IMG/VR virus record: IMGVR_UViG_3300046753_000522
Span: 1-64,000 of that record
Direction: 5' to 3' (one strand)
Length of the DNA stretch: 64,000 nt
Origin: a virus
Part shown: one piece after another, positions 1-64,000 of the stretch
How positions within the stretch are numbered: the stretch's first letter is position 1
Layout of the letters: each line of letters begins with the position of its first letter
Translations under genes and position numbers: made by a program
The notes under the pieces: generated by a model
What the model was told of the DNA's origin: nothing
What the model saw: the letters and a program-made list of their open reading frames with translations, nothing else
Databases searched by the model: none

Positions 1-27
1 TGACCCCCCCCCCCCTTTCTGCAGGCA

Positions 28-58
28 TAAAAAACCCCCCACTGTTTCCAGTGGGGGG
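28..58 (-). terminator. Rho-independent terminator downstream of major capsid gene
   Basis: Minus strand reads CCCCCCACTG-GAAA-CAGTGGGGGG then a T-run; GNRA loop; about 80 nt after the gp23 stop. Confidence 0.9.
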
Positions 59-137
59 CAAGGTGTCGGGTAAGTTCCGTTTCCGGTTGTTTTTATTATA
101 AATCCTTTGTACTCTGGATCCCGATCTTTTTAGTATC

Positions 138-1508
138 TTACACAGTTACCAGCAGGTTGTCTACGCGGAAGATTCTGTAGTACTGGTTAGTCTTAGGTGC
201 TGCAAGACCGTCAGCAGGAGTGTCACCAACGAAGGGGTTGGATGCCATTCCGTAACGAGTCTTAAACCCGATACGTGGTTGGAAGTCATTCTCGCCAACG
301 GCACGTACCATCTGCAGAGGAACGTATGGGCAGTAGAAAACACCTGCGTCATATGGGTTAGTTCCCTTGTAACCGACAGTTACATAGTCAGCAACCGCAT
401 AGGGGTCGATGTAGACCTTGATGCGACCGTTCAGAACACCAGCAAAAGTGTTACCAGTGTCATCTACTTGCAACTGAGTTGACAGAGCAGGAGCGTAGTC
501 CAGAGTACCAGAGGCAACAAGAGCAGTCGCTACGTCAGAAGAACAGATAACGATGTTACCCTTCCCGCGACGAGTTTCTTTTGCGATTGCGTTGCACTCG
601 CGATCCAGTTGAACCAGCAGACCTTTGAACTTCTCAACAGACCAACGACCATCAGCGTCCGTAGACAGGTCGAAGATTCCAGGAGTGGTGCAGTTTGCAG
701 TTTGAGCACCAGTCTTTGCTTGACTGTTGATAGTACGGATAACCTCACGGTTGATCTCAGCAAGAATCTCTACTGACAAGATGTTAGCGAGTTCTGCTTC
801 AGCGTCCAGACCGTGGATTGCCTTCAGGTCTTGAGCAAGTTCGATGGTGTATTCTGCTTTCAGCGCACGAGACTTGGCAGTTACAGTTGCCTTCTCGATG
901 GTGAAACCCATCTCGCCCCACTCAGTGCCTGTGTTACCCAGTGCTTCTGCATCTTGAGTAGGCATGCCGATACCGAAGTCGTCTACGCGACGGTTGTCTT
1001 CGATCGGAGCAGAGATTCCGTCAAGACCAGAAGGACCACCAGCGTGCGGAGCACCAGCAGTAGCACCAATTGAGTCATTGGGGATACCAGCGTAGGCAGT
1101 TTCTGCTTCTTGGAACAATGCTTCTGAGTCAGGACCAGTACCGTGGTGTGCTTGCATACCACCATTACCATCTTTCTCGCCTTCATAGCGTGACTTCATG
1201 GCGAAGATCAGACCAGTAGGACCAGACATTGGTTGTACACCACAAACATCGTATGCCATCAGGTTAGGCATAGCACGTCGAACGAGACTAATCAGAACGG
1301 GGTTCCAGTTATCTACGTTGCCAGTGTTGTTAGCAGCAGTTTCCATAAGGAAAGACTGTTGACTGCCTTCAGCAATCATCGCCTTCTCTTGGTTTTCAAG
1401 AACAGCAGCAGTTACGTTACGACGATGTCGCTCTTCGATCTTGCCTGCAGTTTCTTCGTTAAGTACTGGACTCCACTTCTGGACCAGTGATTCGTAGTTA
1501 AGTTCCAT
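138..1508 (-). CDS. gp23: Major capsid protein (T4 gp23-like)
   Basis: Motifs KWSPVL, LISLVRRAMPNLMAYDVCGVQPMSGPTGLIFAM, AKSRALKAEYTIELAQDLKAIHGLDAEAEL, FYCPYVPLQM, FQPRIGFKTRYG. Confidence 0.98.
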   Translation of the reverse strand: MELNYESLVQKWSPVLNEETAGKIEERHRRNVTAAVLENQEKAMIAEGSQQSFLMETAANNTGNVDNWNPVLISLVRRAMPNLMAYDVCGVQPMSGPTGLIFAMKSRYEGEKDGNGGMQAHHGTGPDSEALFQEAETAYAGIPNDSIGATAGAPHAGGPSGLDGISAPIEDNRRVDDFGIGMPTQDAEALGNTGTEWGEMGFTIEKATVTAKSRALKAEYTIELAQDLKAIHGLDAEAELANILSVEILAEINREVIRTINSQAKTGAQTANCTTPGIFDLSTDADGRWSVEKFKGLLVQLDRECNAIAKETRRGKGNIVICSSDVATALVASGTLDYAPALSTQLQVDDTGNTFAGVLNGRIKVYIDPYAVADYVTVGYKGTNPYDAGVFYCPYVPLQMVRAVGENDFQPRIGFKTRYGMASNPFVGDTPADGLAAPKTNQYYRIFRVDNLLVTV

Positions 1509-1526
1509 TTGTTATTCTCCTAAAAC

Positions 1527-2570
1527 TTACTTGGGTTGAGTGTTGCGAATAGCAGTCAGGTATCGTTCCATAGAGGGAGCAACGTCTTCAGTTACTGCGC
1601 CAACAGCATCCTGATCGAGTTGATCTTCTTCTACTTCTTCAGATACGACAGATTGGTTAAAGAACGATTCCTTGACGGTTTCTACCTTGTCACGGAACTG
1701 CTCTTCGGTTTCAAAGTCTAATGATGCTACCAATGCAGTTAACTTCTCTGCTTGAGTGTCAGCAAGGTCACTTACAGACTCGGCGATAATCGCCTCACGC
1801 TGAAGTTCCTCGATCTTCTCAGACATTTGAATTGCATCAGTAGTAGTCTTGTTGAGTGCTTCCTCGAGTTCCTCAACTTGATCAGCGAGGTCGTCGACGA
1901 GGTCAACTTTGGTTTCTGGTACGTCGATGTAAGACTCAACGAACAGGTCTTTCATACCTGTCATAAAGGTCTCAGCGATCTCGGTACGCAGACCGTTGTG
2001 AATGGCGACTTTGTTGTCTTCCATCCACTGCTCAACAACATAGTTAAGGTAGGAATCTACTTTTTCAACAAGGTCAGTGCGATGAGATTCTACTTCCTCA
2101 TCTAACTTCTCTTGATAAGCAGACTCGATCCTCTCCACTTCTTCAGACAGTTTGCTCTTCAGAGTTGCCTCGAAGATCACGGCAGTTTTTGCTTTGAACT
2201 CATCGCTGAGTGTCGCTTCAGACTCAACCAACGCGTCGAGATCTTGGGTGTAAGACACTTCACTTTCGTCAAAGTCTTCATCCAGATCGACGGATTCGCC
2301 CATCAGTTTACCGTAGGCATCAGAAAGGTCTTGCTTCTTCATGCCGTTCAATTTACCGTACATAGCGTTGATCATACCTGCCTTTGTCTTTGGAAGATGT
2401 GAAGGTTCGCTGTTCTTCTTGTCGCCCTTACGTGCTGGCGCTTGAGAAGTGCCATCTGCTGCCTTGTCTACAGACGCAACAGATTGTGCTTCAGCGTTCT
2501 TCATATCATGCCCTTCTTCCACGGAAATTTCACTCTCAGCGTGGAGTTCAGGATTTTCGATGTTATCCAT
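1527..2570 (-). CDS. gp22: Prohead core scaffold protein (T4 gp22-like); start re-called to ATG at 2570 (MDNIENP)
   Basis: Acidic coiled coil with LSDEFKAKTAVIFE and LVEKVDSYLNYVVEQWM; between gp21 and gp23; AAGGAG RBS at about 2577-2582; the longer 2639 start overlaps gp21. Confidence 0.92.
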   Translation of the reverse strand: MDNIENPELHAESEISVEEGHDMKNAEAQSVASVDKAADGTSQAPARKGDKKNSEPSHLPKTKAGMINAMYGKLNGMKKQDLSDAYGKLMGESVDLDEDFDESEVSYTQDLDALVESEATLSDEFKAKTAVIFEATLKSKLSEEVERIESAYQEKLDEEVESHRTDLVEKVDSYLNYVVEQWMEDNKVAIHNGLRTEIAETFMTGMKDLFVESYIDVPETKVDLVDDLADQVEELEEALNKTTTDAIQMSEKIEELQREAIIAESVSDLADTQAEKLTALVASLDFETEEQFRDKVETVKESFFNQSVVSEEVEEDQLDQDAVGAVTEDVAPSMERYLTAIRNTQPK

Positions 2571-2580
2571 ATTGGACTCC

Positions 2581-3240
2581 TTAAAAGGTTCTCTTAATAG
2601 ATGAGAGGAAATTTTTGAACTCCCGTGCCTGATCCTCATAAGAGTATTCAGGAGAAGTTATGATTTCAGTCTCTTGTTCTTCACATATCTCTTGAGCGGT
2701 AAGTACGCCATTGTCCCAGACCCAATCTACACCTTCCATGATACCATTAACAAATGCTCCTGGTGCGGATGGATCTTGCACGATGTCAACCGTGCTGAGG
2801 ACAAAGTCGTCTTTGACATACATGGATCCACCACGCTGCTCAAGACTACCCATTCCACGAGTTGAGACACCAAGGTTGACACCACCCTCAAGGAGACCTT
2901 TTACAATCTTACCCATAGGAGTGTCTAGTATTGATGCCTTTCCGACCACATCATTGCCCTCAAAGTGGAGGTCAGTGATAAGGTGCGAAACTTTGTCGAG
3001 GTTGACGGTTGGACCTTCAGGGTGGTTCAACTCGCCTACTGCTCGATTCTTTGATACTTGCTCATCAACATACTTTGCTACTGCGTTCTCCATGATCTTG
3101 CGAGGATAAACGCGACCGTTGCGATTCTTCTGCTCTGCTTGAGCAAAGACGCCTTCAATGACATAAGACTTCTCACCGTTCTTATTTTTCTCGACAATGC
3201 ATTGTACATTGTTCTCATTGAATTCTGCGATAAGTTTCAT
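2581..3240 (-). CDS. gp21: Prohead protease (T4 gp21-like)
   Basis: IEGVFAQAEQKNRNGRVYP, GELNHP, GVSTRGMGS, DIVQDPSAPGAFVNGIME. Confidence 0.96.
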   Translation of the reverse strand: MKLIAEFNENNVQCIVEKNKNGEKSYVIEGVFAQAEQKNRNGRVYPRKIMENAVAKYVDEQVSKNRAVGELNHPEGPTVNLDKVSHLITDLHFEGNDVVGKASILDTPMGKIVKGLLEGGVNLGVSTRGMGSLEQRGGSMYVKDDFVLSTVDIVQDPSAPGAFVNGIMEGVDWVWDNGVLTAQEICEEQETEIITSPEYSYEDQAREFKNFLSSIKRTF

Positions 3241-3446
3241 GTAAGTTCCTTGATGGCAGTATCGATTGACTTTTTTGCGTCCCTTGCATTACGAAACTTG
3301 TCGAGGTAATCACCATCAATGTAGGCATGGTAACCCCGAGAGTCTTTAGAGATTTCCCACTTGACCCTTTTGGTTCTACCAGAGTCAACAGGCGTTCCCT
3401 TTATTCTCGTTCTAGTTCTTTCTCGTAATGCGCGAAATGCAATCAT
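3237..3446 (-). CDS. Small basic hypothetical protein in the gp68 position
   Basis: 69 aa; stop overlaps the gp21 start; preceded by a late promoter; identity by synteny only. Confidence 0.6.
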   Translation of the reverse strand: MIAFRALRERTRTRIKGTPVDSGRTKRVKWEISKDSRGYHAYIDGDYLDKFRNARDAKKSIDTAIKELT

Positions 3447-3452
3447 AGTCTT

Positions 3453-3460
3453 TATTTATA
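3453..3460 (-). promoter_or_regulatory. T4-type late promoter TATAAATA
   Basis: Perfect consensus in the gap upstream of the 69aa-gp21-gp22-gp23 run. Confidence 0.85.
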
Positions 3461-3871
3461 CTATTCCGTTTCTTCTAATTCATCTTCTTCAGCAAAGATT
3501 TCGTCAACCTCTGCCTGGATTTCCTCATCAGAAATATCAAGATCGACATCTTCATCGTCCATCTCGTCTACGACCTCACCCTCATCGTCCATTTCCATAT
3601 CAGGATCGGTATTCTCTCCGTCAAAGGGTTCGGGTTCAGGTGCGCCATTGAATACCGTGTCCGCAATTGCGATCTTTTCTGCATCAAGTGCAGCATCAAC
3701 CTTTTGTGCCAGCAGGTCGGCAAGTTCTTTCCCGCCCCGAGTAAGGTCGCCACTACCGATAGAACCGACAAGGTCTTCAACAGAGACAACAACAGGGTCT
3801 TGGGTTACGTTGGCATGTGGGTTCATCTCTACTTCTGGGACTGTTCCCTGTTCCATAATTTCTTCACTCAT
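3461..3871 (-). CDS. Highly acidic prohead core protein (gp67 position)
   Basis: Directly downstream of the portal gene; D/E-rich C-terminus. Confidence 0.65.
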   Translation of the reverse strand: MSEEIMEQGTVPEVEMNPHANVTQDPVVVSVEDLVGSIGSGDLTRGGKELADLLAQKVDAALDAEKIAIADTVFNGAPEPEPFDGENTDPDMEMDDEGEVVDEMDDEDVDLDISDEEIQAEVDEIFAEEDELEETE

Positions 3872-3874
3872 TAT

Positions 3875-5467
3875 CTACTCCTTTGCATTATCGTCATGGT
3901 CGTCAGGATTAACTTCTCCCGACTCAATTTCTTTCTTCATTTGACGGTTCATTGCATCAATCTCTTCCTTATTGAACCGGAAGATTTTCTGCATCACCCA
4001 ATCTTTAGATAGGTACTCTCCAACATACTGTGCTGCCTGATCCATTACATTCAGTCTCTCACGGAATACTTCAGCATCCTTCAGTTCAGTATAGTGGTTG
4101 TCCTTATAGAAGTCTACCATAATTTTGTTGTGGAACAACTCCAACCAGTCACTGTCAGTAATGATACCTTTGAGGATCAACTGCTGTCGTAGTGGTTGTA
4201 GAAGCACCTTTGCAAAACGCAATCTCAATCGAGTGATAAACTTCTGGAACTTAATTTCTTCTCGGTTTATCTCAGTAGCACGACCAAGAGAGTATGCTTG
4301 CTCCTGCTCAAGGCGAGACACAGGTACGTTGAGTGCCTGATACACCTTGCGCTGGAAGTATTTGATATCGTCGATCTCACCGAGGTTCTGACCGCCTGGA
4401 AGCGTAGTCACTTCAGTACCACGACCACCTTCACGACGAGGCAACCAGAAGTCGTCAAGCATGGACATATGCTTACGAGTGTCCTTCAGTTCGCCCGTGC
4501 TGTTATCATACACCAACTTGTTTCGGTATCGCGACATCAGTGTGTTGACGTATGCTTCTGCCTTACCCTTGGGCAAGTTACCAACGTCGACATAAAAGAT
4601 ACGACGTTCGGGAGCACGTGCCAGACGGTAGATGATCAACGAGTCTTCCATCATACGCAACTGGTTAATAGGGCGCAGTGCCTTCTGTAGATGAGAGATG
4701 ACCTTTGACTTCATCTCGTCGAGCAGACCAGAGGTTACATAGACCACTGAGTCGTTGCTCAACTTGACAGCAGTGTTAGTGTTCTGTGCTGCTGCTACTC
4801 CACCTGGACCACATCCACCTGCATTCTCTGCATAGATGTAGAACTCTTCAACCGTATGTACTATCTTGACGCCAGTCTCTTTATCCTTCTTCTTCTTTAC
4901 ATTCTTGACCTTACGGATCTTGACTGAGTCGATGTAGCGGATTTCTTTCAGACCTTGCTTCGGGTTATCTTCCTCGATTACAAGGTGGTGGTACAGACGA
5001 CCGTCGATGTACCAGTTACGGAACATGTCGTGTGCCCTTTCTTCGAACGACAGCATTTTACGGATGTTCTTGAATTCTTCCTCAACCTTCTTTTTAATTG
5101 AAGATGAGATTTCCACTGCGTCAAGGTTTAGTTTGACGAGTGGCATTAGAGATTCTTGTGGGTTGACAATTGCTTCGTTAACAATCTCTTCGATTGCCAT
5201 GTCCACTTCTGGGTGAACCGCAACTGCTCTGTATTTGCGAATTAGATCTGCCTGATCTTTGATTTGGAGATCAGCATAGATGTCCATGTATGTACCATAG
5301 TGGTACGATGGGGACGTAACATAACCAGCGCCATCATCATCTGTGGGAGCAACAACCGAAGCATCCTTTACAGGTTCAATTGCTTCTTGGTCTTTCTTTG
5401 CTCGCCTAATCTCAAAACCAAATATCTTCAAATTCTTTCCGACGTTTGGGTTACTGATTTCTGCCAT
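3875..5467 (-). CDS. gp20: Portal vertex protein (T4 gp20-like)
   Basis: NQLRMMEDSLIIYRLARAPERRIFYVDVGNLPK, DFWLPRREGGRGTEVTTLPGGQNLGEIDD. Confidence 0.97.
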   Translation of the reverse strand: MAEISNPNVGKNLKIFGFEIRRAKKDQEAIEPVKDASVVAPTDDDGAGYVTSPSYHYGTYMDIYADLQIKDQADLIRKYRAVAVHPEVDMAIEEIVNEAIVNPQESLMPLVKLNLDAVEISSSIKKKVEEEFKNIRKMLSFEERAHDMFRNWYIDGRLYHHLVIEEDNPKQGLKEIRYIDSVKIRKVKNVKKKKDKETGVKIVHTVEEFYIYAENAGGCGPGGVAAAQNTNTAVKLSNDSVVYVTSGLLDEMKSKVISHLQKALRPINQLRMMEDSLIIYRLARAPERRIFYVDVGNLPKGKAEAYVNTLMSRYRNKLVYDNSTGELKDTRKHMSMLDDFWLPRREGGRGTEVTTLPGGQNLGEIDDIKYFQRKVYQALNVPVSRLEQEQAYSLGRATEINREEIKFQKFITRLRLRFAKVLLQPLRQQLILKGIITDSDWLELFHNKIMVDFYKDNHYTELKDAEVFRERLNVMDQAAQYVGEYLSKDWVMQKIFRFNKEEIDAMNRQMKKEIESGEVNPDDHDDNAKE

Positions 5468-5491
5468 TAGGAATTACCTTGTTAGTGAAAT

Positions 5492-5517
5492 TGGGGAGGA
5501 GGTTTCCCCCCTCCCCA
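5492..5517 (-). terminator. GC-rich hairpin after the tail tube gene (probable terminator or attenuator)
   Basis: TGGGGAGG...CCTCCCCA stem; weak U-tract. Confidence 0.6.
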
Positions 5518-5532
5518 GTACTTATACCACCA

Positions 5533-6078
5533 TTAGTTGGTGTTATCGTTGACCCAGTAATCGTATTCGATTGTAACCTGGAACTGCTCGATTTCGCCAA
5601 CCTGCGCGAAGTCGAGGTCGATAGCAGCAACGTTGGTCGGAAAAGCATTACGCAGGAAATAAGTCATTACCTGCTTGCCCTTCTGATCCAACTGGTGTAC
5701 TTCGATGTTTGACGCATAGCGTCCGAGACCCGAGTTGTTTGACTGCTCGCCTTCGTTACCGATATGGGTGTTCAGTCCGTCCATCCATTTTTCGAATGCA
5801 CTTCGAACAGCGAAGTCCGTATCGTTATAGACGGTGATCGTCCAAGGTTCGAAGGTACGGTCACCTGCTAACTTAACGATTCGTCCACGGAAGGGTACTT
5901 CAACCAGACCAATGATTGACGCGGGCAACTGTGCACTACGACACATGAAACTCGTGATTTCGGTATCACCACCTGCATAACCAGGGAAGGTGACATCGAC
6001 AGAGAACATGTTGGAGCGTGCACCGCCACCAGTCAGTTTGCTTCGGAAATCGTCGACTCTAATTGGAACTTGTGCCAT
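5533..6078 (-). CDS. gp19: Tail tube protein (T4 gp19-like)
   Basis: GGARSNMF, VPFRGRIVKLAGDRTFEPWTITVYND, IEQFQVTIEYDYW. Confidence 0.96.
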   Translation of the reverse strand: MAQVPIRVDDFRSKLTGGGARSNMFSVDVTFPGYAGGDTEITSFMCRSAQLPASIIGLVEVPFRGRIVKLAGDRTFEPWTITVYNDTDFAVRSAFEKWMDGLNTHIGNEGEQSNNSGLGRYASNIEVHQLDQKGKQVMTYFLRNAFPTNVAAIDLDFAQVGEIEQFQVTIEYDYWVNDNTN

Positions 6079-6092
6079 TTTTCAATTCTCCT

Positions 6093-7871
6093 TTAGAAGT
6101 TGACTCGCTGAACGATCTCTTCAAAGTCTGCACCAGTACGTGTTGCCACGAAGTTCAGAGTGATGAAGTTGATAGAACGTGCGGGTTTGACGAAAATCGT
6201 AGCAACCATCTCGTTACGATCGATGACTTCAGGTGTGTTGTTCTGCTCATCACACTGTACAAAGAAGTCTTGAATACCACGACGACCTTGAATCTCGCGA
6301 AGGAGCGGTTCAACAATACCTACGAACTCGGAGCGAGTAAACTCGTCGTTGAATTCGAACAGGAAGTTACGAGCAGCAACAGAGATAGACTTCTCGAGGG
6401 CAAGGAACAAACGACGGACGTTGATGCGATCAAACGCAGACGGACGCGCTAGTTTAGTCTTGTCTCCCCACAGAAGCATACCACGACCAGCATATTGGAT
6501 AATCGGGTTTACGCCCTTCTTATACAATTCGTCTCGGTCTGCTTTACGGGCATTGTATGCCAAGTTTGTTGCACCGAAATACTCACCACGTCGCTCACCA
6601 GCAGGTGAGTACCACGGACCGTAGTTGTAATCGGTTGCCGCCATAATACCAGCAGTGGTAGAGGCAGCGGGAATGTAGATGTAGTTGTCATTGTACTTGT
6701 CGTAAACACGCAAGTAGTTATTGTCAACCGCCAAGTAGGAGGACGCCGAGAAACGATTGGTCGTTGCCAGAGTATCCTGTACAGGGTTGATTGAACCAAC
6801 TACAGCACTACGGTTAGGTGACGCAACTGCCAGACAATCCTTACGGATAGTAGCAGCAATGCTGGTCAGGTCATTTACAATCGTAACCTGATCATCGGGG
6901 TCGTTGAAACCAGGAGCGATCAACATTGAGACGTCAAGAGTTTCTGCGTCTTCAAAGTTATCCCAACCGATCATGTAGTCGCCTACGTCGAGTGCTTGGT
7001 GATCTTGTCCACCGCCCAAAGTAATTGCTGCGGAGTCAGCGGACCACGATACGTTGTCAGCATAGTTTGTTGTTCCAGTGATAGAAGGTGCACTACCCCA
7101 GTTATCGCCATTGGCGAAGTTATCTGAGTCGTACTTACCAAACCAAAGGAAATTAGAGAAACCATTTAGTACGTTGGGGAGATAGTTCTCGCCACCGTCT
7201 ACAGTCTTCGCTCCTTTGGCGACTGAAACGTATGAGAAAGTTTCCAGAACAGTATTCTTAGTGCCAGAGATCAAACCGTTCTCGTCAATGATAGCGACGT
7301 GAGTCTCATCGTTCAATACTGTTCCAGGTTGATTTTTCGCCCATTCGGAAGTTCCAGGAATTGCGTCGAACTTGTCGGCGTATTCCCAATTATCCCATGC
7401 TACAATGGTGTTTGCTGATTCTGCGCTTTCGCCAGACTCAATTGCAAACATAGCAACTTTGATAGAACTCCCAACCAGTCCAGGGTACTTTGCTACGAAC
7501 ATATGAAGAATGCTTTGAGATTCAAAGTCCTCTTCGTTCTTTACAAGCAAACCACCACCGCCTGATGTGGCGTTGAGTGCAGAGTCACCAGTTATTTGAC
7601 CCGTAGGAACTGTCCTGTTGACTATCAAATTTCCTGAATAACGAAGAAACTGTGCTGCGGAGAAATAGTCCACTGCTCGTTCTTCATCAGGAACGCCAAA
7701 CACAGAAGCAAGTTGCTCCTCAGTTTGGACGATAGTCGGAACATCCACGGGACCCCATTTGAATTGCCCAACATATCCCGAAAGAGAGGTGTCGACGTTC
7801 GGGACTACAGGAGTCAGGTCGAATTCTCGGACGATGATTGCAGGAGACAATGAAGGTGCTGTTAATGCCAT
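6093..7871 (-). CDS. gp18: Tail sheath protein (T4 gp18-like)
   Basis: LSPAIIVREFD, FKWGP, PWYSPAG, AFDRINVRRLF, FEFNDEFTR, KPARSINFITLNFVATRTG. Confidence 0.97.
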   Translation of the reverse strand: MALTAPSLSPAIIVREFDLTPVVPNVDTSLSGYVGQFKWGPVDVPTIVQTEEQLASVFGVPDEERAVDYFSAAQFLRYSGNLIVNRTVPTGQITGDSALNATSGGGGLLVKNEEDFESQSILHMFVAKYPGLVGSSIKVAMFAIESGESAESANTIVAWDNWEYADKFDAIPGTSEWAKNQPGTVLNDETHVAIIDENGLISGTKNTVLETFSYVSVAKGAKTVDGGENYLPNVLNGFSNFLWFGKYDSDNFANGDNWGSAPSITGTTNYADNVSWSADSAAITLGGGQDHQALDVGDYMIGWDNFEDAETLDVSMLIAPGFNDPDDQVTIVNDLTSIAATIRKDCLAVASPNRSAVVGSINPVQDTLATTNRFSASSYLAVDNNYLRVYDKYNDNYIYIPAASTTAGIMAATDYNYGPWYSPAGERRGEYFGATNLAYNARKADRDELYKKGVNPIIQYAGRGMLLWGDKTKLARPSAFDRINVRRLFLALEKSISVAARNFLFEFNDEFTRSEFVGIVEPLLREIQGRRGIQDFFVQCDEQNNTPEVIDRNEMVATIFVKPARSINFITLNFVATRTGADFEEIVQRVNF

Positions 7872-7943
7872 CTTGTTATCCTCTTATCGATTAGATATTA
7901 TATGATTCATTATAAGGTCGACACCAGAGTGTTCAATACCCAT

Positions 7944-7951
7944 TATTTATA
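7944..7951 (-). promoter_or_regulatory. T4-type late promoter TATAAATA
   Basis: Perfect consensus upstream of gp18. Confidence 0.85.
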
Positions 7952-7953
7952 AG

Positions 7954-9591
7954 TTACCAGTTTTCCTCAAGTTGACCCTGATTATCGTAGAGTAGACCCC
8001 AAGGGTGCATCTTCTCTTCATACGTTATCTCATCGACCCCACCATTATCGTGCGCACCAAATGGTGGGACATCTGCCTCGATCTCTTGCATTCTCTGATC
8101 AAACATCATCTTCTTGACGTCGATGTCTGTCATCTCCGCGAAGTAGGAGGTTTGTATTAGGTATCCGAACATCACGAGGTTCATTACCAAGTCATCGTGA
8201 CAACCCTCCTTCGCTTCGTAGGAGTTGCCCTTTGCCTCAAAAGTTGAGATCTCGATAATTGAATCTTCGTCTACAACTTCCAAGCGGTTGGTTTCCAGCA
8301 CGTCTTTGAATCCAGAACAACCAAGTCTCTTGGTCTTACGGTTCATCTCCACGCCGATACCTGTCGCCTTCACAGAAGAAGTCATGTGCACGTTCTCATA
8401 CTCCCGCTCATGGTACAGTCCATTGCAGACAAGTTGTCCCGCATCGTTTGATTCAATGACGACATATGCCTCATTGTAGACATTTGCGTACTTATAGATA
8501 ATGTCAGGGAAGAGTAGTGGAGATATCGTGTTATTGCGATACACAGCGACCTGCTTAAATGGTCTGCTGCTAATATCGATTACCGTGAAGGTAGAATAAT
8601 CCTGTCCTCGACCTTTTGCAACATCGACAGTCATGACGTATTGAGATCCCTTACGGGATTCGTCATAGACAAGTAAGTCGCCACCCTCCAAAATTCGTTT
8701 TGGGCGGGATGCCTTTAGATTCAGTAGACAGTCTGCTGAGATAAGTGTATTTCCAGTACCAAAGAAAGTGTTCCCAAACTCCTGATCAAACTGCAACTGT
8801 GAAGTATTATTGACCGTGGTTTCTTTCCACTTCTCGTCTCTTCCAGGAACATCCCACCAGTCAACACGGAACGGAGTAAACTCGTTCACTCCCTGTACCG
8901 CACCTTCCCAAATCTTATGAAACGGATTGCCAATACCATTTGCAGTAGAGGTGATGATCACCTTGGTTTCCTTACCAGATGAGATTACTGGATAGGTCGA
9001 GGTGTAGAACTCGGCAGCACGTTCAACGAACGCAAACTCATCAAGGAACAGCAGGTTGACCGACTGACCACGAATAGAAGAACCAGAAGTAGAAGAGGCG
9101 AATATCTTTGAGTTGTTACTAAACTCGATGCTACCCTTGTTGAGTACCTTACATCCAGGTTGTAGGTAGAAAGGGATGTTCTCCAGCATCAGAGTGATCC
9201 GAGACAGCATTTCCCTCGCAGTTTGACCCTTGTTAGCGAGTATCGCGACATTCTTCTCTGGGTTGAAGAGGGCGTACCAGAGGAGGTATGCAACAGAGGA
9301 GATAGACTTACCTGACTGGCGGCAGGCGAGCACGACGTTAAATCGATTGGAGTTGAAGTGTGTGAACATCTCCTCTTGATACGGATACAGGTCAAAGGGG
9401 ACCAGTCCGTCGTCGAGGTTGATTACCTTGAGGTGAGTTCGGGCAAAGTGGGATGGGTCTGCCATACATCTGGCATACTCAGCAACCTTATCAGTGGTCC
9501 AGTCCTCTTCGATCCCATCCTTTTTAACATTGACATTGCCGAGATAATGAGAATCGTTCCGACTTTTAGTTGTGTCCTGAATCGATTGCAT
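7954..9591 (-). CDS. gp17: Terminase large subunit (T4 gp17-like)
   Basis: Walker A region CRQSGKS, Walker B LLFLDEFAF, STANG, nuclease DVAKGRGQDYS and HDDLVM. Confidence 0.98.
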   Translation of the reverse strand: MQSIQDTTKSRNDSHYLGNVNVKKDGIEEDWTTDKVAEYARCMADPSHFARTHLKVINLDDGLVPFDLYPYQEEMFTHFNSNRFNVVLACRQSGKSISSVAYLLWYALFNPEKNVAILANKGQTAREMLSRITLMLENIPFYLQPGCKVLNKGSIEFSNNSKIFASSTSGSSIRGQSVNLLFLDEFAFVERAAEFYTSTYPVISSGKETKVIITSTANGIGNPFHKIWEGAVQGVNEFTPFRVDWWDVPGRDEKWKETTVNNTSQLQFDQEFGNTFFGTGNTLISADCLLNLKASRPKRILEGGDLLVYDESRKGSQYVMTVDVAKGRGQDYSTFTVIDISSRPFKQVAVYRNNTISPLLFPDIIYKYANVYNEAYVVIESNDAGQLVCNGLYHEREYENVHMTSSVKATGIGVEMNRKTKRLGCSGFKDVLETNRLEVVDEDSIIEISTFEAKGNSYEAKEGCHDDLVMNLVMFGYLIQTSYFAEMTDIDVKKMMFDQRMQEIEADVPPFGAHDNGGVDEITYEEKMHPWGLLYDNQGQLEENW

Positions 9592-9922
9592 CTGGAGTTA
9601 TATCCTTCTCACTATTTACATCTTTCAACAACCTTTGTAGGTCAGTTGTTGAACCGATGAATACATTATTTGTAGTTTCTGCTTTGGGAAGGGCAGCAAC
9701 ATCTTCTTTTTCGATGTCTTTTTTCTGCTTGTGTAGTGTCAACAGTTGATTCGATACGTCAGAAGTATCCTTCAACAGTTTAGAGAGCACCTCGTATGCA
9801 CGAGGGTGCTCGCTCTGTTTGGCAACTTCAAGCATCTCTTCAACACCTTCACGACCCTTACAGATCATGTCATAGAGAGTTTCTCTTGCAAACTCGTAGT
9901 CATTATCTTTATCATCATTCAT
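9566..9922 (-). CDS. gp16: Terminase small subunit (T4 gp16-like)
   Basis: DYEFARETL, SEHPRAYEV, NNVFIGSTTDLQ; overlaps the gp17 start. Confidence 0.93.
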   Translation of the reverse strand: MNDDKDNDYEFARETLYDMICKGREGVEEMLEVAKQSEHPRAYEVLSKLLKDTSDVSNQLLTLHKQKKDIEKEDVAALPKAETTNNVFIGSTTDLQRLLKDVNSEKDITPDAIDSGHN

Positions 9923-9926
9923 TATA

Positions 9927-10589
9927 TTATATAGACACCTTTAAATCGCCGTGATGGACCCACAGTTTTCCAACAACTTCTGGATCTGTTGTGGGCAATC
10001 CGCTGAAGTCAAGGTACTGTAAGGAAGTAACATCCTCAACAATGGATGTTGTTGCCAGATAGTCTTGATCCAGAGTAGGAAATCCAGTATCAATTCCTTG
10101 AGACAAGTCATATGCGAGACTAAAGATGTCACTATCCGATGCACTGAAGTTGCCTGCTAATGACGCAGCAGAATCAGAGAGAGAAAGGGCATTGTAACTC
10201 AAGGCAAGAGACGCGCCAGCAACACGTGCCATTCGGTCGGCGGTCTCTTCAAATACAACTTTCTTTGCAGAGATCAGCGTCGTTTCTTTGGCACTGTCTG
10301 AAAGAGATACGATGTTCCTTTCGCCGAAATATGCAGGGAAATATGAAGTATCGTATGCAATCGCACCTGGATTAGCAACACGGAAGTCTGAGTCCGTGGT
10401 GTACTTTGTCCAAGTCGTTGTTGAGAGTGTGTGAGTGTACGGATTGTACTCATATCTCACATTGCTTGCTGGAAAGAGTCCAAGTTCTTGCTTTCTTTCT
10501 TCTGACCAGTCGAGGACATCTGCCCCAAGTGTGCTCTTGACCGCATGATTGCTGAGGTAAGAACTGGTCTTTTCGTAGTAATAAGACAT
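9927..10589 (-). CDS. Hypothetical fibre-associated protein
   Basis: Follows two propeller fibre genes; C-terminal LPTTDPEVVGKLW motif; four DS motifs. Confidence 0.6.
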   Translation of the reverse strand: MSYYYEKTSSYLSNHAVKSTLGADVLDWSEERKQELGLFPASNVRYEYNPYTHTLSTTTWTKYTTDSDFRVANPGAIAYDTSYFPAYFGERNIVSLSDSAKETTLISAKKVVFEETADRMARVAGASLALSYNALSLSDSAASLAGNFSASDSDIFSLAYDLSQGIDTGFPTLDQDYLATTSIVEDVTSLQYLDFSGLPTTDPEVVGKLWVHHGDLKVSI

Positions 10590-10603
10590 TTTGCTGTTTC
10601 TCC

Positions 10604-10611
10604 TATTTAGG
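10604..10611 (-). promoter_or_regulatory. Possible variant late promoter CCTAAATA
   Basis: Near-consensus in the intergenic gap; the same octamer recurs at 38321-38328. Confidence 0.35.
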
Positions 10612-10630
10612 ATTCATATTTTGTATTTGT

Positions 10631-12802
10631 TTATGATGAGGTGGCGCAGTATCCATAATCACCAACTGCGCAGTACTGAGTTCCATCCCATACGACTGCC
10701 CTCATAATTCCTTTTTTATCGGAACTACCCGCCACCGCTGCACCCAGACTCGGTTGATTTGTCCAAGTAACTCCATCAGATGAGGTGGCACATAAACCAT
10801 CTCGACCTACTGCTATGAAATGGTTCGCGTCGCTATTCCATATGACTTGCCCCCCAGAATTATAAGATACTGGGGGCGTCTGTCCCCCAGTAAATGGGGG
10901 AGAAACGTCGTTGCCCCATGCTGAAGCAAGACTCGGTTGATTTGTCCAAGTGGTTCCATCTGGTGAGGTGGCACATTCTCCACCTTCACCTACTGTACAG
11001 AATATAGAGAGTTCTGGAGACCATGCAATTGACGTCATAAGGGTCTCCTTCGCGCCTACTGCTGTTTCGAGATTATCATTTCCTGGCGTCCAATTAACTC
11101 CATCAGTAGAAGTTTTGAACTTTTTTTCTCCGATATTGGTCATATCCCAACTGCCCTGAGGTACTTTTCCACCAACTGCGCAGAACATACTACCATTCCA
11201 TGCAACATCGAATAAAACTTGACCATAGGCACTGCCGGACGCCGCAGTCCAAGTGATACCATCGCTTGAATAAGAAATTGCTCCCCCATCACCAACTGAG
11301 ACGAATAGAGAAAGTTCTGGTGCCCATATCACAGAATGTCTGGACGCCTCGGTGACCCCTGGGGGGGAGGCAACTGACGTCCAAGTCACTCCATCAGAGG
11401 AGGTATAGGTGGACCCCCACCATCCTTGCGCGACGAATAGAGAGAGTTCTGGGGAGTATGCCACAGTAATCAGCGGAGTGGAAAGATATTTGTCATTCAG
11501 AGTCCAAGTGACTCCATCGGGTGAGTTGAGGATCATACCCCCTGGCCAATTCTGCTGGTGGAGGTTTTCGCCTCCTCCAACTGCGACGAACTGGGTGCCA
11601 GACCATGCGATTCCCTTTGCGCTGGTTATACCGCTTGACATGGCAATCCCGAGATTATCTTGGAATGTCCATTTCTGTCCAGGTAGGTAATCAGTCCTAA
11701 ACGACCTTTCTTCTGACCACTCAGAGTTCAGACTCGCAGTATGGTGCTTGACTTTAACTGTGTAGTCTTTATTTCCTTCCAGACCAGTGGGTTCCCACGA
11801 TGTCAGGGCAGTGGCGTCTGAGTCGAGAGATGCTGCGACATTTCCAGAAAGGTCCACGATTGCCCAACTCGACGCAGTGTGAGTATCTGTTCCTTCTGCC
11901 ATCTCGAAGTCAGATGATCGGAAAGGTCCATTAGGTGAGATACTGAGTTCACCGTCAGTGGCAGGAGACTCAATAGTAGGTTGTAGAATAGTTGGTACTA
12001 TGTCAGCAGTTACTGTGGTCCAGTCTGCTGAGTCGCCTGCCGCCTTGAAAGTGTATGTGCTTGCAGTATTGTTTGATGAAGCATTTGTGTGACGGAGTTG
12101 TACCTCGTCTCCGGCAATCAGGTTGAAGTTTGGTTTCAGTACTGGATTGACCGAAATTGGTAATCCGCGGAAGTCGCCACCATTTGTAGCATATTGGGCA
12201 TCGCTGGTTGGCGCAGTGGTTGACCCATAAGGGTAAACATAACTGTTTACGCTATGAACAGTCACCACTCTTGATTCTGAAGCACCCCCCACGGGTTGGT
12301 CACTATCAACGGAGTTTTGGAATACAAATGAGGTCTCTTTCGCAATGGTGAGTTCGAAGGATTGGGATCCACCGAGACCATCACTTACAGTACCAGTAAT
12401 TGTTGTACCGTGTGGACCGTCGATACCGTTATTAGATCCAGGTTCGCCTGCCCACTTGGTCCAGATTTCGGTGTCGTTGTCAGTGGTCTCAATTTTATCA
12501 GTGAAGTTGTATCCATCATCCGAAATCACTAAAGGATAAGAGGCAGTAAGAATTCGACCACCAGCACCTTTCCATTCCACTGGTCCTGCTGGTTGAGTGT
12601 TTGTGGGTTCAGAAAGGATCGTTCCACCTTCCAATGGTCTGATTTCTATTTCGCCAATAAGAGGGATTACTTCTCCATCAGCATCTTTGGTGTACAAGAT
12701 CCGGTCAGGAAAGTTGATCGCCAGTTCACCAACAGCAATTTGGGTATCGTCTGGTTTGTTGCCAGCAATACTGGATCGTTTATGTTGTATAGTTTTAGAC
12801 AT
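10631..12802 (-). CDS. Putative receptor-binding fibre protein: anchor, Fn3/Ig-like domain, 7-blade beta-propeller
   Basis: N-terminal KTIQHKRSS...GELAINFPD anchor; seven W-x-G/P...F-x-AVG...S-x-DG-x-TW (BNR-like) blades; paralog of 12842..15754. Confidence 0.75.
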   Translation of the reverse strand: MSKTIQHKRSSIAGNKPDDTQIAVGELAINFPDRILYTKDADGEVIPLIGEIEIRPLEGGTILSEPTNTQPAGPVEWKGAGGRILTASYPLVISDDGYNFTDKIETTDNDTEIWTKWAGEPGSNNGIDGPHGTTITGTVSDGLGGSQSFELTIAKETSFVFQNSVDSDQPVGGASESRVVTVHSVNSYVYPYGSTTAPTSDAQYATNGGDFRGLPISVNPVLKPNFNLIAGDEVQLRHTNASSNNTASTYTFKAAGDSADWTTVTADIVPTILQPTIESPATDGELSISPNGPFRSSDFEMAEGTDTHTASSWAIVDLSGNVAASLDSDATALTSWEPTGLEGNKDYTVKVKHHTASLNSEWSEERSFRTDYLPGQKWTFQDNLGIAMSSGITSAKGIAWSGTQFVAVGGGENLHQQNWPGGMILNSPDGVTWTLNDKYLSTPLITVAYSPELSLFVAQGWWGSTYTSSDGVTWTSVASPPGVTEASRHSVIWAPELSLFVSVGDGGAISYSSDGITWTAASGSAYGQVLFDVAWNGSMFCAVGGKVPQGSWDMTNIGEKKFKTSTDGVNWTPGNDNLETAVGAKETLMTSIAWSPELSIFCTVGEGGECATSPDGTTWTNQPSLASAWGNDVSPPFTGGQTPPVSYNSGGQVIWNSDANHFIAVGRDGLCATSSDGVTWTNQPSLGAAVAGSSDKKGIMRAVVWDGTQYCAVGDYGYCATSS

Positions 12803-12841
12803 TTGTCAATTCCTCAGAATATGTATTCTGTTTGTATTTGT

Positions 12842-15754
12842 TTATGGTGATGTGGCACATTTGCCTTCATAACCAACTACACACAACTGAGTGCCAGACC
12901 ATGTGATTGATTCCATCCTTTCACCTCCCACCGCTGCATTGAGACTCGGTTGTTCGGTCCAAGTAACTCCATCAGGGGATGTGGCACATTTGCCATCACC
13001 ACCAACTGCACAGAATTGAGCGCCAGTCCATATGACTGATTCCATCCTTTCACCTCCCACCGCTGCATTGAGACTCGGTTGAAGTGTCCAAGTGACTCCG
13101 TCAGGGGATGTGGCACATTTACCACCACTACCAACTGCACAGAATTGAGCGCCAGTCCATATGACTGATTTCACCCATGCATCACCCACTGCTGAAGTGA
13201 AACTCGGTTGGTTTGTCCAAGTAACTCCATCTGGGGATGTGGCACATTTACCATCGAGACCGACTGCGACAAACTGTGTGCCGTCCCATGTGACTGAGTA
13301 CATACTTTGACCTCCCACTACTGATGCGAGACTCGGTTGATTTGTCCAAGTAACTCCATCAGGGGATGTGGCACATAGACCGTCATAACCAACTGCGCAG
13401 AACTGAGTTCCAGACCATGTGACTGAGTACATATCGTATGGACTCGCTATTGTAGTGAGACTCGGTTGTGCTGTCCAAGTGACTCCATCAGGTGATGTGG
13501 CACATCTACCTTTCCAACCAACTGCGCAGAACTGACTGCCGTCCCATACGACTGATAACATGAACCCACCGGTCGTTGCTGAATTGAAACTCCGTTGTCT
13601 TGTCCAAGTAACTCCATCAGGAGAGGTGGCACACATACCAGGTCCACCAACTGCGCAGAACTGAGTGCCGTCCCATGTGACTCCGTTCATACTTTTGTTA
13701 CCCACTACTGATGCGAGACTCGGTTGACGTGTCCATTTCTCTCCGATAAGATTCTGAGTCCTAAACGACCTTTCTTCTGACCACTCAGAGTTTAATGTAG
13801 CAGTATGATGCTTGACTCTGATTTTGTAATCTGCATTTCCGTCCAGACCAGTGGGTTCCCAAGAGGTCAGAGCAGAGGTGTCTGAGTCGAGAGATGCTGC
13901 TACTGATTGAGATCCAGTGGCACATGTACCACCTTGCCCAACTGTGCAGAACTGAGTGCCAGACCATATGACAGAGTTCAACTCTGTATAACCCACTGCT
14001 GAATTGAGACTCGGTTGAAGTGTCCAAGTAATTCCGTCTGGAGATGTGACACATTTGCCATCCCAACCACCAACTGCGCAGAACTGACTGCCATCCCATG
14101 CAATTGAGTGCATATATGTTGAATCCACTGCTGTAGTGAAATTCGGTTGGTTTGTCCAAGTGACTCCATCAGGTGATGTGACGCATTTACCATCATAACC
14201 AACTACGCAGAACTGAGTTCCAGACCATATGACTGACCTCATCTGTCTATAACCCACTGATGATTCGAAATCCGATTGATTTGTCCAAGTAACTCCATCA
14301 GGCGATGTGGCACATTTACCATTCATTCCAACTGCACAGAACTGAGTTCCAGACCATGTGACTGAGTTCATCAACGCGTAAGTCACTGCTGGTTTGAAAC
14401 TCGGTTGATTTGTCCAAGTAACTCCATCAGGCGATGTGGCACATCCCTCACCAACTGCACAGAACTGAGTGCCAGACCATGTGACTGAGCGCATACCCTC
14501 AGAGAGACTGCCCCCCAATGCTGATGCGAGACTCGGTTGATTTGTCCAAGTGACTCCATCAGGGGATGTGGCACATTTACCACTCTCACCAACTGCACAG
14601 AACTGAGAACCATTCCATACGACTGATTTCATTACCCCCGATCCTACTGCTGATTTGAGACTCGGTTGATTTGTCCAAGTAACTCCATCTGGGGATGTGG
14701 CACATTTACCATCGAGACCGACTGCGCAGAACTGAGTGCCAGACCATGCGACTGCATTCATATCTTTGTTATCCACTACTGATGCGAGACTCGGTTGATT
14801 TGTCCACACCAGTTCACCCATTATCTCCCAACTGGATGCAGTGTGAGTATCTGTTCCTTCTGCCATTTCGAAGTCTGATGAGACGAATGGTCCATCAGGC
14901 GAGATACTGAGTTCACCGTCAGTAGCAGGTGATGCTATCTTAGGTTGTAGAATAGTTGGTACTATGTCAGCAGTTACTGTGGTCCAGTCTGCTGAGTCAC
15001 CTGCCATGATAAAATTGTAGGTGCTTGCGGTATTGTTTGTTGAGGCATCTTGATGTCGGAGTTGGAATTCATCTCCCTCGGTTATGTAGTCTGTCGCACT
15101 ACCAGCATTTGTTGCTGGCATCGCAGTCCATGAACCACCATTCTTGGCGTACTCAGGAGAGGTGCCAGTGGTCGTTCCGGAGGGATAGACATAACTGTTC
15201 ACACTATAGGCAGTTACTACTCTCGATTCTGAAACACCACCGACTGTTTGGTCACTATCAACGAAGTTGTGGAATACAAACGAGGTCTCTTTGTCGATGG
15301 TCAACTCAAATGATTGAGATCCACCGATATCATCGGTCACACTACCGCTAATGACTGTACCATGTGGACCGTCGATACCATCACCAGATCCAGGTTCGCC
15401 TGCCCACTTCGTCCAAATTTCGGTATCGTTATTAGTGGTCTCAATTTTATCAGTGAAGTTATATCCATCATCTGAAATTGTCATAGGATAAAAGGCAGTG
15501 AGTAATACGCCACCAGAACCTTTCCATTCCACTGGTCCTGCAGGGTGAGTGTTTATGGGTTCAGAAAGGATCGTTCCACCTTCCAACGGAAGGTCTTCTG
15601 TTTCTCTAATAAGAGGAATTACTTCTCCGTCAGCAGTTTTGGTGTACAAGGTCCGATCAGGAAAGTTTATTGCCAATTCGCCAACAGCAATTTGGGTATC
15701 GTCTGGTTTGTTTCCTGCTACACTTGAGCGTTTGTGCTGTATAGTCTTCGACAT
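12842..15754 (-). CDS. Putative receptor-binding fibre protein with two 7-blade beta-propellers
   Basis: Same N-terminus as the paralog; 14 copies of an approximately 42-aa WSGTQFCAVGxxGKCATSPDGVTWTNQPS repeat. Confidence 0.8.
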   Translation of the reverse strand: MSKTIQHKRSSVAGNKPDDTQIAVGELAINFPDRTLYTKTADGEVIPLIRETEDLPLEGGTILSEPINTHPAGPVEWKGSGGVLLTAFYPMTISDDGYNFTDKIETTNNDTEIWTKWAGEPGSGDGIDGPHGTVISGSVTDDIGGSQSFELTIDKETSFVFHNFVDSDQTVGGVSESRVVTAYSVNSYVYPSGTTTGTSPEYAKNGGSWTAMPATNAGSATDYITEGDEFQLRHQDASTNNTASTYNFIMAGDSADWTTVTADIVPTILQPKIASPATDGELSISPDGPFVSSDFEMAEGTDTHTASSWEIMGELVWTNQPSLASVVDNKDMNAVAWSGTQFCAVGLDGKCATSPDGVTWTNQPSLKSAVGSGVMKSVVWNGSQFCAVGESGKCATSPDGVTWTNQPSLASALGGSLSEGMRSVTWSGTQFCAVGEGCATSPDGVTWTNQPSFKPAVTYALMNSVTWSGTQFCAVGMNGKCATSPDGVTWTNQSDFESSVGYRQMRSVIWSGTQFCVVGYDGKCVTSPDGVTWTNQPNFTTAVDSTYMHSIAWDGSQFCAVGGWDGKCVTSPDGITWTLQPSLNSAVGYTELNSVIWSGTQFCTVGQGGTCATGSQSVAASLDSDTSALTSWEPTGLDGNADYKIRVKHHTATLNSEWSEERSFRTQNLIGEKWTRQPSLASVVGNKSMNGVTWDGTQFCAVGGPGMCATSPDGVTWTRQRSFNSATTGGFMLSVVWDGSQFCAVGWKGRCATSPDGVTWTAQPSLTTIASPYDMYSVTWSGTQFCAVGYDGLCATSPDGVTWTNQPSLASVVGGQSMYSVTWDGTQFVAVGLDGKCATSPDGVTWTNQPSFTSAVGDAWVKSVIWTGAQFCAVGSGGKCATSPDGVTWTLQPSLNAAVGGERMESVIWTGAQFCAVGGDGKCATSPDGVTWTEQPSLNAAVGGERMESITWSGTQLCVVGYEGKCATSP
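12845..14815 (-). repeat. Intragenic tandem repeats of about 126 bp (2 x 7 copies)
   Basis: Recurrent GACTCGGTTGATTTGTCCAAGTAACTCCATCAGGGGATGTGGCACAT-like blocks on the + strand. Confidence 0.95.
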
Positions 15755-15793
15755 TTGTCAATTCCTAAGAATATGTATTCTGGTTTATTATTA

Positions 15794-15817
15794 ATGGACC
15801 ACCATATGGTGGTCCAT
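15794..15817. other. Perfect 24-bp palindrome in an intergenic gap
   Basis: ATGGACCACCATATGGTGGTCCAT equals its own reverse complement. Confidence 0.9.
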
Positions 15818-15839
15818 GTAATGTTGTACTATATGTATA

Positions 15840-18476
15840 TCAGAAATCGTCACCGCCGCTACCAGCATCAATGGTGGTAAGTACAATGCTGTTGCCGTTC
15901 AGGTCCTGGTAGTCGGACGCTCGAATAGGCGCTCCGTCAAAAAGAAACTTGTCGTTGTACTGAACATACTGAGACTGTTTGCCATAACCAGATACCAGCA
16001 TTTCAATTGGAACATTCATCCCCCAATTATTCGAGGTCATGATCGTCACGATCTCGCCGTTTGGACCTTCATTGCCGCTAATGGACACAGTGCCACCACC
16101 GCCTCCGTTTGTGATACTTATGCTGTTCGATCCTACGACAGTACCACCAGCGTCCGTAACTGCTTGACCCGTACCAAAATCAGTTGTACGGACGGACATC
16201 CAGTCGCTAGACCAAACCGAATCGTAAAGAACAACAAACTCTGGAAGGTTCGATATGTCCGTTGTGTTCTGGTCAATACTTGCTTGGAGTGTATTATGCT
16301 CAGTTACGTTCCAAGCATGCTCAGAGTCGAGACTTGCTTGTAGTGCGACATACTCAGTTACATTCTGACTTCTTTCAGAGTCAAAGAGTGCATCTACCTG
16401 TGACTGGGTGTAGTACCAACCGTCGGTGATATCCTGCCTAACCGAAACGGTAGGTCGGACAGGGTCAGTTTCGTCGACTTCGATTGCTGTGCCTGCTTGA
16501 ACGCGAACAACGGAGGCAGAGTTAATGCTTCCGACATTCTGCCAAGTGGAACCGTCTGAATCCCAGACAAGTCCGTCACCAGAGTCGACAGTTGACAGTC
16601 CAACCCAACTCGCGTCTGCTGTACCAGAGGAAGTGTTGATGTACATATCCCCGTTGCCAGCATCAGGAGCAGTAGAGTAACCTGAAATGTTATCAGTAGC
16701 ATCAACCGTTCCTTTGAAACTAACCGTCGAGGCGATACCGATATTCGAGTTTGTCCAAACACTTCCGTTCCATTGCAACACGTCATCGCCTGCGAGGGTC
16801 GGAGTGTTGATCTGCACATCAGAAAGATTATCAATTGACATTCTCTCATCAAGGAAGGCAGAATCAATTGCCGTAGTTATACGGGCGTCTACGCGAGCAT
16901 CAGTATAGTAGAGGTTCGAACCTTCATCAACATCGGTAGTAGTCAGTTCGTCTATCCTTTGGTTGATAGAACCGTTCTCAGTTACGTTCCAAGCATGCTC
17001 TGAGTCTAAACTTGCTTGTAGTGCAGCATGGTCAGTTGCATTCTGCGATTCATTCGTATCGATATTTGCTTGAAGTGTATTATGTTCTGCTACATTCCAA
17101 GCATGCTCTGAGTCGAGACTTGCCTGAAGAGCAGCATCAGCAGTTGTCCTGTCCGTGACTTCTGTGTCTACCCTAACTCCTAAATCGGAGTCAGCGTTCG
17201 AACGAGTTGTTGCTTCAGCATCGATGTTGGTCTGCAAAGTCGCATCATCTGATACGCTCTGTCCTCTTTCAGAATCGAGGAGAGCATCAACTTCTGTTTT
17301 GCTATAAGCATCAGTCGGAACAGGTAATCCTGTCACTGTTGCTCCAGTGAAGTCAACATCTCCAGTCGCCGTAATGTTAGCGATATCCAGAGTACCATCA
17401 GTCTGGTCAGTACCAGCGTCGATGATTGTGTGTAACCCGTCTGGAGTAGTTACATCACCAGCAGTAGCACCATATACTGTTCCGGAGAAGATTGCATTTT
17501 CAGCATCGACGATCACATTTGCACTACCGTCAATCAAGTTGCCTTTGTATGTGGCAGCGGTATTGACATCCCCAGCATCGAGGACAATAGCAGTAGTGTC
17601 AGTTGGGTCAGCAAGGTTATATCCAACCTTTGTGACATAGTCGACCTGTGCTGGTATACCATCTATGCTTGCCTGAAGTGCAACATGTTCTCCTACGTTC
17701 CAAGCATGCTCAGAGTCGATGCTTGCCTGTAGTGCGGCGTGGTCTGTTGCGTTCTGCGATTCATTAGAATCAATGCTTGCCTGTAGTGCGGCACGTGCTT
17801 CTAGATTATCGCTATCCTTATCATCAATCTCTGCCTGTGTATAGTACCAACCGTCAGTGACAGTCTTGTCAACAGAAACCGTGGGACGAGAAGGATCAGT
17901 TTCATCAACTTCGACACCCGTTCCTGGTTGAACCTGGACTACAGAACCACTGTTAATGTTTCCTACGTTTCTCCAAGTTGAGTCGTCGTTATCCCAAACA
18001 ATGGCGTCACCAGCGGTTACAGATCCTAAACCTGTCCAACTGGCATCTGCTGTACCGTCAACGGTATTGATATAGAGATCACCATTCGATGCAGAAGGGG
18101 CAGTTTCAGTAGTAGCATCTACTGAACCTTTGAACTCAACTGTCGAGGTGATACCGAGGTTTGCGTTTGTCCAAACACTTCCGTTCCACTGCAGTATATC
18201 AGTAGCATTAAGCGTTGGTGAGTTGATTTGCACATCCGAAAGATTGTCAATTGGCATTCTCTCATCGAGGAAGGCAGAATCAATTGCCGTGTTTATATGG
18301 GCATCTACTCGTGCATCAGTATAGTAGAGATTAGATCCCTCTGCCACTGAATCCGTAGTGAGATTATCAATCCTCTGTGCGAGTTCATCTTCGGCGGTTG
18401 ACTCCTCCCACACCCATTTTCCATTGACAAGTACCCATCCATTTTGGGCGGGGTCTGTAATCGATTCACTGGTCAT
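15840..18476 (-). CDS. Fibre-like structural protein with coiled-coil repeats and a duplicated module of about 190 aa
   Basis: DSEHAWNVxE repeats, EGSNLYYTDARVD motifs, module shared with 19399..24720. Confidence 0.75.
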   Translation of the reverse strand: MTSESITDPAQNGWVLVNGKWVWEESTAEDELAQRIDNLTTDSVAEGSNLYYTDARVDAHINTAIDSAFLDERMPIDNLSDVQINSPTLNATDILQWNGSVWTNANLGITSTVEFKGSVDATTETAPSASNGDLYINTVDGTADASWTGLGSVTAGDAIVWDNDDSTWRNVGNINSGSVVQVQPGTGVEVDETDPSRPTVSVDKTVTDGWYYTQAEIDDKDSDNLEARAALQASIDSNESQNATDHAALQASIDSEHAWNVGEHVALQASIDGIPAQVDYVTKVGYNLADPTDTTAIVLDAGDVNTAATYKGNLIDGSANVIVDAENAIFSGTVYGATAGDVTTPDGLHTIIDAGTDQTDGTLDIANITATGDVDFTGATVTGLPVPTDAYSKTEVDALLDSERGQSVSDDATLQTNIDAEATTRSNADSDLGVRVDTEVTDRTTADAALQASLDSEHAWNVAEHNTLQANIDTNESQNATDHAALQASLDSEHAWNVTENGSINQRIDELTTTDVDEGSNLYYTDARVDARITTAIDSAFLDERMSIDNLSDVQINTPTLAGDDVLQWNGSVWTNSNIGIASTVSFKGTVDATDNISGYSTAPDAGNGDMYINTSSGTADASWVGLSTVDSGDGLVWDSDGSTWQNVGSINSASVVRVQAGTAIEVDETDPVRPTVSVRQDITDGWYYTQSQVDALFDSERSQNVTEYVALQASLDSEHAWNVTEHNTLQASIDQNTTDISNLPEFVVLYDSVWSSDWMSVRTTDFGTGQAVTDAGGTVVGSNSISITNGGGGGTVSISGNEGPNGEIVTIMTSNNWGMNVPIEMLVSGYGKQSQYVQYNDKFLFDGAPIRASDYQDLNGNSIVLTTIDAGSGGDDF

Positions 18477-18556
18477 TGTGAAACTCCTGAGTTCTATTGT
18501 AGTTTTTACTTATCCTGGGTATTGGGTGCGAATTTGGCGCCATACATAATGCCACA

Positions 18557-19399
18557 TTAAGCGTACCCGAAAACAGTTGCAGCGATAGCGCACCTGGGCG
18601 ACGATCCAGCAGTCGTATTTGTTAATGTTATACTTGGATTAGATGCTCCTGTGATTACAGCGAACCTACCTGAACCCAAGGAATTATCGACTCCAGCATA
18701 GGTAGATACTGATCCAGTGCTGGTTGTTATTTGCATGCTCGATGTGGTGCCAAAGTCGGTGTATCCAGCGATGAAGATTATATCATCGGTAGTTGCAGTC
18801 ATCTGAAGGGAGATAGGTGAACCCGAACCCTTTGCTGTGGTCTTTGACTGAAGTGCTGTTGAACCTCTGTTACCATTAACAAGTCTAAACGCAGCAGCAC
18901 CACCACGGAATCCACCCGAGTTAGTGGTTTGTGCGACTGTAAGAGTACTATCCCCTATCAGGTTACCACTTGCTGCGCGACTTCCCACATATACACTGGT
19001 CTGATCCGCAGATGACATCGGCGTGCGGGCATGGTGAGTGCAGTTATTGGAGTTCAAGGTGTAAGTCTGATCGGAGGTACCAGTACCCTCCACTCCACCG
19101 CAGACAACAATGGTGTCGTCGGCGGTTACAGTTGAACCATTCACACTCCCGCTGAAAAATGAAGAGGTGGCGTTGATCACACTACCCAAGTATACGAAAC
19201 TTAAAGGAACTTCCGCTGATGCACCTTGCCACTCATTAAACCCCATCTGAGTGGCATCGCCTTTGCCAATGATTGCTCGTATATCAGCATCATTTATTCC
19301 GCACTGAGTGCCCGTTACGCCGCCTGCTTCAATATGTATCTCATTCAGAGATATCTGACCAGTCGGTAGTGCACTTGTTGTTGCAGAATCGCCACTCAT
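18557..19399 (-). CDS. Putative fibre-tip adhesin/accessory protein
   Basis: Coupled to the chaperone-bearing fibre gene; N-terminal LPTGQISLNEIxxE motif; S/T/G-rich beta C-terminus. Confidence 0.55.
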   Translation of the reverse strand: MSGDSATTSALPTGQISLNEIHIEAGGVTGTQCGINDADIRAIIGKGDATQMGFNEWQGASAEVPLSFVYLGSVINATSSFFSGSVNGSTVTADDTIVVCGGVEGTGTSDQTYTLNSNNCTHHARTPMSSADQTSVYVGSRAASGNLIGDSTLTVAQTTNSGGFRGGAAAFRLVNGNRGSTALQSKTTAKGSGSPISLQMTATTDDIIFIAGYTDFGTTSSMQITTSTGSVSTYAGVDNSLGSGRFAVITGASNPSITLTNTTAGSSPRCAIAATVFGYA

Positions 19400-22300
19400 T
19401 ACTTTTTCAACTCCTCAATCTCTGCGGAGAGTTGTTTGATACTCTCAATCAGAAGTGGCACAAGTCTGGCGTAGTCCACAGTGAGGTATTCTTCACCGGA
19501 CACACTTCCACCCTCGCCGTCATCATCCACTGGGGCGCGATGGATTACCTCTGGCACCACTTCCATTACAGACTGTGCACTCACACCGACTTCTTTCTTG
19601 TCACCCTCGTAACCCAACTCGTGTGCTTTGTCGTTGGGAGTGTAGTAGAAAGTTTCGATTGACTTGACCTTCTCTATTGGGTCTTCGATACTGCCAACCA
19701 CATTCTTGAGTCTCTCATCAGAGTAGTAGGCGACAATATTCGATGTACACCTGAGTTCGGAAGTGAACCTCTTGATACCACCGACATCTTGAGCACCAGA
19801 AGTCTTCACTGCATCGGAACCAGTATACAGCGTTGGTTTACCTGTCAGGTCATCATAAGCACCACTAAAGGTGCTGACAGTGACAGCACCAGTGCTACCA
19901 TTCACACTGGACACATAAGAAGTTGTATCCGCGAGAGCGCCAACATCTGCGGCATCGAGGACAACCGTCCCCGTCTGACCGTTGACAGTGTCAATCGGTG
20001 CGGAGACTATCTCAGATGCATTTGCTAGTCTCACCCAATTTCCTGCATGAGCAAAGTATCCTGCTCCAGTGCCGTGGACGTGAGCAAACATGCCGTGGTT
20101 GTCTGTAGCAGATGGTAGGTCACCCTCCGCAGAGTACACATTGGAGAAGAGAACTTTGTTTCCTCCCATGTCTAGAGTGCTCGATGTGACCGCACTGATT
20201 GCATCTGCTGAATCAAATCCAGTCGGGATACTTATCAGAGCATTTACATATGCTGAGTCGACAACTGTTTCTACACGCTCATCGGTGAAGTACAAGTTGT
20301 TTGACCCTTCATCGATGTTATCTGTTGTCGCATTATTGACAATCAGTGTTGCCCTGACATCTGCTCGAGCATCCGTGTAGTACAGGTTGGTTGAACCTTC
20401 TGCCAGATCATCCGTGCTTGCGATAGAACTACCGTCAACTCCGTCCCTGCCTGCTGCTCCGTCTCTACCTGTTGGACTCTCCAACCAGTAGACTCCATCC
20501 CAGATCCACATGACTGCGTCGCCACTATCGGGTGTCTCTAACCATTGTTGTCCCATGTTAGGGGCAGTGGGCGCGTCCTTATTAATGTAAACGACACCCG
20601 CACTATCAAAGTTGACACGTGCTTGTACATATGCCGAGTCTACGAATGTTTCAACACGAGCATCAGTATAGAAAAGATTGGTTGAACCTTCTGCTAGGTC
20701 ATCTGTAGACTTCTGCGCAAAGTTAGAGTCTACCCTCGCATCCGTGTAATAGAGGTTCGAACCTTCTGCCACTGAATCCGTGGTGAGGTTATCAATCCTC
20801 TGACCAAGGTCAGCATCTTCGCTTGACAACGCTGCGATAGCAGAGTCGACATACTTCTTATGTGGGATGTCGAGGTCGTCGGTAACTCCATAGTCGGCAT
20901 TGTATGTTGCCTTTTGGAAGTTCTTGTTTGCGCCACTAATGATCTGTATTGCTGCGCTGGTGTTTCTCTGTATGGTGAGATTGCTATCACCAACACTGGA
21001 GATCTTATTGGTTCTGATCTTACCCTGATCATACACCTCAATGTTTCCATTATTGACATAGATAGAGTTACCACTATCGAAAATGAGGTTACCAGTCATG
21101 GTGTCGCCCGACTTATTAACCTTATCACTGTCGCTGACACCCGCCGTAATAGCATTCAATGCACTGTCGACGTATTGTTTATTAGTCGCGTGATGATCCA
21201 TATTAGGATACTTCACATGGTATAAACCCAGAGATCCATTGCTTACCGATATGAACACATCATTTGTGTCTGAATCGGCGATCTTGAATTCTTCTTTCAC
21301 CATGTTGCGTTTCGATTTGTGCAGTAATTCGTTGGTCTCAGTTTCAAGATCGCCCAACTTCTGGAACATTGGTTGCAGATTCTGTTCTGTTGCGACTAAC
21401 TCATCGTCGAAGTAGAGTCCAACTTGATGCTTATCCCATACGAGTCTCTGGAAACTACCGTCATCAACACTAAGGAGGAACGAATTGTCGAGAGGGGAGA
21501 ATGCTGCGCCCCACATTGAACTTTTAAATTGCCTATTGACAAGGGTCCAGTTGATGCCATCCTTTGACACCATTATCTTGGAACTTCCACTGGATTCCCG
21601 ACTACCTGCTACCCAAAGTCCGTTACCATATGCCACAGATACCCAACGTTTTTCGGATGCTGCAGATGCCGCAGTCCAGTTGATACCATCGGTCGAGTAC
21701 ATGACTCGGTTTGTGCCATCAGATGATACTGCTACGAACTTTCCGTCGCCGTATGTTATACCGAACCATTGATTTTCTTCTACTCCCGCTGTTGCCGTGT
21801 TCCAGTTTACACCATCGGTAGAGTAGATGACAAAACCATTATTGGTTGGGAAATCATCGTATGCTACTGCTACAAAAGTGCCATTGCCATATGCAATGTC
21901 TTGGAACTCTGCTGCCAGTGCATTGTGGTTGTTCCAATTGATACCGTCTGTCGAGGTAGAAACTTGATATGTGCCTCTACTCGTTACTGCTACAAACTTG
22001 CCATCACCGTATGTGACTGCTGAGTATCCACCGTAGTCGTTTCCGTCACCTGGAGCATAACCTGTTGCTTCCTGCCATGTTTCTGCGTTGTCTGTTGAAT
22101 AGAGAATCTTGTTTGTGAAACTGTAGATTACTGTTACCCAAGTTCCGTTACCATCTGTTGCGACATCATAGTATCCGCTTTTCTCATGGGCAGTGGTTGC
22201 AGTGGTCCAATTAATTCCGTCATCGGAGTAGATGATACCTTCGAAGTCGTCATTCTTTGAAATGGATACTGCTACCCATCTACCATTAGCATATTCAACT

Positions 22301-24720
22301 GCCCTTAAACTCTGACCAGTCTTGGTCGACAAGTGGCGCATCCAAGCATCGGTGAAATTCGCCTCTGTCTTCATTTCTAAATCGAAGTCTGAGTCGGAAC
22401 CACCCGCGAAGGTTACTGCAGATCTGAAGGCATTGGACGAATCTCGATACATTCGAACTTCAGGCAATGACAGTTTACCAGTCATCGTATCGCCAGTCAC
22501 ATCTACAAACTGTGATGAATCCATTTGGTCGAATGAAATGTTAGCGAAAGCAGAGTCGAGCATTCTCTTGTTGACCGCGTCATATGAATCAACGGCATCT
22601 GCCACATCGGTGATACGATGACTGTTCATGCTGATGTTTACATTGTAATCTATCGATGCGTCTGCATTGAAACTTACCATGTCCACATTAACAGTAGAAC
22701 TGTCTTTAGTCTCTACATCCAGATTGTCCTGAGTGAAGAATGTCATTCCCGATCCAACAGTCTGGATGTGATTGACATCCATGACCCAGAATGATCCATC
22801 TACCGTGACAGAAGAAACTCCATAGTCCGCATACTGACCTGCCTTGTACAATCGAATGATGGTCCCTATGGTGGGAGTGTTGATCGTATTACCATCGGGG
22901 CGACTGGTGAAACTCAATTTCCATTGAGTGATTTCTGACGGGTCTCGAGAACCACCCAGATTTGCCTGGATATCTCCTGCACCGACTGTATCCGTCGATC
23001 TCCTATAGACGATCTTTCCAAATGGTAAAAATTCTGACTCGGTTCCTCGAATCTTCAGACTGTTGCCAGAACTTCCTCCTGTGAGTCGAACTGTAACATC
23101 AGATGCTGATGGGTTGTTGTTGAAGAGATCGATGTGCTGGGCAGAATCAGGATCAATGGTCATGATGGTCTGATGGGCACCATTAAATGCTAAAGTCCCC
23201 GACATAGCATCACCAGACTTTGAGACCTTGCCACTGTCAAGAGCAGCATGTTCTGCTACGTTCCACGCATGCTCAGAGTCGACAGTGGCATCTAAATATG
23301 CTTTGTGTATCAAGTCATACTCATGATTTCCCGCCGATTGAGAAGCAAGGTAGTTGTATCTTGCTGGTCTATTACTAAACTCTGTCACACTGCTCGAAAG
23401 TATGATACCTGAAGATCCTGATTTCTGAAGGCGCAGATCTTCGCCAGTGAGACTGGACACTATACTTGAAGCAACTTCACCTTCTACAATTACCGAACCT
23501 GTCACTGTTCCGCCAGTGAGGGGAAGGTATCCGGCGAGATCCGAGTCGACTTGTGACTGCGTATAGTACCAACCGTCGGTTACAGTCTTGTTGATAGAAA
23601 CCGTGGGGCGAGCAGGATCAGTCTCGTCGACTTCAATACCCGTTCCAGGTTGAACACGAACAATAGAACCGCTGTTAATGTGCCCTACGTTTCTCCAACT
23701 TGTATCATCTTCGTCCCAAACAAGACCGTCACCAGAATCTACGCTCGTCAGTCCGACCCAACTCGCGACTGCCGTACCAGAGGAGGTGTTGATATAGAGG
23801 TCGCCATTATCCGCTGATGGAGCAGTCTCGACGGTTGCGTCGGTTGTTCCCCTAAAAGTGACAGTAGTTGCGATACCAATATTCGTGTTTGTCCAGACAC
23901 TACCATTCCACTGAAGAACGTCAGTAGCATCGAGAGTAGGGAAGTTTATTTGAACGTCAGAAAGATTGTCAATTGGCATCCGTTCATCAAGGAAGTCCGA
24001 GTCAATTGCCACATCAATGCGGGCATCTACTCGAGCATCGGTATAGTAGAGGTTCGAACCTTCTGCCACTGAATCCGTGGTGAGGTTATCAATCCTCTGC
24101 CCAAGTTCTACATGCTCTGTTGCGTTTTGTGCTTCGTTTGAGTCAATACTTGATTGCATCGAATCAATACTTGATTGCAGTGCGTTATGTTCTGCTACGT
24201 TCCAAGCATGCTCAGAGTCTAGACTTGCTTGTATTGCGGAAGTATCGGACAGGTCTGAATCAAGCGAGTCAATGCTTGCTTGAAGTGCAGCGTGTTCTGC
24301 TGCATTTCGTGCTTCGTTTGAGTCAATGCTTGCTTGTAGTGCAGCATGCTCTGCTACGTTCCATGCATGCTCAGAGTCTAAATGGTCAGAGGGATCATGG
24401 GCAGCAAAGTCGCTATCGAACCTTGCAGTAGTATAGTACAGGTTGGTTGAACCTTCTGCTAGGTCATCTGTAGACTTCTGCGCAAAGTTAGAGTCTACCC
24501 TCGCATCCGTGTAGTACAGGTTGGTTGAACCTTCTGCCAGATCATCCGTAGTTGAGGATTCAATTGTTGAAGAAGAATCGGCGCCAAGGATGTAATCTGT
24601 TAGTCCTTGGATCGATACTTTCTTCGTTCGCATTGTCTCATTATCGACGAATGGTACTACGTCGAGTGGAGATATATCGGAATCTCCAGGTGGCAGTTGC
24701 GAAATCTTAATGAGTGCCAT
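19399..24720 (-). CDS. Long tail fibre protein with an internal beta-propeller and a C-terminal intramolecular chaperone (peptidase S74-like)
   Basis: N-terminal IKISQLP anchor; YGDGKFVAV/YSTDGINW blades; C-terminal YSDERLKN...GVSAQSV...VDYARLVPLLIESIKQL. Confidence 0.85.
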   Translation of the reverse strand: MALIKISQLPPGDSDISPLDVVPFVDNETMRTKKVSIQGLTDYILGADSSSTIESSTTDDLAEGSTNLYYTDARVDSNFAQKSTDDLAEGSTNLYYTTARFDSDFAAHDPSDHLDSEHAWNVAEHAALQASIDSNEARNAAEHAALQASIDSLDSDLSDTSAIQASLDSEHAWNVAEHNALQSSIDSMQSSIDSNEAQNATEHVELGQRIDNLTTDSVAEGSNLYYTDARVDARIDVAIDSDFLDERMPIDNLSDVQINFPTLDATDVLQWNGSVWTNTNIGIATTVTFRGTTDATVETAPSADNGDLYINTSSGTAVASWVGLTSVDSGDGLVWDEDDTSWRNVGHINSGSIVRVQPGTGIEVDETDPARPTVSINKTVTDGWYYTQSQVDSDLAGYLPLTGGTVTGSVIVEGEVASSIVSSLTGEDLRLQKSGSSGIILSSSVTEFSNRPARYNYLASQSAGNHEYDLIHKAYLDATVDSEHAWNVAEHAALDSGKVSKSGDAMSGTLAFNGAHQTIMTIDPDSAQHIDLFNNNPSASDVTVRLTGGSSGNSLKIRGTESEFLPFGKIVYRRSTDTVGAGDIQANLGGSRDPSEITQWKLSFTSRPDGNTINTPTIGTIIRLYKAGQYADYGVSSVTVDGSFWVMDVNHIQTVGSGMTFFTQDNLDVETKDSSTVNVDMVSFNADASIDYNVNISMNSHRITDVADAVDSYDAVNKRMLDSAFANISFDQMDSSQFVDVTGDTMTGKLSLPEVRMYRDSSNAFRSAVTFAGGSDSDFDLEMKTEANFTDAWMRHLSTKTGQSLRAVEYANGRWVAVSISKNDDFEGIIYSDDGINWTTATTAHEKSGYYDVATDGNGTWVTVIYSFTNKILYSTDNAETWQEATGYAPGDGNDYGGYSAVTYGDGKFVAVTSRGTYQVSTSTDGINWNNHNALAAEFQDIAYGNGTFVAVAYDDFPTNNGFVIYSTDGVNWNTATAGVEENQWFGITYGDGKFVAVSSDGTNRVMYSTDGINWTAASAASEKRWVSVAYGNGLWVAGSRESSGSSKIMVSKDGINWTLVNRQFKSSMWGAAFSPLDNSFLLSVDDGSFQRLVWDKHQVGLYFDDELVATEQNLQPMFQKLGDLETETNELLHKSKRNMVKEEFKIADSDTNDVFISVSNGSLGLYHVKYPNMDHHATNKQYVDSALNAITAGVSDSDKVNKSGDTMTGNLIFDSGNSIYVNNGNIEVYDQGKIRTNKISSVGDSNLTIQRNTSAAIQIISGANKNFQKATYNADYGVTDDLDIPHKKYVDSAIAALSSEDADLGQRIDNLTTDSVAEGSNLYYTDARVDSNFAQKSTDDLAEGSTNLFYTDARVETFVDSAYVQARVNFDSAGVVYINKDAPTAPNMGQQWLETPDSGDAVMWIWDGVYWLESPTGRDGAAGRDGVDGSSIASTDDLAEGSTNLYYTDARADVRATLIVNNATTDNIDEGSNNLYFTDERVETVVDSAYVNALISIPTGFDSADAISAVTSSTLDMGGNKVLFSNVYSAEGDLPSATDNHGMFAHVHGTGAGYFAHAGNWVRLANASEIVSAPIDTVNGQTGTVVLDAADVGALADTTSYVSSVNGSTGAVTVSTFSGAYDDLTGKPTLYTGSDAVKTSGAQDVGGIKRFTSELRCTSNIVAYYSDERLKNVVGSIEDPIEKVKSIETFYYTPNDKAHELGYEGDKKEVGVSAQSVMEVVPEVIHRAPVDDDGEGGSVSGEEYLTVDYARLVPLLIESIKQLSAEIEELKK

Positions 24721-24743
24721 GGGTGCCCCTTTTTATTATGCTA

Positions 24744-25919
24744 TTATGGTGACGAGTCCTCGAGTACAATTGCTACAGGTTCGCCTGAGTCGTTTGACAT
24801 TTCGAGAACAACGATATCTGCATCTGTTGGGTTTTCTGTTGTCAACATCTGCGAGAGGTCTGCGGAATACACAACGGCATACCCGTCAATTTCCGTTCCT
24901 CTTGGATTCAATACAGTGTATTTAGTCAAATCAACTGCTGGGATTTCAGTAGAATTTGCTGATAATAAACCTGCTGTAGAAATATTCAACACAGTGCCCA
25001 CATCAGGTTTGAGGTTGTTGATGTCAGAGTCGACCAAGGTGTATGCTGTTGTGCCAGAGTCATACTTTGAGTTGATCCGGAGGTCGAAAGTAGCACTACT
25101 GAAATAAGGAACTGGCACCTCAACTGGATTCTGTATAAATGCATCGTTAATATCAATTACATCGATGTTGACGTTGTAGTCGCTATCGGGACTGACGGGG
25201 CGAGGTTCGGTCTCGACCCTGAGAGTCTCGAGATAATACTCGGGATCCATGTTCCAGAAGTCCACGTCGATACGATTGATGATCGCACCCTCGTCTGGTT
25301 TCGGTCCGAAGAAAGAGATCTTCATCTCGAAGGACAAGGTGTACACAATCGTTCGACGATTCTCTAGTGGTCCTTCATAGTCATCAGCGAAAGCAACCGA
25401 CGTTAGGATTACGGGGACGTCCTCGACGATGTCTGGATAATCTTCGATCGGTTTTACAGGAACGGTATACTGTGGTGCAAAGTAGGGTAGGATTTGCTCT
25501 ACGATTTGTAGGGCATCGTCCTGTTGCTTTGCATAAACATTCAACTCAAAAGAGATAATGTATGGTGTCGACACCTGAAACTTTGCGCCTGACTGATCGT
25601 TATCCACATGCTTCTTGTGAAAGTAATTCATCTTGGGCAACTGTCGTTGCGGGTCGTATGCGATGTTAGTGATCTCGAATGACATTCGTGGCAACTTAAT
25701 TGCCAACTGCCTTTCTTCTTCCTCACCATCAAACATCTCTGCGATTCGTTCGAGGAACTTTCTTTGGGGACCATATGCCAGAGGCACCTTCATCTGAGAA
25801 AGCGTCTCCCTTTCTTTGCTCTTCGCCTTTGTGGTTCTCACAACGTAGATGTTGTTGAACATCGCGCCAAAGATTGCGACAGACTTTCGGACTCTCTCGT
25901 GATAGAAATGCTTAAACAT
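24744..25919 (-). CDS. gp15: Tail terminator/sheath stabiliser (T4 gp15-like) with a C-terminal extension
   Basis: HFYHERVRK..FGAMFNNI, KVPLAYGP, LPRMSFE, DDALQIVEQILPYF. Confidence 0.93.
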   Translation of the reverse strand: MFKHFYHERVRKSVAIFGAMFNNIYVVRTTKAKSKERETLSQMKVPLAYGPQRKFLERIAEMFDGEEEERQLAIKLPRMSFEITNIAYDPQRQLPKMNYFHKKHVDNDQSGAKFQVSTPYIISFELNVYAKQQDDALQIVEQILPYFAPQYTVPVKPIEDYPDIVEDVPVILTSVAFADDYEGPLENRRTIVYTLSFEMKISFFGPKPDEGAIINRIDVDFWNMDPEYYLETLRVETEPRPVSPDSDYNVNIDVIDINDAFIQNPVEVPVPYFSSATFDLRINSKYDSGTTAYTLVDSDINNLKPDVGTVLNISTAGLLSANSTEIPAVDLTKYTVLNPRGTEIDGYAVVYSADLSQMLTTENPTDADIVVLEMSNDSGEPVAIVLEDSSP

Positions 25920-26848
25920 TATATGATATCCCCAAACGGATTACTCTCGTTGAAGTCAACGAACTCAAAGGCAGAAATATCGAAGTCGTCTGGCGCAGTC
26001 GGATTCGATCCTCCAGGACTTCCAGGTTGCACATTCTGCATTTCTTTTACAAGCAGTGGCGTAACAATGCTGTTAAACGTACCGCCTGTGATCGGGATAT
26101 TGCGCTGGAAGTTTCTGAGTTCGCCCGTATCGTTATGAATGTTGGTCAGTCTCAAAACATTGTCTGAGTCTGACCAGTGGACAACCTCTCCAGAGATTTC
26201 ATATGTGTTGTTCTGTTGAGTAACGATCTCGCCACGAAGGAAACCATTGCTTGCAGAGTCTGTATGAAGTTCGTACTGATAGGCAGCAAACTCTTCCACT
26301 CGATCGATCTCTGGTACGAGGGTATCGAATACCTCATTAGAGAATTCGAACAACTCGCAACGGAGTTTAAATGTGGGCAGTTGACCCAACTGATAGAATG
26401 GATTCTCGTCGATGACCGACTGAACTTCGAAGGTTTGATTCGACAGAGGCAGGTGTATAAGGTCACCTTCTCTTGGTCGATAGTATTTCTTATCAGCAGT
26501 GACTCGATCAAGTCCGTCATTATCGTTGAGAGCATGACGACGGATCTCTGTATTCCAACGCCGACGTGCCATCGTAAACGTGACAGCGTCTCGGATCTCA
26601 ACGCCAAACTTCTGAAAGAGATTCCCGTCACCGTCAAACCCATCGATGTTATCAATGTAGCATTCAACGACATAGGAGTACTTGAACTTGGATAGAACTT
26701 CATCGTTGAAGATCATGTCACTGTGGACAACTTCACGAGGAAGATAATAAATGTCGACACCGTAGAACTTCATGGACTCTACAATCAAGTCCTCGTAAAG
26801 ATCCTGTTCAGATTTTACATTGTGTCGGAAAAATGGTGAGGTTGCCAT
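25919..26848 (-). CDS. gp14: Neck protein (T4 gp14-like)
   Basis: EQDLYEDLIVESMKFYG, RPREGDLI, PFYQLG, DFNESNPFG. Confidence 0.94.
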   Translation of the reverse strand: MATSPFFRHNVKSEQDLYEDLIVESMKFYGVDIYYLPREVVHSDMIFNDEVLSKFKYSYVVECYIDNIDGFDGDGNLFQKFGVEIRDAVTFTMARRRWNTEIRRHALNDNDGLDRVTADKKYYRPREGDLIHLPLSNQTFEVQSVIDENPFYQLGQLPTFKLRCELFEFSNEVFDTLVPEIDRVEEFAAYQYELHTDSASNGFLRGEIVTQQNNTYEISGEVVHWSDSDNVLRLTNIHNDTGELRNFQRNIPITGGTFNSIVTPLLVKEMQNVQPGSPGGSNPTAPDDFDISAFEFVDFNESNPFGDII

Positions 26849-26852
26849 TAGA

Positions 26853-27626
26853 TCAACCTACAAAAAATTCGGGCGGGCATTCCTGTTCGAGTCGCATGCG
26901 ATCGCGCAGCATCTCGATTTCTGACCTTGCGTCCTCGAGTATCTGACGACCAGATATCGTAACGCCACCTGGAAGTTGCATTCCTTCGAATTTCGACATA
27001 TTCATACCCCACTGCTCTTTAATTAGGGCAGTTGTAAAGTCCTTCATGAACATATCATTGTAGATAGCAGTGTGGGTTTCGGGGTCTAGTGCTCGGTAGC
27101 ATTCGAATGCCATATGCTGACCGACCTTCATACCACCAGAGTCAACCTCTCCCTGAATGTGAAGGCGGTTTGCTCTTCGAACAAACTCGATAAGAGGTGC
27201 ACCATTGAGGACAGTGTCAATCATACTCATGTACATGTATGACTGGACCATCATATTCATGCCACCATACATCTGGTTGCCGCCACAGGAACTACCGCCC
27301 ATGCCTCCCATCTGAGAGGTCCACCATTGATAGGGGAAGTTGTGCCAACCGCCACCCATCATTCCCATACCACCTTTCATCATCCTTGTCACATACAAAA
27401 CGTCAGAAGGAATGGTAACGTACTCATCCTCCATGTTCTGTTCAGTTACAATAGTAGTGTAGTATGTTCGGTATGTGGCGTCGGAGTGAAACTCTTGATA
27501 CACTTGAAGCGCATCGTCTACTTTATCTTCGACTTGATCTTCGTCTACATTGACCTCGATGACAGGTTCACCGAGTTTCCGCAGGCAGTAGTTGATCAGT
27601 CCGAGTCTTGACGAAATTGCTGCCAT
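26853..27626 (-). CDS. gp13: Neck protein (T4 gp13-like)
   Basis: YCLRKLGEPVIEVNV, LIKEQWGMNMSKFEGMQLPGGVT. Confidence 0.94.
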   Translation of the reverse strand: MAAISSRLGLINYCLRKLGEPVIEVNVDEDQVEDKVDDALQVYQEFHSDATYRTYYTTIVTEQNMEDEYVTIPSDVLYVTRMMKGGMGMMGGGWHNFPYQWWTSQMGGMGGSSCGGNQMYGGMNMMVQSYMYMSMIDTVLNGAPLIEFVRRANRLHIQGEVDSGGMKVGQHMAFECYRALDPETHTAIYNDMFMKDFTTALIKEQWGMNMSKFEGMQLPGGVTISGRQILEDARSEIEMLRDRMRLEQECPPEFFVG

Positions 27627-27632
27627 TGGATA

Positions 27633-28505
27633 TTATGCTCCGTTCAATAAGGTTCCAACTGAATCGTAGATACCAATTCCGTTGAATCCGTCGACACTTG
27701 CGGCATTGACTCCAAGAGCATCGACAAAACTTTTAGTCACCCGAACATCAATATCGCTATCAACTCGAGTACTCGTATAGTAGAGGTTATTAGAACCTTC
27801 TGGTGTATCGTCCGTTGCATAGTTGTGGACAATGCGAGTATGTATTCGACCAGTTGTGGCGTCCGACCTTACCACAATTCCCAATTCAATAACAGGATCG
27901 GGCGGTGTGGGAACAGTCTTTGTTAGTCCACCAGGTGTGGTAGGATCAAGATAAACAATATCACCGACAATGAAGGCACTTGTGTCTATGTTCGAAAGGT
28001 TGCCTTCTTCGACAACGTATCCGTATGCTCCCGAAGAGATGTCATCAGCAGCGAAACCGAGCACTCTGTCTCGATTGAAATCAGAATCACCAGTCTCATC
28101 TGCAAGGATGATGATTGGCGTATCGTTCTCTGCTGAGTCGAGGTATACTACTTCGCCCTTAGAGATTGCTGTGTCTGATTTGGCATAGAACCAGTTCGAT
28201 CCCATGTCCAGTGTAACCCCGTCTTGTAAAACCTGCAAAACGTGGTCTGTAGAATTATAACTGATTGTAGCAGAGTCGTTGAGTGTCAGTAGGTCTGTGC
28301 CGATACTGTCTGCTGTAAGATTGCCGATGATAGTTTTATCGGCAGTAATAGTTTGCTCGGTTCCGAGGGTCACATAAGATTGATTCAGATTAACAATACT
28401 GTTGAGGGTATTATTAATTGAAGAATCAAGGGCAAGGAAGTTTGAATCTAACTCATCGAATGTTAGAGTTTCGCCTTTTTCATTTCGTAGAGTTAAAGTG
28501 GTCAT
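27633..28505 (-). CDS. Collar/short-fibre-like structural protein
   Basis: N-terminal LTLRNEKGETLTFDELDSNF; small beta domain GDIVYLDPTTPGGLT; NLYYT motif; sits in the wac position upstream of gp13. Confidence 0.6.
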   Translation of the reverse strand: MTTLTLRNEKGETLTFDELDSNFLALDSSINNTLNSIVNLNQSYVTLGTEQTITADKTIIGNLTADSIGTDLLTLNDSATISYNSTDHVLQVLQDGVTLDMGSNWFYAKSDTAISKGEVVYLDSAENDTPIIILADETGDSDFNRDRVLGFAADDISSGAYGYVVEEGNLSNIDTSAFIVGDIVYLDPTTPGGLTKTVPTPPDPVIELGIVVRSDATTGRIHTRIVHNYATDDTPEGSNNLYYTSTRVDSDIDVRVTKSFVDALGVNAASVDGFNGIGIYDSVGTLLNGA

Positions 28506-28539
28506 TTCCTTTCCTTAAAAAGATATAGAATTAGATAGA

Positions 28540-28555
28540 GGGGACATAAGTCCCC
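28540..28555 (-). terminator. Hairpin after the 126-aa gene (possible terminator)
   Basis: GGGGAC-TTAT-GTCCCC followed by an AT-rich tract. Confidence 0.5.
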
Positions 28556-28583
28556 CCGTTTCTCGATAAATCGAGTGTCTAAC

Positions 28584-28964
28584 TCAGTTCGGTGCTTCGT
28601 ACGTCAAAGACGAGATTGAGATGGTATCGCCTTGTCCGATTGAAGTAGATGACAAGATGATGTCACCACCGCCACCAGTGGCGGTAACTGAACCAGTGAA
28701 GCAAGAATCGCCTGCACCAGAGAATACGGTGAACTTACCTACCGTACCTGCGTGACAATCAGTGTCATCAGTAATGGTTGCTGCAGTAGCAATACCATTT
28801 GCTGCTCCACCAAATGCGGGGTTAGAGAATGCCAGCGTCGCAATGTCGCTGTCGTTTTGGGTTGCGTCTTGAAAGACGATGCTGCCTGCACCACCGTTGT
28901 CAATAAGGTCGACAACGTAGTTTGCAACACCATTTCGGACGTCTACGGGATGTGTTACTGCCAT
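28584..28964 (-). CDS. Small beta-rich structural subunit (126 aa)
   Basis: Good AGGAG RBS; G/A/T/S-rich; flanked by a late promoter and a hairpin. Confidence 0.7.
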   Translation of the reverse strand: MAVTHPVDVRNGVANYVVDLIDNGGAGSIVFQDATQNDSDIATLAFSNPAFGGAANGIATAATITDDTDCHAGTVGKFTVFSGAGDSCFTGSVTATGGGGDIILSSTSIGQGDTISISSLTYEAPN

Positions 28965-28979
28965 AATGGAACTCCTTAA

Positions 28980-29171
28980 TTAAGTGTCGTTGTTGGTTAC
29001 TTCTTTTGACCGCGTTGCCTTGGTCTTTTCATTCCCTTTCAAGTATTTATCCACTTGATCAGGATGTACATTGTCGACAACGAAGGGAACCTCTTCAACC
29101 GAACCGTCTTTACGACTGACCGTGGCAACGCCTCGAAGTTTACCAAATTTGTCTTTTGATTGTACAACCAT
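28980..29171 (-). CDS. Hypothetical protein (63 aa)
   Basis: GAGGAG RBS; ATVSRKDGSVEEV beta-hairpin-like motif. Confidence 0.65.
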   Translation of the reverse strand: MVVQSKDKFGKLRGVATVSRKDGSVEEVPFVVDNVHPDQVDKYLKGNEKTKATRSKEVTNNDT

Positions 29172-29179
29172 TATTTATA
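29172..29179 (-). promoter_or_regulatory. T4-type late promoter TATAAATA
   Basis: Perfect consensus between the RBS and ATG of the 63-aa gene, so it probably serves the 126-aa gene. Confidence 0.75.
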
Positions 29180-29205
29180 CTCCTCAAATCTTTAAAATAA
29201 ATCCA

Positions 29206-29583
29206 TCATGCAATTCTTGGTGTTCCTGATCCTGTGCCACGCGGCGAACGACTTACCAGAAGATTACCTTCTAAAACTCGCTCCACGATCTCAGAATCAG
29301 AATCACCTTTTACCAATTCAACATCATATATGTATCGCCTACGAACGAGACCTTCGGTTTCATTCGGTGATAGACTGATATCTATAATACCTTTCGACGG
29401 GGGTGCATCGATATTTGTAAGGAAGTAAGTTGCCTCGGAACTGTCTGCGTATTGAGAACGATTGATTGTTCCCCTCACTCGGAAGTCACTGAGGTCACGG
29501 ATACTTCCGTCGGGTGACAGTAATTGTAGTCTGTATCTGACGGATGCTCCCTGATCGACAGATAGGTCTTCATAATGCGCCAT
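29206..29583 (-). CDS. Small Ig-like adaptor/structural protein
   Basis: DLSVDQGA...YIYDVEL...RVLEG pattern typical of phage virion adaptor domains. Confidence 0.65.
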   Translation of the reverse strand: MAHYEDLSVDQGASVRYRLQLLSPDGSIRDLSDFRVRGTINRSQYADSSEATYFLTNIDAPPSKGIIDISLSPNETEGLVRRRYIYDVELVKGDSDSEIVERVLEGNLLVSRSPRGTGSGTPRIA

Positions 29584-29613
29584 AAGATTTCTCTACGCAG
29601 TTTAATTTGTATG

Positions 29614-29621
29614 TATTTATA
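29614..29621 (-). promoter_or_regulatory. T4-type late promoter TATAAATA
   Basis: Perfect consensus, intergenic. Confidence 0.85.
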
Positions 29622-29627
29622 CTGGTT

Positions 29628-32600
29628 TTATGCGGCAGTGCGAACTAGAATTGTTCGAACTTCTTCTTCCATTATTCGTAATGTAGAAGATGGCGGGATG
29701 TCTTGCTGCTCGCCCAGAGTCTGGTAGATTGTACACTCAACTTTCGAGTCGCTACACTGAAGCGCAGCATCAACATCGATCTCACGTTCAGCGTTACCAA
29801 CAACTCGCGAGTCGCCTGACTGAACTGCCTGACCCAGACCGTCATTATTAAGTATACGCTCAGCAACACCAACGACAGTAGAAGGTTGCGCCTGTAGAGC
29901 ATGAGTAGCGCCATTGTCTTCAACCGTGCGTTTAGCAACACCAACAACCGTGGAGGGTTGCGCCTGCGGAGAAGCATCGAGAGCATTACTTGTTCTCTCT
30001 ACGACTGCAGTTACATGCGCGTCTTGTGCTTTCGGAGAGGCATCAATGTCATTGCTTGTACGTTCTACAACCGCAGTTACATGCGAGGGACCAGACTTGA
30101 GACGTATGGGTCGCTGCAGAGGTACAATAATGTTTTCACTGGTGCCGAATACCTGCGAATCAGAACACTTCAGTGCTGCTTCGATTGGGAGGCGACTTAT
30201 CTTACCATTGCCCTCAACGAGCGAGTCAGTGGTTGTGAGGGCAGTGATGACCTCGTCAGGTTCTTCAGTGACGATTCTCTCAGCAACACCAGTGACGATG
30301 TGATACTCTGTGGGTCGTAGGTTTGCACCACCCTGATCATCGGAGACGCGATCCATGTCACCGACAACGATCGAGTCAGAGGCAACCAGAACACCAGCAC
30401 CTGTGATGATTCTTTCAGCAATACCCTCGACGATGCAGTCAGATGCGACGAGAGGATGAGTCCTACCGCCATCCTTGACTGTTCTCTTGACGACAGCAGT
30501 AACGGTGGAGGGACCAGACTCAACTGATTGGCCAAGACCGTCATTGTTGAGCGTTCTCTCGCCAAGACCAACAACGCGCGAGTCACCTGACTGCACCGCC
30601 TGACCCAATCCGTCGTTGTTAAGGAGTCGCTCGGCGACACCAGTGACGATGTGGTATTCAGTCGGACGCAGGGCAGCAGACGTTCTAATCTCGCGTTCAG
30701 CATCGCAGACGACCTGACTATCAGAGGCAACCAGTACGCCAGCGCCGACGATCGTTCTTTCGGCAACGCCAGTGACGATAGAGTCACTAACTGTGAGTTC
30801 GTGTATCGTGCCGTTGTCTTCAACTGTTCTCTCTGCAAGACCAACAACCTTGGAATCGTCAGAAACGATATGATTAAATCCTGGAAGCAGAGTAATGCTA
30901 CGCTCAGCAAGACCAGTAACGATTGAATCTGTTAATACAAGAGCATTTATAAAGTCATCTGGATGCTCTTCAATAATACGTTCCGCGAGACCAGTGACCT
31001 TCGAATCTCCAGATACAGGATCATCACCCTGATCATCTGGATGCTCTTCAATAATACGCTCAGCAAGACCAGTAACAATCGAATCTGTAACGGTGAGCAC
31101 CTGACCCAATCCGTCGTTATTGATGATGCGTTCTGCAACACCGACAACGATGTTAAATTCGGTCGGGCGAAGTGCAATATCTTCTGCTGGTATAATTCTC
31201 TCAGCAACGCCACTAACGATTGAGTCCGTGACGGTGAGGGCATGAGTAGTGCCACCGTCTTCGACTATGCGTTCAGCAACACCTGTGACGATATGCTCAA
31301 TGTTCGGTCGGAATGCAGCATTAAGTTCGTTCTGTTCAATGATGCGCTCAGCAACACCAACGACAATATTATTCTCGGTTGGTTTGAGTGCGTGATTCGC
31401 GAGGTTGTCTTCAACAGTACGTTCAGCAAGACCTGTAACGAGTGAGTCCGTGACCGTGAGAGCATTGGCAAAGTCTTCTGGGAATTCTTTGACCGTTCTC
31501 TCACCGAGACCAGTAACGGTAGAGTTGCCACTGACGAGTCGTTGCTTATCAGTACCGAATCCAGGTTTGCGAATAATTCTTTCAGCAATGCCCGTTACAA
31601 CAGCGTTGCCATCGACAACGAGATCCTGATTAATGTCATTTGTATCAATCGACCTTTCAGCACGTCCGCGTACAATAGCATCGGATGCGACGAGATTATG
31701 CTCAGAGGTATGGTCTTTCGATGTTCGGAAACCAGAACCGACGACGATTGAGTCGGTAGTGACCAACTCCTCGTAGATGTCTTCGATACCGAACGCGAAA
31801 CCTCTGGTGCGCGAGTCGCTACACTTGAGTGCGCCCGATGCCTTGCGGATAAGTTGCGTGACCGAAGTGGTGCGACAGTCAGTCGACTTGATGTTGAACG
31901 ACTGTTGGTCCGGATGTTCTTCAATGACACGTTCCGCACGCCCAACAATGATCGAATCAGAAGCAATTATATCGCCCGTACCATTAATGGTTCTTTCGGC
32001 GACACCCACAACAGTAGATTCGCCGGACTCAATAGATTGCCCAAGTCCATCATTGTTGAGCGCACGTTCCGCTACACCAACGACAACCGATTCTGAAGCA
32101 CGTAGAGCAGCAGTTTGCTCTTGCTGATCAATTACGCGCTCAGCATTACATACAATTACGGCATCAGATGCCTGCAGGTTTGCAGAACTCAGAAGATTAG
32201 AAGTAATCTCTGTGACCGCAGTTACAATAGAATCTGTACACTCAAGAGTTGCATCAATTGGCAGTCTTGATACCTTACCAACGCCAACGACCAGAGAGTC
32301 TGTGGTTACGAGGTCAGCACGTATCTTACGTTCTACAATGCCCTCACCGAATACAATAGAATCAGTGGTAGTGAGTTGCTGACCAAGACCATGGTTATTC
32401 AGTTTACGTTCAGCGACACCGCGAACGATAGAGTCAGATGCGACGAGAGCAAATGATTGCTCGTCTGGATCTTCTGTGATAAGACGTTCAGCGACACCAG
32501 TAACAATAGAGTCAGATGCGACGAGAGCAAACGACTGATCGTCTGGATCTTCTGTGATAAGACGTTCAGCGACACCGACGACTATTGAATCAGACGCCTT

Positions 32601-35600
32601 GATGTTGACGGGCAGATCATTGATCTCAACTATACGTGTACCAACACCATTAACTGTAGAATCAGATGCCTTCAGTATAATTGGTTCTGCCAGAGTCTTG
32701 ATGATATCTGCTGTGCCAGTAACGGTTGAGTTGCCAGAGACGAGAGCATGAGTAGCACCCGCATCATCGATTACTCTATCGCCAACGCCAACAACCAGTA
32801 CATCAGAGGCAACCAGTTTAACGTCACCGACGTTGTGTATCGTTCTCGATACTTCACCAGTAACTGTAGACGGACCAGACTGTAGTGCGTGAGTTACGCC
32901 ATTATCTTCGACGATACGTTTGGCGAGACCAACAACCTTAGAGTCACCAGACTGTATAGTTTCGTACAGATCCTCGATACCAATAGCGATACCGTTGACT
33001 TTCGAGTCACTCGTCTTCAGTGCGGCACTAATCGAATTAATGGTTCTCTCGACGACTGCTGTTACATGAGCATTACCTGCCTTGAGGTTTGCCGAACTTA
33101 GCAGGTTAGAACCGATCTCTACAGTAGCAGATACCGTGGCGTCTTGTGCCTTGACAGGATTGAAACCACCAGTGAGTCGGTCTCTGTACATAGAGACTGT
33201 TTCGATTTCTACTTCTTCTGTCTGAGCATCTCCGAGGATGCCGTAACCACTGTTGACAGCATTGTACAGAGTCTTCGGATCGTATCCTGTTTCGGTGACG
33301 TACCAGTGATTCGCGAAGTGACCATTGCCACTGGTTGCTTCCGAATAGACGACAATGTACCACAGAGAAGCACTAACCTTTCTGTGATAGAAGTTGTAAT
33401 CATTGTCTACTGCTAATGTGTAATCACCATCGCTCTGAGAATCTACAACAAATCCATGCTCAGGCAGAAGTTCGTATGTACCGTTGAACTTGGCGTTCGT
33501 GGTAGTGAATCCGCTCAGTACCAGTTTGCTGCCAGTGTAACTTACTTTGCTATTCGTATTCGACGGTGACAGTGCACTCTCGACTTCGTCGGGTACACGG
33601 ACGACCGTGCGTTCTGCCAGACCAGTGACCTGTGCATCCTGTGCCTTGACTCCAGCACTGCTGAGTATGTTACCGCCTCTTGCTCCCTGCCCTTCGACAG
33701 AGGAGTCTCCAGAAACGATATCGCCAGACCCAACAGATGCCCTTTCTGCGACACCAACGACCGTGGAGGGACTAGAGGCGAGTTCTCCAGTACTGTTTGA
33801 ACCACGGATACCGAGACCTGTGACCTGAGATGGTCCGGACTCTAGAGTTAGTCCTGGATCGCCATCTACGACTCGGTCGCCATTACCAAAGACGACTGCG
33901 TCAGACGCTTTGAGGTTGGAAGAACTGAGAGAGTTGCTCGTAATCTCTACAACTGCCGTTACAGTGGCATCGCCTGACTTGAGTGTGATCGTTTGAGATT
34001 CATAACCTATGAAACCGCGACCAACTACGGCAGCATCACCAGACACCAGTCGATGCGTTCGACCTTCATCATCAACTCCACGATCACCAGCACCTACCAC
34101 TTGCGAGTCGCCAGTTACAAGGTCCGCTGATTGGACTGTGATAACACGTTCGGCACGACCAGTGACTAACGCAACACCGTTACCAAGTTGTTGACCCAAC
34201 CCATAGTGCCAGATAGTTCTTTCCGCGACACCGACTATAGTTGCATCGCCAGATTGTACAGCAGCATCGTCTCCGTCGATCTGACGTTCGGCGATACCAA
34301 ATGCCTCAACGTTGAACGGAGTCATGCGAATATCTACTGCTGTGCGCATTACACGCTCGGCAACACCCACTACAATGGCATCGCTCGCCTGTAGGTCGGT
34401 AGATTCGAGAAGGTTACTTGATAATTCAGTGGTGGCAGTTACACTTGCGGCGCCAGACTTGAGGGCAGCAGATACTGTTCTCTTGACCTGTATGAAGTCA
34501 TCAGAGTAATCGACGTTAGAGGCATGAATTACAAAGTTGTCTGCCTGAAGTTCTACATCAATTCCAGGATAAGATCGACTAACGGTGGCATTTACGTGTG
34601 CGTCTTGTGCCTTCAGAGCAATACGGATTTCAAACTCTTGATCCACGTCAGCATTTACGGTGGCGTCGCCTGCCTTCAATGCCCCCGAAGCAATGATCCT
34701 TCGATAGATCTCAGAAGCATTTACAGTTGAGTCACCTGCCTTGAGTTGTACTGCTGTCCTGTGTTCTCTCTCAGCAACACCGACGACAGTTGAGTCGCCA
34801 ACCTCTAGCGCATGGGTGGCAACGTTGTCATCAACTCCACGAATACCTTCGCCTGTTACTTGTGAGTCACCAGAAACGAGAGTATCCGTGCCATTCACGG
34901 TTCTCTCGGCAACGCCAGTGACGAGGCAATCGGTTGTGGTCAGTCTTTGTGTACCAACGGTATAATGGACAACGTCTGCTACACCAACAACAGTGGCGTC
35001 TTGTGCCTTCAGAGCAATATCATTCGTTACGCGACCAATGTTGGCAAGACCGACAATGGTAGAATCGCCTGACTGTAGTTGTTGTCCGACCGGAGCATTG
35101 TTCAGTAGTCTCTCGCCAAGACCAACAACAGTAGCATCTTGTGCCTTGAGCGCAGGATTACCTGCACCCTTCTCTACTTCACTTAATGCAGTGACGGTAG
35201 ATGGTCCGGACTCAAGAGTGGCAACAATCGGTTTACGGGAAATCTCATAAGTAGCAACTACTTTCGAATCTCCGGAATATACTGCCTGACCTAATCCATC
35301 GTTATTGAGTAATCTTTCTCCATCACCTTCTATAAGTGCAGAAGAAGTTGTCTCGCCAGTTTCAGTATGGTCCTGAGTGTAACCTGTAATCTTGGGTGGA
35401 GTTCCCGAATAGGTAAACCATGGTGTTCTGAGACCTTCCGGCGCACCACCATAGTCAAACGTGGTCTCCCAATTTTGGGGAACTTTGAGTGTTATGATGC
35501 CGACCCACTCATCATTATTTGTATCGTAGATAATGCTCTTGTATCCACCCAACAAGAGGTAACTGATACGACTGGTGAATACAATGTAAGTTGAAGTGGT

Positions 35601-38282
35601 GTCGACTGAAACAGAATTATCTGTTGTGTCGATTGTGTAGTATAGCGGTTGCCTCAGATACTCACCAACAAAGGTTTCTGCTTCGTCCGTATAACCAACG
35701 GCGAATAACTGAATTTCATACGGATATAGAATCTTGGCGTCGTTAGATATATCAGTGTCCCCAAATTGGGGTCTCTTATATGATAGTGATATACCAGATC
35801 CGATACCAGTAACGAGATGAATTGTTCGAGAAGTTGCACCGACTACGGTTGAGTCGCCCGATACCAATGCTCCAGTAGCATCCTGACCTCGGTCGGCACC
35901 ATCTGCACTAACTGATGATTCTCCGGATTGTAGGGCACCAGAACCAAAGACAGATCGTTTGGTTGCGCCAACTACCTGAGAATCATAGCACTGTAGTTCA
36001 ATCGAAGATACTGTTGGTTGACGAGCAGCAACACCAACAACAGTGGAATTTGAAGCAACGAGATCAGCAGAGGTGGTTTCCCTTACAACACTTGATGATC
36101 CTACAACGATAGAGTCTCCGGAAACCAGTGCATGTGTCACGCCACCATCTTCGATAATGCGTTCAGCAACACCTACAACCTGACAGTCAGATGCAATCAA
36201 CTCAACGTCAGTTGACCTGAGTCCTGTCGTTTCTCCGTGCACCTCAGCGTCGCTACATTGAAGTTGACCAGTGCCGTGAATCGTTCTTTCGATGACGGTA
36301 GTGACCTTCGAGTCACTGCATACAAGGACACCCGATCCGGATATCTTTGCTGTTGCTGAACCAGTAACAGTACTATCAGAACAAACGAGAGTACCAGAAC
36401 CATTTATTTCTCTCTCAACAGCACCAACGACAATTGAGTCGCTGCACTTTAAGACAACGGCATCTTCGAACTTCCTGAAGGCAACGCCTATTACTTCGGC
36501 ATCTTGTGCCTCAACAGTTGCGTCGATCGGGTTTCGAGAAATTGAGTATTCAATCTCGACCCGAGATTGTCCTGAGTAAAGTGCTACAGCAGGAAGGAAA
36601 GAAGATGCATCGGCATAAGCAAGATACCCATTAGTACCTGAGACAACCCAATTGGTGCCATTGAAGGCAATTCCTTTAAGATCTCTTTGGTTGGGATCTG
36701 AAGTGTTCTGATATGACCAAGCAGTTCCACCACTCTTTCCGATGAGTATGCTGCCACCTGTACCACCCACTGCCCATGTATTTTTTTCTGCATTGTAATC
36801 AAGACATTGTAGTCTTACAGAGGCGAGGGCATCTTCCTGTACAAGAACGTCAACGGAGGTGCCATTGTCAGTTTTACAGACAGCGCCGTCAGAACCTACG
36901 ATGAGGAAGTGGTCATCACCATATGCAATACCGAATGGGTTGCTTGCTCTGGTTTTTTCAGCACCAACTGTCCATGTAGAACCATTCGAAGAATATGCTG
37001 TGCGGAAGTTTTGCGTGGAAATAACAAACCGATCATCGCCATAGGCGACGTACATCGCTAAAGAGGCATTGAGAGGAATGGTAGGTGACCATTGAGGTGT
37101 ATCGACCAGAGTCCAAGAAGTCAGATCAGAAGTAGATGCAACAAGGACAATACCGAAATTACCAGTAACAACAACCTTGCCCCCACCAACAGCAACAGAG
37201 ACAAGTTTTAGTGTATCACCAAATGATTCTTGGTTTCCATTACCTTTATGTACATCGGCAAGTACGGTGTCAAGGTCGATGCTTGACATTGTTGAGAAGT
37301 TATCAGTGGTTAAGAATAACCTCGCCCCAACTATCGTCCCCTGAGGGGAACGATTTCCTCCACCGACCAAGACGAATGCATTGTTCGATACTTGCGCAAG
37401 TGACTGTACTATAGCGAGAGTATTACTGTTAGCAGAAATACCAGTCGGACGAGAAGTTGTCCAGGTTTCTCCATCGTCGGTCGATCTGAAGATCTGAGGA
37501 AGTTGACTCGCCCCGCCTTGGGTAGCAATAAACTCTCCGGAACTGGTGGCGATCATGTTGTTGATGGCACCGTTGCCGTGTGGTCCTTCAATGCCGTCCA
37601 AATCGATGTCATTGAGGGCGAGACCCTCTTTTCCGGCGACAACCGTTCTCTCGGTGACACCCGTAACCTTGGATGCCTGAGACCTGATTTCACCTTCGAC
37701 GGTGGAAATAGTTCGTTCCGTTGTCCCTACAACTACTGACTCTTGTGCTTGTACAGCAGCAACAATCGGTTTGCGGGTTATCTTGGTTGTGCCAACGACA
37801 ACGCAGTCAGATGCTTTGAGTGTTCCAGTATCACCTGCTGTGGCGAATGCGTCGGTAGTGCTGTCGCTACATTTGAGGGCACCCGAACCAAAGACAGATC
37901 GCTTAGTGGTGCCAACTAGGAGAGAATCGGTAGACTGGAGGGAACCAGATGCAACATGAACAAGGTCAGCAGAACCTGTTACCTCGGAATCAGAGCAAGT
38001 GAGGTCGCCAGCAGCGACTGCCTTATTTTCAGCAACGCCGTTGACAGTAGAATCGCCTGATACGAGTGTACCAGGACCGATGCTCCTAGATCCACCCTTG
38101 CCATGAACAAAGGAGGGACTGCTAAACAGTTGTACTTTAGCGTCTCCTGGACCGTTACGTGCCTCTGCTGAAACAGAAGCATCCTGAGCATCGAGTGTAA
38201 CCCCCAAAATGTGTATGCGTTTAACATACCCGTGGGTTACATATCCGTCTTCAATGTATTCTATCAGTTGGTAAGTTGACAC
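29628..38282 (-). CDS. Giant (2884 aa) periodic repeat protein with a beta-propeller and two inserted domains
   Basis: Dozens of approximately 22-28-aa L-x-[ASC]-x-D[SA]-x-V-x-G-x-AER repeats; BNR motif FRSTDDGETW; GTG start. Confidence 0.85.
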   Translation of the reverse strand: MSTYQLIEYIEDGYVTHGYVKRIHILGVTLDAQDASVSAEARNGPGDAKVQLFSSPSFVHGKGGSRSIGPGTLVSGDSTVNGVAENKAVAAGDLTCSDSEVTGSADLVHVASGSLQSTDSLLVGTTKRSVFGSGALKCSDSTTDAFATAGDTGTLKASDCVVVGTTKITRKPIVAAVQAQESVVVGTTERTISTVEGEIRSQASKVTGVTERTVVAGKEGLALNDIDLDGIEGPHGNGAINNMIATSSGEFIATQGGASQLPQIFRSTDDGETWTTSRPTGISANSNTLAIVQSLAQVSNNAFVLVGGGNRSPQGTIVGARLFLTTDNFSTMSSIDLDTVLADVHKGNGNQESFGDTLKLVSVAVGGGKVVVTGNFGIVLVASTSDLTSWTLVDTPQWSPTIPLNASLAMYVAYGDDRFVISTQNFRTAYSSNGSTWTVGAEKTRASNPFGIAYGDDHFLIVGSDGAVCKTDNGTSVDVLVQEDALASVRLQCLDYNAEKNTWAVGGTGGSILIGKSGGTAWSYQNTSDPNQRDLKGIAFNGTNWVVSGTNGYLAYADASSFLPAVALYSGQSRVEIEYSISRNPIDATVEAQDAEVIGVAFRKFEDAVVLKCSDSIVVGAVEREINGSGTLVCSDSTVTGSATAKISGSGVLVCSDSKVTTVIERTIHGTGQLQCSDAEVHGETTGLRSTDVELIASDCQVVGVAERIIEDGGVTHALVSGDSIVVGSSSVVRETTSADLVASNSTVVGVAARQPTVSSIELQCYDSQVVGATKRSVFGSGALQSGESSVSADGADRGQDATGALVSGDSTVVGATSRTIHLVTGIGSGISLSYKRPQFGDTDISNDAKILYPYEIQLFAVGYTDEAETFVGEYLRQPLYYTIDTTDNSVSVDTTSTYIVFTSRISYLLLGGYKSIIYDTNNDEWVGIITLKVPQNWETTFDYGGAPEGLRTPWFTYSGTPPKITGYTQDHTETGETTSSALIEGDGERLLNNDGLGQAVYSGDSKVVATYEISRKPIVATLESGPSTVTALSEVEKGAGNPALKAQDATVVGLGERLLNNAPVGQQLQSGDSTIVGLANIGRVTNDIALKAQDATVVGVADVVHYTVGTQRLTTTDCLVTGVAERTVNGTDTLVSGDSQVTGEGIRGVDDNVATHALEVGDSTVVGVAEREHRTAVQLKAGDSTVNASEIYRRIIASGALKAGDATVNADVDQEFEIRIALKAQDAHVNATVSRSYPGIDVELQADNFVIHASNVDYSDDFIQVKRTVSAALKSGAASVTATTELSSNLLESTDLQASDAIVVGVAERVMRTAVDIRMTPFNVEAFGIAERQIDGDDAAVQSGDATIVGVAERTIWHYGLGQQLGNGVALVTGRAERVITVQSADLVTGDSQVVGAGDRGVDDEGRTHRLVSGDAAVVGRGFIGYESQTITLKSGDATVTAVVEITSNSLSSSNLKASDAVVFGNGDRVVDGDPGLTLESGPSQVTGLGIRGSNSTGELASSPSTVVGVAERASVGSGDIVSGDSSVEGQGARGGNILSSAGVKAQDAQVTGLAERTVVRVPDEVESALSPSNTNSKVSYTGSKLVLSGFTTTNAKFNGTYELLPEHGFVVDSQSDGDYTLAVDNDYNFYHRKVSASLWYIVVYSEATSGNGHFANHWYVTETGYDPKTLYNAVNSGYGILGDAQTEEVEIETVSMYRDRLTGGFNPVKAQDATVSATVEIGSNLLSSANLKAGNAHVTAVVERTINSISAALKTSDSKVNGIAIGIEDLYETIQSGDSKVVGLAKRIVEDNGVTHALQSGPSTVTGEVSRTIHNVGDVKLVASDVLVVGVGDRVIDDAGATHALVSGNSTVTGTADIIKTLAEPIILKASDSTVNGVGTRIVEINDLPVNIKASDSIVVGVAERLITEDPDDQSFALVASDSIVTGVAERLITEDPDEQSFALVASDSIVRGVAERKLNNHGLGQQLTTTDSIVFGEGIVERKIRADLVTTDSLVVGVGKVSRLPIDATLECTDSIVTAVTEITSNLLSSANLQASDAVIVCNAERVIDQQEQTAALRASESVVVGVAERALNNDGLGQSIESGESTVVGVAERTINGTGDIIASDSIIVGRAERVIEEHPDQQSFNIKSTDCRTTSVTQLIRKASGALKCSDSRTRGFAFGIEDIYEELVTTDSIVVGSGFRTSKDHTSEHNLVASDAIVRGRAERSIDTNDINQDLVVDGNAVVTGIAERIIRKPGFGTDKQRLVSGNSTVTGLGERTVKEFPEDFANALTVTDSLVTGLAERTVEDNLANHALKPTENNIVVGVAERIIEQNELNAAFRPNIEHIVTGVAERIVEDGGTTHALTVTDSIVSGVAERIIPAEDIALRPTEFNIVVGVAERIINNDGLGQVLTVTDSIVTGLAERIIEEHPDDQGDDPVSGDSKVTGLAERIIEEHPDDFINALVLTDSIVTGLAERSITLLPGFNHIVSDDSKVVGLAERTVEDNGTIHELTVSDSIVTGVAERTIVGAGVLVASDSQVVCDAEREIRTSAALRPTEYHIVTGVAERLLNNDGLGQAVQSGDSRVVGLGERTLNNDGLGQSVESGPSTVTAVVKRTVKDGGRTHPLVASDCIVEGIAERIITGAGVLVASDSIVVGDMDRVSDDQGGANLRPTEYHIVTGVAERIVTEEPDEVITALTTTDSLVEGNGKISRLPIEAALKCSDSQVFGTSENIIVPLQRPIRLKSGPSHVTAVVERTSNDIDASPKAQDAHVTAVVERTSNALDASPQAQPSTVVGVAKRTVEDNGATHALQAQPSTVVGVAERILNNDGLGQAVQSGDSRVVGNAEREIDVDAALQCSDSKVECTIYQTLGEQQDIPPSSTLRIMEEEVRTILVRTAA
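32405..32580 (-). repeat. Near-identical 78-bp tandem repeats inside the giant gene
   Basis: GAGTCAGATGCGACGAGAGCAAA...TCTTCTGTGATAAGACGTTCAGCGACACC at a 78-nt period. Confidence 0.9.
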
Positions 38283-38320
38283 TTACTGACCTATTTCTTA
38301 TTATTGCGGTCCATGAGATC

Positions 38321-38328
38321 TATTTAGG
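38321..38328 (-). promoter_or_regulatory. Possible variant late promoter CCTAAATA upstream of the giant gene
   Basis: Near-consensus, overlaps the upstream stop codon. Confidence 0.35.
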
Positions 38329-39016
38329 GAGTTTGAATTTCCTCCAGCAACATCTCAACCATTTTTTTGCCTGTTTCATCTACATTGAATATAAAAGCGA
38401 CTGTTGCTCTGAGGCACTCCGTTTCTGCCATATGATATACTATTTCCTTTCCATCAGGAGAGGTCTCATATGCGCCATAATAACCAAACTTGCATTGCCA
38501 TCCAGGTGTATCCTCGATGGTTACTATTTCTCTTTTCTTTGGGTCCCAGTGTTTCCACCGACCCTTGCCCCCTTCAGACCAAGTGAAGAGGACGTTGTAT
38601 GCATCGCAGTTTGCATTATTGTGCCAAGAGATATAACCTCCAGGTGGATAAATGGCAAACAGCGCATTTCTTTTTGAACCAGTCCAAGAGTTGAGTTTAG
38701 ACATCAGGCGAACATATTCTGCCATAAGTTCGCCTCTATCGCAATCTAACTCTGGCGCTCTACCGCCTTCAAACCCAACTCCCGTCAAAAGTTCTGGATA
38801 CCCATCATGGGCATTCCACAGTTTACGGATTCGATGTAGATACTCATCCGAGCAGAATTCATCGCGCCTTTCCAACATATCTTGTTGGCAATTTCTGTGA
38901 GTCTCAATGGGTGTAGATTTGAAGAACTGCACAAACTCTTCCAAAATTTCTAAAAGTTCTTCATTATGTATTTCGACAGATTGCATCATATCTGTCTTCT
39001 CAATTGTTTCGATCAT
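38324..39016 (-). CDS. Putative 2OG-Fe(II) oxygenase-like (double-stranded beta-helix) protein
   Basis: YPPGGYISWHNN ... VYHMA ... CLRAT spacing matches the Hx(D)...H...R layout, with Asn in place of Asp. Confidence 0.6.
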   Translation of the reverse strand: MIETIEKTDMMQSVEIHNEELLEILEEFVQFFKSTPIETHRNCQQDMLERRDEFCSDEYLHRIRKLWNAHDGYPELLTGVGFEGGRAPELDCDRGELMAEYVRLMSKLNSWTGSKRNALFAIYPPGGYISWHNNANCDAYNVLFTWSEGGKGRWKHWDPKKREIVTIEDTPGWQCKFGYYGAYETSPDGKEIVYHMAETECLRATVAFIFNVDETGKKMVEMLLEEIQTP

Positions 39017-39018
39017 GA

Positions 39019-41625
39019 TTAACTCACTCTGACGTATAATGTAAATGTTTCTATTGTTTCGGAAGTATCTATAAGAGTGTCACCAGCATATTGCCCAGTG
39101 TACTGGTTGGTATAGGATCCAGCGTAATCTCCGCTGTATGTGCGATCACCAGAGAAATACCGAAGTCCTGTGAACGCGCTCGCGCCAGTATACTGCGAAG
39201 AGAATACACGATCGCCTTGATACTGTATGTTTCCGACAAACTGGTTATCTGCTGTGTAATCGGTCGAGAATGTTCTCACTCCAGCGAATTGTCTTGTTCC
39301 TTGGAAGTTGGCAGATGTGCTGAAAGTATCTGGTTTGGTTCGACTTCCAGAGTATTGTCTCGGACCAGTGAAGTCTCCTGGAGTACTGAATGCTTGCGAC
39401 GGCGCACGATCGCCAGAGTAGTTACGAGGTCCAACGAAGTTTTCTGGTCGACCAAATGGTTGCGTCCTTGACCTACTACCAGAATATTGTCGAGGTCCAG
39501 TAAAGTCTCCTGGTCGACCAAATGGTTGCGTCCTTGACCTACTACCAGCAAATTGTCGACTTCCAGTGAAGTTACCTGGACCCGTGAAAGCATAATCCCT
39601 AACCCCAAGATACTGTACTGCGCGGTTTCCACCAAATGGTTGGTACACTACTCCAGGACGATACCAAGTTGTGTATCCGAGGTACTGGAATGGTCGATTC
39701 CCAGCAAAGACTCCAGGTCGAACGAATTGAGCAGGAACATTTTGGGTATAATAGACCACCCTAGGACCAGCAAAAGACCTTGGTGCAGTGAAGGAAGAAT
39801 TTCTTGCAAAACTTCCAGGACTTGGTGCTCCAGGTCGAACACCAGACCAGTTTAGCACAATTGTGCGACTCCCCGCGAAACTACGTGTGCCAGAAAATAC
39901 CGAGACGATAGGTTGTCCGCTAAGGTTGACCAGGGGACTGGAAATCGGTGGAACATAGTACACCGAACTAAAAGATCTTTGTCCCACAAACGATCCGTTT
40001 GGGAAGTAGTACACGGCGGTGAACGACCCATTCGAGGGTGAACCACCACGAACGCCCGAAAAATACCGTATCCCTTGAAAGACTTGTTGCCCACCAGCAA
40101 AATTTTGCGATACCACTCCAGGTCGGAAAATGATCTGGTATCCAGCAAATTGTCGCTGACCATTAAACTGCTGGGGCAAATACGCAGGGCGATAGTATGC
40201 AACTCCCCGAGAGTAATTTATCCCACGCGGTCCCGCAAAATATTGATATATTACTGCAGGTCTGTATGCTGGTCTTGGTCCTGAAAATGCCCGCTGTCCA
40301 CCAAAGGGTTGTGGACTTCTCGCGTATTGGTCAGAAAATGTTCTTGGTCCCGAAAAGGATCGAACCCCACCAAATGGTTGTTGACCTCCCGCGTACTCGC
40401 CAGAAAATGTTCTTGGTCCAGAATAGGATCGAACCCCAGCAAAGGTTTCTGGTGCACTAGCATACTGGCCAGAAAATGTTCTTGGACCCGAAAAGGTACG
40501 AACCCCAGCAAAGGTTTGAGGACTTCCTGCATAGTCTCCGGCAAAGTCACGCGTGCCAGCAAAAGAACGAACCCCAGCAAAGTCTGTTAGGGCAGAAGTG
40601 AAGTCGCCTGGATTATCTCTGAAACCAGAGAATCCCCGAACTCCAGAAAATTGTTCGGGAGGAGCACCATAAGCAGAGGAATACGTTCTGTCTCCAGCAA
40701 ATTGCCTCGTTCCCGCAAAGTCAGTGGGGTCAGAAGCATAGTCGCCAGCATAAGTTCTATCACCGCTGTACTGTACAGAAGAGAATCCGCTATACTGCCC
40801 AGCATACTGTTGACTCTCAGTAGTGTATCGAGTATCTACTGCTGCTCCTCTCGAAACCCAAGTTCCTGTATCTGTCGGTGCACCCTGCGCTGAACTTCTC
40901 AACTGGTAAGAACCAACCTGCCCTTGATCAAACTGTTTCCTGATCATTTGGCCAAAGGTGGTTGACACTTGGTCTTGGGTCATCGCCTGCAGACCATCGT
41001 TGTAGTCTGCCATTGGAATGACACCGTATGCGTCCCTGCGCACGTACATAGGAGAGCATGAGTCTGGCATAGTTCCAGAGGTTCTCTGCCAGATTGTATA
41101 TGAGGTTACTGCGCCATCAGTAGTTGTATCGGTGAATACATCACTAATAGAGGCGGTCCAGTCAGCACTTGGGGCAGATGCAGAGAGTCTGTATACTCCA
41201 GGATATTCTTGAGTTTCGATAATAGAAAGCAGAGAATTGCCGAGGGTTGACATTGTAGTCGAATTCATGTCACGAATACTTGTGGCAGAATCGGAATCCA
41301 CCACTGGACGACGGAACGCCGACAACTCATCAGTTTCTACCGTACCATCCTTTCTTTGAAAGAGATTGGTGGTTGTTGTTCCCACCGTGAGGGATGATGC
41401 TGGGTGCGTGCCCACAGGTTGCTCATAGAAAGTATTGACGAAACTGCCTATGAGGTTGTCGGAAGTGTCTCCCTCAACATTCAACGTAATTGAGGTGGCA
41501 GAATCTACGTCGGTTGCCAGATGTAACCCTGCTTGGTATGCAAGGTAATTGGCGTCCGAAGAAGATGCCCTCTTTAGATTACCGTTGTTATCCTTTAATA
41601 CGACCGGAGTTGAACTTTGAGACAT
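39019..41625 (-). CDS. F/Y-x-G-x-R repeat protein A (putative structural)
   Basis: Globular N-terminus of about 265 aa plus about 590 aa of aromatic-Gly-Arg repeats; paralog of 42914..45313; own late promoter. Confidence 0.8.
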   Translation of the reverse strand: MSQSSTPVVLKDNNGNLKRASSSDANYLAYQAGLHLATDVDSATSITLNVEGDTSDNLIGSFVNTFYEQPVGTHPASSLTVGTTTTNLFQRKDGTVETDELSAFRRPVVDSDSATSIRDMNSTTMSTLGNSLLSIIETQEYPGVYRLSASAPSADWTASISDVFTDTTTDGAVTSYTIWQRTSGTMPDSCSPMYVRRDAYGVIPMADYNDGLQAMTQDQVSTTFGQMIRKQFDQGQVGSYQLRSSAQGAPTDTGTWVSRGAAVDTRYTTESQQYAGQYSGFSSVQYSGDRTYAGDYASDPTDFAGTRQFAGDRTYSSAYGAPPEQFSGVRGFSGFRDNPGDFTSALTDFAGVRSFAGTRDFAGDYAGSPQTFAGVRTFSGPRTFSGQYASAPETFAGVRSYSGPRTFSGEYAGGQQPFGGVRSFSGPRTFSDQYARSPQPFGGQRAFSGPRPAYRPAVIYQYFAGPRGINYSRGVAYYRPAYLPQQFNGQRQFAGYQIIFRPGVVSQNFAGGQQVFQGIRYFSGVRGGSPSNGSFTAVYYFPNGSFVGQRSFSSVYYVPPISSPLVNLSGQPIVSVFSGTRSFAGSRTIVLNWSGVRPGAPSPGSFARNSSFTAPRSFAGPRVVYYTQNVPAQFVRPGVFAGNRPFQYLGYTTWYRPGVVYQPFGGNRAVQYLGVRDYAFTGPGNFTGSRQFAGSRSRTQPFGRPGDFTGPRQYSGSRSRTQPFGRPENFVGPRNYSGDRAPSQAFSTPGDFTGPRQYSGSRTKPDTFSTSANFQGTRQFAGVRTFSTDYTADNQFVGNIQYQGDRVFSSQYTGASAFTGLRYFSGDRTYSGDYAGSYTNQYTGQYAGDTLIDTSETIETFTLYVRVS

Positions 41626-41655
41626 TTTTTCAATGACCTAATCTATGCTAGTCCT

Positions 41656-41663
41656 TATTTATA
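41656..41663 (-). promoter_or_regulatory. T4-type late promoter TATAAATA
   Basis: Perfect consensus, intergenic. Confidence 0.85.
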
Positions 41664-41673
41664 CAGGTCTAGT

Positions 41674-42435
41674 TTAGGGATTATCGTCCTCCTGATCGAA
41701 TTTCTTTGCTTGACAGGAGAGGTGATATACAACAGTGTTCTCTGGCATCGGTTGCTTCGTTCTATCAAGGATTGCCCAGTAGTTCCAGCGCAAATCATTT
41801 TCGAAGATTCCGACCTTTAGGTCTTTATACTTGGGTTCTTTCTCAGTTAACCACCAAAGGGTAAATTGATCCCACATCGAAAGGTTTTCACGAGGATACA
41901 ATTCGTCGTCAGGTTCGCCCTGTTCGTTAGTTGGCCACCACTGATTCTTATTTTGTTTAATAAAGTACTCGTGCCAGTCTTTCATAAACTCCATCACCAA
42001 CGGATTGCTGCTATCATACAGGCAGACAGCACCACAAAGCGTGAAGGTTCCTCCAGGGAACTCAGTATCCTTGAACACATACCACCGATCCCTCGGCAAT
42101 CCCGTGAACATCATATCGTGGTCGCCAAGTTCGTCCCACACCTTTGCGATATCTTCGTGGATAACCTCAGAGTCAGCATCGATATAGAATGTGAGGTCGT
42201 ATGGAGTGTTCGCCATTCCCCACAACTTTTCTCGCACGCCGTTACCGCAAAGCAGAAGATCATCTGCTAGATCTGCTCTCTGGTCTAGAAATCTTTCTTC
42301 AGTTACGAGACAAACCTTTGCTTCAGGGTGATAGTCTTTAATTGACTCAACAACATTACAGGCAAAGGAGTAGTAGCGATAGTGCCTTGATCCGACTACA
42401 ACATAACCCCTAGTCTTTGATTGTGAACTCGACAC
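41674..42435 (-). CDS. Putative GT-A fold glycosyltransferase
   Basis: GYVVVG strand, SIKDYHP, K...TPYDLTFYIDADS (DxD), CGAVCLY, WDQFTL, RWNY, VVYH: GT8-like motif order. Confidence 0.8.
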   Translation of the reverse strand: MSSSQSKTRGYVVVGSRHYRYYSFACNVVESIKDYHPEAKVCLVTEERFLDQRADLADDLLLCGNGVREKLWGMANTPYDLTFYIDADSEVIHEDIAKVWDELGDHDMMFTGLPRDRWYVFKDTEFPGGTFTLCGAVCLYDSSNPLVMEFMKDWHEYFIKQNKNQWWPTNEQGEPDDELYPRENLSMWDQFTLWWLTEKEPKYKDLKVGIFENDLRWNYWAILDRTKQPMPENTVVYHLSCQAKKFDQEDDNP

Positions 42436-42871
42436 CGATTTCCTCCATCATAATCAATTGTGCATAACATTGCATCTCGAGCAAACTTTTAGATCTTCGA
42501 AGTTTACTCTTCAATTTCTTATTCTCGGTGTTTTTGACTTCTTCGATTTCGAGGATCCTTATCTTGGCATCAAATAGTTCTTCAAGTTCCCTTGCTTTTT
42601 GATTTGCCTTGCGTTCTTGTTCCTCGACTTCTTGCTCTTTTGCCTTACGAATTCGGCGCTCTTCAGTACTCGTGTCGATCGCCTCTTCACCGACCTGTTC
42701 CATCAACTCTTCCCAATCGGGGTTGACGTTCATTTCGGTGTCGAATTTACGGACCGTGAGAACCTGAGAAATTTCCCGACCTTCAGAGTCTGTGATGACG
42801 AGAATCGCTTCTGCGATCTCTTTCTCTTCATTATGCCAGAAGGCATTGTCTAACCACTTTCTTTTGCTCAT
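42410..42871 (-). CDS. Hypothetical protein with a charged helical C-terminus
   Basis: 153 aa, AGGAG RBS, overlaps the glycosyltransferase start. Confidence 0.7.
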   Translation of the reverse strand: MSKRKWLDNAFWHNEEKEIAEAILVITDSEGREISQVLTVRKFDTEMNVNPDWEELMEQVGEEAIDTSTEERRIRKAKEQEVEEQERKANQKARELEELFDAKIRILEIEEVKNTENKKLKSKLRRSKSLLEMQCYAQLIMMEEIGVEFTIKD

Positions 42872-42913
42872 TTCATTCTCCTATCATAAAGCAATGATGT
42901 AGTGTTATGTATA

Positions 42914-45313
42914 TCAGGTATCGGATACCCTACAGTACAGAGTGAAGGTGTCGATTGTCTGAATTTGTGATGTGATCGTTTGACCAGTATACTGGTTTGA
43001 ATACTGTGAAGTGTAGTTTCCAGCATAGACGCCAGTGTAAGTTCCACTGTATTGCGCAGTGTATGTAGTTGGAACTTGACCCGTAAACTGATTGTCACGA
43101 GGACCAGCGTAGGTTCCGATATAGTTTCTATCGCCCTGATACTGGTCCCCGCGCGAGGCAAAATTTCTGTCCCCTTGGTACTGCTTACCGTATGTCCTTT
43201 TACCTTGGAACTGAGTAGATCTGACGAATTGTTGTGTCGGAGAAGTAAAATCTCCAGGTTTTATTCTTGTGCCAGAGAAACTTCGGACACCAGCATATTG
43301 AATAGGCACAAGAGTATAGAATAATTGGTTTCTCACGTAGTTATTACTGAAACTTCTTTGCCCAGCAAATTGCTGCGGAGTGTTTCTTTGTCGACTTCCC
43401 TGGAAGGGGTATGGGAACGGACCGCCAAAGTTATTAGCATAATTGTATAATCTGTAACCTTGGTATGGTCTTGGATAGTAATACTCAACAGGGTAATTGG
43501 AGATGAAATTACGTTGACCTGTAAAGAAACTTGGAACGAATCTCACCCCAGCAAAGGCACGTGATCCTGCATAATATCCTGGAGAAGAATATAACACATT
43601 CCGTTGACCGTTATAGTATACGACTGAATAAGTCGAAAAAGATTCCCTGACACTAACAGGTTGATATGTTTCTCGACCCTGAATCGGAACGCCACCACTG
43701 GAGAAATTGAGGTTGTCATCCCCTTCGTCAACCACGGGGATGATCGGGTTGAAGAAGTAGTAAAACGGAGTTGGGGTTGGAGTTGGAGTTGGTCTTGGAC
43801 TTGGAGTTGGAGAACTATTGTAGCGGACTCCAGTATAAGACTGTGTAACTCCTCTTCCAAAGGGTAATTGTCCAGGACGATATAGTCCTTGGAACTGCTG
43901 AGGTCCGCCACCGAAATTGCTACCTACTGTGCGTTGAGCAGGCGTTGCCCTGTTTCCAGCAAAGGGGTATGGACCCAGTGTTCTATAGTTTGTGGCATAG
44001 GAAGATGTGACCCCGAACCCAGCGAATGGTTGAAGTCCTCCAGGTTGAACCCTGTATCCGCTAAATGCCCTTGTACGAAATCCGGCATAGTCGCCACCGT
44101 ATGAGATCTGGCGCACCCCAGCAAATGTTCTGTCTTTCTGGCGCGCACCAGAATAATATGAGGTTACGAAATTCGTAAGTGGTGTAAGACCCCCACGCTG
44201 AATTGGTCTTGTATAATCATCACTAAAAGATCTTTGCCCCGAAAACTGTCTGGTTCCGGCGAACTGCCTTGTTCCAGCATAGTCACCACTATAGTCTCTC
44301 TGTCCAGCATAGGTGCCTACAAAGTTCCGAGAACCTTGATAACTGCCAGTGTAGTTTCTGTCACCTTGGAAATTAAATGTTCGGAATCCAGAGTATTGAG
44401 TGTCGACGTCAGCGAAAGAGACGCCTGTATACTGACCAGTGTACTGCCCAGTGTATTGCCTCGTGTATTGAGGACTTGTAAACTGTACCGTGGCATACTG
44501 CAAATCTTGTACGATATGTTGTGTGTCAGTTGCTGTACCTCTTGCAACCCACGTACCGCTTGCTGTAGGCGCTCCCTGCGCCGAGGAGCGTAGTTCGTAA
44601 TCGCCCACCCCAGTTGTTGATTGACCGATCAAAAGGATCTCTCGTGCTATCTCCTTCGCCTCCTCCTTCGTTATCTCTCTTAGGTCAGGACTGACGCCAT
44701 CATTGAGAGCAACGGGGAAGTGCACGGGAATATTCGGTTCTTCTACAATAGAATTTTGTGTCAGTCTCCAGATATGATAGATGATATCGCCGGAAGTGCG
44801 AGTATCGGTGAAAGCAGAATCAATCCACTTTGTCCAACCAGAACCTGGAGATGACTGAGAGAGTTTAAAGGCACCAGCAAATGTGTTTACATGAACCTGC
44901 CCTGCGATTCTCTGCGCTAACTCGAGTATTCCCGCATCTTGCATTTCATATATTTCGCCGTCACTATCTGTTACGACAGGAATGGGGTAGGAACGGATAT
45001 ATCGAGTAGTGCTGGCAGAGTCTGCCATTTGATATAGGTTGGTGCTGATTGTCCCTTCACTGATAGAAGTTCCAGGGTGAGTCCCGACAGGTTCGTTATA
45101 GAAGGTATCGACATATGTGCCGATGAGATCCGCATTGTCAGAGTCAAGGGTTAGACTCTTGCTGTATCGGTCAGTCGTATTAGGATAAGTTGTGATTATC
45201 TTTTCCGATGCCCAATACGCCATCCATTCTTCTAATGCGGCATCAGACTGCTGTACACTTCCGTCTCCAGCGCCCGTCTTTAGAGTCAGCGGTATTGATT
45301 CATATGATGACAT
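42914..45313 (-). CDS. F/Y-x-G-x-R repeat protein B with a central Pro/Thr segment
   Basis: Shares TFYxxPVGTHP, YxLRSSAQGAPT..GTWV.RG and TIxTFTLYxRVS with protein A. Confidence 0.8.
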   Translation of the reverse strand: MSSYESIPLTLKTGAGDGSVQQSDAALEEWMAYWASEKIITTYPNTTDRYSKSLTLDSDNADLIGTYVDTFYNEPVGTHPGTSISEGTISTNLYQMADSASTTRYIRSYPIPVVTDSDGEIYEMQDAGILELAQRIAGQVHVNTFAGAFKLSQSSPGSGWTKWIDSAFTDTRTSGDIIYHIWRLTQNSIVEEPNIPVHFPVALNDGVSPDLREITKEEAKEIAREILLIGQSTTGVGDYELRSSAQGAPTASGTWVARGTATDTQHIVQDLQYATVQFTSPQYTRQYTGQYTGQYTGVSFADVDTQYSGFRTFNFQGDRNYTGSYQGSRNFVGTYAGQRDYSGDYAGTRQFAGTRQFSGQRSFSDDYTRPIQRGGLTPLTNFVTSYYSGARQKDRTFAGVRQISYGGDYAGFRTRAFSGYRVQPGGLQPFAGFGVTSSYATNYRTLGPYPFAGNRATPAQRTVGSNFGGGPQQFQGLYRPGQLPFGRGVTQSYTGVRYNSSPTPSPRPTPTPTPTPFYYFFNPIIPVVDEGDDNLNFSSGGVPIQGRETYQPVSVRESFSTYSVVYYNGQRNVLYSSPGYYAGSRAFAGVRFVPSFFTGQRNFISNYPVEYYYPRPYQGYRLYNYANNFGGPFPYPFQGSRQRNTPQQFAGQRSFSNNYVRNQLFYTLVPIQYAGVRSFSGTRIKPGDFTSPTQQFVRSTQFQGKRTYGKQYQGDRNFASRGDQYQGDRNYIGTYAGPRDNQFTGQVPTTYTAQYSGTYTGVYAGNYTSQYSNQYTGQTITSQIQTIDTFTLYCRVSDT

Positions 45314-45324
45314 AATCTACGCTC

Positions 45325-46494
45325 TTATGGATTCAACAACACGCCAGAACGATCGTATACGTTTGGAATCCTCGCATTTAATTCGTCGACTATTTCGTGG
45401 ATAGTAATCGAACTGATGTTTCCATTAGTTATACTACCAGGACCAGAAGATGGGATAGTTATCTCTCCCAAGAACTCTGCGTTGGCGCCAGTGAAATCGA
45501 TGGCAGTTGTTGTACCAGATTGTATCCTAAGTTCGCCATTGTTATCGACTAGTCTCGCATAGGTAGTGCCATCCTCTTTCAAAGTGAGGAACCCGTCGCC
45601 GTTGTCAAGGGTGATTCCTGAGGAGGCATCGACCACAAATGCGCCTGTCACATATCCAGTGTTAGTGGCACCCAGAGTCCAGTTGATTCTTTCTTGACCG
45701 CCATGCCTAAACTTGATGTTATTGCCACCAGCATCGAGAATGATATCATCTTCGGCATCGATTTCGACACCATCGTCGCCGCTGATCCTCATATACCCAA
45801 CCGCCTCAATAGTGGTAGAGTTTAAGAGGAAACGGAAGACGTCTACATTATCGTCTTTGAATACAATTGTGCCTGCGTCAGCATCGAGAACGATGTCTTC
45901 AGTGGCATCAATGACATAGTTGCCATTTGATGCGACAGTGTTAGTTGGACCCATCGTGTGAGTCAGTCTTGTTGCGGCACCATCGCGGAAGTAGATATGA
46001 TTTCCGTCAGCATCAAGAGTGATGTTTCCAGTGACGTCGAGTATGAAGTCGCCGTTGACCGTATTCTTCCAATCACCGTTCGTGATAATGTCTAACGCAG
46101 AGTCAGTAATGATCTGCCCAGCGTTTGCATCAAAGACTGCTTCGATCTCGTTGATAGCACCAACAACAGTCTTTGCTTCTGTGTGAGTCAATTGAGCAAA
46201 GTTACCGCCACCTGCGCCGTGCAGGTCACTATCCAACTCATTGATGGCGACTACCAGATCAGTCTTGCCATGGATAGGAAGCATGTCGGTCGTACAACCA
46301 TATCGGTCGACCGTTGACAATGCTTCTGTGGTGAGCATGTTACGATCACCAATAGCACTATCCAAGTATCGCAGATCGCTATCAACCACATCAGCGTTAT
46401 CGTTCATGTGGAAGATCATCTGCTGGAAAGTATCAGTTGTCTCGTATATAATATGAGGAACTTTTACTGCTTCTGTAGGATTGCTCGATGCCAT
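45325..46494 (-). CDS. Short fibre-like structural protein
   Basis: TTDTFQQ N-terminal motif, KTDLVVAINE/KTVVGAINE repeats, IxLDAxG beta repeats. Confidence 0.65.
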   Translation of the reverse strand: MASSNPTEAVKVPHIIYETTDTFQQMIFHMNDNADVVDSDLRYLDSAIGDRNMLTTEALSTVDRYGCTTDMLPIHGKTDLVVAINELDSDLHGAGGGNFAQLTHTEAKTVVGAINEIEAVFDANAGQIITDSALDIITNGDWKNTVNGDFILDVTGNITLDADGNHIYFRDGAATRLTHTMGPTNTVASNGNYVIDATEDIVLDADAGTIVFKDDNVDVFRFLLNSTTIEAVGYMRISGDDGVEIDAEDDIILDAGGNNIKFRHGGQERINWTLGATNTGYVTGAFVVDASSGITLDNGDGFLTLKEDGTTYARLVDNNGELRIQSGTTTAIDFTGANAEFLGEITIPSSGPGSITNGNISSITIHEIVDELNARIPNVYDRSGVLLNP

Positions 46495-46495
46495 T

Positions 46496-46720
46496 TTATT
46501 TTACCAATTCCTTGACAAGTTCTTTGAGTTCTGCGATCTCAGAACGGAGTTCTTGAACCTCCGACTTCATTCTCGCGTCCTCTATCTTCTTTAGTTTCTT
46601 TTGTTCCTTGCGCTCACGGGCGCGTTGTATCTCTCTCACATTGGTATTTATAATAGCACCCGTGGTCTCATCCTTATATAGATTTGGATGATGCACAATT
46701 TTCTTGTACTGTGAACCCAT
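46496..46720 (-). CDS. Small coiled-coil hypothetical protein
   Basis: LYKDETTGAIINTN plus a coiled coil; coupled to the VrlC-like gene stop. Confidence 0.75.
   Translation of the reverse strand: MGSQYKKIVHHPNLYKDETTGAIINTNVREIQRARERKEQKKLKKIEDARMKSEVQELRSEIAELKELVKELVK
46645..46652 (-). promoter_or_regulatory. T4-type late promoter TATAAATA (intragenic)
   Basis: Perfect consensus about 150 nt upstream of 45325..46494. Confidence 0.6.
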
Positions 46721-49700
46721 CAGATTACCGCAATTGCTCGAATGTTTCGGAGAACTGGTGTCTGAGTGGTATTCGTAGTCTTGAATACAACCTTCATCTG
46801 ATACTGCACAAAGTCAGGAAGATCTCCTCCAGGACCACCCGCCAACCAAGTGTACTCACTGAAGATGAGAGGATCAATTACCTCAGTCATCTCAGGATTA
46901 GCACGAGGGTAGACTTCTGGTTCGAGGTAAGTCCAAGGCACACTATAAAGGTCAGTATCTAAGTCCGCTGCAACTCGATAGTAGAAGTCGATGTTTGCTG
47001 CTGGGGGTCGATAGATCTGGGCAAAGACCCGTAATCCATTCGCGGCACTCGGCACACCGATGATTCGAGTGATGTGCTTCGATGGCGATGTACCCGCCAC
47101 AGGGTGTGTTTCAGGAACATAGATCGTAGGCACGTTGGGGAACAACTCGCCTGCCGTATTAGCAGAGTCGCGAGGTTGATTATCGATGAGACTATTTTTC
47201 ATCGTATAACCCATACCCTGTAGATCAATGAACGGCGAAACATCAGAAATAAACCCACGACCAAATAGACCCTGACTCGAGTCATCATTGATGCCAAAGT
47301 TTGAAGACTGTACACTGTTTAGCGTAGTGCCGACAATCAGCGATGGTTGGTTCTTACCCTCTTGCACATCATTCTCTGCATCCTCGCATGCCATGTATCG
47401 AGGTTTGATAAAGCGATGCACCATACGGTTCTGGATCAACTGATTCTTAACATCGTAACGGGGGTCGTTGTTCTCAGTCAGATATGCCTCTGCCCAAGAG
47501 TATCCAGTAATGAACGATGCATCATATTGAATAAACGTGCTGGTCAGTTCAACTGCTTCCATGTTCATAGAACCGAGGTCGAAGTTGAAACCGTAGTTGG
47601 TGCGAACGGAGTCACTACCAAAGAATCCAGAATTGGCAGTGAATGTATCACCACCTGCGAGTTCTACAAAGTACCCACCAATGTCTGCTTCGGCAACTTG
47701 GTTGATTGGATTCATAATCTCTGAACCAGTAACTCCAGCGTATTCTTCGGTAGAGTCAAGACCAGTCATACCCACAACATCACCTACACCCAGACCATGA
47801 CCATAGTGATTTACTCGGAACCTTGTCAGATCGTTCTCGTCAACGTTGAGTGTAGTCGGTCTGTTGTGACGGAACTTCGGCAACGGTGCGTTGTAGAAGT
47901 TGGTCGTACCGCTTGGTTTGAATTTAGCGGTCTTAATTCGATATGCCAAGTCTTGGTTCTGCTTCGGCGTCCAAGTTGAACCGTTCTGCGACAGGAACAA
48001 TGAACCCTTCGCTGGTTGCTTGTGCACTCGGCGGTTTGTCTTACCGAGGTGCAGGTCATAGGTCGTGGCACAAAATGCTTGATACTTGTCGCACTCTGCG
48101 AGCAGCACGAACGCAAACTCAGCACCTGCCTGTAAGTAGAATGGTTCGGGGAACGTGAAGGTGACAGGGTTTGCCAGAACCTCATCAAGATCTTCGAGTC
48201 CGGCACCGTCTTTAATTCTTTGTACGACTTCGTAAACTTCGTCAGCACTAACGTATGCACGATGCTGCTCGCTGATAAAGTTATTGACGGGCACTCCGTT
48301 CTCAACGGGTCGGATTTGTATCTGTAATGGGATAGCAGGATCCATTCCACCGTTAGTGGAAGTCTTTGGCGCACTACGGATGAATACATCAATAGAAGTA
48401 ACGAACACTCCTGGAACTCCAAGAGAAGGATCGACCGTAAACGATTGTGCCAGAGGATCAAACCATCGTACTGTCTCTTCCCTGTCGAGGAAGAATTCAT
48501 TGGTGATCACTCGAGTTGATAGAACCTGTCTCTGAAGAATATTCAGTGAACCCTGACCACTGTAGGTCGTTCGTGCGCGCGAGAGAGCAAACTCTTCAGC
48601 GTTGTCAGAAACGTCAAGTAGTTTGACAGTCTGTGTGCCAGCACGGAACTTCCAACCGATATCGTTCATGACGCGAGCATCTTTAGAACCTTCGTATCTT
48701 GCTGATGCGTTTCTTTGTGCGGCAATCCAACCTTCCCACTCATCAAGGGTAGTGAACGTGTCGCCGCCAGGAACACGTGCTGTGTTGGGCAACCAGAAGT
48801 CAAACCAGAGTTTACCTTCTTCATCTGTCTTCAAGACATTAGAGGTCGCTGCGGTTGCAAAGGGGTGACGGTTAAGTGTTACGTCCACGTCCTCGTAGTT
48901 GCGGTTCATCACACCCTGGTTAAAGAGTGCCTGATATCCAGACTCGTCGGGAATAGAGATTACCCACTGAGATACGTCAACGTCGCCAAAGTACAACCAA
49001 AAACGAGTGTACGGACGCAGACCCTTTGCAGATCCGATAATGCGTCTCTGTCGCAAGAAGGGTAGGGCACCAAGAGATACTGTAACGTCACCAAGATCTT
49101 GTTGTACTACCTGATCGCTGACTACCTCGCTACGGATCGTTTCACGAACTGTTCGTACTCCTGGTTGCCAGAATTCAAAACCGTTCCAACGAATAACTCT
49201 TCTTCCTGGTTCACCACCCTGACTCTGCCCAGCACCTTGACCAGCACGAGGTCCGGCAATGTGTAGGGCAGGAATCTGTTCTTCCCAAGTTCTGGGGATA
49301 ACATCAACAGCGCCGATGTTTACGACTTGTGTACCACCATTGATAATATTATCGGGCAGTCTTCGTTGATCGATCCACCTATCAACAGATGGACGTACCT
49401 GTAAGAAACCCTCATTAGCAAATACGTTGAATGGGTTTACGTTGTAGTAACCACGCTCTTCGTAACTGCGGTCGTCCGAGTACCAAGAGATAACTTCCTG
49501 CTTCATGGTCTCGTCAAGCACTTCTTCGTGCTCGAGCATGATCAGGTCACCTTTGCGTACAATATCTTGATTTGTCAGTGTGGTTCTTTGTCTCTCGATA
49601 CCAATCCAGTTATCGGTTAGGGCAAGGTTATCTGAGTCCCACATTAAGTTGGTCTGCGACAACAACTGCTTGGGATAGATTTGCCTCTGCATCGGATCAA

Positions 49701-52446
49701 TTGCGCTGGTTGTTACGCCTCGATCTTCAATGTACCGATTCTCTCGGACGGATGCTGTCAGAGCATAACCCTTGGTGAAGTCGTCAGCAAAGAAACCTGA
49801 CTTGACACGGACGTTACCGTCTGAGTCATATTCAATGAAAGTGCTTGCCTCTTGCTCTAACAGTGTGAGCGAAAGAGTATCCTCAAGGTTGGTGATTCTC
49901 TTGTCGAGTTTTGCGATCTCAGTCATGCGATATCGCTTGTGAGACATCTTCACGATGTCCATGTCCTCGACGTTCTTAGTGTTACCGTTCATATAGACGG
50001 TATACAGAATCATCTCATTTGGTTTCTTCGCGGGGGGAAGTGGTTGCAACGCGGGAATGCCCTTGTTGTAGATCATCTTCCTTCGGAAATTCTGCCTACT
50101 ATATCCGATACAAACGTGGTCGATTCTTTGATGATACCACTGAACATCATAAGTAATTTGATCGCCATCGCGCGGCAACTCAAAACGATCACCGTCTGGC
50201 ATAGTATCAGAGGCGGGATCAAGTTTGCTACGGAAATCAAAGTAGTCATGAAGAGGTATGCGTTGACCTGTTCGACGAGACTGGTATGTCGGAATGTCAC
50301 CATAGTCGAATATGTTACGGTCAGACAGGTCGTATGAGTTGACCGAGAAGTAATCTCCGTCGTTACCCCAATCAAAGTAAGAGACCTTCGCGAAAAGAGT
50401 GGTTACTCCCTGAGGGATCAACGTGCTCTTGACCACAGCAGGTTGATAGAAGTTATCTCTCGCGCCGCCATCAAACGTAACGGCATTGATGTAGTTTGTC
50501 CCTGCTGAGTCGACTTCCGTCAGACTCAACAATTGGAGACCGTCATACAGAGGGTCATCAAATTCAAACGTATCTGCTTGAAGGTCGGGGTCAGAAGAAC
50601 GAGTCAACGTCACCCAATCTTCTGTATAAGTCTTGGACTTAGCAGTTGCGTTGTTCTTTCGCACGTATGCCCAAACAACATAGTCGGAACCTGCGGCACC
50701 AGAAGTAGTAATTACTGCGTCTTGATTAGTTATCTTGACCTTGCCCGCAGGGAGATATTCAGTACTGTTGGTGGTAACATTCAACAGAGTCCACTGACCT
50801 TCGTCTTCAAACGACTCGTTAGCACCACAACGAATGCTTACAGTGACGGTGCCGTCAGGATTATTGACTGACTGATCAAAGAACTGGCGTTGCACAACAA
50901 ACTGCACATCTGTTGCCGATTTAACTCTACCTCCAGGAATCAAATACAGAGAATCGTTCTCGCGAGGTTCCACAACGTAGAGGTTATTGTCCTCGAGATA
51001 GGGTTCCATTACTGCCGCAGAACCATCGGTGTATTGACTGATACCAGTCACGTTCCGCAAGTTTTTATTATCTTGCATCTGTATGTCATATAGGTGAACG
51101 CGGATATGATCTTCGTCCTGAGTACCCATATTTCGGATAGTTTTAATCCTTGCGGTCCCGACCTCTTCGGTGCCGTCCCAAAGTTTATGATTTGTCTGAA
51201 GTTTTAGGTCGCCGCCATTATAGAGGTCGAGTCCTGTATTCGAATCGTCGATATAAGGTATCTGTACATAGTTCTTATACTCAACGTCAGAAGTAGTATC
51301 TGAGTCGTTGGAGAACGTCAGGGGTTTCTCGACACTCATTTCCTTAGGAAGGTCATGTATCAGTCGGAAACCGTCAACGTATGCAATAGGGTTGTTACCC
51401 GCAACCATGTGCGGAATATCGAGAGTGAACGTGTCGCTATCATCTTCCTCGAATCGAATCAAGAAATCCTGCGCAATGAAGTCGCCGGAGGTTTCCTTTG
51501 AACGAATCGCCAATCTTTCTTCGACTTTATTGAATCCACTGCTCGCGTCTTTCTGTGCAATGATTGTACCCTTACGGATCCAAGCGAATGAAACAAAGTT
51601 AGAAACGTCAGCGACGTCTACCTTCTTAATCAACTCCATCTGTATGCGATATCGATCAGCACCTGGAGCAGACAGGTTGGGTCTTGCACCTTGGTTGTCG
51701 TAGAGATTATTGTCGTCGAGTACCGTTACAACATCTTGTGATACCTCAAACCCAACGATTGCGTCTGGGTCTTGGATATATTCGCCAACAATGATTTTCT
51801 GTGAGGGGGCATAGACAAAGTGCTCTTGAACATAGAACTCAGCACTCTGCATACCGTATGCGAGACCCTGACCGACAGACTCGAGAAGGGAGTTGGCGGG
51901 TTTAGTTCGTACAACCAACTCACCAACCTGCGGTACGAAACCAGAGAGAGTTCGGATGTCGGTGATTGTGTCGCCTTCAGAGAAACGCAGAGTTTGCGGT
52001 TGAATGTCGTCGTTTTCTTGACCTTGATTGTTAGAAACGTATCGACCGTACAGCGTTGTGTACTCAGTGTTATCATCTTCGTAGAAGTTAGTCTGTTGAT
52101 GCGTTACCTCAAACTGCAAACCGCCCGTGATACCAGGAATCGCCGGACCTTGGAAAATGACGCCAACATAACTTGAGGGGGTGCTATTGTTCCATTCTTC
52201 GACAATGACATACTCTACGTCGAATAGTGTTCCACCAGCAGAGGGCACAGAAGTTGCCGCACCATCCTGAAAGATATTATTCGCAAATCGACTGATCTGT
52301 CTCTGCAATATTGTTTGCAGAGTAGTAAGTTCCCTCGCTTGTAGAGAACGACCACTATTGAACAGAACTTTGTGGTATCCGTCGCTGTCGAGGAAGTCGT
52401 CTTTATAGACTTCCCTGAATGTTGTTCCTGTAAACTGCTCTGGCAT
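46720..52446 (-). CDS. Large VrlC-like (DUF4815-type) virion structural protein
   Basis: YKDDF...YHKVLF..GRSLQARELTTLQTILQ, APGADRY, KSGFFADDF, DPLAQSF, GSLFLSQNGSTWT; downstream of gp8. Confidence 0.88.
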   Translation of the reverse strand: MPEQFTGTTFREVYKDDFLDSDGYHKVLFNSGRSLQARELTTLQTILQRQISRFANNIFQDGAATSVPSAGGTLFDVEYVIVEEWNNSTPSSYVGVIFQGPAIPGITGGLQFEVTHQQTNFYEDDNTEYTTLYGRYVSNNQGQENDDIQPQTLRFSEGDTITDIRTLSGFVPQVGELVVRTKPANSLLESVGQGLAYGMQSAEFYVQEHFVYAPSQKIIVGEYIQDPDAIVGFEVSQDVVTVLDDNNLYDNQGARPNLSAPGADRYRIQMELIKKVDVADVSNFVSFAWIRKGTIIAQKDASSGFNKVEERLAIRSKETSGDFIAQDFLIRFEEDDSDTFTLDIPHMVAGNNPIAYVDGFRLIHDLPKEMSVEKPLTFSNDSDTTSDVEYKNYVQIPYIDDSNTGLDLYNGGDLKLQTNHKLWDGTEEVGTARIKTIRNMGTQDEDHIRVHLYDIQMQDNKNLRNVTGISQYTDGSAAVMEPYLEDNNLYVVEPRENDSLYLIPGGRVKSATDVQFVVQRQFFDQSVNNPDGTVTVSIRCGANESFEDEGQWTLLNVTTNSTEYLPAGKVKITNQDAVITTSGAAGSDYVVWAYVRKNNATAKSKTYTEDWVTLTRSSDPDLQADTFEFDDPLYDGLQLLSLTEVDSAGTNYINAVTFDGGARDNFYQPAVVKSTLIPQGVTTLFAKVSYFDWGNDGDYFSVNSYDLSDRNIFDYGDIPTYQSRRTGQRIPLHDYFDFRSKLDPASDTMPDGDRFELPRDGDQITYDVQWYHQRIDHVCIGYSRQNFRRKMIYNKGIPALQPLPPAKKPNEMILYTVYMNGNTKNVEDMDIVKMSHKRYRMTEIAKLDKRITNLEDTLSLTLLEQEASTFIEYDSDGNVRVKSGFFADDFTKGYALTASVRENRYIEDRGVTTSAIDPMQRQIYPKQLLSQTNLMWDSDNLALTDNWIGIERQRTTLTNQDIVRKGDLIMLEHEEVLDETMKQEVISWYSDDRSYEERGYYNVNPFNVFANEGFLQVRPSVDRWIDQRRLPDNIINGGTQVVNIGAVDVIPRTWEEQIPALHIAGPRAGQGAGQSQGGEPGRRVIRWNGFEFWQPGVRTVRETIRSEVVSDQVVQQDLGDVTVSLGALPFLRQRRIIGSAKGLRPYTRFWLYFGDVDVSQWVISIPDESGYQALFNQGVMNRNYEDVDVTLNRHPFATAATSNVLKTDEEGKLWFDFWLPNTARVPGGDTFTTLDEWEGWIAAQRNASARYEGSKDARVMNDIGWKFRAGTQTVKLLDVSDNAEEFALSRARTTYSGQGSLNILQRQVLSTRVITNEFFLDREETVRWFDPLAQSFTVDPSLGVPGVFVTSIDVFIRSAPKTSTNGGMDPAIPLQIQIRPVENGVPVNNFISEQHRAYVSADEVYEVVQRIKDGAGLEDLDEVLANPVTFTFPEPFYLQAGAEFAFVLLAECDKYQAFCATTYDLHLGKTNRRVHKQPAKGSLFLSQNGSTWTPKQNQDLAYRIKTAKFKPSGTTNFYNAPLPKFRHNRPTTLNVDENDLTRFRVNHYGHGLGVGDVVGMTGLDSTEEYAGVTGSEIMNPINQVAEADIGGYFVELAGGDTFTANSGFFGSDSVRTNYGFNFDLGSMNMEAVELTSTFIQYDASFITGYSWAEAYLTENNDPRYDVKNQLIQNRMVHRFIKPRYMACEDAENDVQEGKNQPSLIVGTTLNSVQSSNFGINDDSSQGLFGRGFISDVSPFIDLQGMGYTMKNSLIDNQPRDSANTAGELFPNVPTIYVPETHPVAGTSPSKHITRIIGVPSAANGLRVFAQIYRPPAANIDFYYRVAADLDTDLYSVPWTYLEPEVYPRANPEMTEVIDPLIFSEYTWLAGGPGGDLPDFVQYQMKVVFKTTNTTQTPVLRNIRAIAVI

Positions 52447-52457
52447 CTCTTCTTTCC

Positions 52458-53951
52458 TTAAAGGTCGATGACGATCTTAATGTCTTCGGTTTGTTCGTCG
52501 TCACGTTCAATTGGCGATCTATTGTCTATGTAGATAACTTTTCCAGAGAAGTTATTCACTTCTGCGGGTCGTAGGTTTGGACCGAATGCATTCTCACGAA
52601 TACTTGCAGTACCACCACCTTCATTAACAGTTACTTGCTCAGCACTATCATATGGTAGGAATCCTGTCCTTCCGTTTTGATGCACATAGAGAATGTTATT
52701 CTCATCATCAAAGTAGTTAATGATTGACTGCGCACCAGTAGTAGTTCCAGTCACAATCTGGTCGCCAGTAATGTTGTCTGCATTGAGACCACTGGTAACC
52801 CAAAGTTGCTTGTATGCCTGCGCGGTTGGGGCAGACAGTGCAGAGTCTCTTCCAGTCATCGGGAAGTCACCATACTGAGCGGAGTCGCGTAACGGATTCT
52901 GCACCAGACCGATCTGACGGAAGTCATTCTCTACGTTAAAGTCACCGCCCTCAACACCAGTCAGTGTGGTCTGGAACATCAGACCAGAGGAGTTGAGGTC
53001 ACGTCGAGGGTCAGCACCCATTCCTGGATTCTGCGAGGTGATGGCACGGAGTTCAGCACCGCTACCACCACCACCCGAAACGCGAATTGATGCGTGGTGA
53101 TAGTTTTGTCCGAATGAATACAACTCGTCTGATGAGTCATCCTTCATGATGATCTCACCAATGAGACCTCCTGGAGTGATATTGGCATATGCCTTTGCTT
53201 CGACAATCTGTGTTCCATAAATGGGAATGCCCACGATCTCGATTTGCGGACGGGAAGTATAACCCACACCTGCCGAGTCAATAGCAATACCCAATAGTTC
53301 TCCAGGGATTGCTTGCTTCTGAACCTCTAATTGCTTTTGGCGAGTTGTTGACAATTCGTCGTAGGGCGGTCCACCTTCTTCAGAATCTAAAACTCTCTCA
53401 ACAGGCATATAACCTGAAGTTAGATAGTTTCTTGCTTCAACAGTACCGACAGTGTACATGTATCTCCAGATGTATCCGTCGTCTCCAACCGAGAAGGGAT
53501 ACCCCGAAATATCGTTGGGTTTAAACAATGAGTTCTTTGGCGTTCCGTTTGATGCTCGACCTTGCTGTAAGCAGACGAATACGTTGTTCTCATCGGTGAG
53601 GACATAGTAGGGATACTGTATATCGCCAAAGGGTGCGATCTGAGTGTTCGAACCATAGTTGTTATCCCATGCTTCGTAGACCTGACCAGCAGTCCAGTTC
53701 CATCGCGGAACAACGTATGTTACGTTGGGAACCAACTTCATTGACTGGATGCTTTCTTGGAACCTCAGAGTCTCGCCACGAGAACTATTGGGGATAGGTG
53801 GTTGCGCATCGGAATCCCATTCCTCGGTACGACCAATCGCCATATAGAATCGATCAGAATCCTCGTCGGAATCCAAGTCCAGATTCAAATAATCTGCATA
53901 GATCCTATCGAGGATGTCCCACTTAAAAAAGTCTGATACTGTTGCTGCCAT
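52458..53951 (-). CDS. gp8: Baseplate wedge protein (T4 gp8-like)
   Basis: VVPRWNWTAG, YYVLTDENNVFVCL, DGYIWRYMY, NDFRQIGL, SGKVIYIDNRSPIERDDEQTEDIKIVI. Confidence 0.9.
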   Translation of the reverse strand: MAATVSDFFKWDILDRIYADYLNLDLDSDEDSDRFYMAIGRTEEWDSDAQPPIPNSSRGETLRFQESIQSMKLVPNVTYVVPRWNWTAGQVYEAWDNNYGSNTQIAPFGDIQYPYYVLTDENNVFVCLQQGRASNGTPKNSLFKPNDISGYPFSVGDDGYIWRYMYTVGTVEARNYLTSGYMPVERVLDSEEGGPPYDELSTTRQKQLEVQKQAIPGELLGIAIDSAGVGYTSRPQIEIVGIPIYGTQIVEAKAYANITPGGLIGEIIMKDDSSDELYSFGQNYHHASIRVSGGGGSGAELRAITSQNPGMGADPRRDLNSSGLMFQTTLTGVEGGDFNVENDFRQIGLVQNPLRDSAQYGDFPMTGRDSALSAPTAQAYKQLWVTSGLNADNITGDQIVTGTTTGAQSIINYFDDENNILYVHQNGRTGFLPYDSAEQVTVNEGGGTASIRENAFGPNLRPAEVNNFSGKVIYIDNRSPIERDDEQTEDIKIVIDL

Positions 53952-53966
53952 TTTCTATGCCCTTCC

Positions 53967-54794
53967 TTATGATGCGCCGACTACAGATTGTACGGTCACA
54001 CCTGTGTCACTTGATAGATGCCAGTTATTACCTGTCCATATTAAAGATACTACTGCGTTCTGCAGAACATCGATTTGTGCACCGTTTGCAAAGTTTACGG
54101 GTTCAAGGTAGCACTTTGCTACATTAATGTTCACAAACCTTTTAACGTCGCCGATATCAATGCCATCGTCGAGATAAACTCGGAACGGAGTAGATGATTT
54201 ATTAAGTAGAGTCGTCGCCTTTGCAAGTGATGCTCTTGCTTCGTGATTTACAATCGTCTCGTTGTCAAGAACAACCCGACCGTTGACGCGAACAATACCA
54301 CCATTCAAACCGCTCAGGAGGAGGTCAACATCTGCGCTGTCGCCACCGACCGTCAAACTAACGCCACTGATGCTGTCGCCGTTTGTCAGCACCACGTGGT
54401 TCGGTAGTGTTCCGCTACTCCGGAATGCTAAAAGTATGTCGCCGTCAGAGTCATGAATGTCGTCGACAACGGGGTGTAGCAGAGTCTTGTTTTCAAGAAT
54501 GTCAACTGTGTCCTTGAGTACCACAGTGCCCGATGCTGCTGGCAGAGTGATGTTGTAGTTGGCAGAAGTTGCGTCCTCCGCTACCAGTTTGGTGACGTAG
54601 TTGTTCGTGCCTTCGAATATAATTGCGCCCGCAGAGTCGAACGAAATGTTTTGGGACAAGTATGAGTCGGAAGATCCTAAAACTCTCCAAACATTTGCAA
54701 AGTTGTTATTGATCTTCGTAGCAGCATCACGGAGTGTATCACCCTTGCCGTCATTCGCGACTACCCCATTGTTTAGTATTGATCGTGTTGCCAT
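53967..54794 (-). CDS. Baseplate protein with a gp9/gp10-type N-terminal motif
   Basis: GVVANDGKGDTLRDAATKINNNF. Confidence 0.75.
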   Translation of the reverse strand: MATRSILNNGVVANDGKGDTLRDAATKINNNFANVWRVLGSSDSYLSQNISFDSAGAIIFEGTNNYVTKLVAEDATSANYNITLPAASGTVVLKDTVDILENKTLLHPVVDDIHDSDGDILLAFRSSGTLPNHVVLTNGDSISGVSLTVGGDSADVDLLLSGLNGGIVRVNGRVVLDNETIVNHEARASLAKATTLLNKSSTPFRVYLDDGIDIGDVKRFVNINVAKCYLEPVNFANGAQIDVLQNAVVSLIWTGNNWHLSSDTGVTVQSVVGAS

Positions 54795-54821
54795 TACTGT
54801 TGTCCTGTAAATTTATGTTTG

Positions 54822-54829
54822 TATTTATA
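54822..54829 (-). promoter_or_regulatory. T4-type late promoter TATAAATA
   Basis: Perfect consensus, intergenic. Confidence 0.85.
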
Positions 54830-54833
54830 CTGT

Positions 54834-56435
54834 TTACTCATCACTATCAAAGTAGGTGTGAGGATCTTCTTTGTAACTCCAGTTTGAGTTATCTTCTCTC
54901 AAATCTGAGTCTAGGATTCCAGGCGTCTGGTTGTAGTCGAGTATCGGGTTCGCATAACCTGCTTGCGAATATATCTCGGTCGTTAGGGCAATGGGATTCC
55001 CGAAGATATCGGCAAACTCAGTAGTAATATAATCTTCCTGCTCTGTAATTATTATCTCTCCGAATTCGCCGATTCTAGGCGTTCCAATCGGGGGTGTCGG
55101 ATAATTAACCCATTCTGAATTGTGATTAGAATTCCAAGCACTATCATAGTACGACCAGTGATAGTTGTTCTCATCCAACAAGTTCATAGTGTTGGAGAGG
55201 TCTGGCGCCACTTCGTCGAACGTTCGACCATCTGCGATATCCGCACGGTATACGCTTGGATACTGTAAGTGCCACTTCTCGACATTCCTGTAGGAGAACA
55301 TATCGTTTGGTTGCGTTCGTATCTGTGCACCACGCTCTTGTATGTCAGCAGGTCCAGGTCCGATCTCGGTGATATCAGTATGGAAGATAGGTCTCTTCCT
55401 GCGCCACTTGTCTCCGATCGGTGCCCTCTCGATAATCTCTACTGGCGGTGGCGGTTCGATGATGGAAGGTTGCGGTCCAAGGTTAAAGTCGTATTCCGAC
55501 AGAATAACAACCTGACCAGCAAGATACATTCCTGCTGGGTGGATAAATGTTTTGTATGCCTCTTTCCAAGTGTTGACGCCAACGGGTGTTTCGATCAACA
55601 GGGCATATAACTGATAGAATTTGTCGTTGGTAATCTTTTTGTCGGTAACGTCTGAACCGATAGTCGTGTACGGAGTATCCCGCACCGTAGTGATTTTCAA
55701 CTCGGCATCTTCGGGCAACCAAGCATTGTCGTTCATCTCTCGGATGATGGCATCGTTTGGCGCCAGATACTCTTCAGCAGGTTCTTTCTGAGAAGAGGAA
55801 GTTCCCACAAACACCAAGGTACGGTCGATTCTTCTCAGAGTGATGAATCGATTGGTGAAGTCCATGATGTAGTCAAGGTCTTGACGTAGTATGACCCACT
55901 CGCCCTTGGTGTTCTTAATTTCGACCGTTACATCGGCGCCCAAGAAAGTGTATGGGAAGTTACTGCCCCCCAACTGACCCTCACCTTCGTAGATGAGAAC
56001 TTCTTCCAGAGGATCACCAACGTAGAATATCTCGTCCTTACCGTACCGAACATCAATGTCAAACCCGTAGAAGATACGGAAGAACTGACGGATCGAATAC
56101 TCGGTGCCCTTTGACCGATACAGTAGGTTTGAGTATTGTAGTGCTGTTCTCTTGTCGTTGAATGACTCAAAGTATGGTTTGCCTAACAACAACTCGTTCG
56201 CAATGAACGTCAAGAACTCTTGCCGTGCTATTACAATATCTCTCGATATCAGGAGGTCATTGAGTGCCTCCGTCGGCATATTATTTTCTTCAAGTGCTTC
56301 ATAGTATTTGATCAGGAACTTGGTGAGTTCCGGATACTTATCATCAAAATGTCCTGGAAGAACTTCAAAGACGTGATACTTGTCAAAGTCAAGCGCGCGC
56401 CGATAGTTATCTGTTAGTGTCTTATCTAACGGCAT
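54834..56435 (-). CDS. gp7: Baseplate wedge initiator (T4 gp7-like, compact)
   Basis: FLIKYYE, YRSKGTEYSIRQFFRI, FYQLYA, FIHPAGM; follows gp6. Confidence 0.8.
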   Translation of the reverse strand: MPLDKTLTDNYRRALDFDKYHVFEVLPGHFDDKYPELTKFLIKYYEALEENNMPTEALNDLLISRDIVIARQEFLTFIANELLLGKPYFESFNDKRTALQYSNLLYRSKGTEYSIRQFFRIFYGFDIDVRYGKDEIFYVGDPLEEVLIYEGEGQLGGSNFPYTFLGADVTVEIKNTKGEWVILRQDLDYIMDFTNRFITLRRIDRTLVFVGTSSSQKEPAEEYLAPNDAIIREMNDNAWLPEDAELKITTVRDTPYTTIGSDVTDKKITNDKFYQLYALLIETPVGVNTWKEAYKTFIHPAGMYLAGQVVILSEYDFNLGPQPSIIEPPPPVEIIERAPIGDKWRRKRPIFHTDITEIGPGPADIQERGAQIRTQPNDMFSYRNVEKWHLQYPSVYRADIADGRTFDEVAPDLSNTMNLLDENNYHWSYYDSAWNSNHNSEWVNYPTPPIGTPRIGEFGEIIITEQEDYITTEFADIFGNPIALTTEIYSQAGYANPILDYNQTPGILDSDLREDNSNWSYKEDPHTYFDSDE

Positions 56436-58348
56436 TATCTGGTCTCTACAACAATTGCCTTCGTAAATGATTCTTCGGGGTCAAACTTAATGATATTGTT
56501 TAGTTCCGAAACCACCACTGATTCATTCGCAGGTACAGCGAACAGTTTTATGAAGTTCTTACCGCCTGGAACATTCTGTACATTTAGTCCAGTGATTGCA
56601 ACTCTACCCGTCTCAGGGAAATACTCGCCGACATTTTCTATGAGCACGCGACCTGACTGAGTTACAACCTCGAGTGCGCGCGAAGGACCAACACGAAATT
56701 GCGTGGGCGCATTTTCTTCGGTGAGTCGTACTCGGTCGAGCAACTTGTTGCGGATAAAGCAGATTTGATTCTTGTATGTAAACAGAGAAGAGTAAACAGA
56801 CGCTTCGTCAGATTCTTCAGGGATTTGTAATGGTGTCGGGAAAGTCTGCTCATAGTTAAACTCAAAGTTTAGCAGAGGTAGTATTCTTCGTTGTATAACT
56901 GTTCTCGATCTAGAAGAAAGAACTGACGGGTCAGTAGCGTCAACCTGTGTGAGCATGTTTGAGCGACGGAATACCTGATCGAACTTTCCTGTATTCTCTT
57001 CAAAATACTTTGCAATATTTCGTTCTACATTATTACGAATAGTAGAAGAGTTGATGCCAGTCAACGATGGGTTAAACTGGAAGAAAGTTTGTGTTGAAAT
57101 GTATGTTGTAACTGGATCAGTAAACTTCAGATCAAAGGAAACAATTGAGAAGTCATCAGCGAGGGCAAGAATCTTTTTACGGACGTCAGCGATAGTTGAA
57201 TTATCGAGACCCTCTTTCCAAACGATTGAGGTGAACACCTTTCCGTAATCGGGTTTGGGGTCGTCCTCACCGCCCCACGACTTGATGTCCTCAATGAAGG
57301 TGGAGTATCTTTTCAAGATCAAGGCAGAGTAGTCAAGTGATGTTACCATTCGATTCTGCGCAGCATATTGGAACGGTGCGTTCTTGCGCATTGATTCGAT
57401 TGTTTCTTTATCGCCACCCCCAGCGGTAGTAGACAACATTGTAACTGAGATGTTATCGGGACTGATTCCGGTTTCGTTGAGACTGATAGGAGTCTTTAGA
57501 ACCAGTGACCGAATACCGTTTGCTTCCTCACCTCTGGTGCGCAGGTAGTTTACGTTGACGACATTACCTGCTGTCGGTGCTTCACCGAGTGAGTTACCAT
57601 TACCGAACGTCAACTCGTAGTAACCATTCGGTGCCTCTCGCAGAACGTAGAGACGGGAAGTCTCGTCAATGGTAGTAGCATCCAGAAGGTTAGTGTAAAT
57701 GTTGAACGCTGAACCGCCGTCAACTACAGCAGAACCTTGGTCGGTGAACACTTTGATAAGTGCGGTTTCGATATCAATATTCGGATCAGGCACAACGTAC
57801 ACGGTATCTTCTTCTGTGCCAACGATAAAGTCTTGATTGCGCTCGATACCTTCATAAACTTTGATGGGTTCATCAGGCGCATCGAAGGGGGCGAAAGTAT
57901 AGACGCCTGTTCCCTGTGCGTTAGCGACCAACGAGTCACGGTTTGTGAACGTATAGTCGATGTCGTCCTTACTACCACGGAGCACCAACTCTCCAGGTTG
58001 AAGTACGGCGACTTCGGCAAGTCCAGGAACACCAACCGCGTTGATCGTTAGGTCGACCGTTGCTTCTGCTGACTTCTTTGAGTCAGGGATATAACCCAAT
58101 GACTCAGCGAGCGATACAACAGAGGGTCGCAACTGTGCGGTGACGAGGTATGACTCGTTGAGGGCAAAGTTTGCGATAAGTGCGCTGAGGTGAGTGTTGT
58201 GTGATAGAACGTCAAGGATGTTACTGAGACCTGCTCCCTCAAAGTCGTAATCCGCAAACTCTCCGCTTTCTTTCAGGAAAGTCTTGAGAGTTTCTTTGAG
58301 GTTCTGAAAGTCTAATTCTGACGATTTTATTGTTGTTGGTGTTGTCAT
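56435..58348 (-). CDS. gp6: Baseplate wedge protein (T4 gp6-like)
   Basis: ELDFQNLK, DYDFEGAGL, AQLRPSVVSLA..LGY, AQNRMVTSLDY, WGGEDDPKPDYGKVF. Confidence 0.95.
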   Translation of the reverse strand: MTTPTTIKSSELDFQNLKETLKTFLKESGEFADYDFEGAGLSNILDVLSHNTHLSALIANFALNESYLVTAQLRPSVVSLAESLGYIPDSKKSAEATVDLTINAVGVPGLAEVAVLQPGELVLRGSKDDIDYTFTNRDSLVANAQGTGVYTFAPFDAPDEPIKVYEGIERNQDFIVGTEEDTVYVVPDPNIDIETALIKVFTDQGSAVVDGGSAFNIYTNLLDATTIDETSRLYVLREAPNGYYELTFGNGNSLGEAPTAGNVVNVNYLRTRGEEANGIRSLVLKTPISLNETGISPDNISVTMLSTTAGGGDKETIESMRKNAPFQYAAQNRMVTSLDYSALILKRYSTFIEDIKSWGGEDDPKPDYGKVFTSIVWKEGLDNSTIADVRKKILALADDFSIVSFDLKFTDPVTTYISTQTFFQFNPSLTGINSSTIRNNVERNIAKYFEENTGKFDQVFRRSNMLTQVDATDPSVLSSRSRTVIQRRILPLLNFEFNYEQTFPTPLQIPEESDEASVYSSLFTYKNQICFIRNKLLDRVRLTEENAPTQFRVGPSRALEVVTQSGRVLIENVGEYFPETGRVAITGLNVQNVPGGKNFIKLFAVPANESVVVSELNNIIKFDPEESFTKAIVVETR

Positions 58349-58349
58349 A

Positions 58350-58895
58350 TCAGCGTAACCTGTTCATGTTGACTTTCGCTACGAAAGATTCTTGATAGTT
58401 GTCGATTTTAAATTCTACTTTGATCACAACAGTATTGTGTATCTGTTCTCGCAGGATAGTCATTCCCTGCGGTATCTTTTGATTGCTATCCCAGAATTCA
58501 ACATTAATGATCGTTGCTCTTGGTTCGTCCCTTTCAATCGCTCGTGTAATCTCTGTTCGCACTAATTCTTCGGTGTAGTTCTCAACCGTCTCAAAGAGCA
58601 TAGCACGGACGTTAGCGCCAAAGTAGGGATTGTATGGTTTCTCAAAGTAGTTTGTGAGAAGAATATTCTCGACAGACTGTACGACAGCAGCAGCATCTTC
58701 TTTCTTATAGATGTCGCCAACCATCTGACCATCAACCAGAACCATTCTTCCTGACCGTACATCCCATCGATAGACAGGGTCTTGTACAGTTCCAGGTTTT
58801 GGTTGGAATCGTAGATCGATATCCCTGTTTCTGCGGACTCTGGACGTCGCAAGAGTCTTGTTTTTTAATCCTGGTGATACCCGTTTGAGTGCCAT
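58350..58895 (-). CDS. gp25: Baseplate wedge/sheath initiator (T4 gp25-like)
   Basis: DIDLRF, AVVQSVENILLTNYFEKPYNPYFGAN, DEPRA. Confidence 0.9.
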   Translation of the reverse strand: MALKRVSPGLKNKTLATSRVRRNRDIDLRFQPKPGTVQDPVYRWDVRSGRMVLVDGQMVGDIYKKEDAAAVVQSVENILLTNYFEKPYNPYFGANVRAMLFETVENYTEELVRTEITRAIERDEPRATIINVEFWDSNQKIPQGMTILREQIHNTVVIKVEFKIDNYQESFVAKVNMNRLR

Positions 58896-58920
58896 TTCGT
58901 TATCCCACCTTGTATGGGTT

Positions 58921-58928
58921 TATTTATA
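58921..58928 (-). promoter_or_regulatory. T4-type late promoter TATAAATA
   Basis: Perfect consensus upstream of gp25. Confidence 0.85.
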
Positions 58929-58934
58929 CGGTTA

Positions 58935-61415
58935 TCAGTCAGTTATCTCAACAAGGTCGGCACCAGAGAACATCTTCCTGTTGAAGTATGTGCAAACTTT
59001 TTGCTCGAAAGTCGCCTTGTAGTCTTTCTCGATCTTTGGCATAACGACAATCAACTGCTGAGACATATTCCCATCGGGGCGAGTGATATCATAATCGAGA
59101 CTCAACTGGTCGAAGAAGAAAGTGTCTCGGATATACAAAGAAAGGTCAAAGGTGGCGCGATAGTCGATCTTACCTCTTGTGTTATAGAGAGTGTATACGA
59201 CAGCACGACCTTCGTACTTCAGTTGGTTGATTGGGAAAGCACCAGCAACGATAGACTTCTGGGTACTTCCACCATCTTCTTTGCGATATGGTTCGCGCCA
59301 GTATCTCTTCTGTACTGGTTCTTTCTCTTTATACTTTCTTCGGATACCGTTGGCAGGATTATAGTATGCTTCGGTGACTTGTAATCTGTGGTGCTTGAAG
59401 TCTGCGCATCCAGCAATGCCTTCCATCAACCACGCATGCAGGTAATACTGACGGGCAAGGTCTTGTCGATGTTTGATGATTGGCACAAACTCAAGACTGG
59501 TCATGGATCCAGGAGCACCAAAGAACTTCGAAACCGTACAAGACTTCGACAACTTGGTGCTGCTCGTAATCGGGGCATCGTATCGGTCTGGGTTGTAGAT
59601 GGGATCTGCAAGAATCGTACGAGTCAGCGCCTGCTTGTTCTTGGGCAGGAAGGTCTTGCTCGCCCTCTCGACAGGGTTTCCGAGAAGCGTGTAACCGAAC
59701 CTTGGAATAGGTTCACTCTGACCTGTTCGTTTGACCTCGTACGGAGGAGGAGGTGCTCCGATATTATACAAGGGATTCAGGCGATTTTCGTTCAATAGGG
59801 ACTCAATACACTTCGGACCGTCGGTCTGCATCTCGGGTGCGGTAACGATATCGCTCGCCCCATCCATCGTACGCAACTTCGACCGTATCTCCATTGTGTT
59901 GGGAGTCCAGTTGAAGTAGTAACTGTATGTGTCGATCTTGGCGATCTTGTCCTCAAGATAACCATCCTCGTCAACTTCAACCATACGCACAGCATACGGT
60001 GAAGTTTTCTGCCACACTTCCCACCACTGAGGGGGATTGGCGTAGTTCTTGAACAGAGGTTCATGCGGTGCGTTGGCATCTGGCCATTGCGCCATCAGGT
60101 TGACCGCATCGGGATCCTTTGGAGTTGTCCAACCCTCAGACCACATATCAACAGATGCATAGACCACGTGATTGTTCTTTGCTTCCCAACCCCAGTCAAA
60201 GATGTACTCAGGTTTCTCTTCGCCCTTCATGTCTGAAGAACCGTCATGGGTGTCGTCCCAATCATTAGTTGCAATGGGAAGTGCGGGGTAGTCGTGGTCG
60301 ATAGGCAGGTTAATTGCACCTGGACTACCGCCGAGAGAAACCGCCATCAGAGAACGATCAGCAGCACGTGCATGTTCTGCCCTGTAGCAATCATCTGCTC
60401 GATCAGCGTAATTTGCATAGTTGGAAATATGCGCGCTGTGTGCCTCTTCAGAATACTTTGCGAACTTTGAGGTCCATGCCTCGAGTGCGCGACCGACGAG
60501 GTTTCCGTGGAATACCGTGTCCTTGCCCTGACCGTCTTCACCGCCAGTGTAAAGTGAACCAAAGTAATGGAAGTCCGGACCACCGATCTTTCCCTTCTTG
60601 CCGATCACGCGTGTGTCTTCAGAAGAGAATGTCATGAACCCGCCACTGGTAGCAGTGAAATGAGACATTGCAGAGAAACGAATACCGCGTTTTGCGTTGG
60701 GGATAATATCGTTACCAGAGATCAACCGTAGATCTTTCTTCGTGATGATCTTATGTTCACTTGAACCATAGTCAAGGCGATCGCCCCAAACCTTTGTGTC
60801 CATATTACCCCGAACAATGGTTGAGTGCGTGTCACCCGTTTCGGTGATCAACGTTCCGTGTACCGAGTGGTTTTGATTGGCACCGACAGTGACGTTATAA
60901 TTGCCACCGACATGCATATTATAGTTGCCATTGACCGTCAGGTTGAGGTCGCCGTCATAGGTCAGGTTGCCTTCTCCCTGCACCACAAGTTCGTGGTCGG
61001 CACCAACGACTTGTACTTGGTGTGAACGAGATGAGATCAGTACTGAACCGTCTTGCTTGAGTTCAACGCCTGCGCCCGTATGGTGTTTGATTAATATGCG
61101 CTGGTTTCCTGGAGTGTCGTCCATCTCGAACGAGTGTCCAGTCAGAGTCTCGTTTGCCTGATTGAATGGGTAGATGGAGGTTGTCGCCATGGGTACGTCG
61201 AAGTTTGTGCCAACCGTGCTGCCCCGACTCCAAACTTCATTAATCTTGATTCCCATACTCGCACGATTGAGACTTGTACCGAACCAGTTTCCTCTGCGGG
61301 GAAACTCTCCAGTGGGGTCAGCAAATCCATCGATGGGTATACCAGTGGTGAGTTCTTTCTCTTCACCACCTTCTTCTTTGGCGCGTTGCGTTATCTTGTT
61401 ATTTCCTGTTGTCAT
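58935..61415 (-). CDS. Baseplate hub/spike protein (gp5 C-terminal part) with a degenerate peptidase-M15-like C-terminal domain
   Basis: YPFNQANETLTGHSFEMDDTPGNQRI...HHTG and VxGNYNxxV beta-helix repeats; no OB-fold or lysozyme recognisable. Confidence 0.8.
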   Translation of the reverse strand: MTTGNNKITQRAKEEGGEEKELTTGIPIDGFADPTGEFPRRGNWFGTSLNRASMGIKINEVWSRGSTVGTNFDVPMATTSIYPFNQANETLTGHSFEMDDTPGNQRILIKHHTGAGVELKQDGSVLISSRSHQVQVVGADHELVVQGEGNLTYDGDLNLTVNGNYNMHVGGNYNVTVGANQNHSVHGTLITETGDTHSTIVRGNMDTKVWGDRLDYGSSEHKIITKKDLRLISGNDIIPNAKRGIRFSAMSHFTATSGGFMTFSSEDTRVIGKKGKIGGPDFHYFGSLYTGGEDGQGKDTVFHGNLVGRALEAWTSKFAKYSEEAHSAHISNYANYADRADDCYRAEHARAADRSLMAVSLGGSPGAINLPIDHDYPALPIATNDWDDTHDGSSDMKGEEKPEYIFDWGWEAKNNHVVYASVDMWSEGWTTPKDPDAVNLMAQWPDANAPHEPLFKNYANPPQWWEVWQKTSPYAVRMVEVDEDGYLEDKIAKIDTYSYYFNWTPNTMEIRSKLRTMDGASDIVTAPEMQTDGPKCIESLLNENRLNPLYNIGAPPPPYEVKRTGQSEPIPRFGYTLLGNPVERASKTFLPKNKQALTRTILADPIYNPDRYDAPITSSTKLSKSCTVSKFFGAPGSMTSLEFVPIIKHRQDLARQYYLHAWLMEGIAGCADFKHHRLQVTEAYYNPANGIRRKYKEKEPVQKRYWREPYRKEDGGSTQKSIVAGAFPINQLKYEGRAVVYTLYNTRGKIDYRATFDLSLYIRDTFFFDQLSLDYDITRPDGNMSQQLIVVMPKIEKDYKATFEQKVCTYFNRKMFSGADLVEITD

Positions 61416-62894
61416 TTAAAACTTCTTATCCAGTACGTCGGGGTCTTTCTCTGATACCTGCGGACCTTCTCTTTCCAGTGCCTTCAGGATATCATCGGGT
61501 GAAAGGGCAGGGTCATTTAGCGGATCTGCATATAAACTCTGTTTATTGAAGTTGTTATATGCATAATCTCGAACGTCAAACCCTGGATCATCCTGTGAGG
61601 CATCTACGTCCATATGACCGAGTGCCTGACCTCCTGGGAATTGATCAAAGAAAGTCTTGAATACACAGTACAGGGTGCTGTACTGGGTAGAAGTAATTCC
61701 TCTCGCGCCAGACACTTCGTACAAATCTTCGGTGCCCGAGGCAACGTTCACGCCACCAACCAAGCACACACCAATAGAGTATGCGTTATGGTTGTTTGGT
61801 GGACAATGCGATCCTACTGAATTAACGGGAACACCTCTCTGTATCGAACCATCTCTCATAATAATTATGTGGTATGCGTTATCACCACTACCAGTCAGAT
61901 CTGTCAGGTTTTCTGCTGTCAGGTTTGCGTTAGTATATGTATCAGAATAATGAACAATGATTTCGCTGACGTCTCTTGTGATTGACGACATCTCTGATTC
62001 TAACTCTTCCAGCGAACTAATGTTATTGTCACCAAGTCCTGCTTGCAAACTACCGATACCGATCTCGTAGGGAGGAGGCATAGGAAGGTCATCGCTGGCA
62101 CCAACCGTACCAGCGAGGGTGGGAAGGTAGGATCCAAAAGTATTTGCCAAACTGTTTGTTGACACCACTGCGCCTGTCTGGGACTTAACTAATTCTGCGG
62201 CGACCGCATTTCTAAAACTCTGCGGAAGATTCTCAACAGGGATAGTGTCGGGGATGGGAGCACCACTCGGTGATGTCGTGCTCGTAAACTGACGAACTAC
62301 AGCAGCAGGTATTGCATCGGTGTTCAACGATCCGTTGCCACCCAAAAGGTCTGTCACTGCACTGGTAAGTTCGTTGTCAAAGCGAATTTGATTACCTTGA
62401 CCATCCAATATGCCCTGGACCGACTGATTCAATATCTTTCTCGTTTGGTTTGTTGCGTCCGCGACCATACCCTGCATAAATCCGTTGAAACCGAAGTTAT
62501 CGAGAACCTCGTCTACCTTGCCCGACTTCTCAAGAAGGTCAACGTTGTAACGACTTATCGCGGCATTCAGAGAACGAGAAACAACAAAGTCGATATCGGT
62601 TTCTACACCAAAGTTATTAAACACACCGTTAGACCTCAACGCATTCGTGAGGGTAGATCTAGTCATTCCAGGAGTTTGCGAGAGCAGAATGTCTGCTGCT
62701 CCCGTGTATGCCTCGTCAGGTATCTCACCGTTTGGTCCAATGCGATCTTGCATATCCGAGATGTAGTTGGTCAGGTTCGTCCTTGTTACGGGATCAAGGT
62801 TGCCATTAGAGAACTGATCAACGCCTGCCTTCGTGCCAGTCTTGATACTCTGAGCAATTATCTCGTTGAGATATGATTGATCTGGGATACTCAC
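61416..62894 (-). CDS. Virion-associated protein with a C-terminal N-acetylmuramoyl-L-alanine amidase (Amidase_2/T7 lysozyme-like) domain
   Basis: IIVHYS, AYHIIIMRDGSIQRG, GSH, SIGVCLVGG, GHMDV...DPGFDV. Confidence 0.85.
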   Translation of the reverse strand: MSIPDQSYLNEIIAQSIKTGTKAGVDQFSNGNLDPVTRTNLTNYISDMQDRIGPNGEIPDEAYTGAADILLSQTPGMTRSTLTNALRSNGVFNNFGVETDIDFVVSRSLNAAISRYNVDLLEKSGKVDEVLDNFGFNGFMQGMVADATNQTRKILNQSVQGILDGQGNQIRFDNELTSAVTDLLGGNGSLNTDAIPAAVVRQFTSTTSPSGAPIPDTIPVENLPQSFRNAVAAELVKSQTGAVVSTNSLANTFGSYLPTLAGTVGASDDLPMPPPYEIGIGSLQAGLGDNNISSLEELESEMSSITRDVSEIIVHYSDTYTNANLTAENLTDLTGSGDNAYHIIIMRDGSIQRGVPVNSVGSHCPPNNHNAYSIGVCLVGGVNVASGTEDLYEVSGARGITSTQYSTLYCVFKTFFDQFPGGQALGHMDVDASQDDPGFDVRDYAYNNFNKQSLYADPLNDPALSPDDILKALEREGPQVSEKDPDVLDKKF

Positions 62895-64000
62895 GTGCCT
62901 TCACCATATGGAACATTGTTCGGATTAAATCCTCGCTGTGCTCTCTCTTCGACCGGAACTTCGTTCGGCGGGAAGGTGCTTGGGTCAGTGACGTCAACAC
63001 CCGTCCTGTAGAAGTAAGCACGAGCATACTCGACGCTGTTCTTACCGCCCGAACCAGAGGGCACTTCGTTGATCGGAGACAAGAAGTCGAGTATCGCCTT
63101 CTTACCGCCCTTGACGAATCTGTGTCCTGGAATTGGCGGGTATGTCCCAACCTCTTCAATGATCTCGGGGATTTTGCCATCGTACATACCATTCTTATAC
63201 TCGTCGACATATCGGTCGAGCATATCATTTATCGCTTCTGGAGAAGAGGCACAGAAAATTCTATAAGGAAAATGATTACGCTCGTTGCCGATATGATAGA
63301 TGGCATCATCATTATCTGCATCTGATGCCTCGCCGTTTTTCTCCTTTACGATATCACTGCCTGTATGATACGTGATGGTCTCCATCATCCAGCAATCTGG
63401 TTCGGAGTACGCTGCGGTCGTACCGCCCTTTGGTGTATCAGTTCCCTGTAGAATATCTTGGTCTACGTCAGGTGTGTCATGCCACAAGTAACCGTGCTCC
63501 CAACCCTGATCACCCCAGTCAGGTGCAGGACCGAGTCGTTTGGCAGGTCTGTCCTTTGTGGGTTCAGGTTCATACCAGAACACGGGAGGAGGATCGTTCT
63601 TTGTTCTTTGGAATATATGCTTCTGCGTTCCACTGTAGTTTGTCTGGTGAAACTCATCATCATAGATGTGATCACCCGCCTCACCGTATCCGTCTTTGCT
63701 CTGCTCTGGCCAATACAACGGGAGTTCCATCTCGCCATGTACATATAAAATACCTGTGCCGTATGTCAGGTGGTCAATGTCAGGAACTTCTTCCGTCAGG
63801 GAGACCCAACCGTCAGCACGGTCAAAGTGATTGGGGCGATTATCGTTGTATGGTTTACCTAAAGAATTGAGATTACCAAACCTCTCGAAATCCCTTACAG
63901 CATATCGTCCGACATTTGAAAGGTTGTTGACAAACCACTTGCGTATTCGATCAGCATGATGCGCCTCAAGATCCCGTAGATTGATTCTATCAAACAGGTT
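62891..64000 (-). CDS. Hypothetical hub-region protein, 5'-truncated by the window edge
   Basis: The frame of the 279-aa ORF stays open from 63730 to 64000 when translated by hand. Confidence 0.7.
   Translation of the reverse strand, partial: NLFDRINLRDLEAHHADRIRKWFVNNLSNVGRYAVRDFERFGNLNSLGKPYNDNRPNHFDRADGWVSLTEEVPDIDHLTYGTGILYVHGEMELPLYWPEQSKDGYGEAGDHIYDDEFHQTNYSGTQKHIFQRTKNDPPPVFWYEPEPTKDRPAKRLGPAPDWGDQGWEHGYLWHDTPDVDQDILQGTDTPKGGTTAAYSEPDCWMMETITYHTGSDIVKEKNGEASDADNDDAIYHIGNERNHFPYRIFCASSPEAINDMLDRYVDEYKNGMYDGKIPEIIEEVGTYPPIPGHRFVKGGKKAILDFLSPINEVPSGSGGKNSVEYARAYFYRTGVDVTDPSTFPPNEVPVEERAQRGFNPNNVPYGEGT

Follow-up and report, generated by a model that had tools for sequence, protein, structure and literature searches.

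Most phage fibres are trimers, and the tip of the bacteriophage T4 fibre protein gp37 is built from a chain that runs out and back again. Fibritin, in contrast, is a coiled coil. Extended β-structure that manages without a conventional hydrophobic core is known from tryptophan zippers and from OspA and SasG-type rods, and a protruding β-hairpin is borne by the P2 domain of perforin-2. To our knowledge, no isolated two-stranded ribbon as long as the one proposed below has been described, and we know of no member of the MABP/MACPF-associated β-prism families in which a hairpin has grown to hundreds or thousands of residues.

Protein A (P0001) is encoded in the window, i.e., the whole 64,000-nucleotide stretch of the viral record IMGVR_UViG_3300046753_000522 that was analysed. 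It is probably structural and belongs to an uncultured T4-like aquatic myovirus, presumably as a virion fibre in which two arms of one chain would form an in-register antiparallel ribbon with a variable tip.

Architecture of protein A and its base domain

The gene and the segments of its product are arranged as follows (all on the minus strand):

39019..41625, minus: gene for protein A, 868 aa plus stop (open reading frame listing and translation)
40831..41625, minus: N-terminal base domain, aa 1-265 (AlphaFold2 pLDDT mostly 80-96; VIA matches to prisms)
39955..40830, minus: outbound arm, aa 266-557 (from motif and composition analysis)
40270..40719, minus: seven hexad doublets at 23-aa spacing, aa 303-452, including the 69-nt tandem array
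39910..39954, minus: apex, aa 558-572, VPPISSPLVNLSGQP, at the insert midpoint
39064..39909, minus: return arm, aa 573-854, with the unit types in mirrored order
39139..39570, minus: seven hexad doublets at 22-aa spacing, aa 686-829, including the 66-nt tandem array
39022..39063, minus: C-terminal closing strand, aa 855-868 (family consensus ETYTLYVRV; AlphaFold2 strand 846-866)

Every motif quoted in the initial annotation is found in the translation: TTTTNLFQRK, DTTTDGAVTSYTIWQRT and AVDTRY start at aa 83, 166 and 262 of the N-terminal region, YAGQYSG and GDRTYAGDY at aa 274 and 288 early in the insert, and VPPISSPLVNLSGQP, GDRTYSGDYAGSYTNQYTGQYAG and ETIETFTLYVRVS at aa 558, 826 and 856 in the apex and on the C-terminal side. 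The insert itself, bounded by conserved anchors, comprises aa 266-854 (589 aa); its midpoint, aa 560, lies within the segment that had been designated a Pro/hydrophobic apex. The base domain ends with the conserved motif W.[AS]RG.A.DT and is kept in all family members, and the closing strand is almost invariant throughout the family.

In the AlphaFold2 model, residues 1-274 and 846-866 form one confidently folded domain of three hairpins with related strand sequences (E56-67/E81-91, E156-167/E173-181 and E256-274/E846-866). The closing strand of the third hairpin is the extreme C-terminus of the protein (pLDDT 81-97). The model of the relative P0055 shows the same closure, with strands 254-278 and 394-420 that extend ~15 residues past the domain. 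In both proteins the third hairpin is split by the insert, the topology that had been deduced earlier when the repeat region was placed in a single turn.

The predicted base domain (aa ~43-274 plus the C-terminal strand) resembles the β-prisms of MABP and MACPF proteins: VIA superposes 118-123 residues with Z scores of 7.4, 7.2, 6.4 and 5.5, values that, being below 8, may mean a shared arrangement only. The five best matches (Z 7.4 to 4.4) are without exception prisms of the MABP or MACPF-associated kind, and the next match scores 2.9. Sequence profiles give no such assignment, as no Pfam family matches protein A at E ≤ 0.1 and the family profile has no match among PDB sequences (best E = 0.47); a Foldseek search against the PDB and BFVD likewise returned no match at E ≤ 0.001.

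At the protein level, the elementary repeat unit is a hexad, [FYW]xGxRx, present in 40 copies. From the base outward, the outbound arm consists of Y-x-G-x-Y units, then [FY]xGxRx hexad doublets and finally irregular hydrophobic units. The doublets recur seven times with an exact 23-aa period in the outbound arm (aa 303, 326, 349, 372, 395, 418 and 441) and seven times with an exact 22-aa period in the return arm (aa 686, 708, 730, 752, 774, 796 and 818). The two periods had been recognized before with four units each; the periods stand, whereas the four and four prove to be the most alike units of two longer series. At the DNA level, Tandem Repeats Finder reports a 69-nt unit in 3.3 copies (40298-40523) and a 66-nt unit in 2.3 copies (39425-39579). 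Measured from the base, the positions of these arrays mirror each other: the 23-aa series spans 70-192 aa counted from the N anchor, and the 22-aa series 89-187 aa counted from the C anchor. Since the periods slip by one residue per unit, a strict ladder between the arms would need one bulge per repeat. Counted over 588 aa, the insert contains 83 Gly (14%), 53 Arg (9%), 104 Phe, Tyr and Trp (18%) and 46 Pro, is nearly devoid of Lys (one), Glu (five), Leu and Ile, and has no His, Cys or Met.

Family and gene neighbourhood

Fifty homologues of protein A were found, and the family comprises at least 367 clusters at 50% identity on at least 247 IMG/VR contigs. Among 120 full-length members the insert varies from 95 to 2019 aa while the base remains constant, and in the family as a whole it reaches more than 3000 aa; Gly columns are nearly invariant throughout. 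In a collection of 50,697 phage records, tblastn with P0001, P0002 and P0071 matched phage C48C1 only, which encodes a 3347-aa member with globular domains in the return arm and arms of unequal length; megablast of the protein A gene against the same collection returned nothing. A match to ACG-2014g was discarded as spurious, arising from low-complexity sequence in an unrelated fibre with DVTGDLTG repeats. Neither P0001 nor P0002 matches any PHROG family at E ≤ 0.01, tail-fibre families included, or any Pfam or NCBIfam family, and Pfam gave no match for four giant relatives. In the ESM Atlas, only unnamed viral clusters were matched (scores 0.85-0.87). No description of the family was found in the literature; the ‘tentaclins’ (PMC10743442) are unrelated proteins composed of C-type lectin and Ig domains. 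The family is thus without Pfam, PHROG or structural annotation and nearly absent from cultured phages, and its size makes it a conspicuous, so far undescribed component of uncultured aquatic T4-like phages.

According to PHROG assignments of the neighbouring genes, protein A is encoded in the late structural module, with baseplate wedge genes on one side and neck genes on the other, where a tail or baseplate fibre would be expected. The adjacent genes are:

42914..45313, minus: paralogue B (P0002), 799 aa, with the same base domain and closing strand and a 519-aa insert
41674..42435, minus: accessory gene, 253 aa, beside family genes in 56/75 loci
42410..42871, minus: accessory gene, 153 aa, acidic and Glu/Lys-rich, conserved in 56/75 loci
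38324..39016, minus: accessory gene, 230 aa, conserved in 55/75 loci

The order gp8-like gene, p389, family genes, p153-p253-p230 and gp13-like gene is repeated in IMG/VR loci. The 253-aa product has no Pfam, PHROG, NCBIfam or PDB sequence match, and the 153-aa and 230-aa products have no family match in Pfam, PHROG or NCBIfam; an identity of neighbouring genes as glycosyltransferase or oxygenase finds no sequence support in Pfam, PHROGs, NCBIfam or the PDB. P0002 has a Pro/Thr-rich apex and its best mirror centre (see below) at offset 0. Two family paralogues stand side by side in 40 of the 74 IMG/VR loci with a family reading frame. A co-aligned heteromer of the two is unlikely, given that the length of the insert differs between them and shows a weak correlation (Spearman 0.42). 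The presence of two paralogues per phage and the conservation of three accessory genes hint at a pathway devoted to assembly or modification.

Mirror symmetry and paired length changes of the two arms

The mirror organization of the insert, which the initial annotation had read from a single protein, is borne out across the family. For 156 non-redundant inserts, mirror matches were scored at fixed overlap, with the same stretches read in the same direction as control. In 43/156 inserts, the best mirror centre is no more than 5 residues away from the exact midpoint (6.6 expected; binomial 4e-23), compared with 9/156 in the control. The mirror score exceeds the direct score in 134/156 inserts, and a peak at the midpoint is seen with the mirror test alone; a parallel β-solenoid, whose repeats stack in one direction, would not require a mirrored second half. 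Centres at the exact midpoint occur over insert lengths from ~250 to >1000 aa; about a quarter of the family members are centred in this way, the remainder being noisy or otherwise built. In P0001 itself the signal is modest, with the best mirror centre 5 residues beyond the midpoint (z = 3.0), and the strong statistics are those of the family.

Other members resolve the correspondence to single residues. In P0016, FxGVRxVN blocks lie opposite FxGPQPxN blocks and the roles are then exchanged; the Pro track and the mirrored Arg-plus-Val track correlate with a peak r of 0.74, one residue off the midpoint. In L019_1, Thr/Arg blocks lie opposite [FY]xG[DN] blocks. Aromatic residues of [FYW]xG motifs are equidistant from both anchors for 21/25 motifs in P0016, where 21 consecutive aromatic positions are the same in both arms, for 16/28 in P0009 and for 16/20 in P0026, counts that were reached by none of 2000 spacing-shuffled controls. 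The same residue-level test on P0001 is not significant (7/30, P = 0.44). Conservation is mirrored as well: in the outbound arm, close relatives are 0.84 identical at the base and 0.57 at the distal end, and the return arm has 0.69 distally, 0.63 in its middle and 0.83 at the base. The apex is least conserved, with an identity of 0.39-0.44 to relatives whose base domain is 0.9 identical.

Changes in length are likewise coupled. In 23 independent pairs of homologues, the extra length of the N-half and that of the C-half correlate with Pearson 0.90 and Spearman 0.83, in line with the earlier expectation that homologues gain and lose sequence in both arms jointly. In 19 independent pairs, 14 of 26 indels in the N-arm have a counterpart in the C-arm that matches in distance from the base, sign and size (null 3.5 ± 1.6, maximum 9 in 2000 trials), which supports the earlier claim that the arms lengthen together. 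Examples are +20 at d218 paired with +20 at d216 (P0019/P0023), three pairs of -4, -28 and +14 (L019_1/L035_0), pairs of -14, -56, -28 and -28 (L028_1/L030_1) and five pairs in L003_1/L004_1; small paired indels of 2, 4, 8 or 10 residues are frequent. Unbalanced cases occur as well: +77 in one arm only (L013_0/P0058), +20 and +395 (L055_0/L075_0), and +36 and +138 (P0033/P0038).

The local chemistry follows a two-residue rhythm. Over 7207 motifs, Arg accounts for 30%, 25%, 8% and 15% at the even offsets 4, 6, 8 and 10 from the aromatic residue and for at most 3.5% at odd offsets, while Pro is found 1217 times at odd and 367 times at even offsets. The alternation continues for at least 11 residues beyond each motif and turns are not apparent, a pattern that fits long β-strands. 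By β-sheet geometry, the excess of Pro at odd offsets would place it mostly where, in a two-stranded ribbon, the NH is directed away from the paired strand.

The proposed fibre, its alternatives and known systems

These observations are best combined in the following manner: Residues 1-265 and the last ~14 residues would fold together into a compact β-prism base, in which the turn of the third hairpin is expanded to the 589-residue insert. The chain would run outward for ~290 residues, turn at the hypervariable Pro/hydrophobic apex and return, so that the two arms pair in register along their length and form an extended antiparallel β-ribbon of two strands, with aromatic, Gly and Arg residues on one face and Thr, Ser, Asn, Asp and Pro on the other. 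Since each residue would need a partner on the opposite arm, the fibre could become longer or shorter solely when an insertion or deletion in one arm is matched by one in the other. The conserved base may serve as the anchor on the virion, judging by the gene position in the baseplate-to-neck region, and the fast-evolving apex would be the distal end; the Arg/aromatic surface may make weak, multivalent contacts with polymers of the host surface.

How the paired arms are packed is less certain. The insert may be a free-standing, single-chain ribbon of two β-strands, with a length of ~95 nm in protein A and of several hundred nm where inserts reach 2000-3000 aa, stabilized by aromatic pairs across the strands as well as by Arg and Gly, its edges capped by Pro, an idea that we put forward tentatively. 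The aromatic/Gly/Arg face along the whole ribbon would be costly if exposed in a monomer, and an oligomer could bury it: for instance, the three hairpins of a trimer could close into a six-stranded tube, their aromatic/Arg faces turned inward, as in a hugely elongated gp37 needle. The usual trimeric state of phage fibres and the out-and-back chain of the gp37 tip point the same way, as does the failure of AlphaFold2 on the arms when run as a monomer; since the base is predicted as a self-contained monomeric prism, the Pro-rich edges would hamper lateral hydrogen bonding among hairpins, and the insert, lacking His, has none of the HxH metal-binding repeats of gp37, we regard such an oligomer as possible but doubtful. 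Alternatively, the paired arms could be compact, either coiling alternately in a two-start antiparallel β-solenoid or forming two solenoid rods abreast, ~10-20 nm instead of ~90 nm in length. Regular long periods (23, 22 and 28 aa) would suit this arrangement, and a regular two-start solenoid would, on geometric grounds, likewise yield mirrored positions and paired indels. The AlphaFold2 model of the P0001 outbound arm also has the look of a parallel solenoid, with a short strand at intervals of 22-23 residues and a resemblance, in VIA, to LRR and β-helix proteins (Z 3-4.6), at a pLDDT below 50; with the arms at pLDDT ~35 in protein A (50-sequence alignment) and ~38 in the short relative P0055 (60 sequences), such a model supports the ribbon no more than it refutes it. 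A compact form appears unlikely, as it sits poorly with the frequent small paired indels, with alternation that runs on, free of apparent turns, for 11 residues or more, and with Pro at alternate positions through whole blocks (e.g., FxGPQPxN repeated six times), which would cost a strand sandwiched between two neighbours its hydrogen-bond donors.

Two further readings fare worse. An intrinsically disordered, sticky low-complexity region with Arg/aromatic ‘stickers’ and Gly/Ser/Gln spacers would suit both the Gly-, Arg- and aromatic-rich composition, poor in Lys, Glu, Leu, Ile and Met, and the pLDDT below 50 over the entire insert, its mirrored composition having some other cause. Disorder does not, however, predict single-residue mirror registers, equal-sized paired indels, strict period-2 alternation or nearly invariant Gly columns, and we consider it very improbable. 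The mirror could also be a by-product of DNA inverted repeats, the return arm being the reverse complement of the outbound arm and kept matched by gene conversion. A 20-nt, 80% complementary pair (I1, I2) does join the 66-nt and 69-nt arrays, and the repeat units of locus L003 include a palindrome; the latter is a short self-complementary GGAGTAACTCC (encoding GVTP) that occurs as a direct repeat in both arms. Alignment of one arm with the reverse complement of the other scores 12 in P0001 (codon-shuffled controls 11.8 ± 1.3) and 12 in L019_1 (11.4 ± 1.6), i.e., at control level, and a palindromic DNA origin was rejected as next to impossible.

Should the free-standing ribbon prove correct, it would be by far the longest β-hairpin known and represent a novel class of fibre, one that evolves in length via compensating indels at two widely separated places in the same gene. 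Paired equal-sized indels and single-residue registers can be regarded as nature's own compensatory-mutation experiment on how strands pair over hundreds of residues, from which rules for long ribbons of two strands (which types of strand lie opposite each other, where Pro is tolerated, how aromatic pairs are placed) and a length-tunable scaffold might be derived. For phage biology, the family points to a fibre type whose distal tip is hypervariable.

The base domain, predicted to consist of three hairpin-containing sub-repeats, may share the three-fold arrangement of the MABP/MACPF prisms that were compared (the Mp2Ba1 C-terminal domain, 8b6v; Photorhabdus Plu-MACPF, 2qp2; the MVB12B MABP domain, 3tow; perforin-2 P2, 6sb1), at 5-9% sequence identity, i.e., with no relation at the sequence level. 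In gene position, between gp6-/gp8-like wedge genes and gp13-/gp14-/gp15-like neck genes, protein A corresponds to the gp9-gp12 and wac (fibritin) region of T4, which encodes baseplate fibres and whiskers there, although sequence and fold similarity are lacking (the gp11 match has Z 2.9 over 48 residues). With the T4 gp37 needle it would share a chain that runs out to the tip and back, which brings both ends of the segment to one end of the fibre, and a distal tip that is the variable, host-facing part; in protein A, the N and C ends lie in one domain and the arms are mirror-matched, contact between them being presumed. Gp37, however, is a trimer of interwoven chains that has HxH iron sites and arms only tens of residues long, in contrast to arms of ~290 residues on a monomer-like prism base. 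Directly opposed aromatics on paired strands, placed here from sequence, recall tryptophan zippers, OspA and SasG-type rods; those, however, are either designed peptides of short length or small domains joined in a chain, and not a single hairpin with hundreds of residues per arm as proposed for protein A.

Repeat insert and base domain

The repeat insert of protein A (P0001, 868 aa) spans residues 266-854 between two conserved anchors, and the motifs quoted in the initial annotation were all found where it had placed them. The basic repeat unit is the hexad [FYW]xGxRx, present in 40 copies, which forms doublets at an exact spacing of 23 aa on the outbound arm (seven times, residues 303 to 441) and of 22 aa on the return arm (seven times, residues 686 to 818); the two arrays sit at mirrored distances from the base, and the 69-nt and 66-nt DNA arrays fall within these series. 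A Pro/hydrophobic apex had been proposed near the midpoint, and residue 560, the midpoint of the insert, indeed lies inside it (residues 558-572). The insert contains 14% Gly, 9% Arg and 18% aromatic residues; Lys, Glu, Leu, Ile and Met are nearly absent, and the count is zero for His and Cys.

Judged by homology searches, protein A belongs to a large, unannotated family: 50 members were retrieved by a word-indexed search and 367 clusters at 50% identity by an exhaustive HMMER search, relatives occur on 247 IMG/VR contigs, and of 50,697 deposited phage genomes a single one, that of phage C48C1, carries a member. Insert length ranges from 95 to 2019 aa across 120 full-length members, all of which share a constant base domain (~265 aa) and closing strand (ETYTLYVRV). 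Both are retained in the giant member from C48C1 (3347 aa; OQ984149; L002:112-10155), which bears several globular domains of ~150-240 aa each amid the return-half repeats and a ~75-aa stretch present twice, almost exactly, around residues 2010-2160; its comparison with Pfam gave zero matches. In giant relatives, globular domains lie in or near the distal part.

AlphaFold2 folds residues 1-274 and 846-866 of protein A as one unit with high confidence, and the same high-confidence joint fold of N-terminal part and C-terminal end is obtained for the shorter relative P0055 (422 aa), in whose model strands 254-278 and 394-420 project ~15 residues past the domain. Three hairpins are predicted in the base, the third of which is closed by the extreme C-terminus in the model, as had been suggested. 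In an exhaustive structural comparison the best five matches are MABP or MACPF-associated beta-prism domains (Z 7.4, 7.2, 6.4, 5.5 and 4.4), beyond which no match exceeds Z 2.9. Because sequence methods (Pfam, PHROG, NCBIfam, PDB sequences) detect no relation of the base to these domains, the modelled fold is assigned to the beta-prisms by resemblance only, homology being unproven.

Mirror matching and coupled lengths of the arms

For each candidate centre, a mirror score was calculated from smoothed composition tracks, compared between the two sides in mirror order over a fixed number of residue pairs. The best centre falls within 5 residues of the exact anchor midpoint in 43 of 156 non-redundant inserts (6.6 expected; binomial 4e-23), as against 9 of 156 in the same-direction control, and for 134 of 156 inserts mirror order outscores direct order. 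Midpoint matches span inserts from ~250 to >1000 aa, with offsets of +5 in protein A and 0 in its paralogue P0002 (799 aa). Often the arms complement rather than copy each other: in the shorter relative P0016 (697 aa), FxGVRxVN octad blocks stand opposite FxGPQPxN octad blocks of the other arm, the roles swapping afterwards, and the mirrored correlation of Pro with Arg+Val peaks at r = 0.74, one residue off the midpoint; in another clade Thr/Arg-rich strands lie opposite [FY]xG[DN] tetrads, and in the shortest members an acidic return arm lies opposite a basic outbound arm.

In some members the aromatic residues match position by position. In P0016, 21 consecutive [FYW]xG aromatics are equidistant from the N and C anchors (8, 18, 24, 32 ... 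144, 154, 162, 174), irregular spacings included; P0009, a protein A relative likewise built of FxGxR hexads, has 16 of 28 aromatic positions common to both arms and the remainder off by one, and P0026 has 16 of 20. These counts were attained in 0 of 2000 spacing-shuffled trials, and for 36 of 156 inserts (6.4 expected) the best register shift departs from zero by no more than 2 residues. For protein A itself the test is not significant. Its two periods, 23 aa and 22 aa, fall out of step by one residue with each unit, and doublet k lies opposite doublet k throughout seven units; one bulge per repeat would reconcile the two.

In global alignments of close-homologue inserts, indels in one arm have counterparts in the other, at a corresponding distance from the base and with corresponding sign and size.

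Matched indels (aa) in inserts of close homologues; suffixes _0 and _1 denote the first and second family ORF of an IMG/VR locus
P0019/P0023: +20 at 218 and +20 at 216
L019_1/L035_0: -4 with -4; -28 with -28; +14 with +14
L028_1/L030_1: -14, -56, -28, -28, each partnered
L003_1/L004_1: five indel pairs
L003_1/L006_1: +64 versus +36 and +29
P0016/P0055: +56 with +56; apex deletion besides
P0003/P0004 (closest protein A relatives): -3 and -2 at 143-152 versus -2 at 141

With indels of at least 4 aa counted and the apex zone excluded, 14 of 26 outbound-arm indels from 19 independent pairs have a matched return-arm partner (null 3.5 +/- 1.6, maximum 9 in 2000 trials). The expectation that the arms lengthen together is borne out by the extra half-lengths, which correlate at r = 0.90 (23 independent pairs). 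Length changes are unbalanced in L055_0/L075_0 and P0033/P0038; in L013_0/P0058 a stretch of 77 aa, present in the outbound arm of one and missing from the other, is all that separates two otherwise 100% identical sequences, and either the repeat collapsed during assembly or this is a natural unbalanced intermediate. As far as we have found, compensating two-arm indels are not described as a mode of evolution in the literature searched.

A DNA effect behind the mirror pattern was considered and rejected, as one arm compared with the reverse complement of the other scores like codon-shuffled controls (P0001, L019_1). The sole positive case, locus L003, owes its signal to a short palindrome inside a unit directly repeated in both arms. 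In protein A, 20 nt of the 66-nt array show 75-80% complementarity to a stretch within the 69-nt array (39428-39447 versus 40469-40488 / 40400-40419), because GGNCCN (Gly-Pro) codons are self-complementary (GPRTFSG versus PENFVGP); on the global scale the complementarity does not exceed chance. The 22-aa units of the second family ORF of L003 (IMGVR_UViG_3300007542_000388; NFLGVTPQNY...) are each encoded by DNA with a palindrome of ~11-13 nt (GGAGTAACTCC), so that numerous small DNA or RNA hairpins could form along the gene.

Ribbon or solenoid

For the arms of protein A, AlphaFold2 yields no usable model (pLDDT ~35), and its low-confidence outbound-arm model resembles a solenoid. The residue pattern of the inserts suggests beta-strands. 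Among 7207 motifs in 163 inserts, a two-residue alternation is strict for at least 11 residues past each aromatic, with Gly, Arg and aromatics at even offsets and Thr, Ser, Asn, Asp, Ala, Val and Pro at odd ones; the Arg share is 30%, 25%, 8% and 15% at offsets 4, 6, 8 and 10 and never above 3.5% at odd offsets, and Pro occurs 1217 times at odd versus 367 times at even offsets. In a beta-sheet, residues of the same parity direct their NH groups to one edge; with the aromatics opposite each other, the NH groups of the Pro-bearing positions would therefore point off the partner strand. We infer that this placement suits a sheet of only two strands and speaks against a strand flanked on both sides, as in a solenoid. 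Such a two-stranded ribbon, with 290 residues per arm at ~0.33 nm per residue, would extend to about 95 nm. Identity to the nearest relatives falls symmetrically from 0.84 and 0.83 at the base to 0.39 at the apex, the pattern expected if the base attaches and the apex is exposed and fast-evolving.

Genomic setting and known systems

The window covers the late structural genes of a T4-like myovirus, all of them on the minus strand, with PHROG profile matches to major head protein, scaffold, portal, sheath and large terminase, to gp13-, gp14- and gp15-like neck proteins, to gp6- and gp8-like baseplate wedge proteins and to a gp5-like hub. The source record is a 101,940-bp IMG/VR virus fragment (completeness estimate ~60%), whose major capsid protein shares 63% identity with the C48C1 (Kyanoviridae) protein and 56-58% with its counterparts in Pelagibacter, Methylophilales and Synechococcus T4-like phages.

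Family paralogues and accessory genes in the window
38324-39016, minus: accessory gene, 230 aa, accompanying the putative fibre paralogues
39019-41625, minus: protein A gene (P0001, 868 aa), located between the baseplate wedge and the neck genes
41674-42435, minus: accessory gene, 253 aa, accompanying the putative fibre paralogues
42410-42871, minus: accessory gene, 153 aa, accompanying the putative fibre paralogues
42914-45313, minus: paralogue gene (P0002, 799 aa), located between the baseplate wedge and the neck genes

Two adjacent paralogues occur in 40 of 74 loci carrying a family ORF, that is, in most loci with room for them. Where both paralogues are complete (22 phages, from the window and 21 IMG/VR loci), the upstream one has the shorter insert in all but one case (519 versus 589 aa in the window), and the two insert lengths correlate only weakly (Spearman 0.42). 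The three accessory genes are conserved: of 75 IMG/VR loci, 55-56 have them beside the paralogues, in the constant order 153, 253, 230. Their products have zero sequence matches in Pfam, PHROG, NCBIfam or PDB, so that sequence gives no support for a glycosyltransferase or an oxygenase among them. Between this cassette and the neck genes lies an ORF of 2884 aa (29628-38282, minus) with many repeats of ~22-28 aa, e.g. SGDSxVxGxAER. A 389-aa protein (45325-46494, minus), conserved upstream of the paralogues in 46 of 75 loci, shows weak, sub-threshold similarity to DUF2345 (VgrG/gp5-type beta-helix; E 3e-4) and to P2 gpV (E 0.04).

The reading originally proposed for protein A is supported where it could be tested, namely in hairpin closure by the C-terminus, mirrored arms and coupled arm lengths. 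In T4, the position equivalent to that of the two paralogues is occupied by baseplate fibre and whisker genes. Protein A develops two known designs in a new and very large form: the beta-prism with a protruding hairpin, here much enlarged, and the phage fibre with an out-and-back chain, to which it may be likened.
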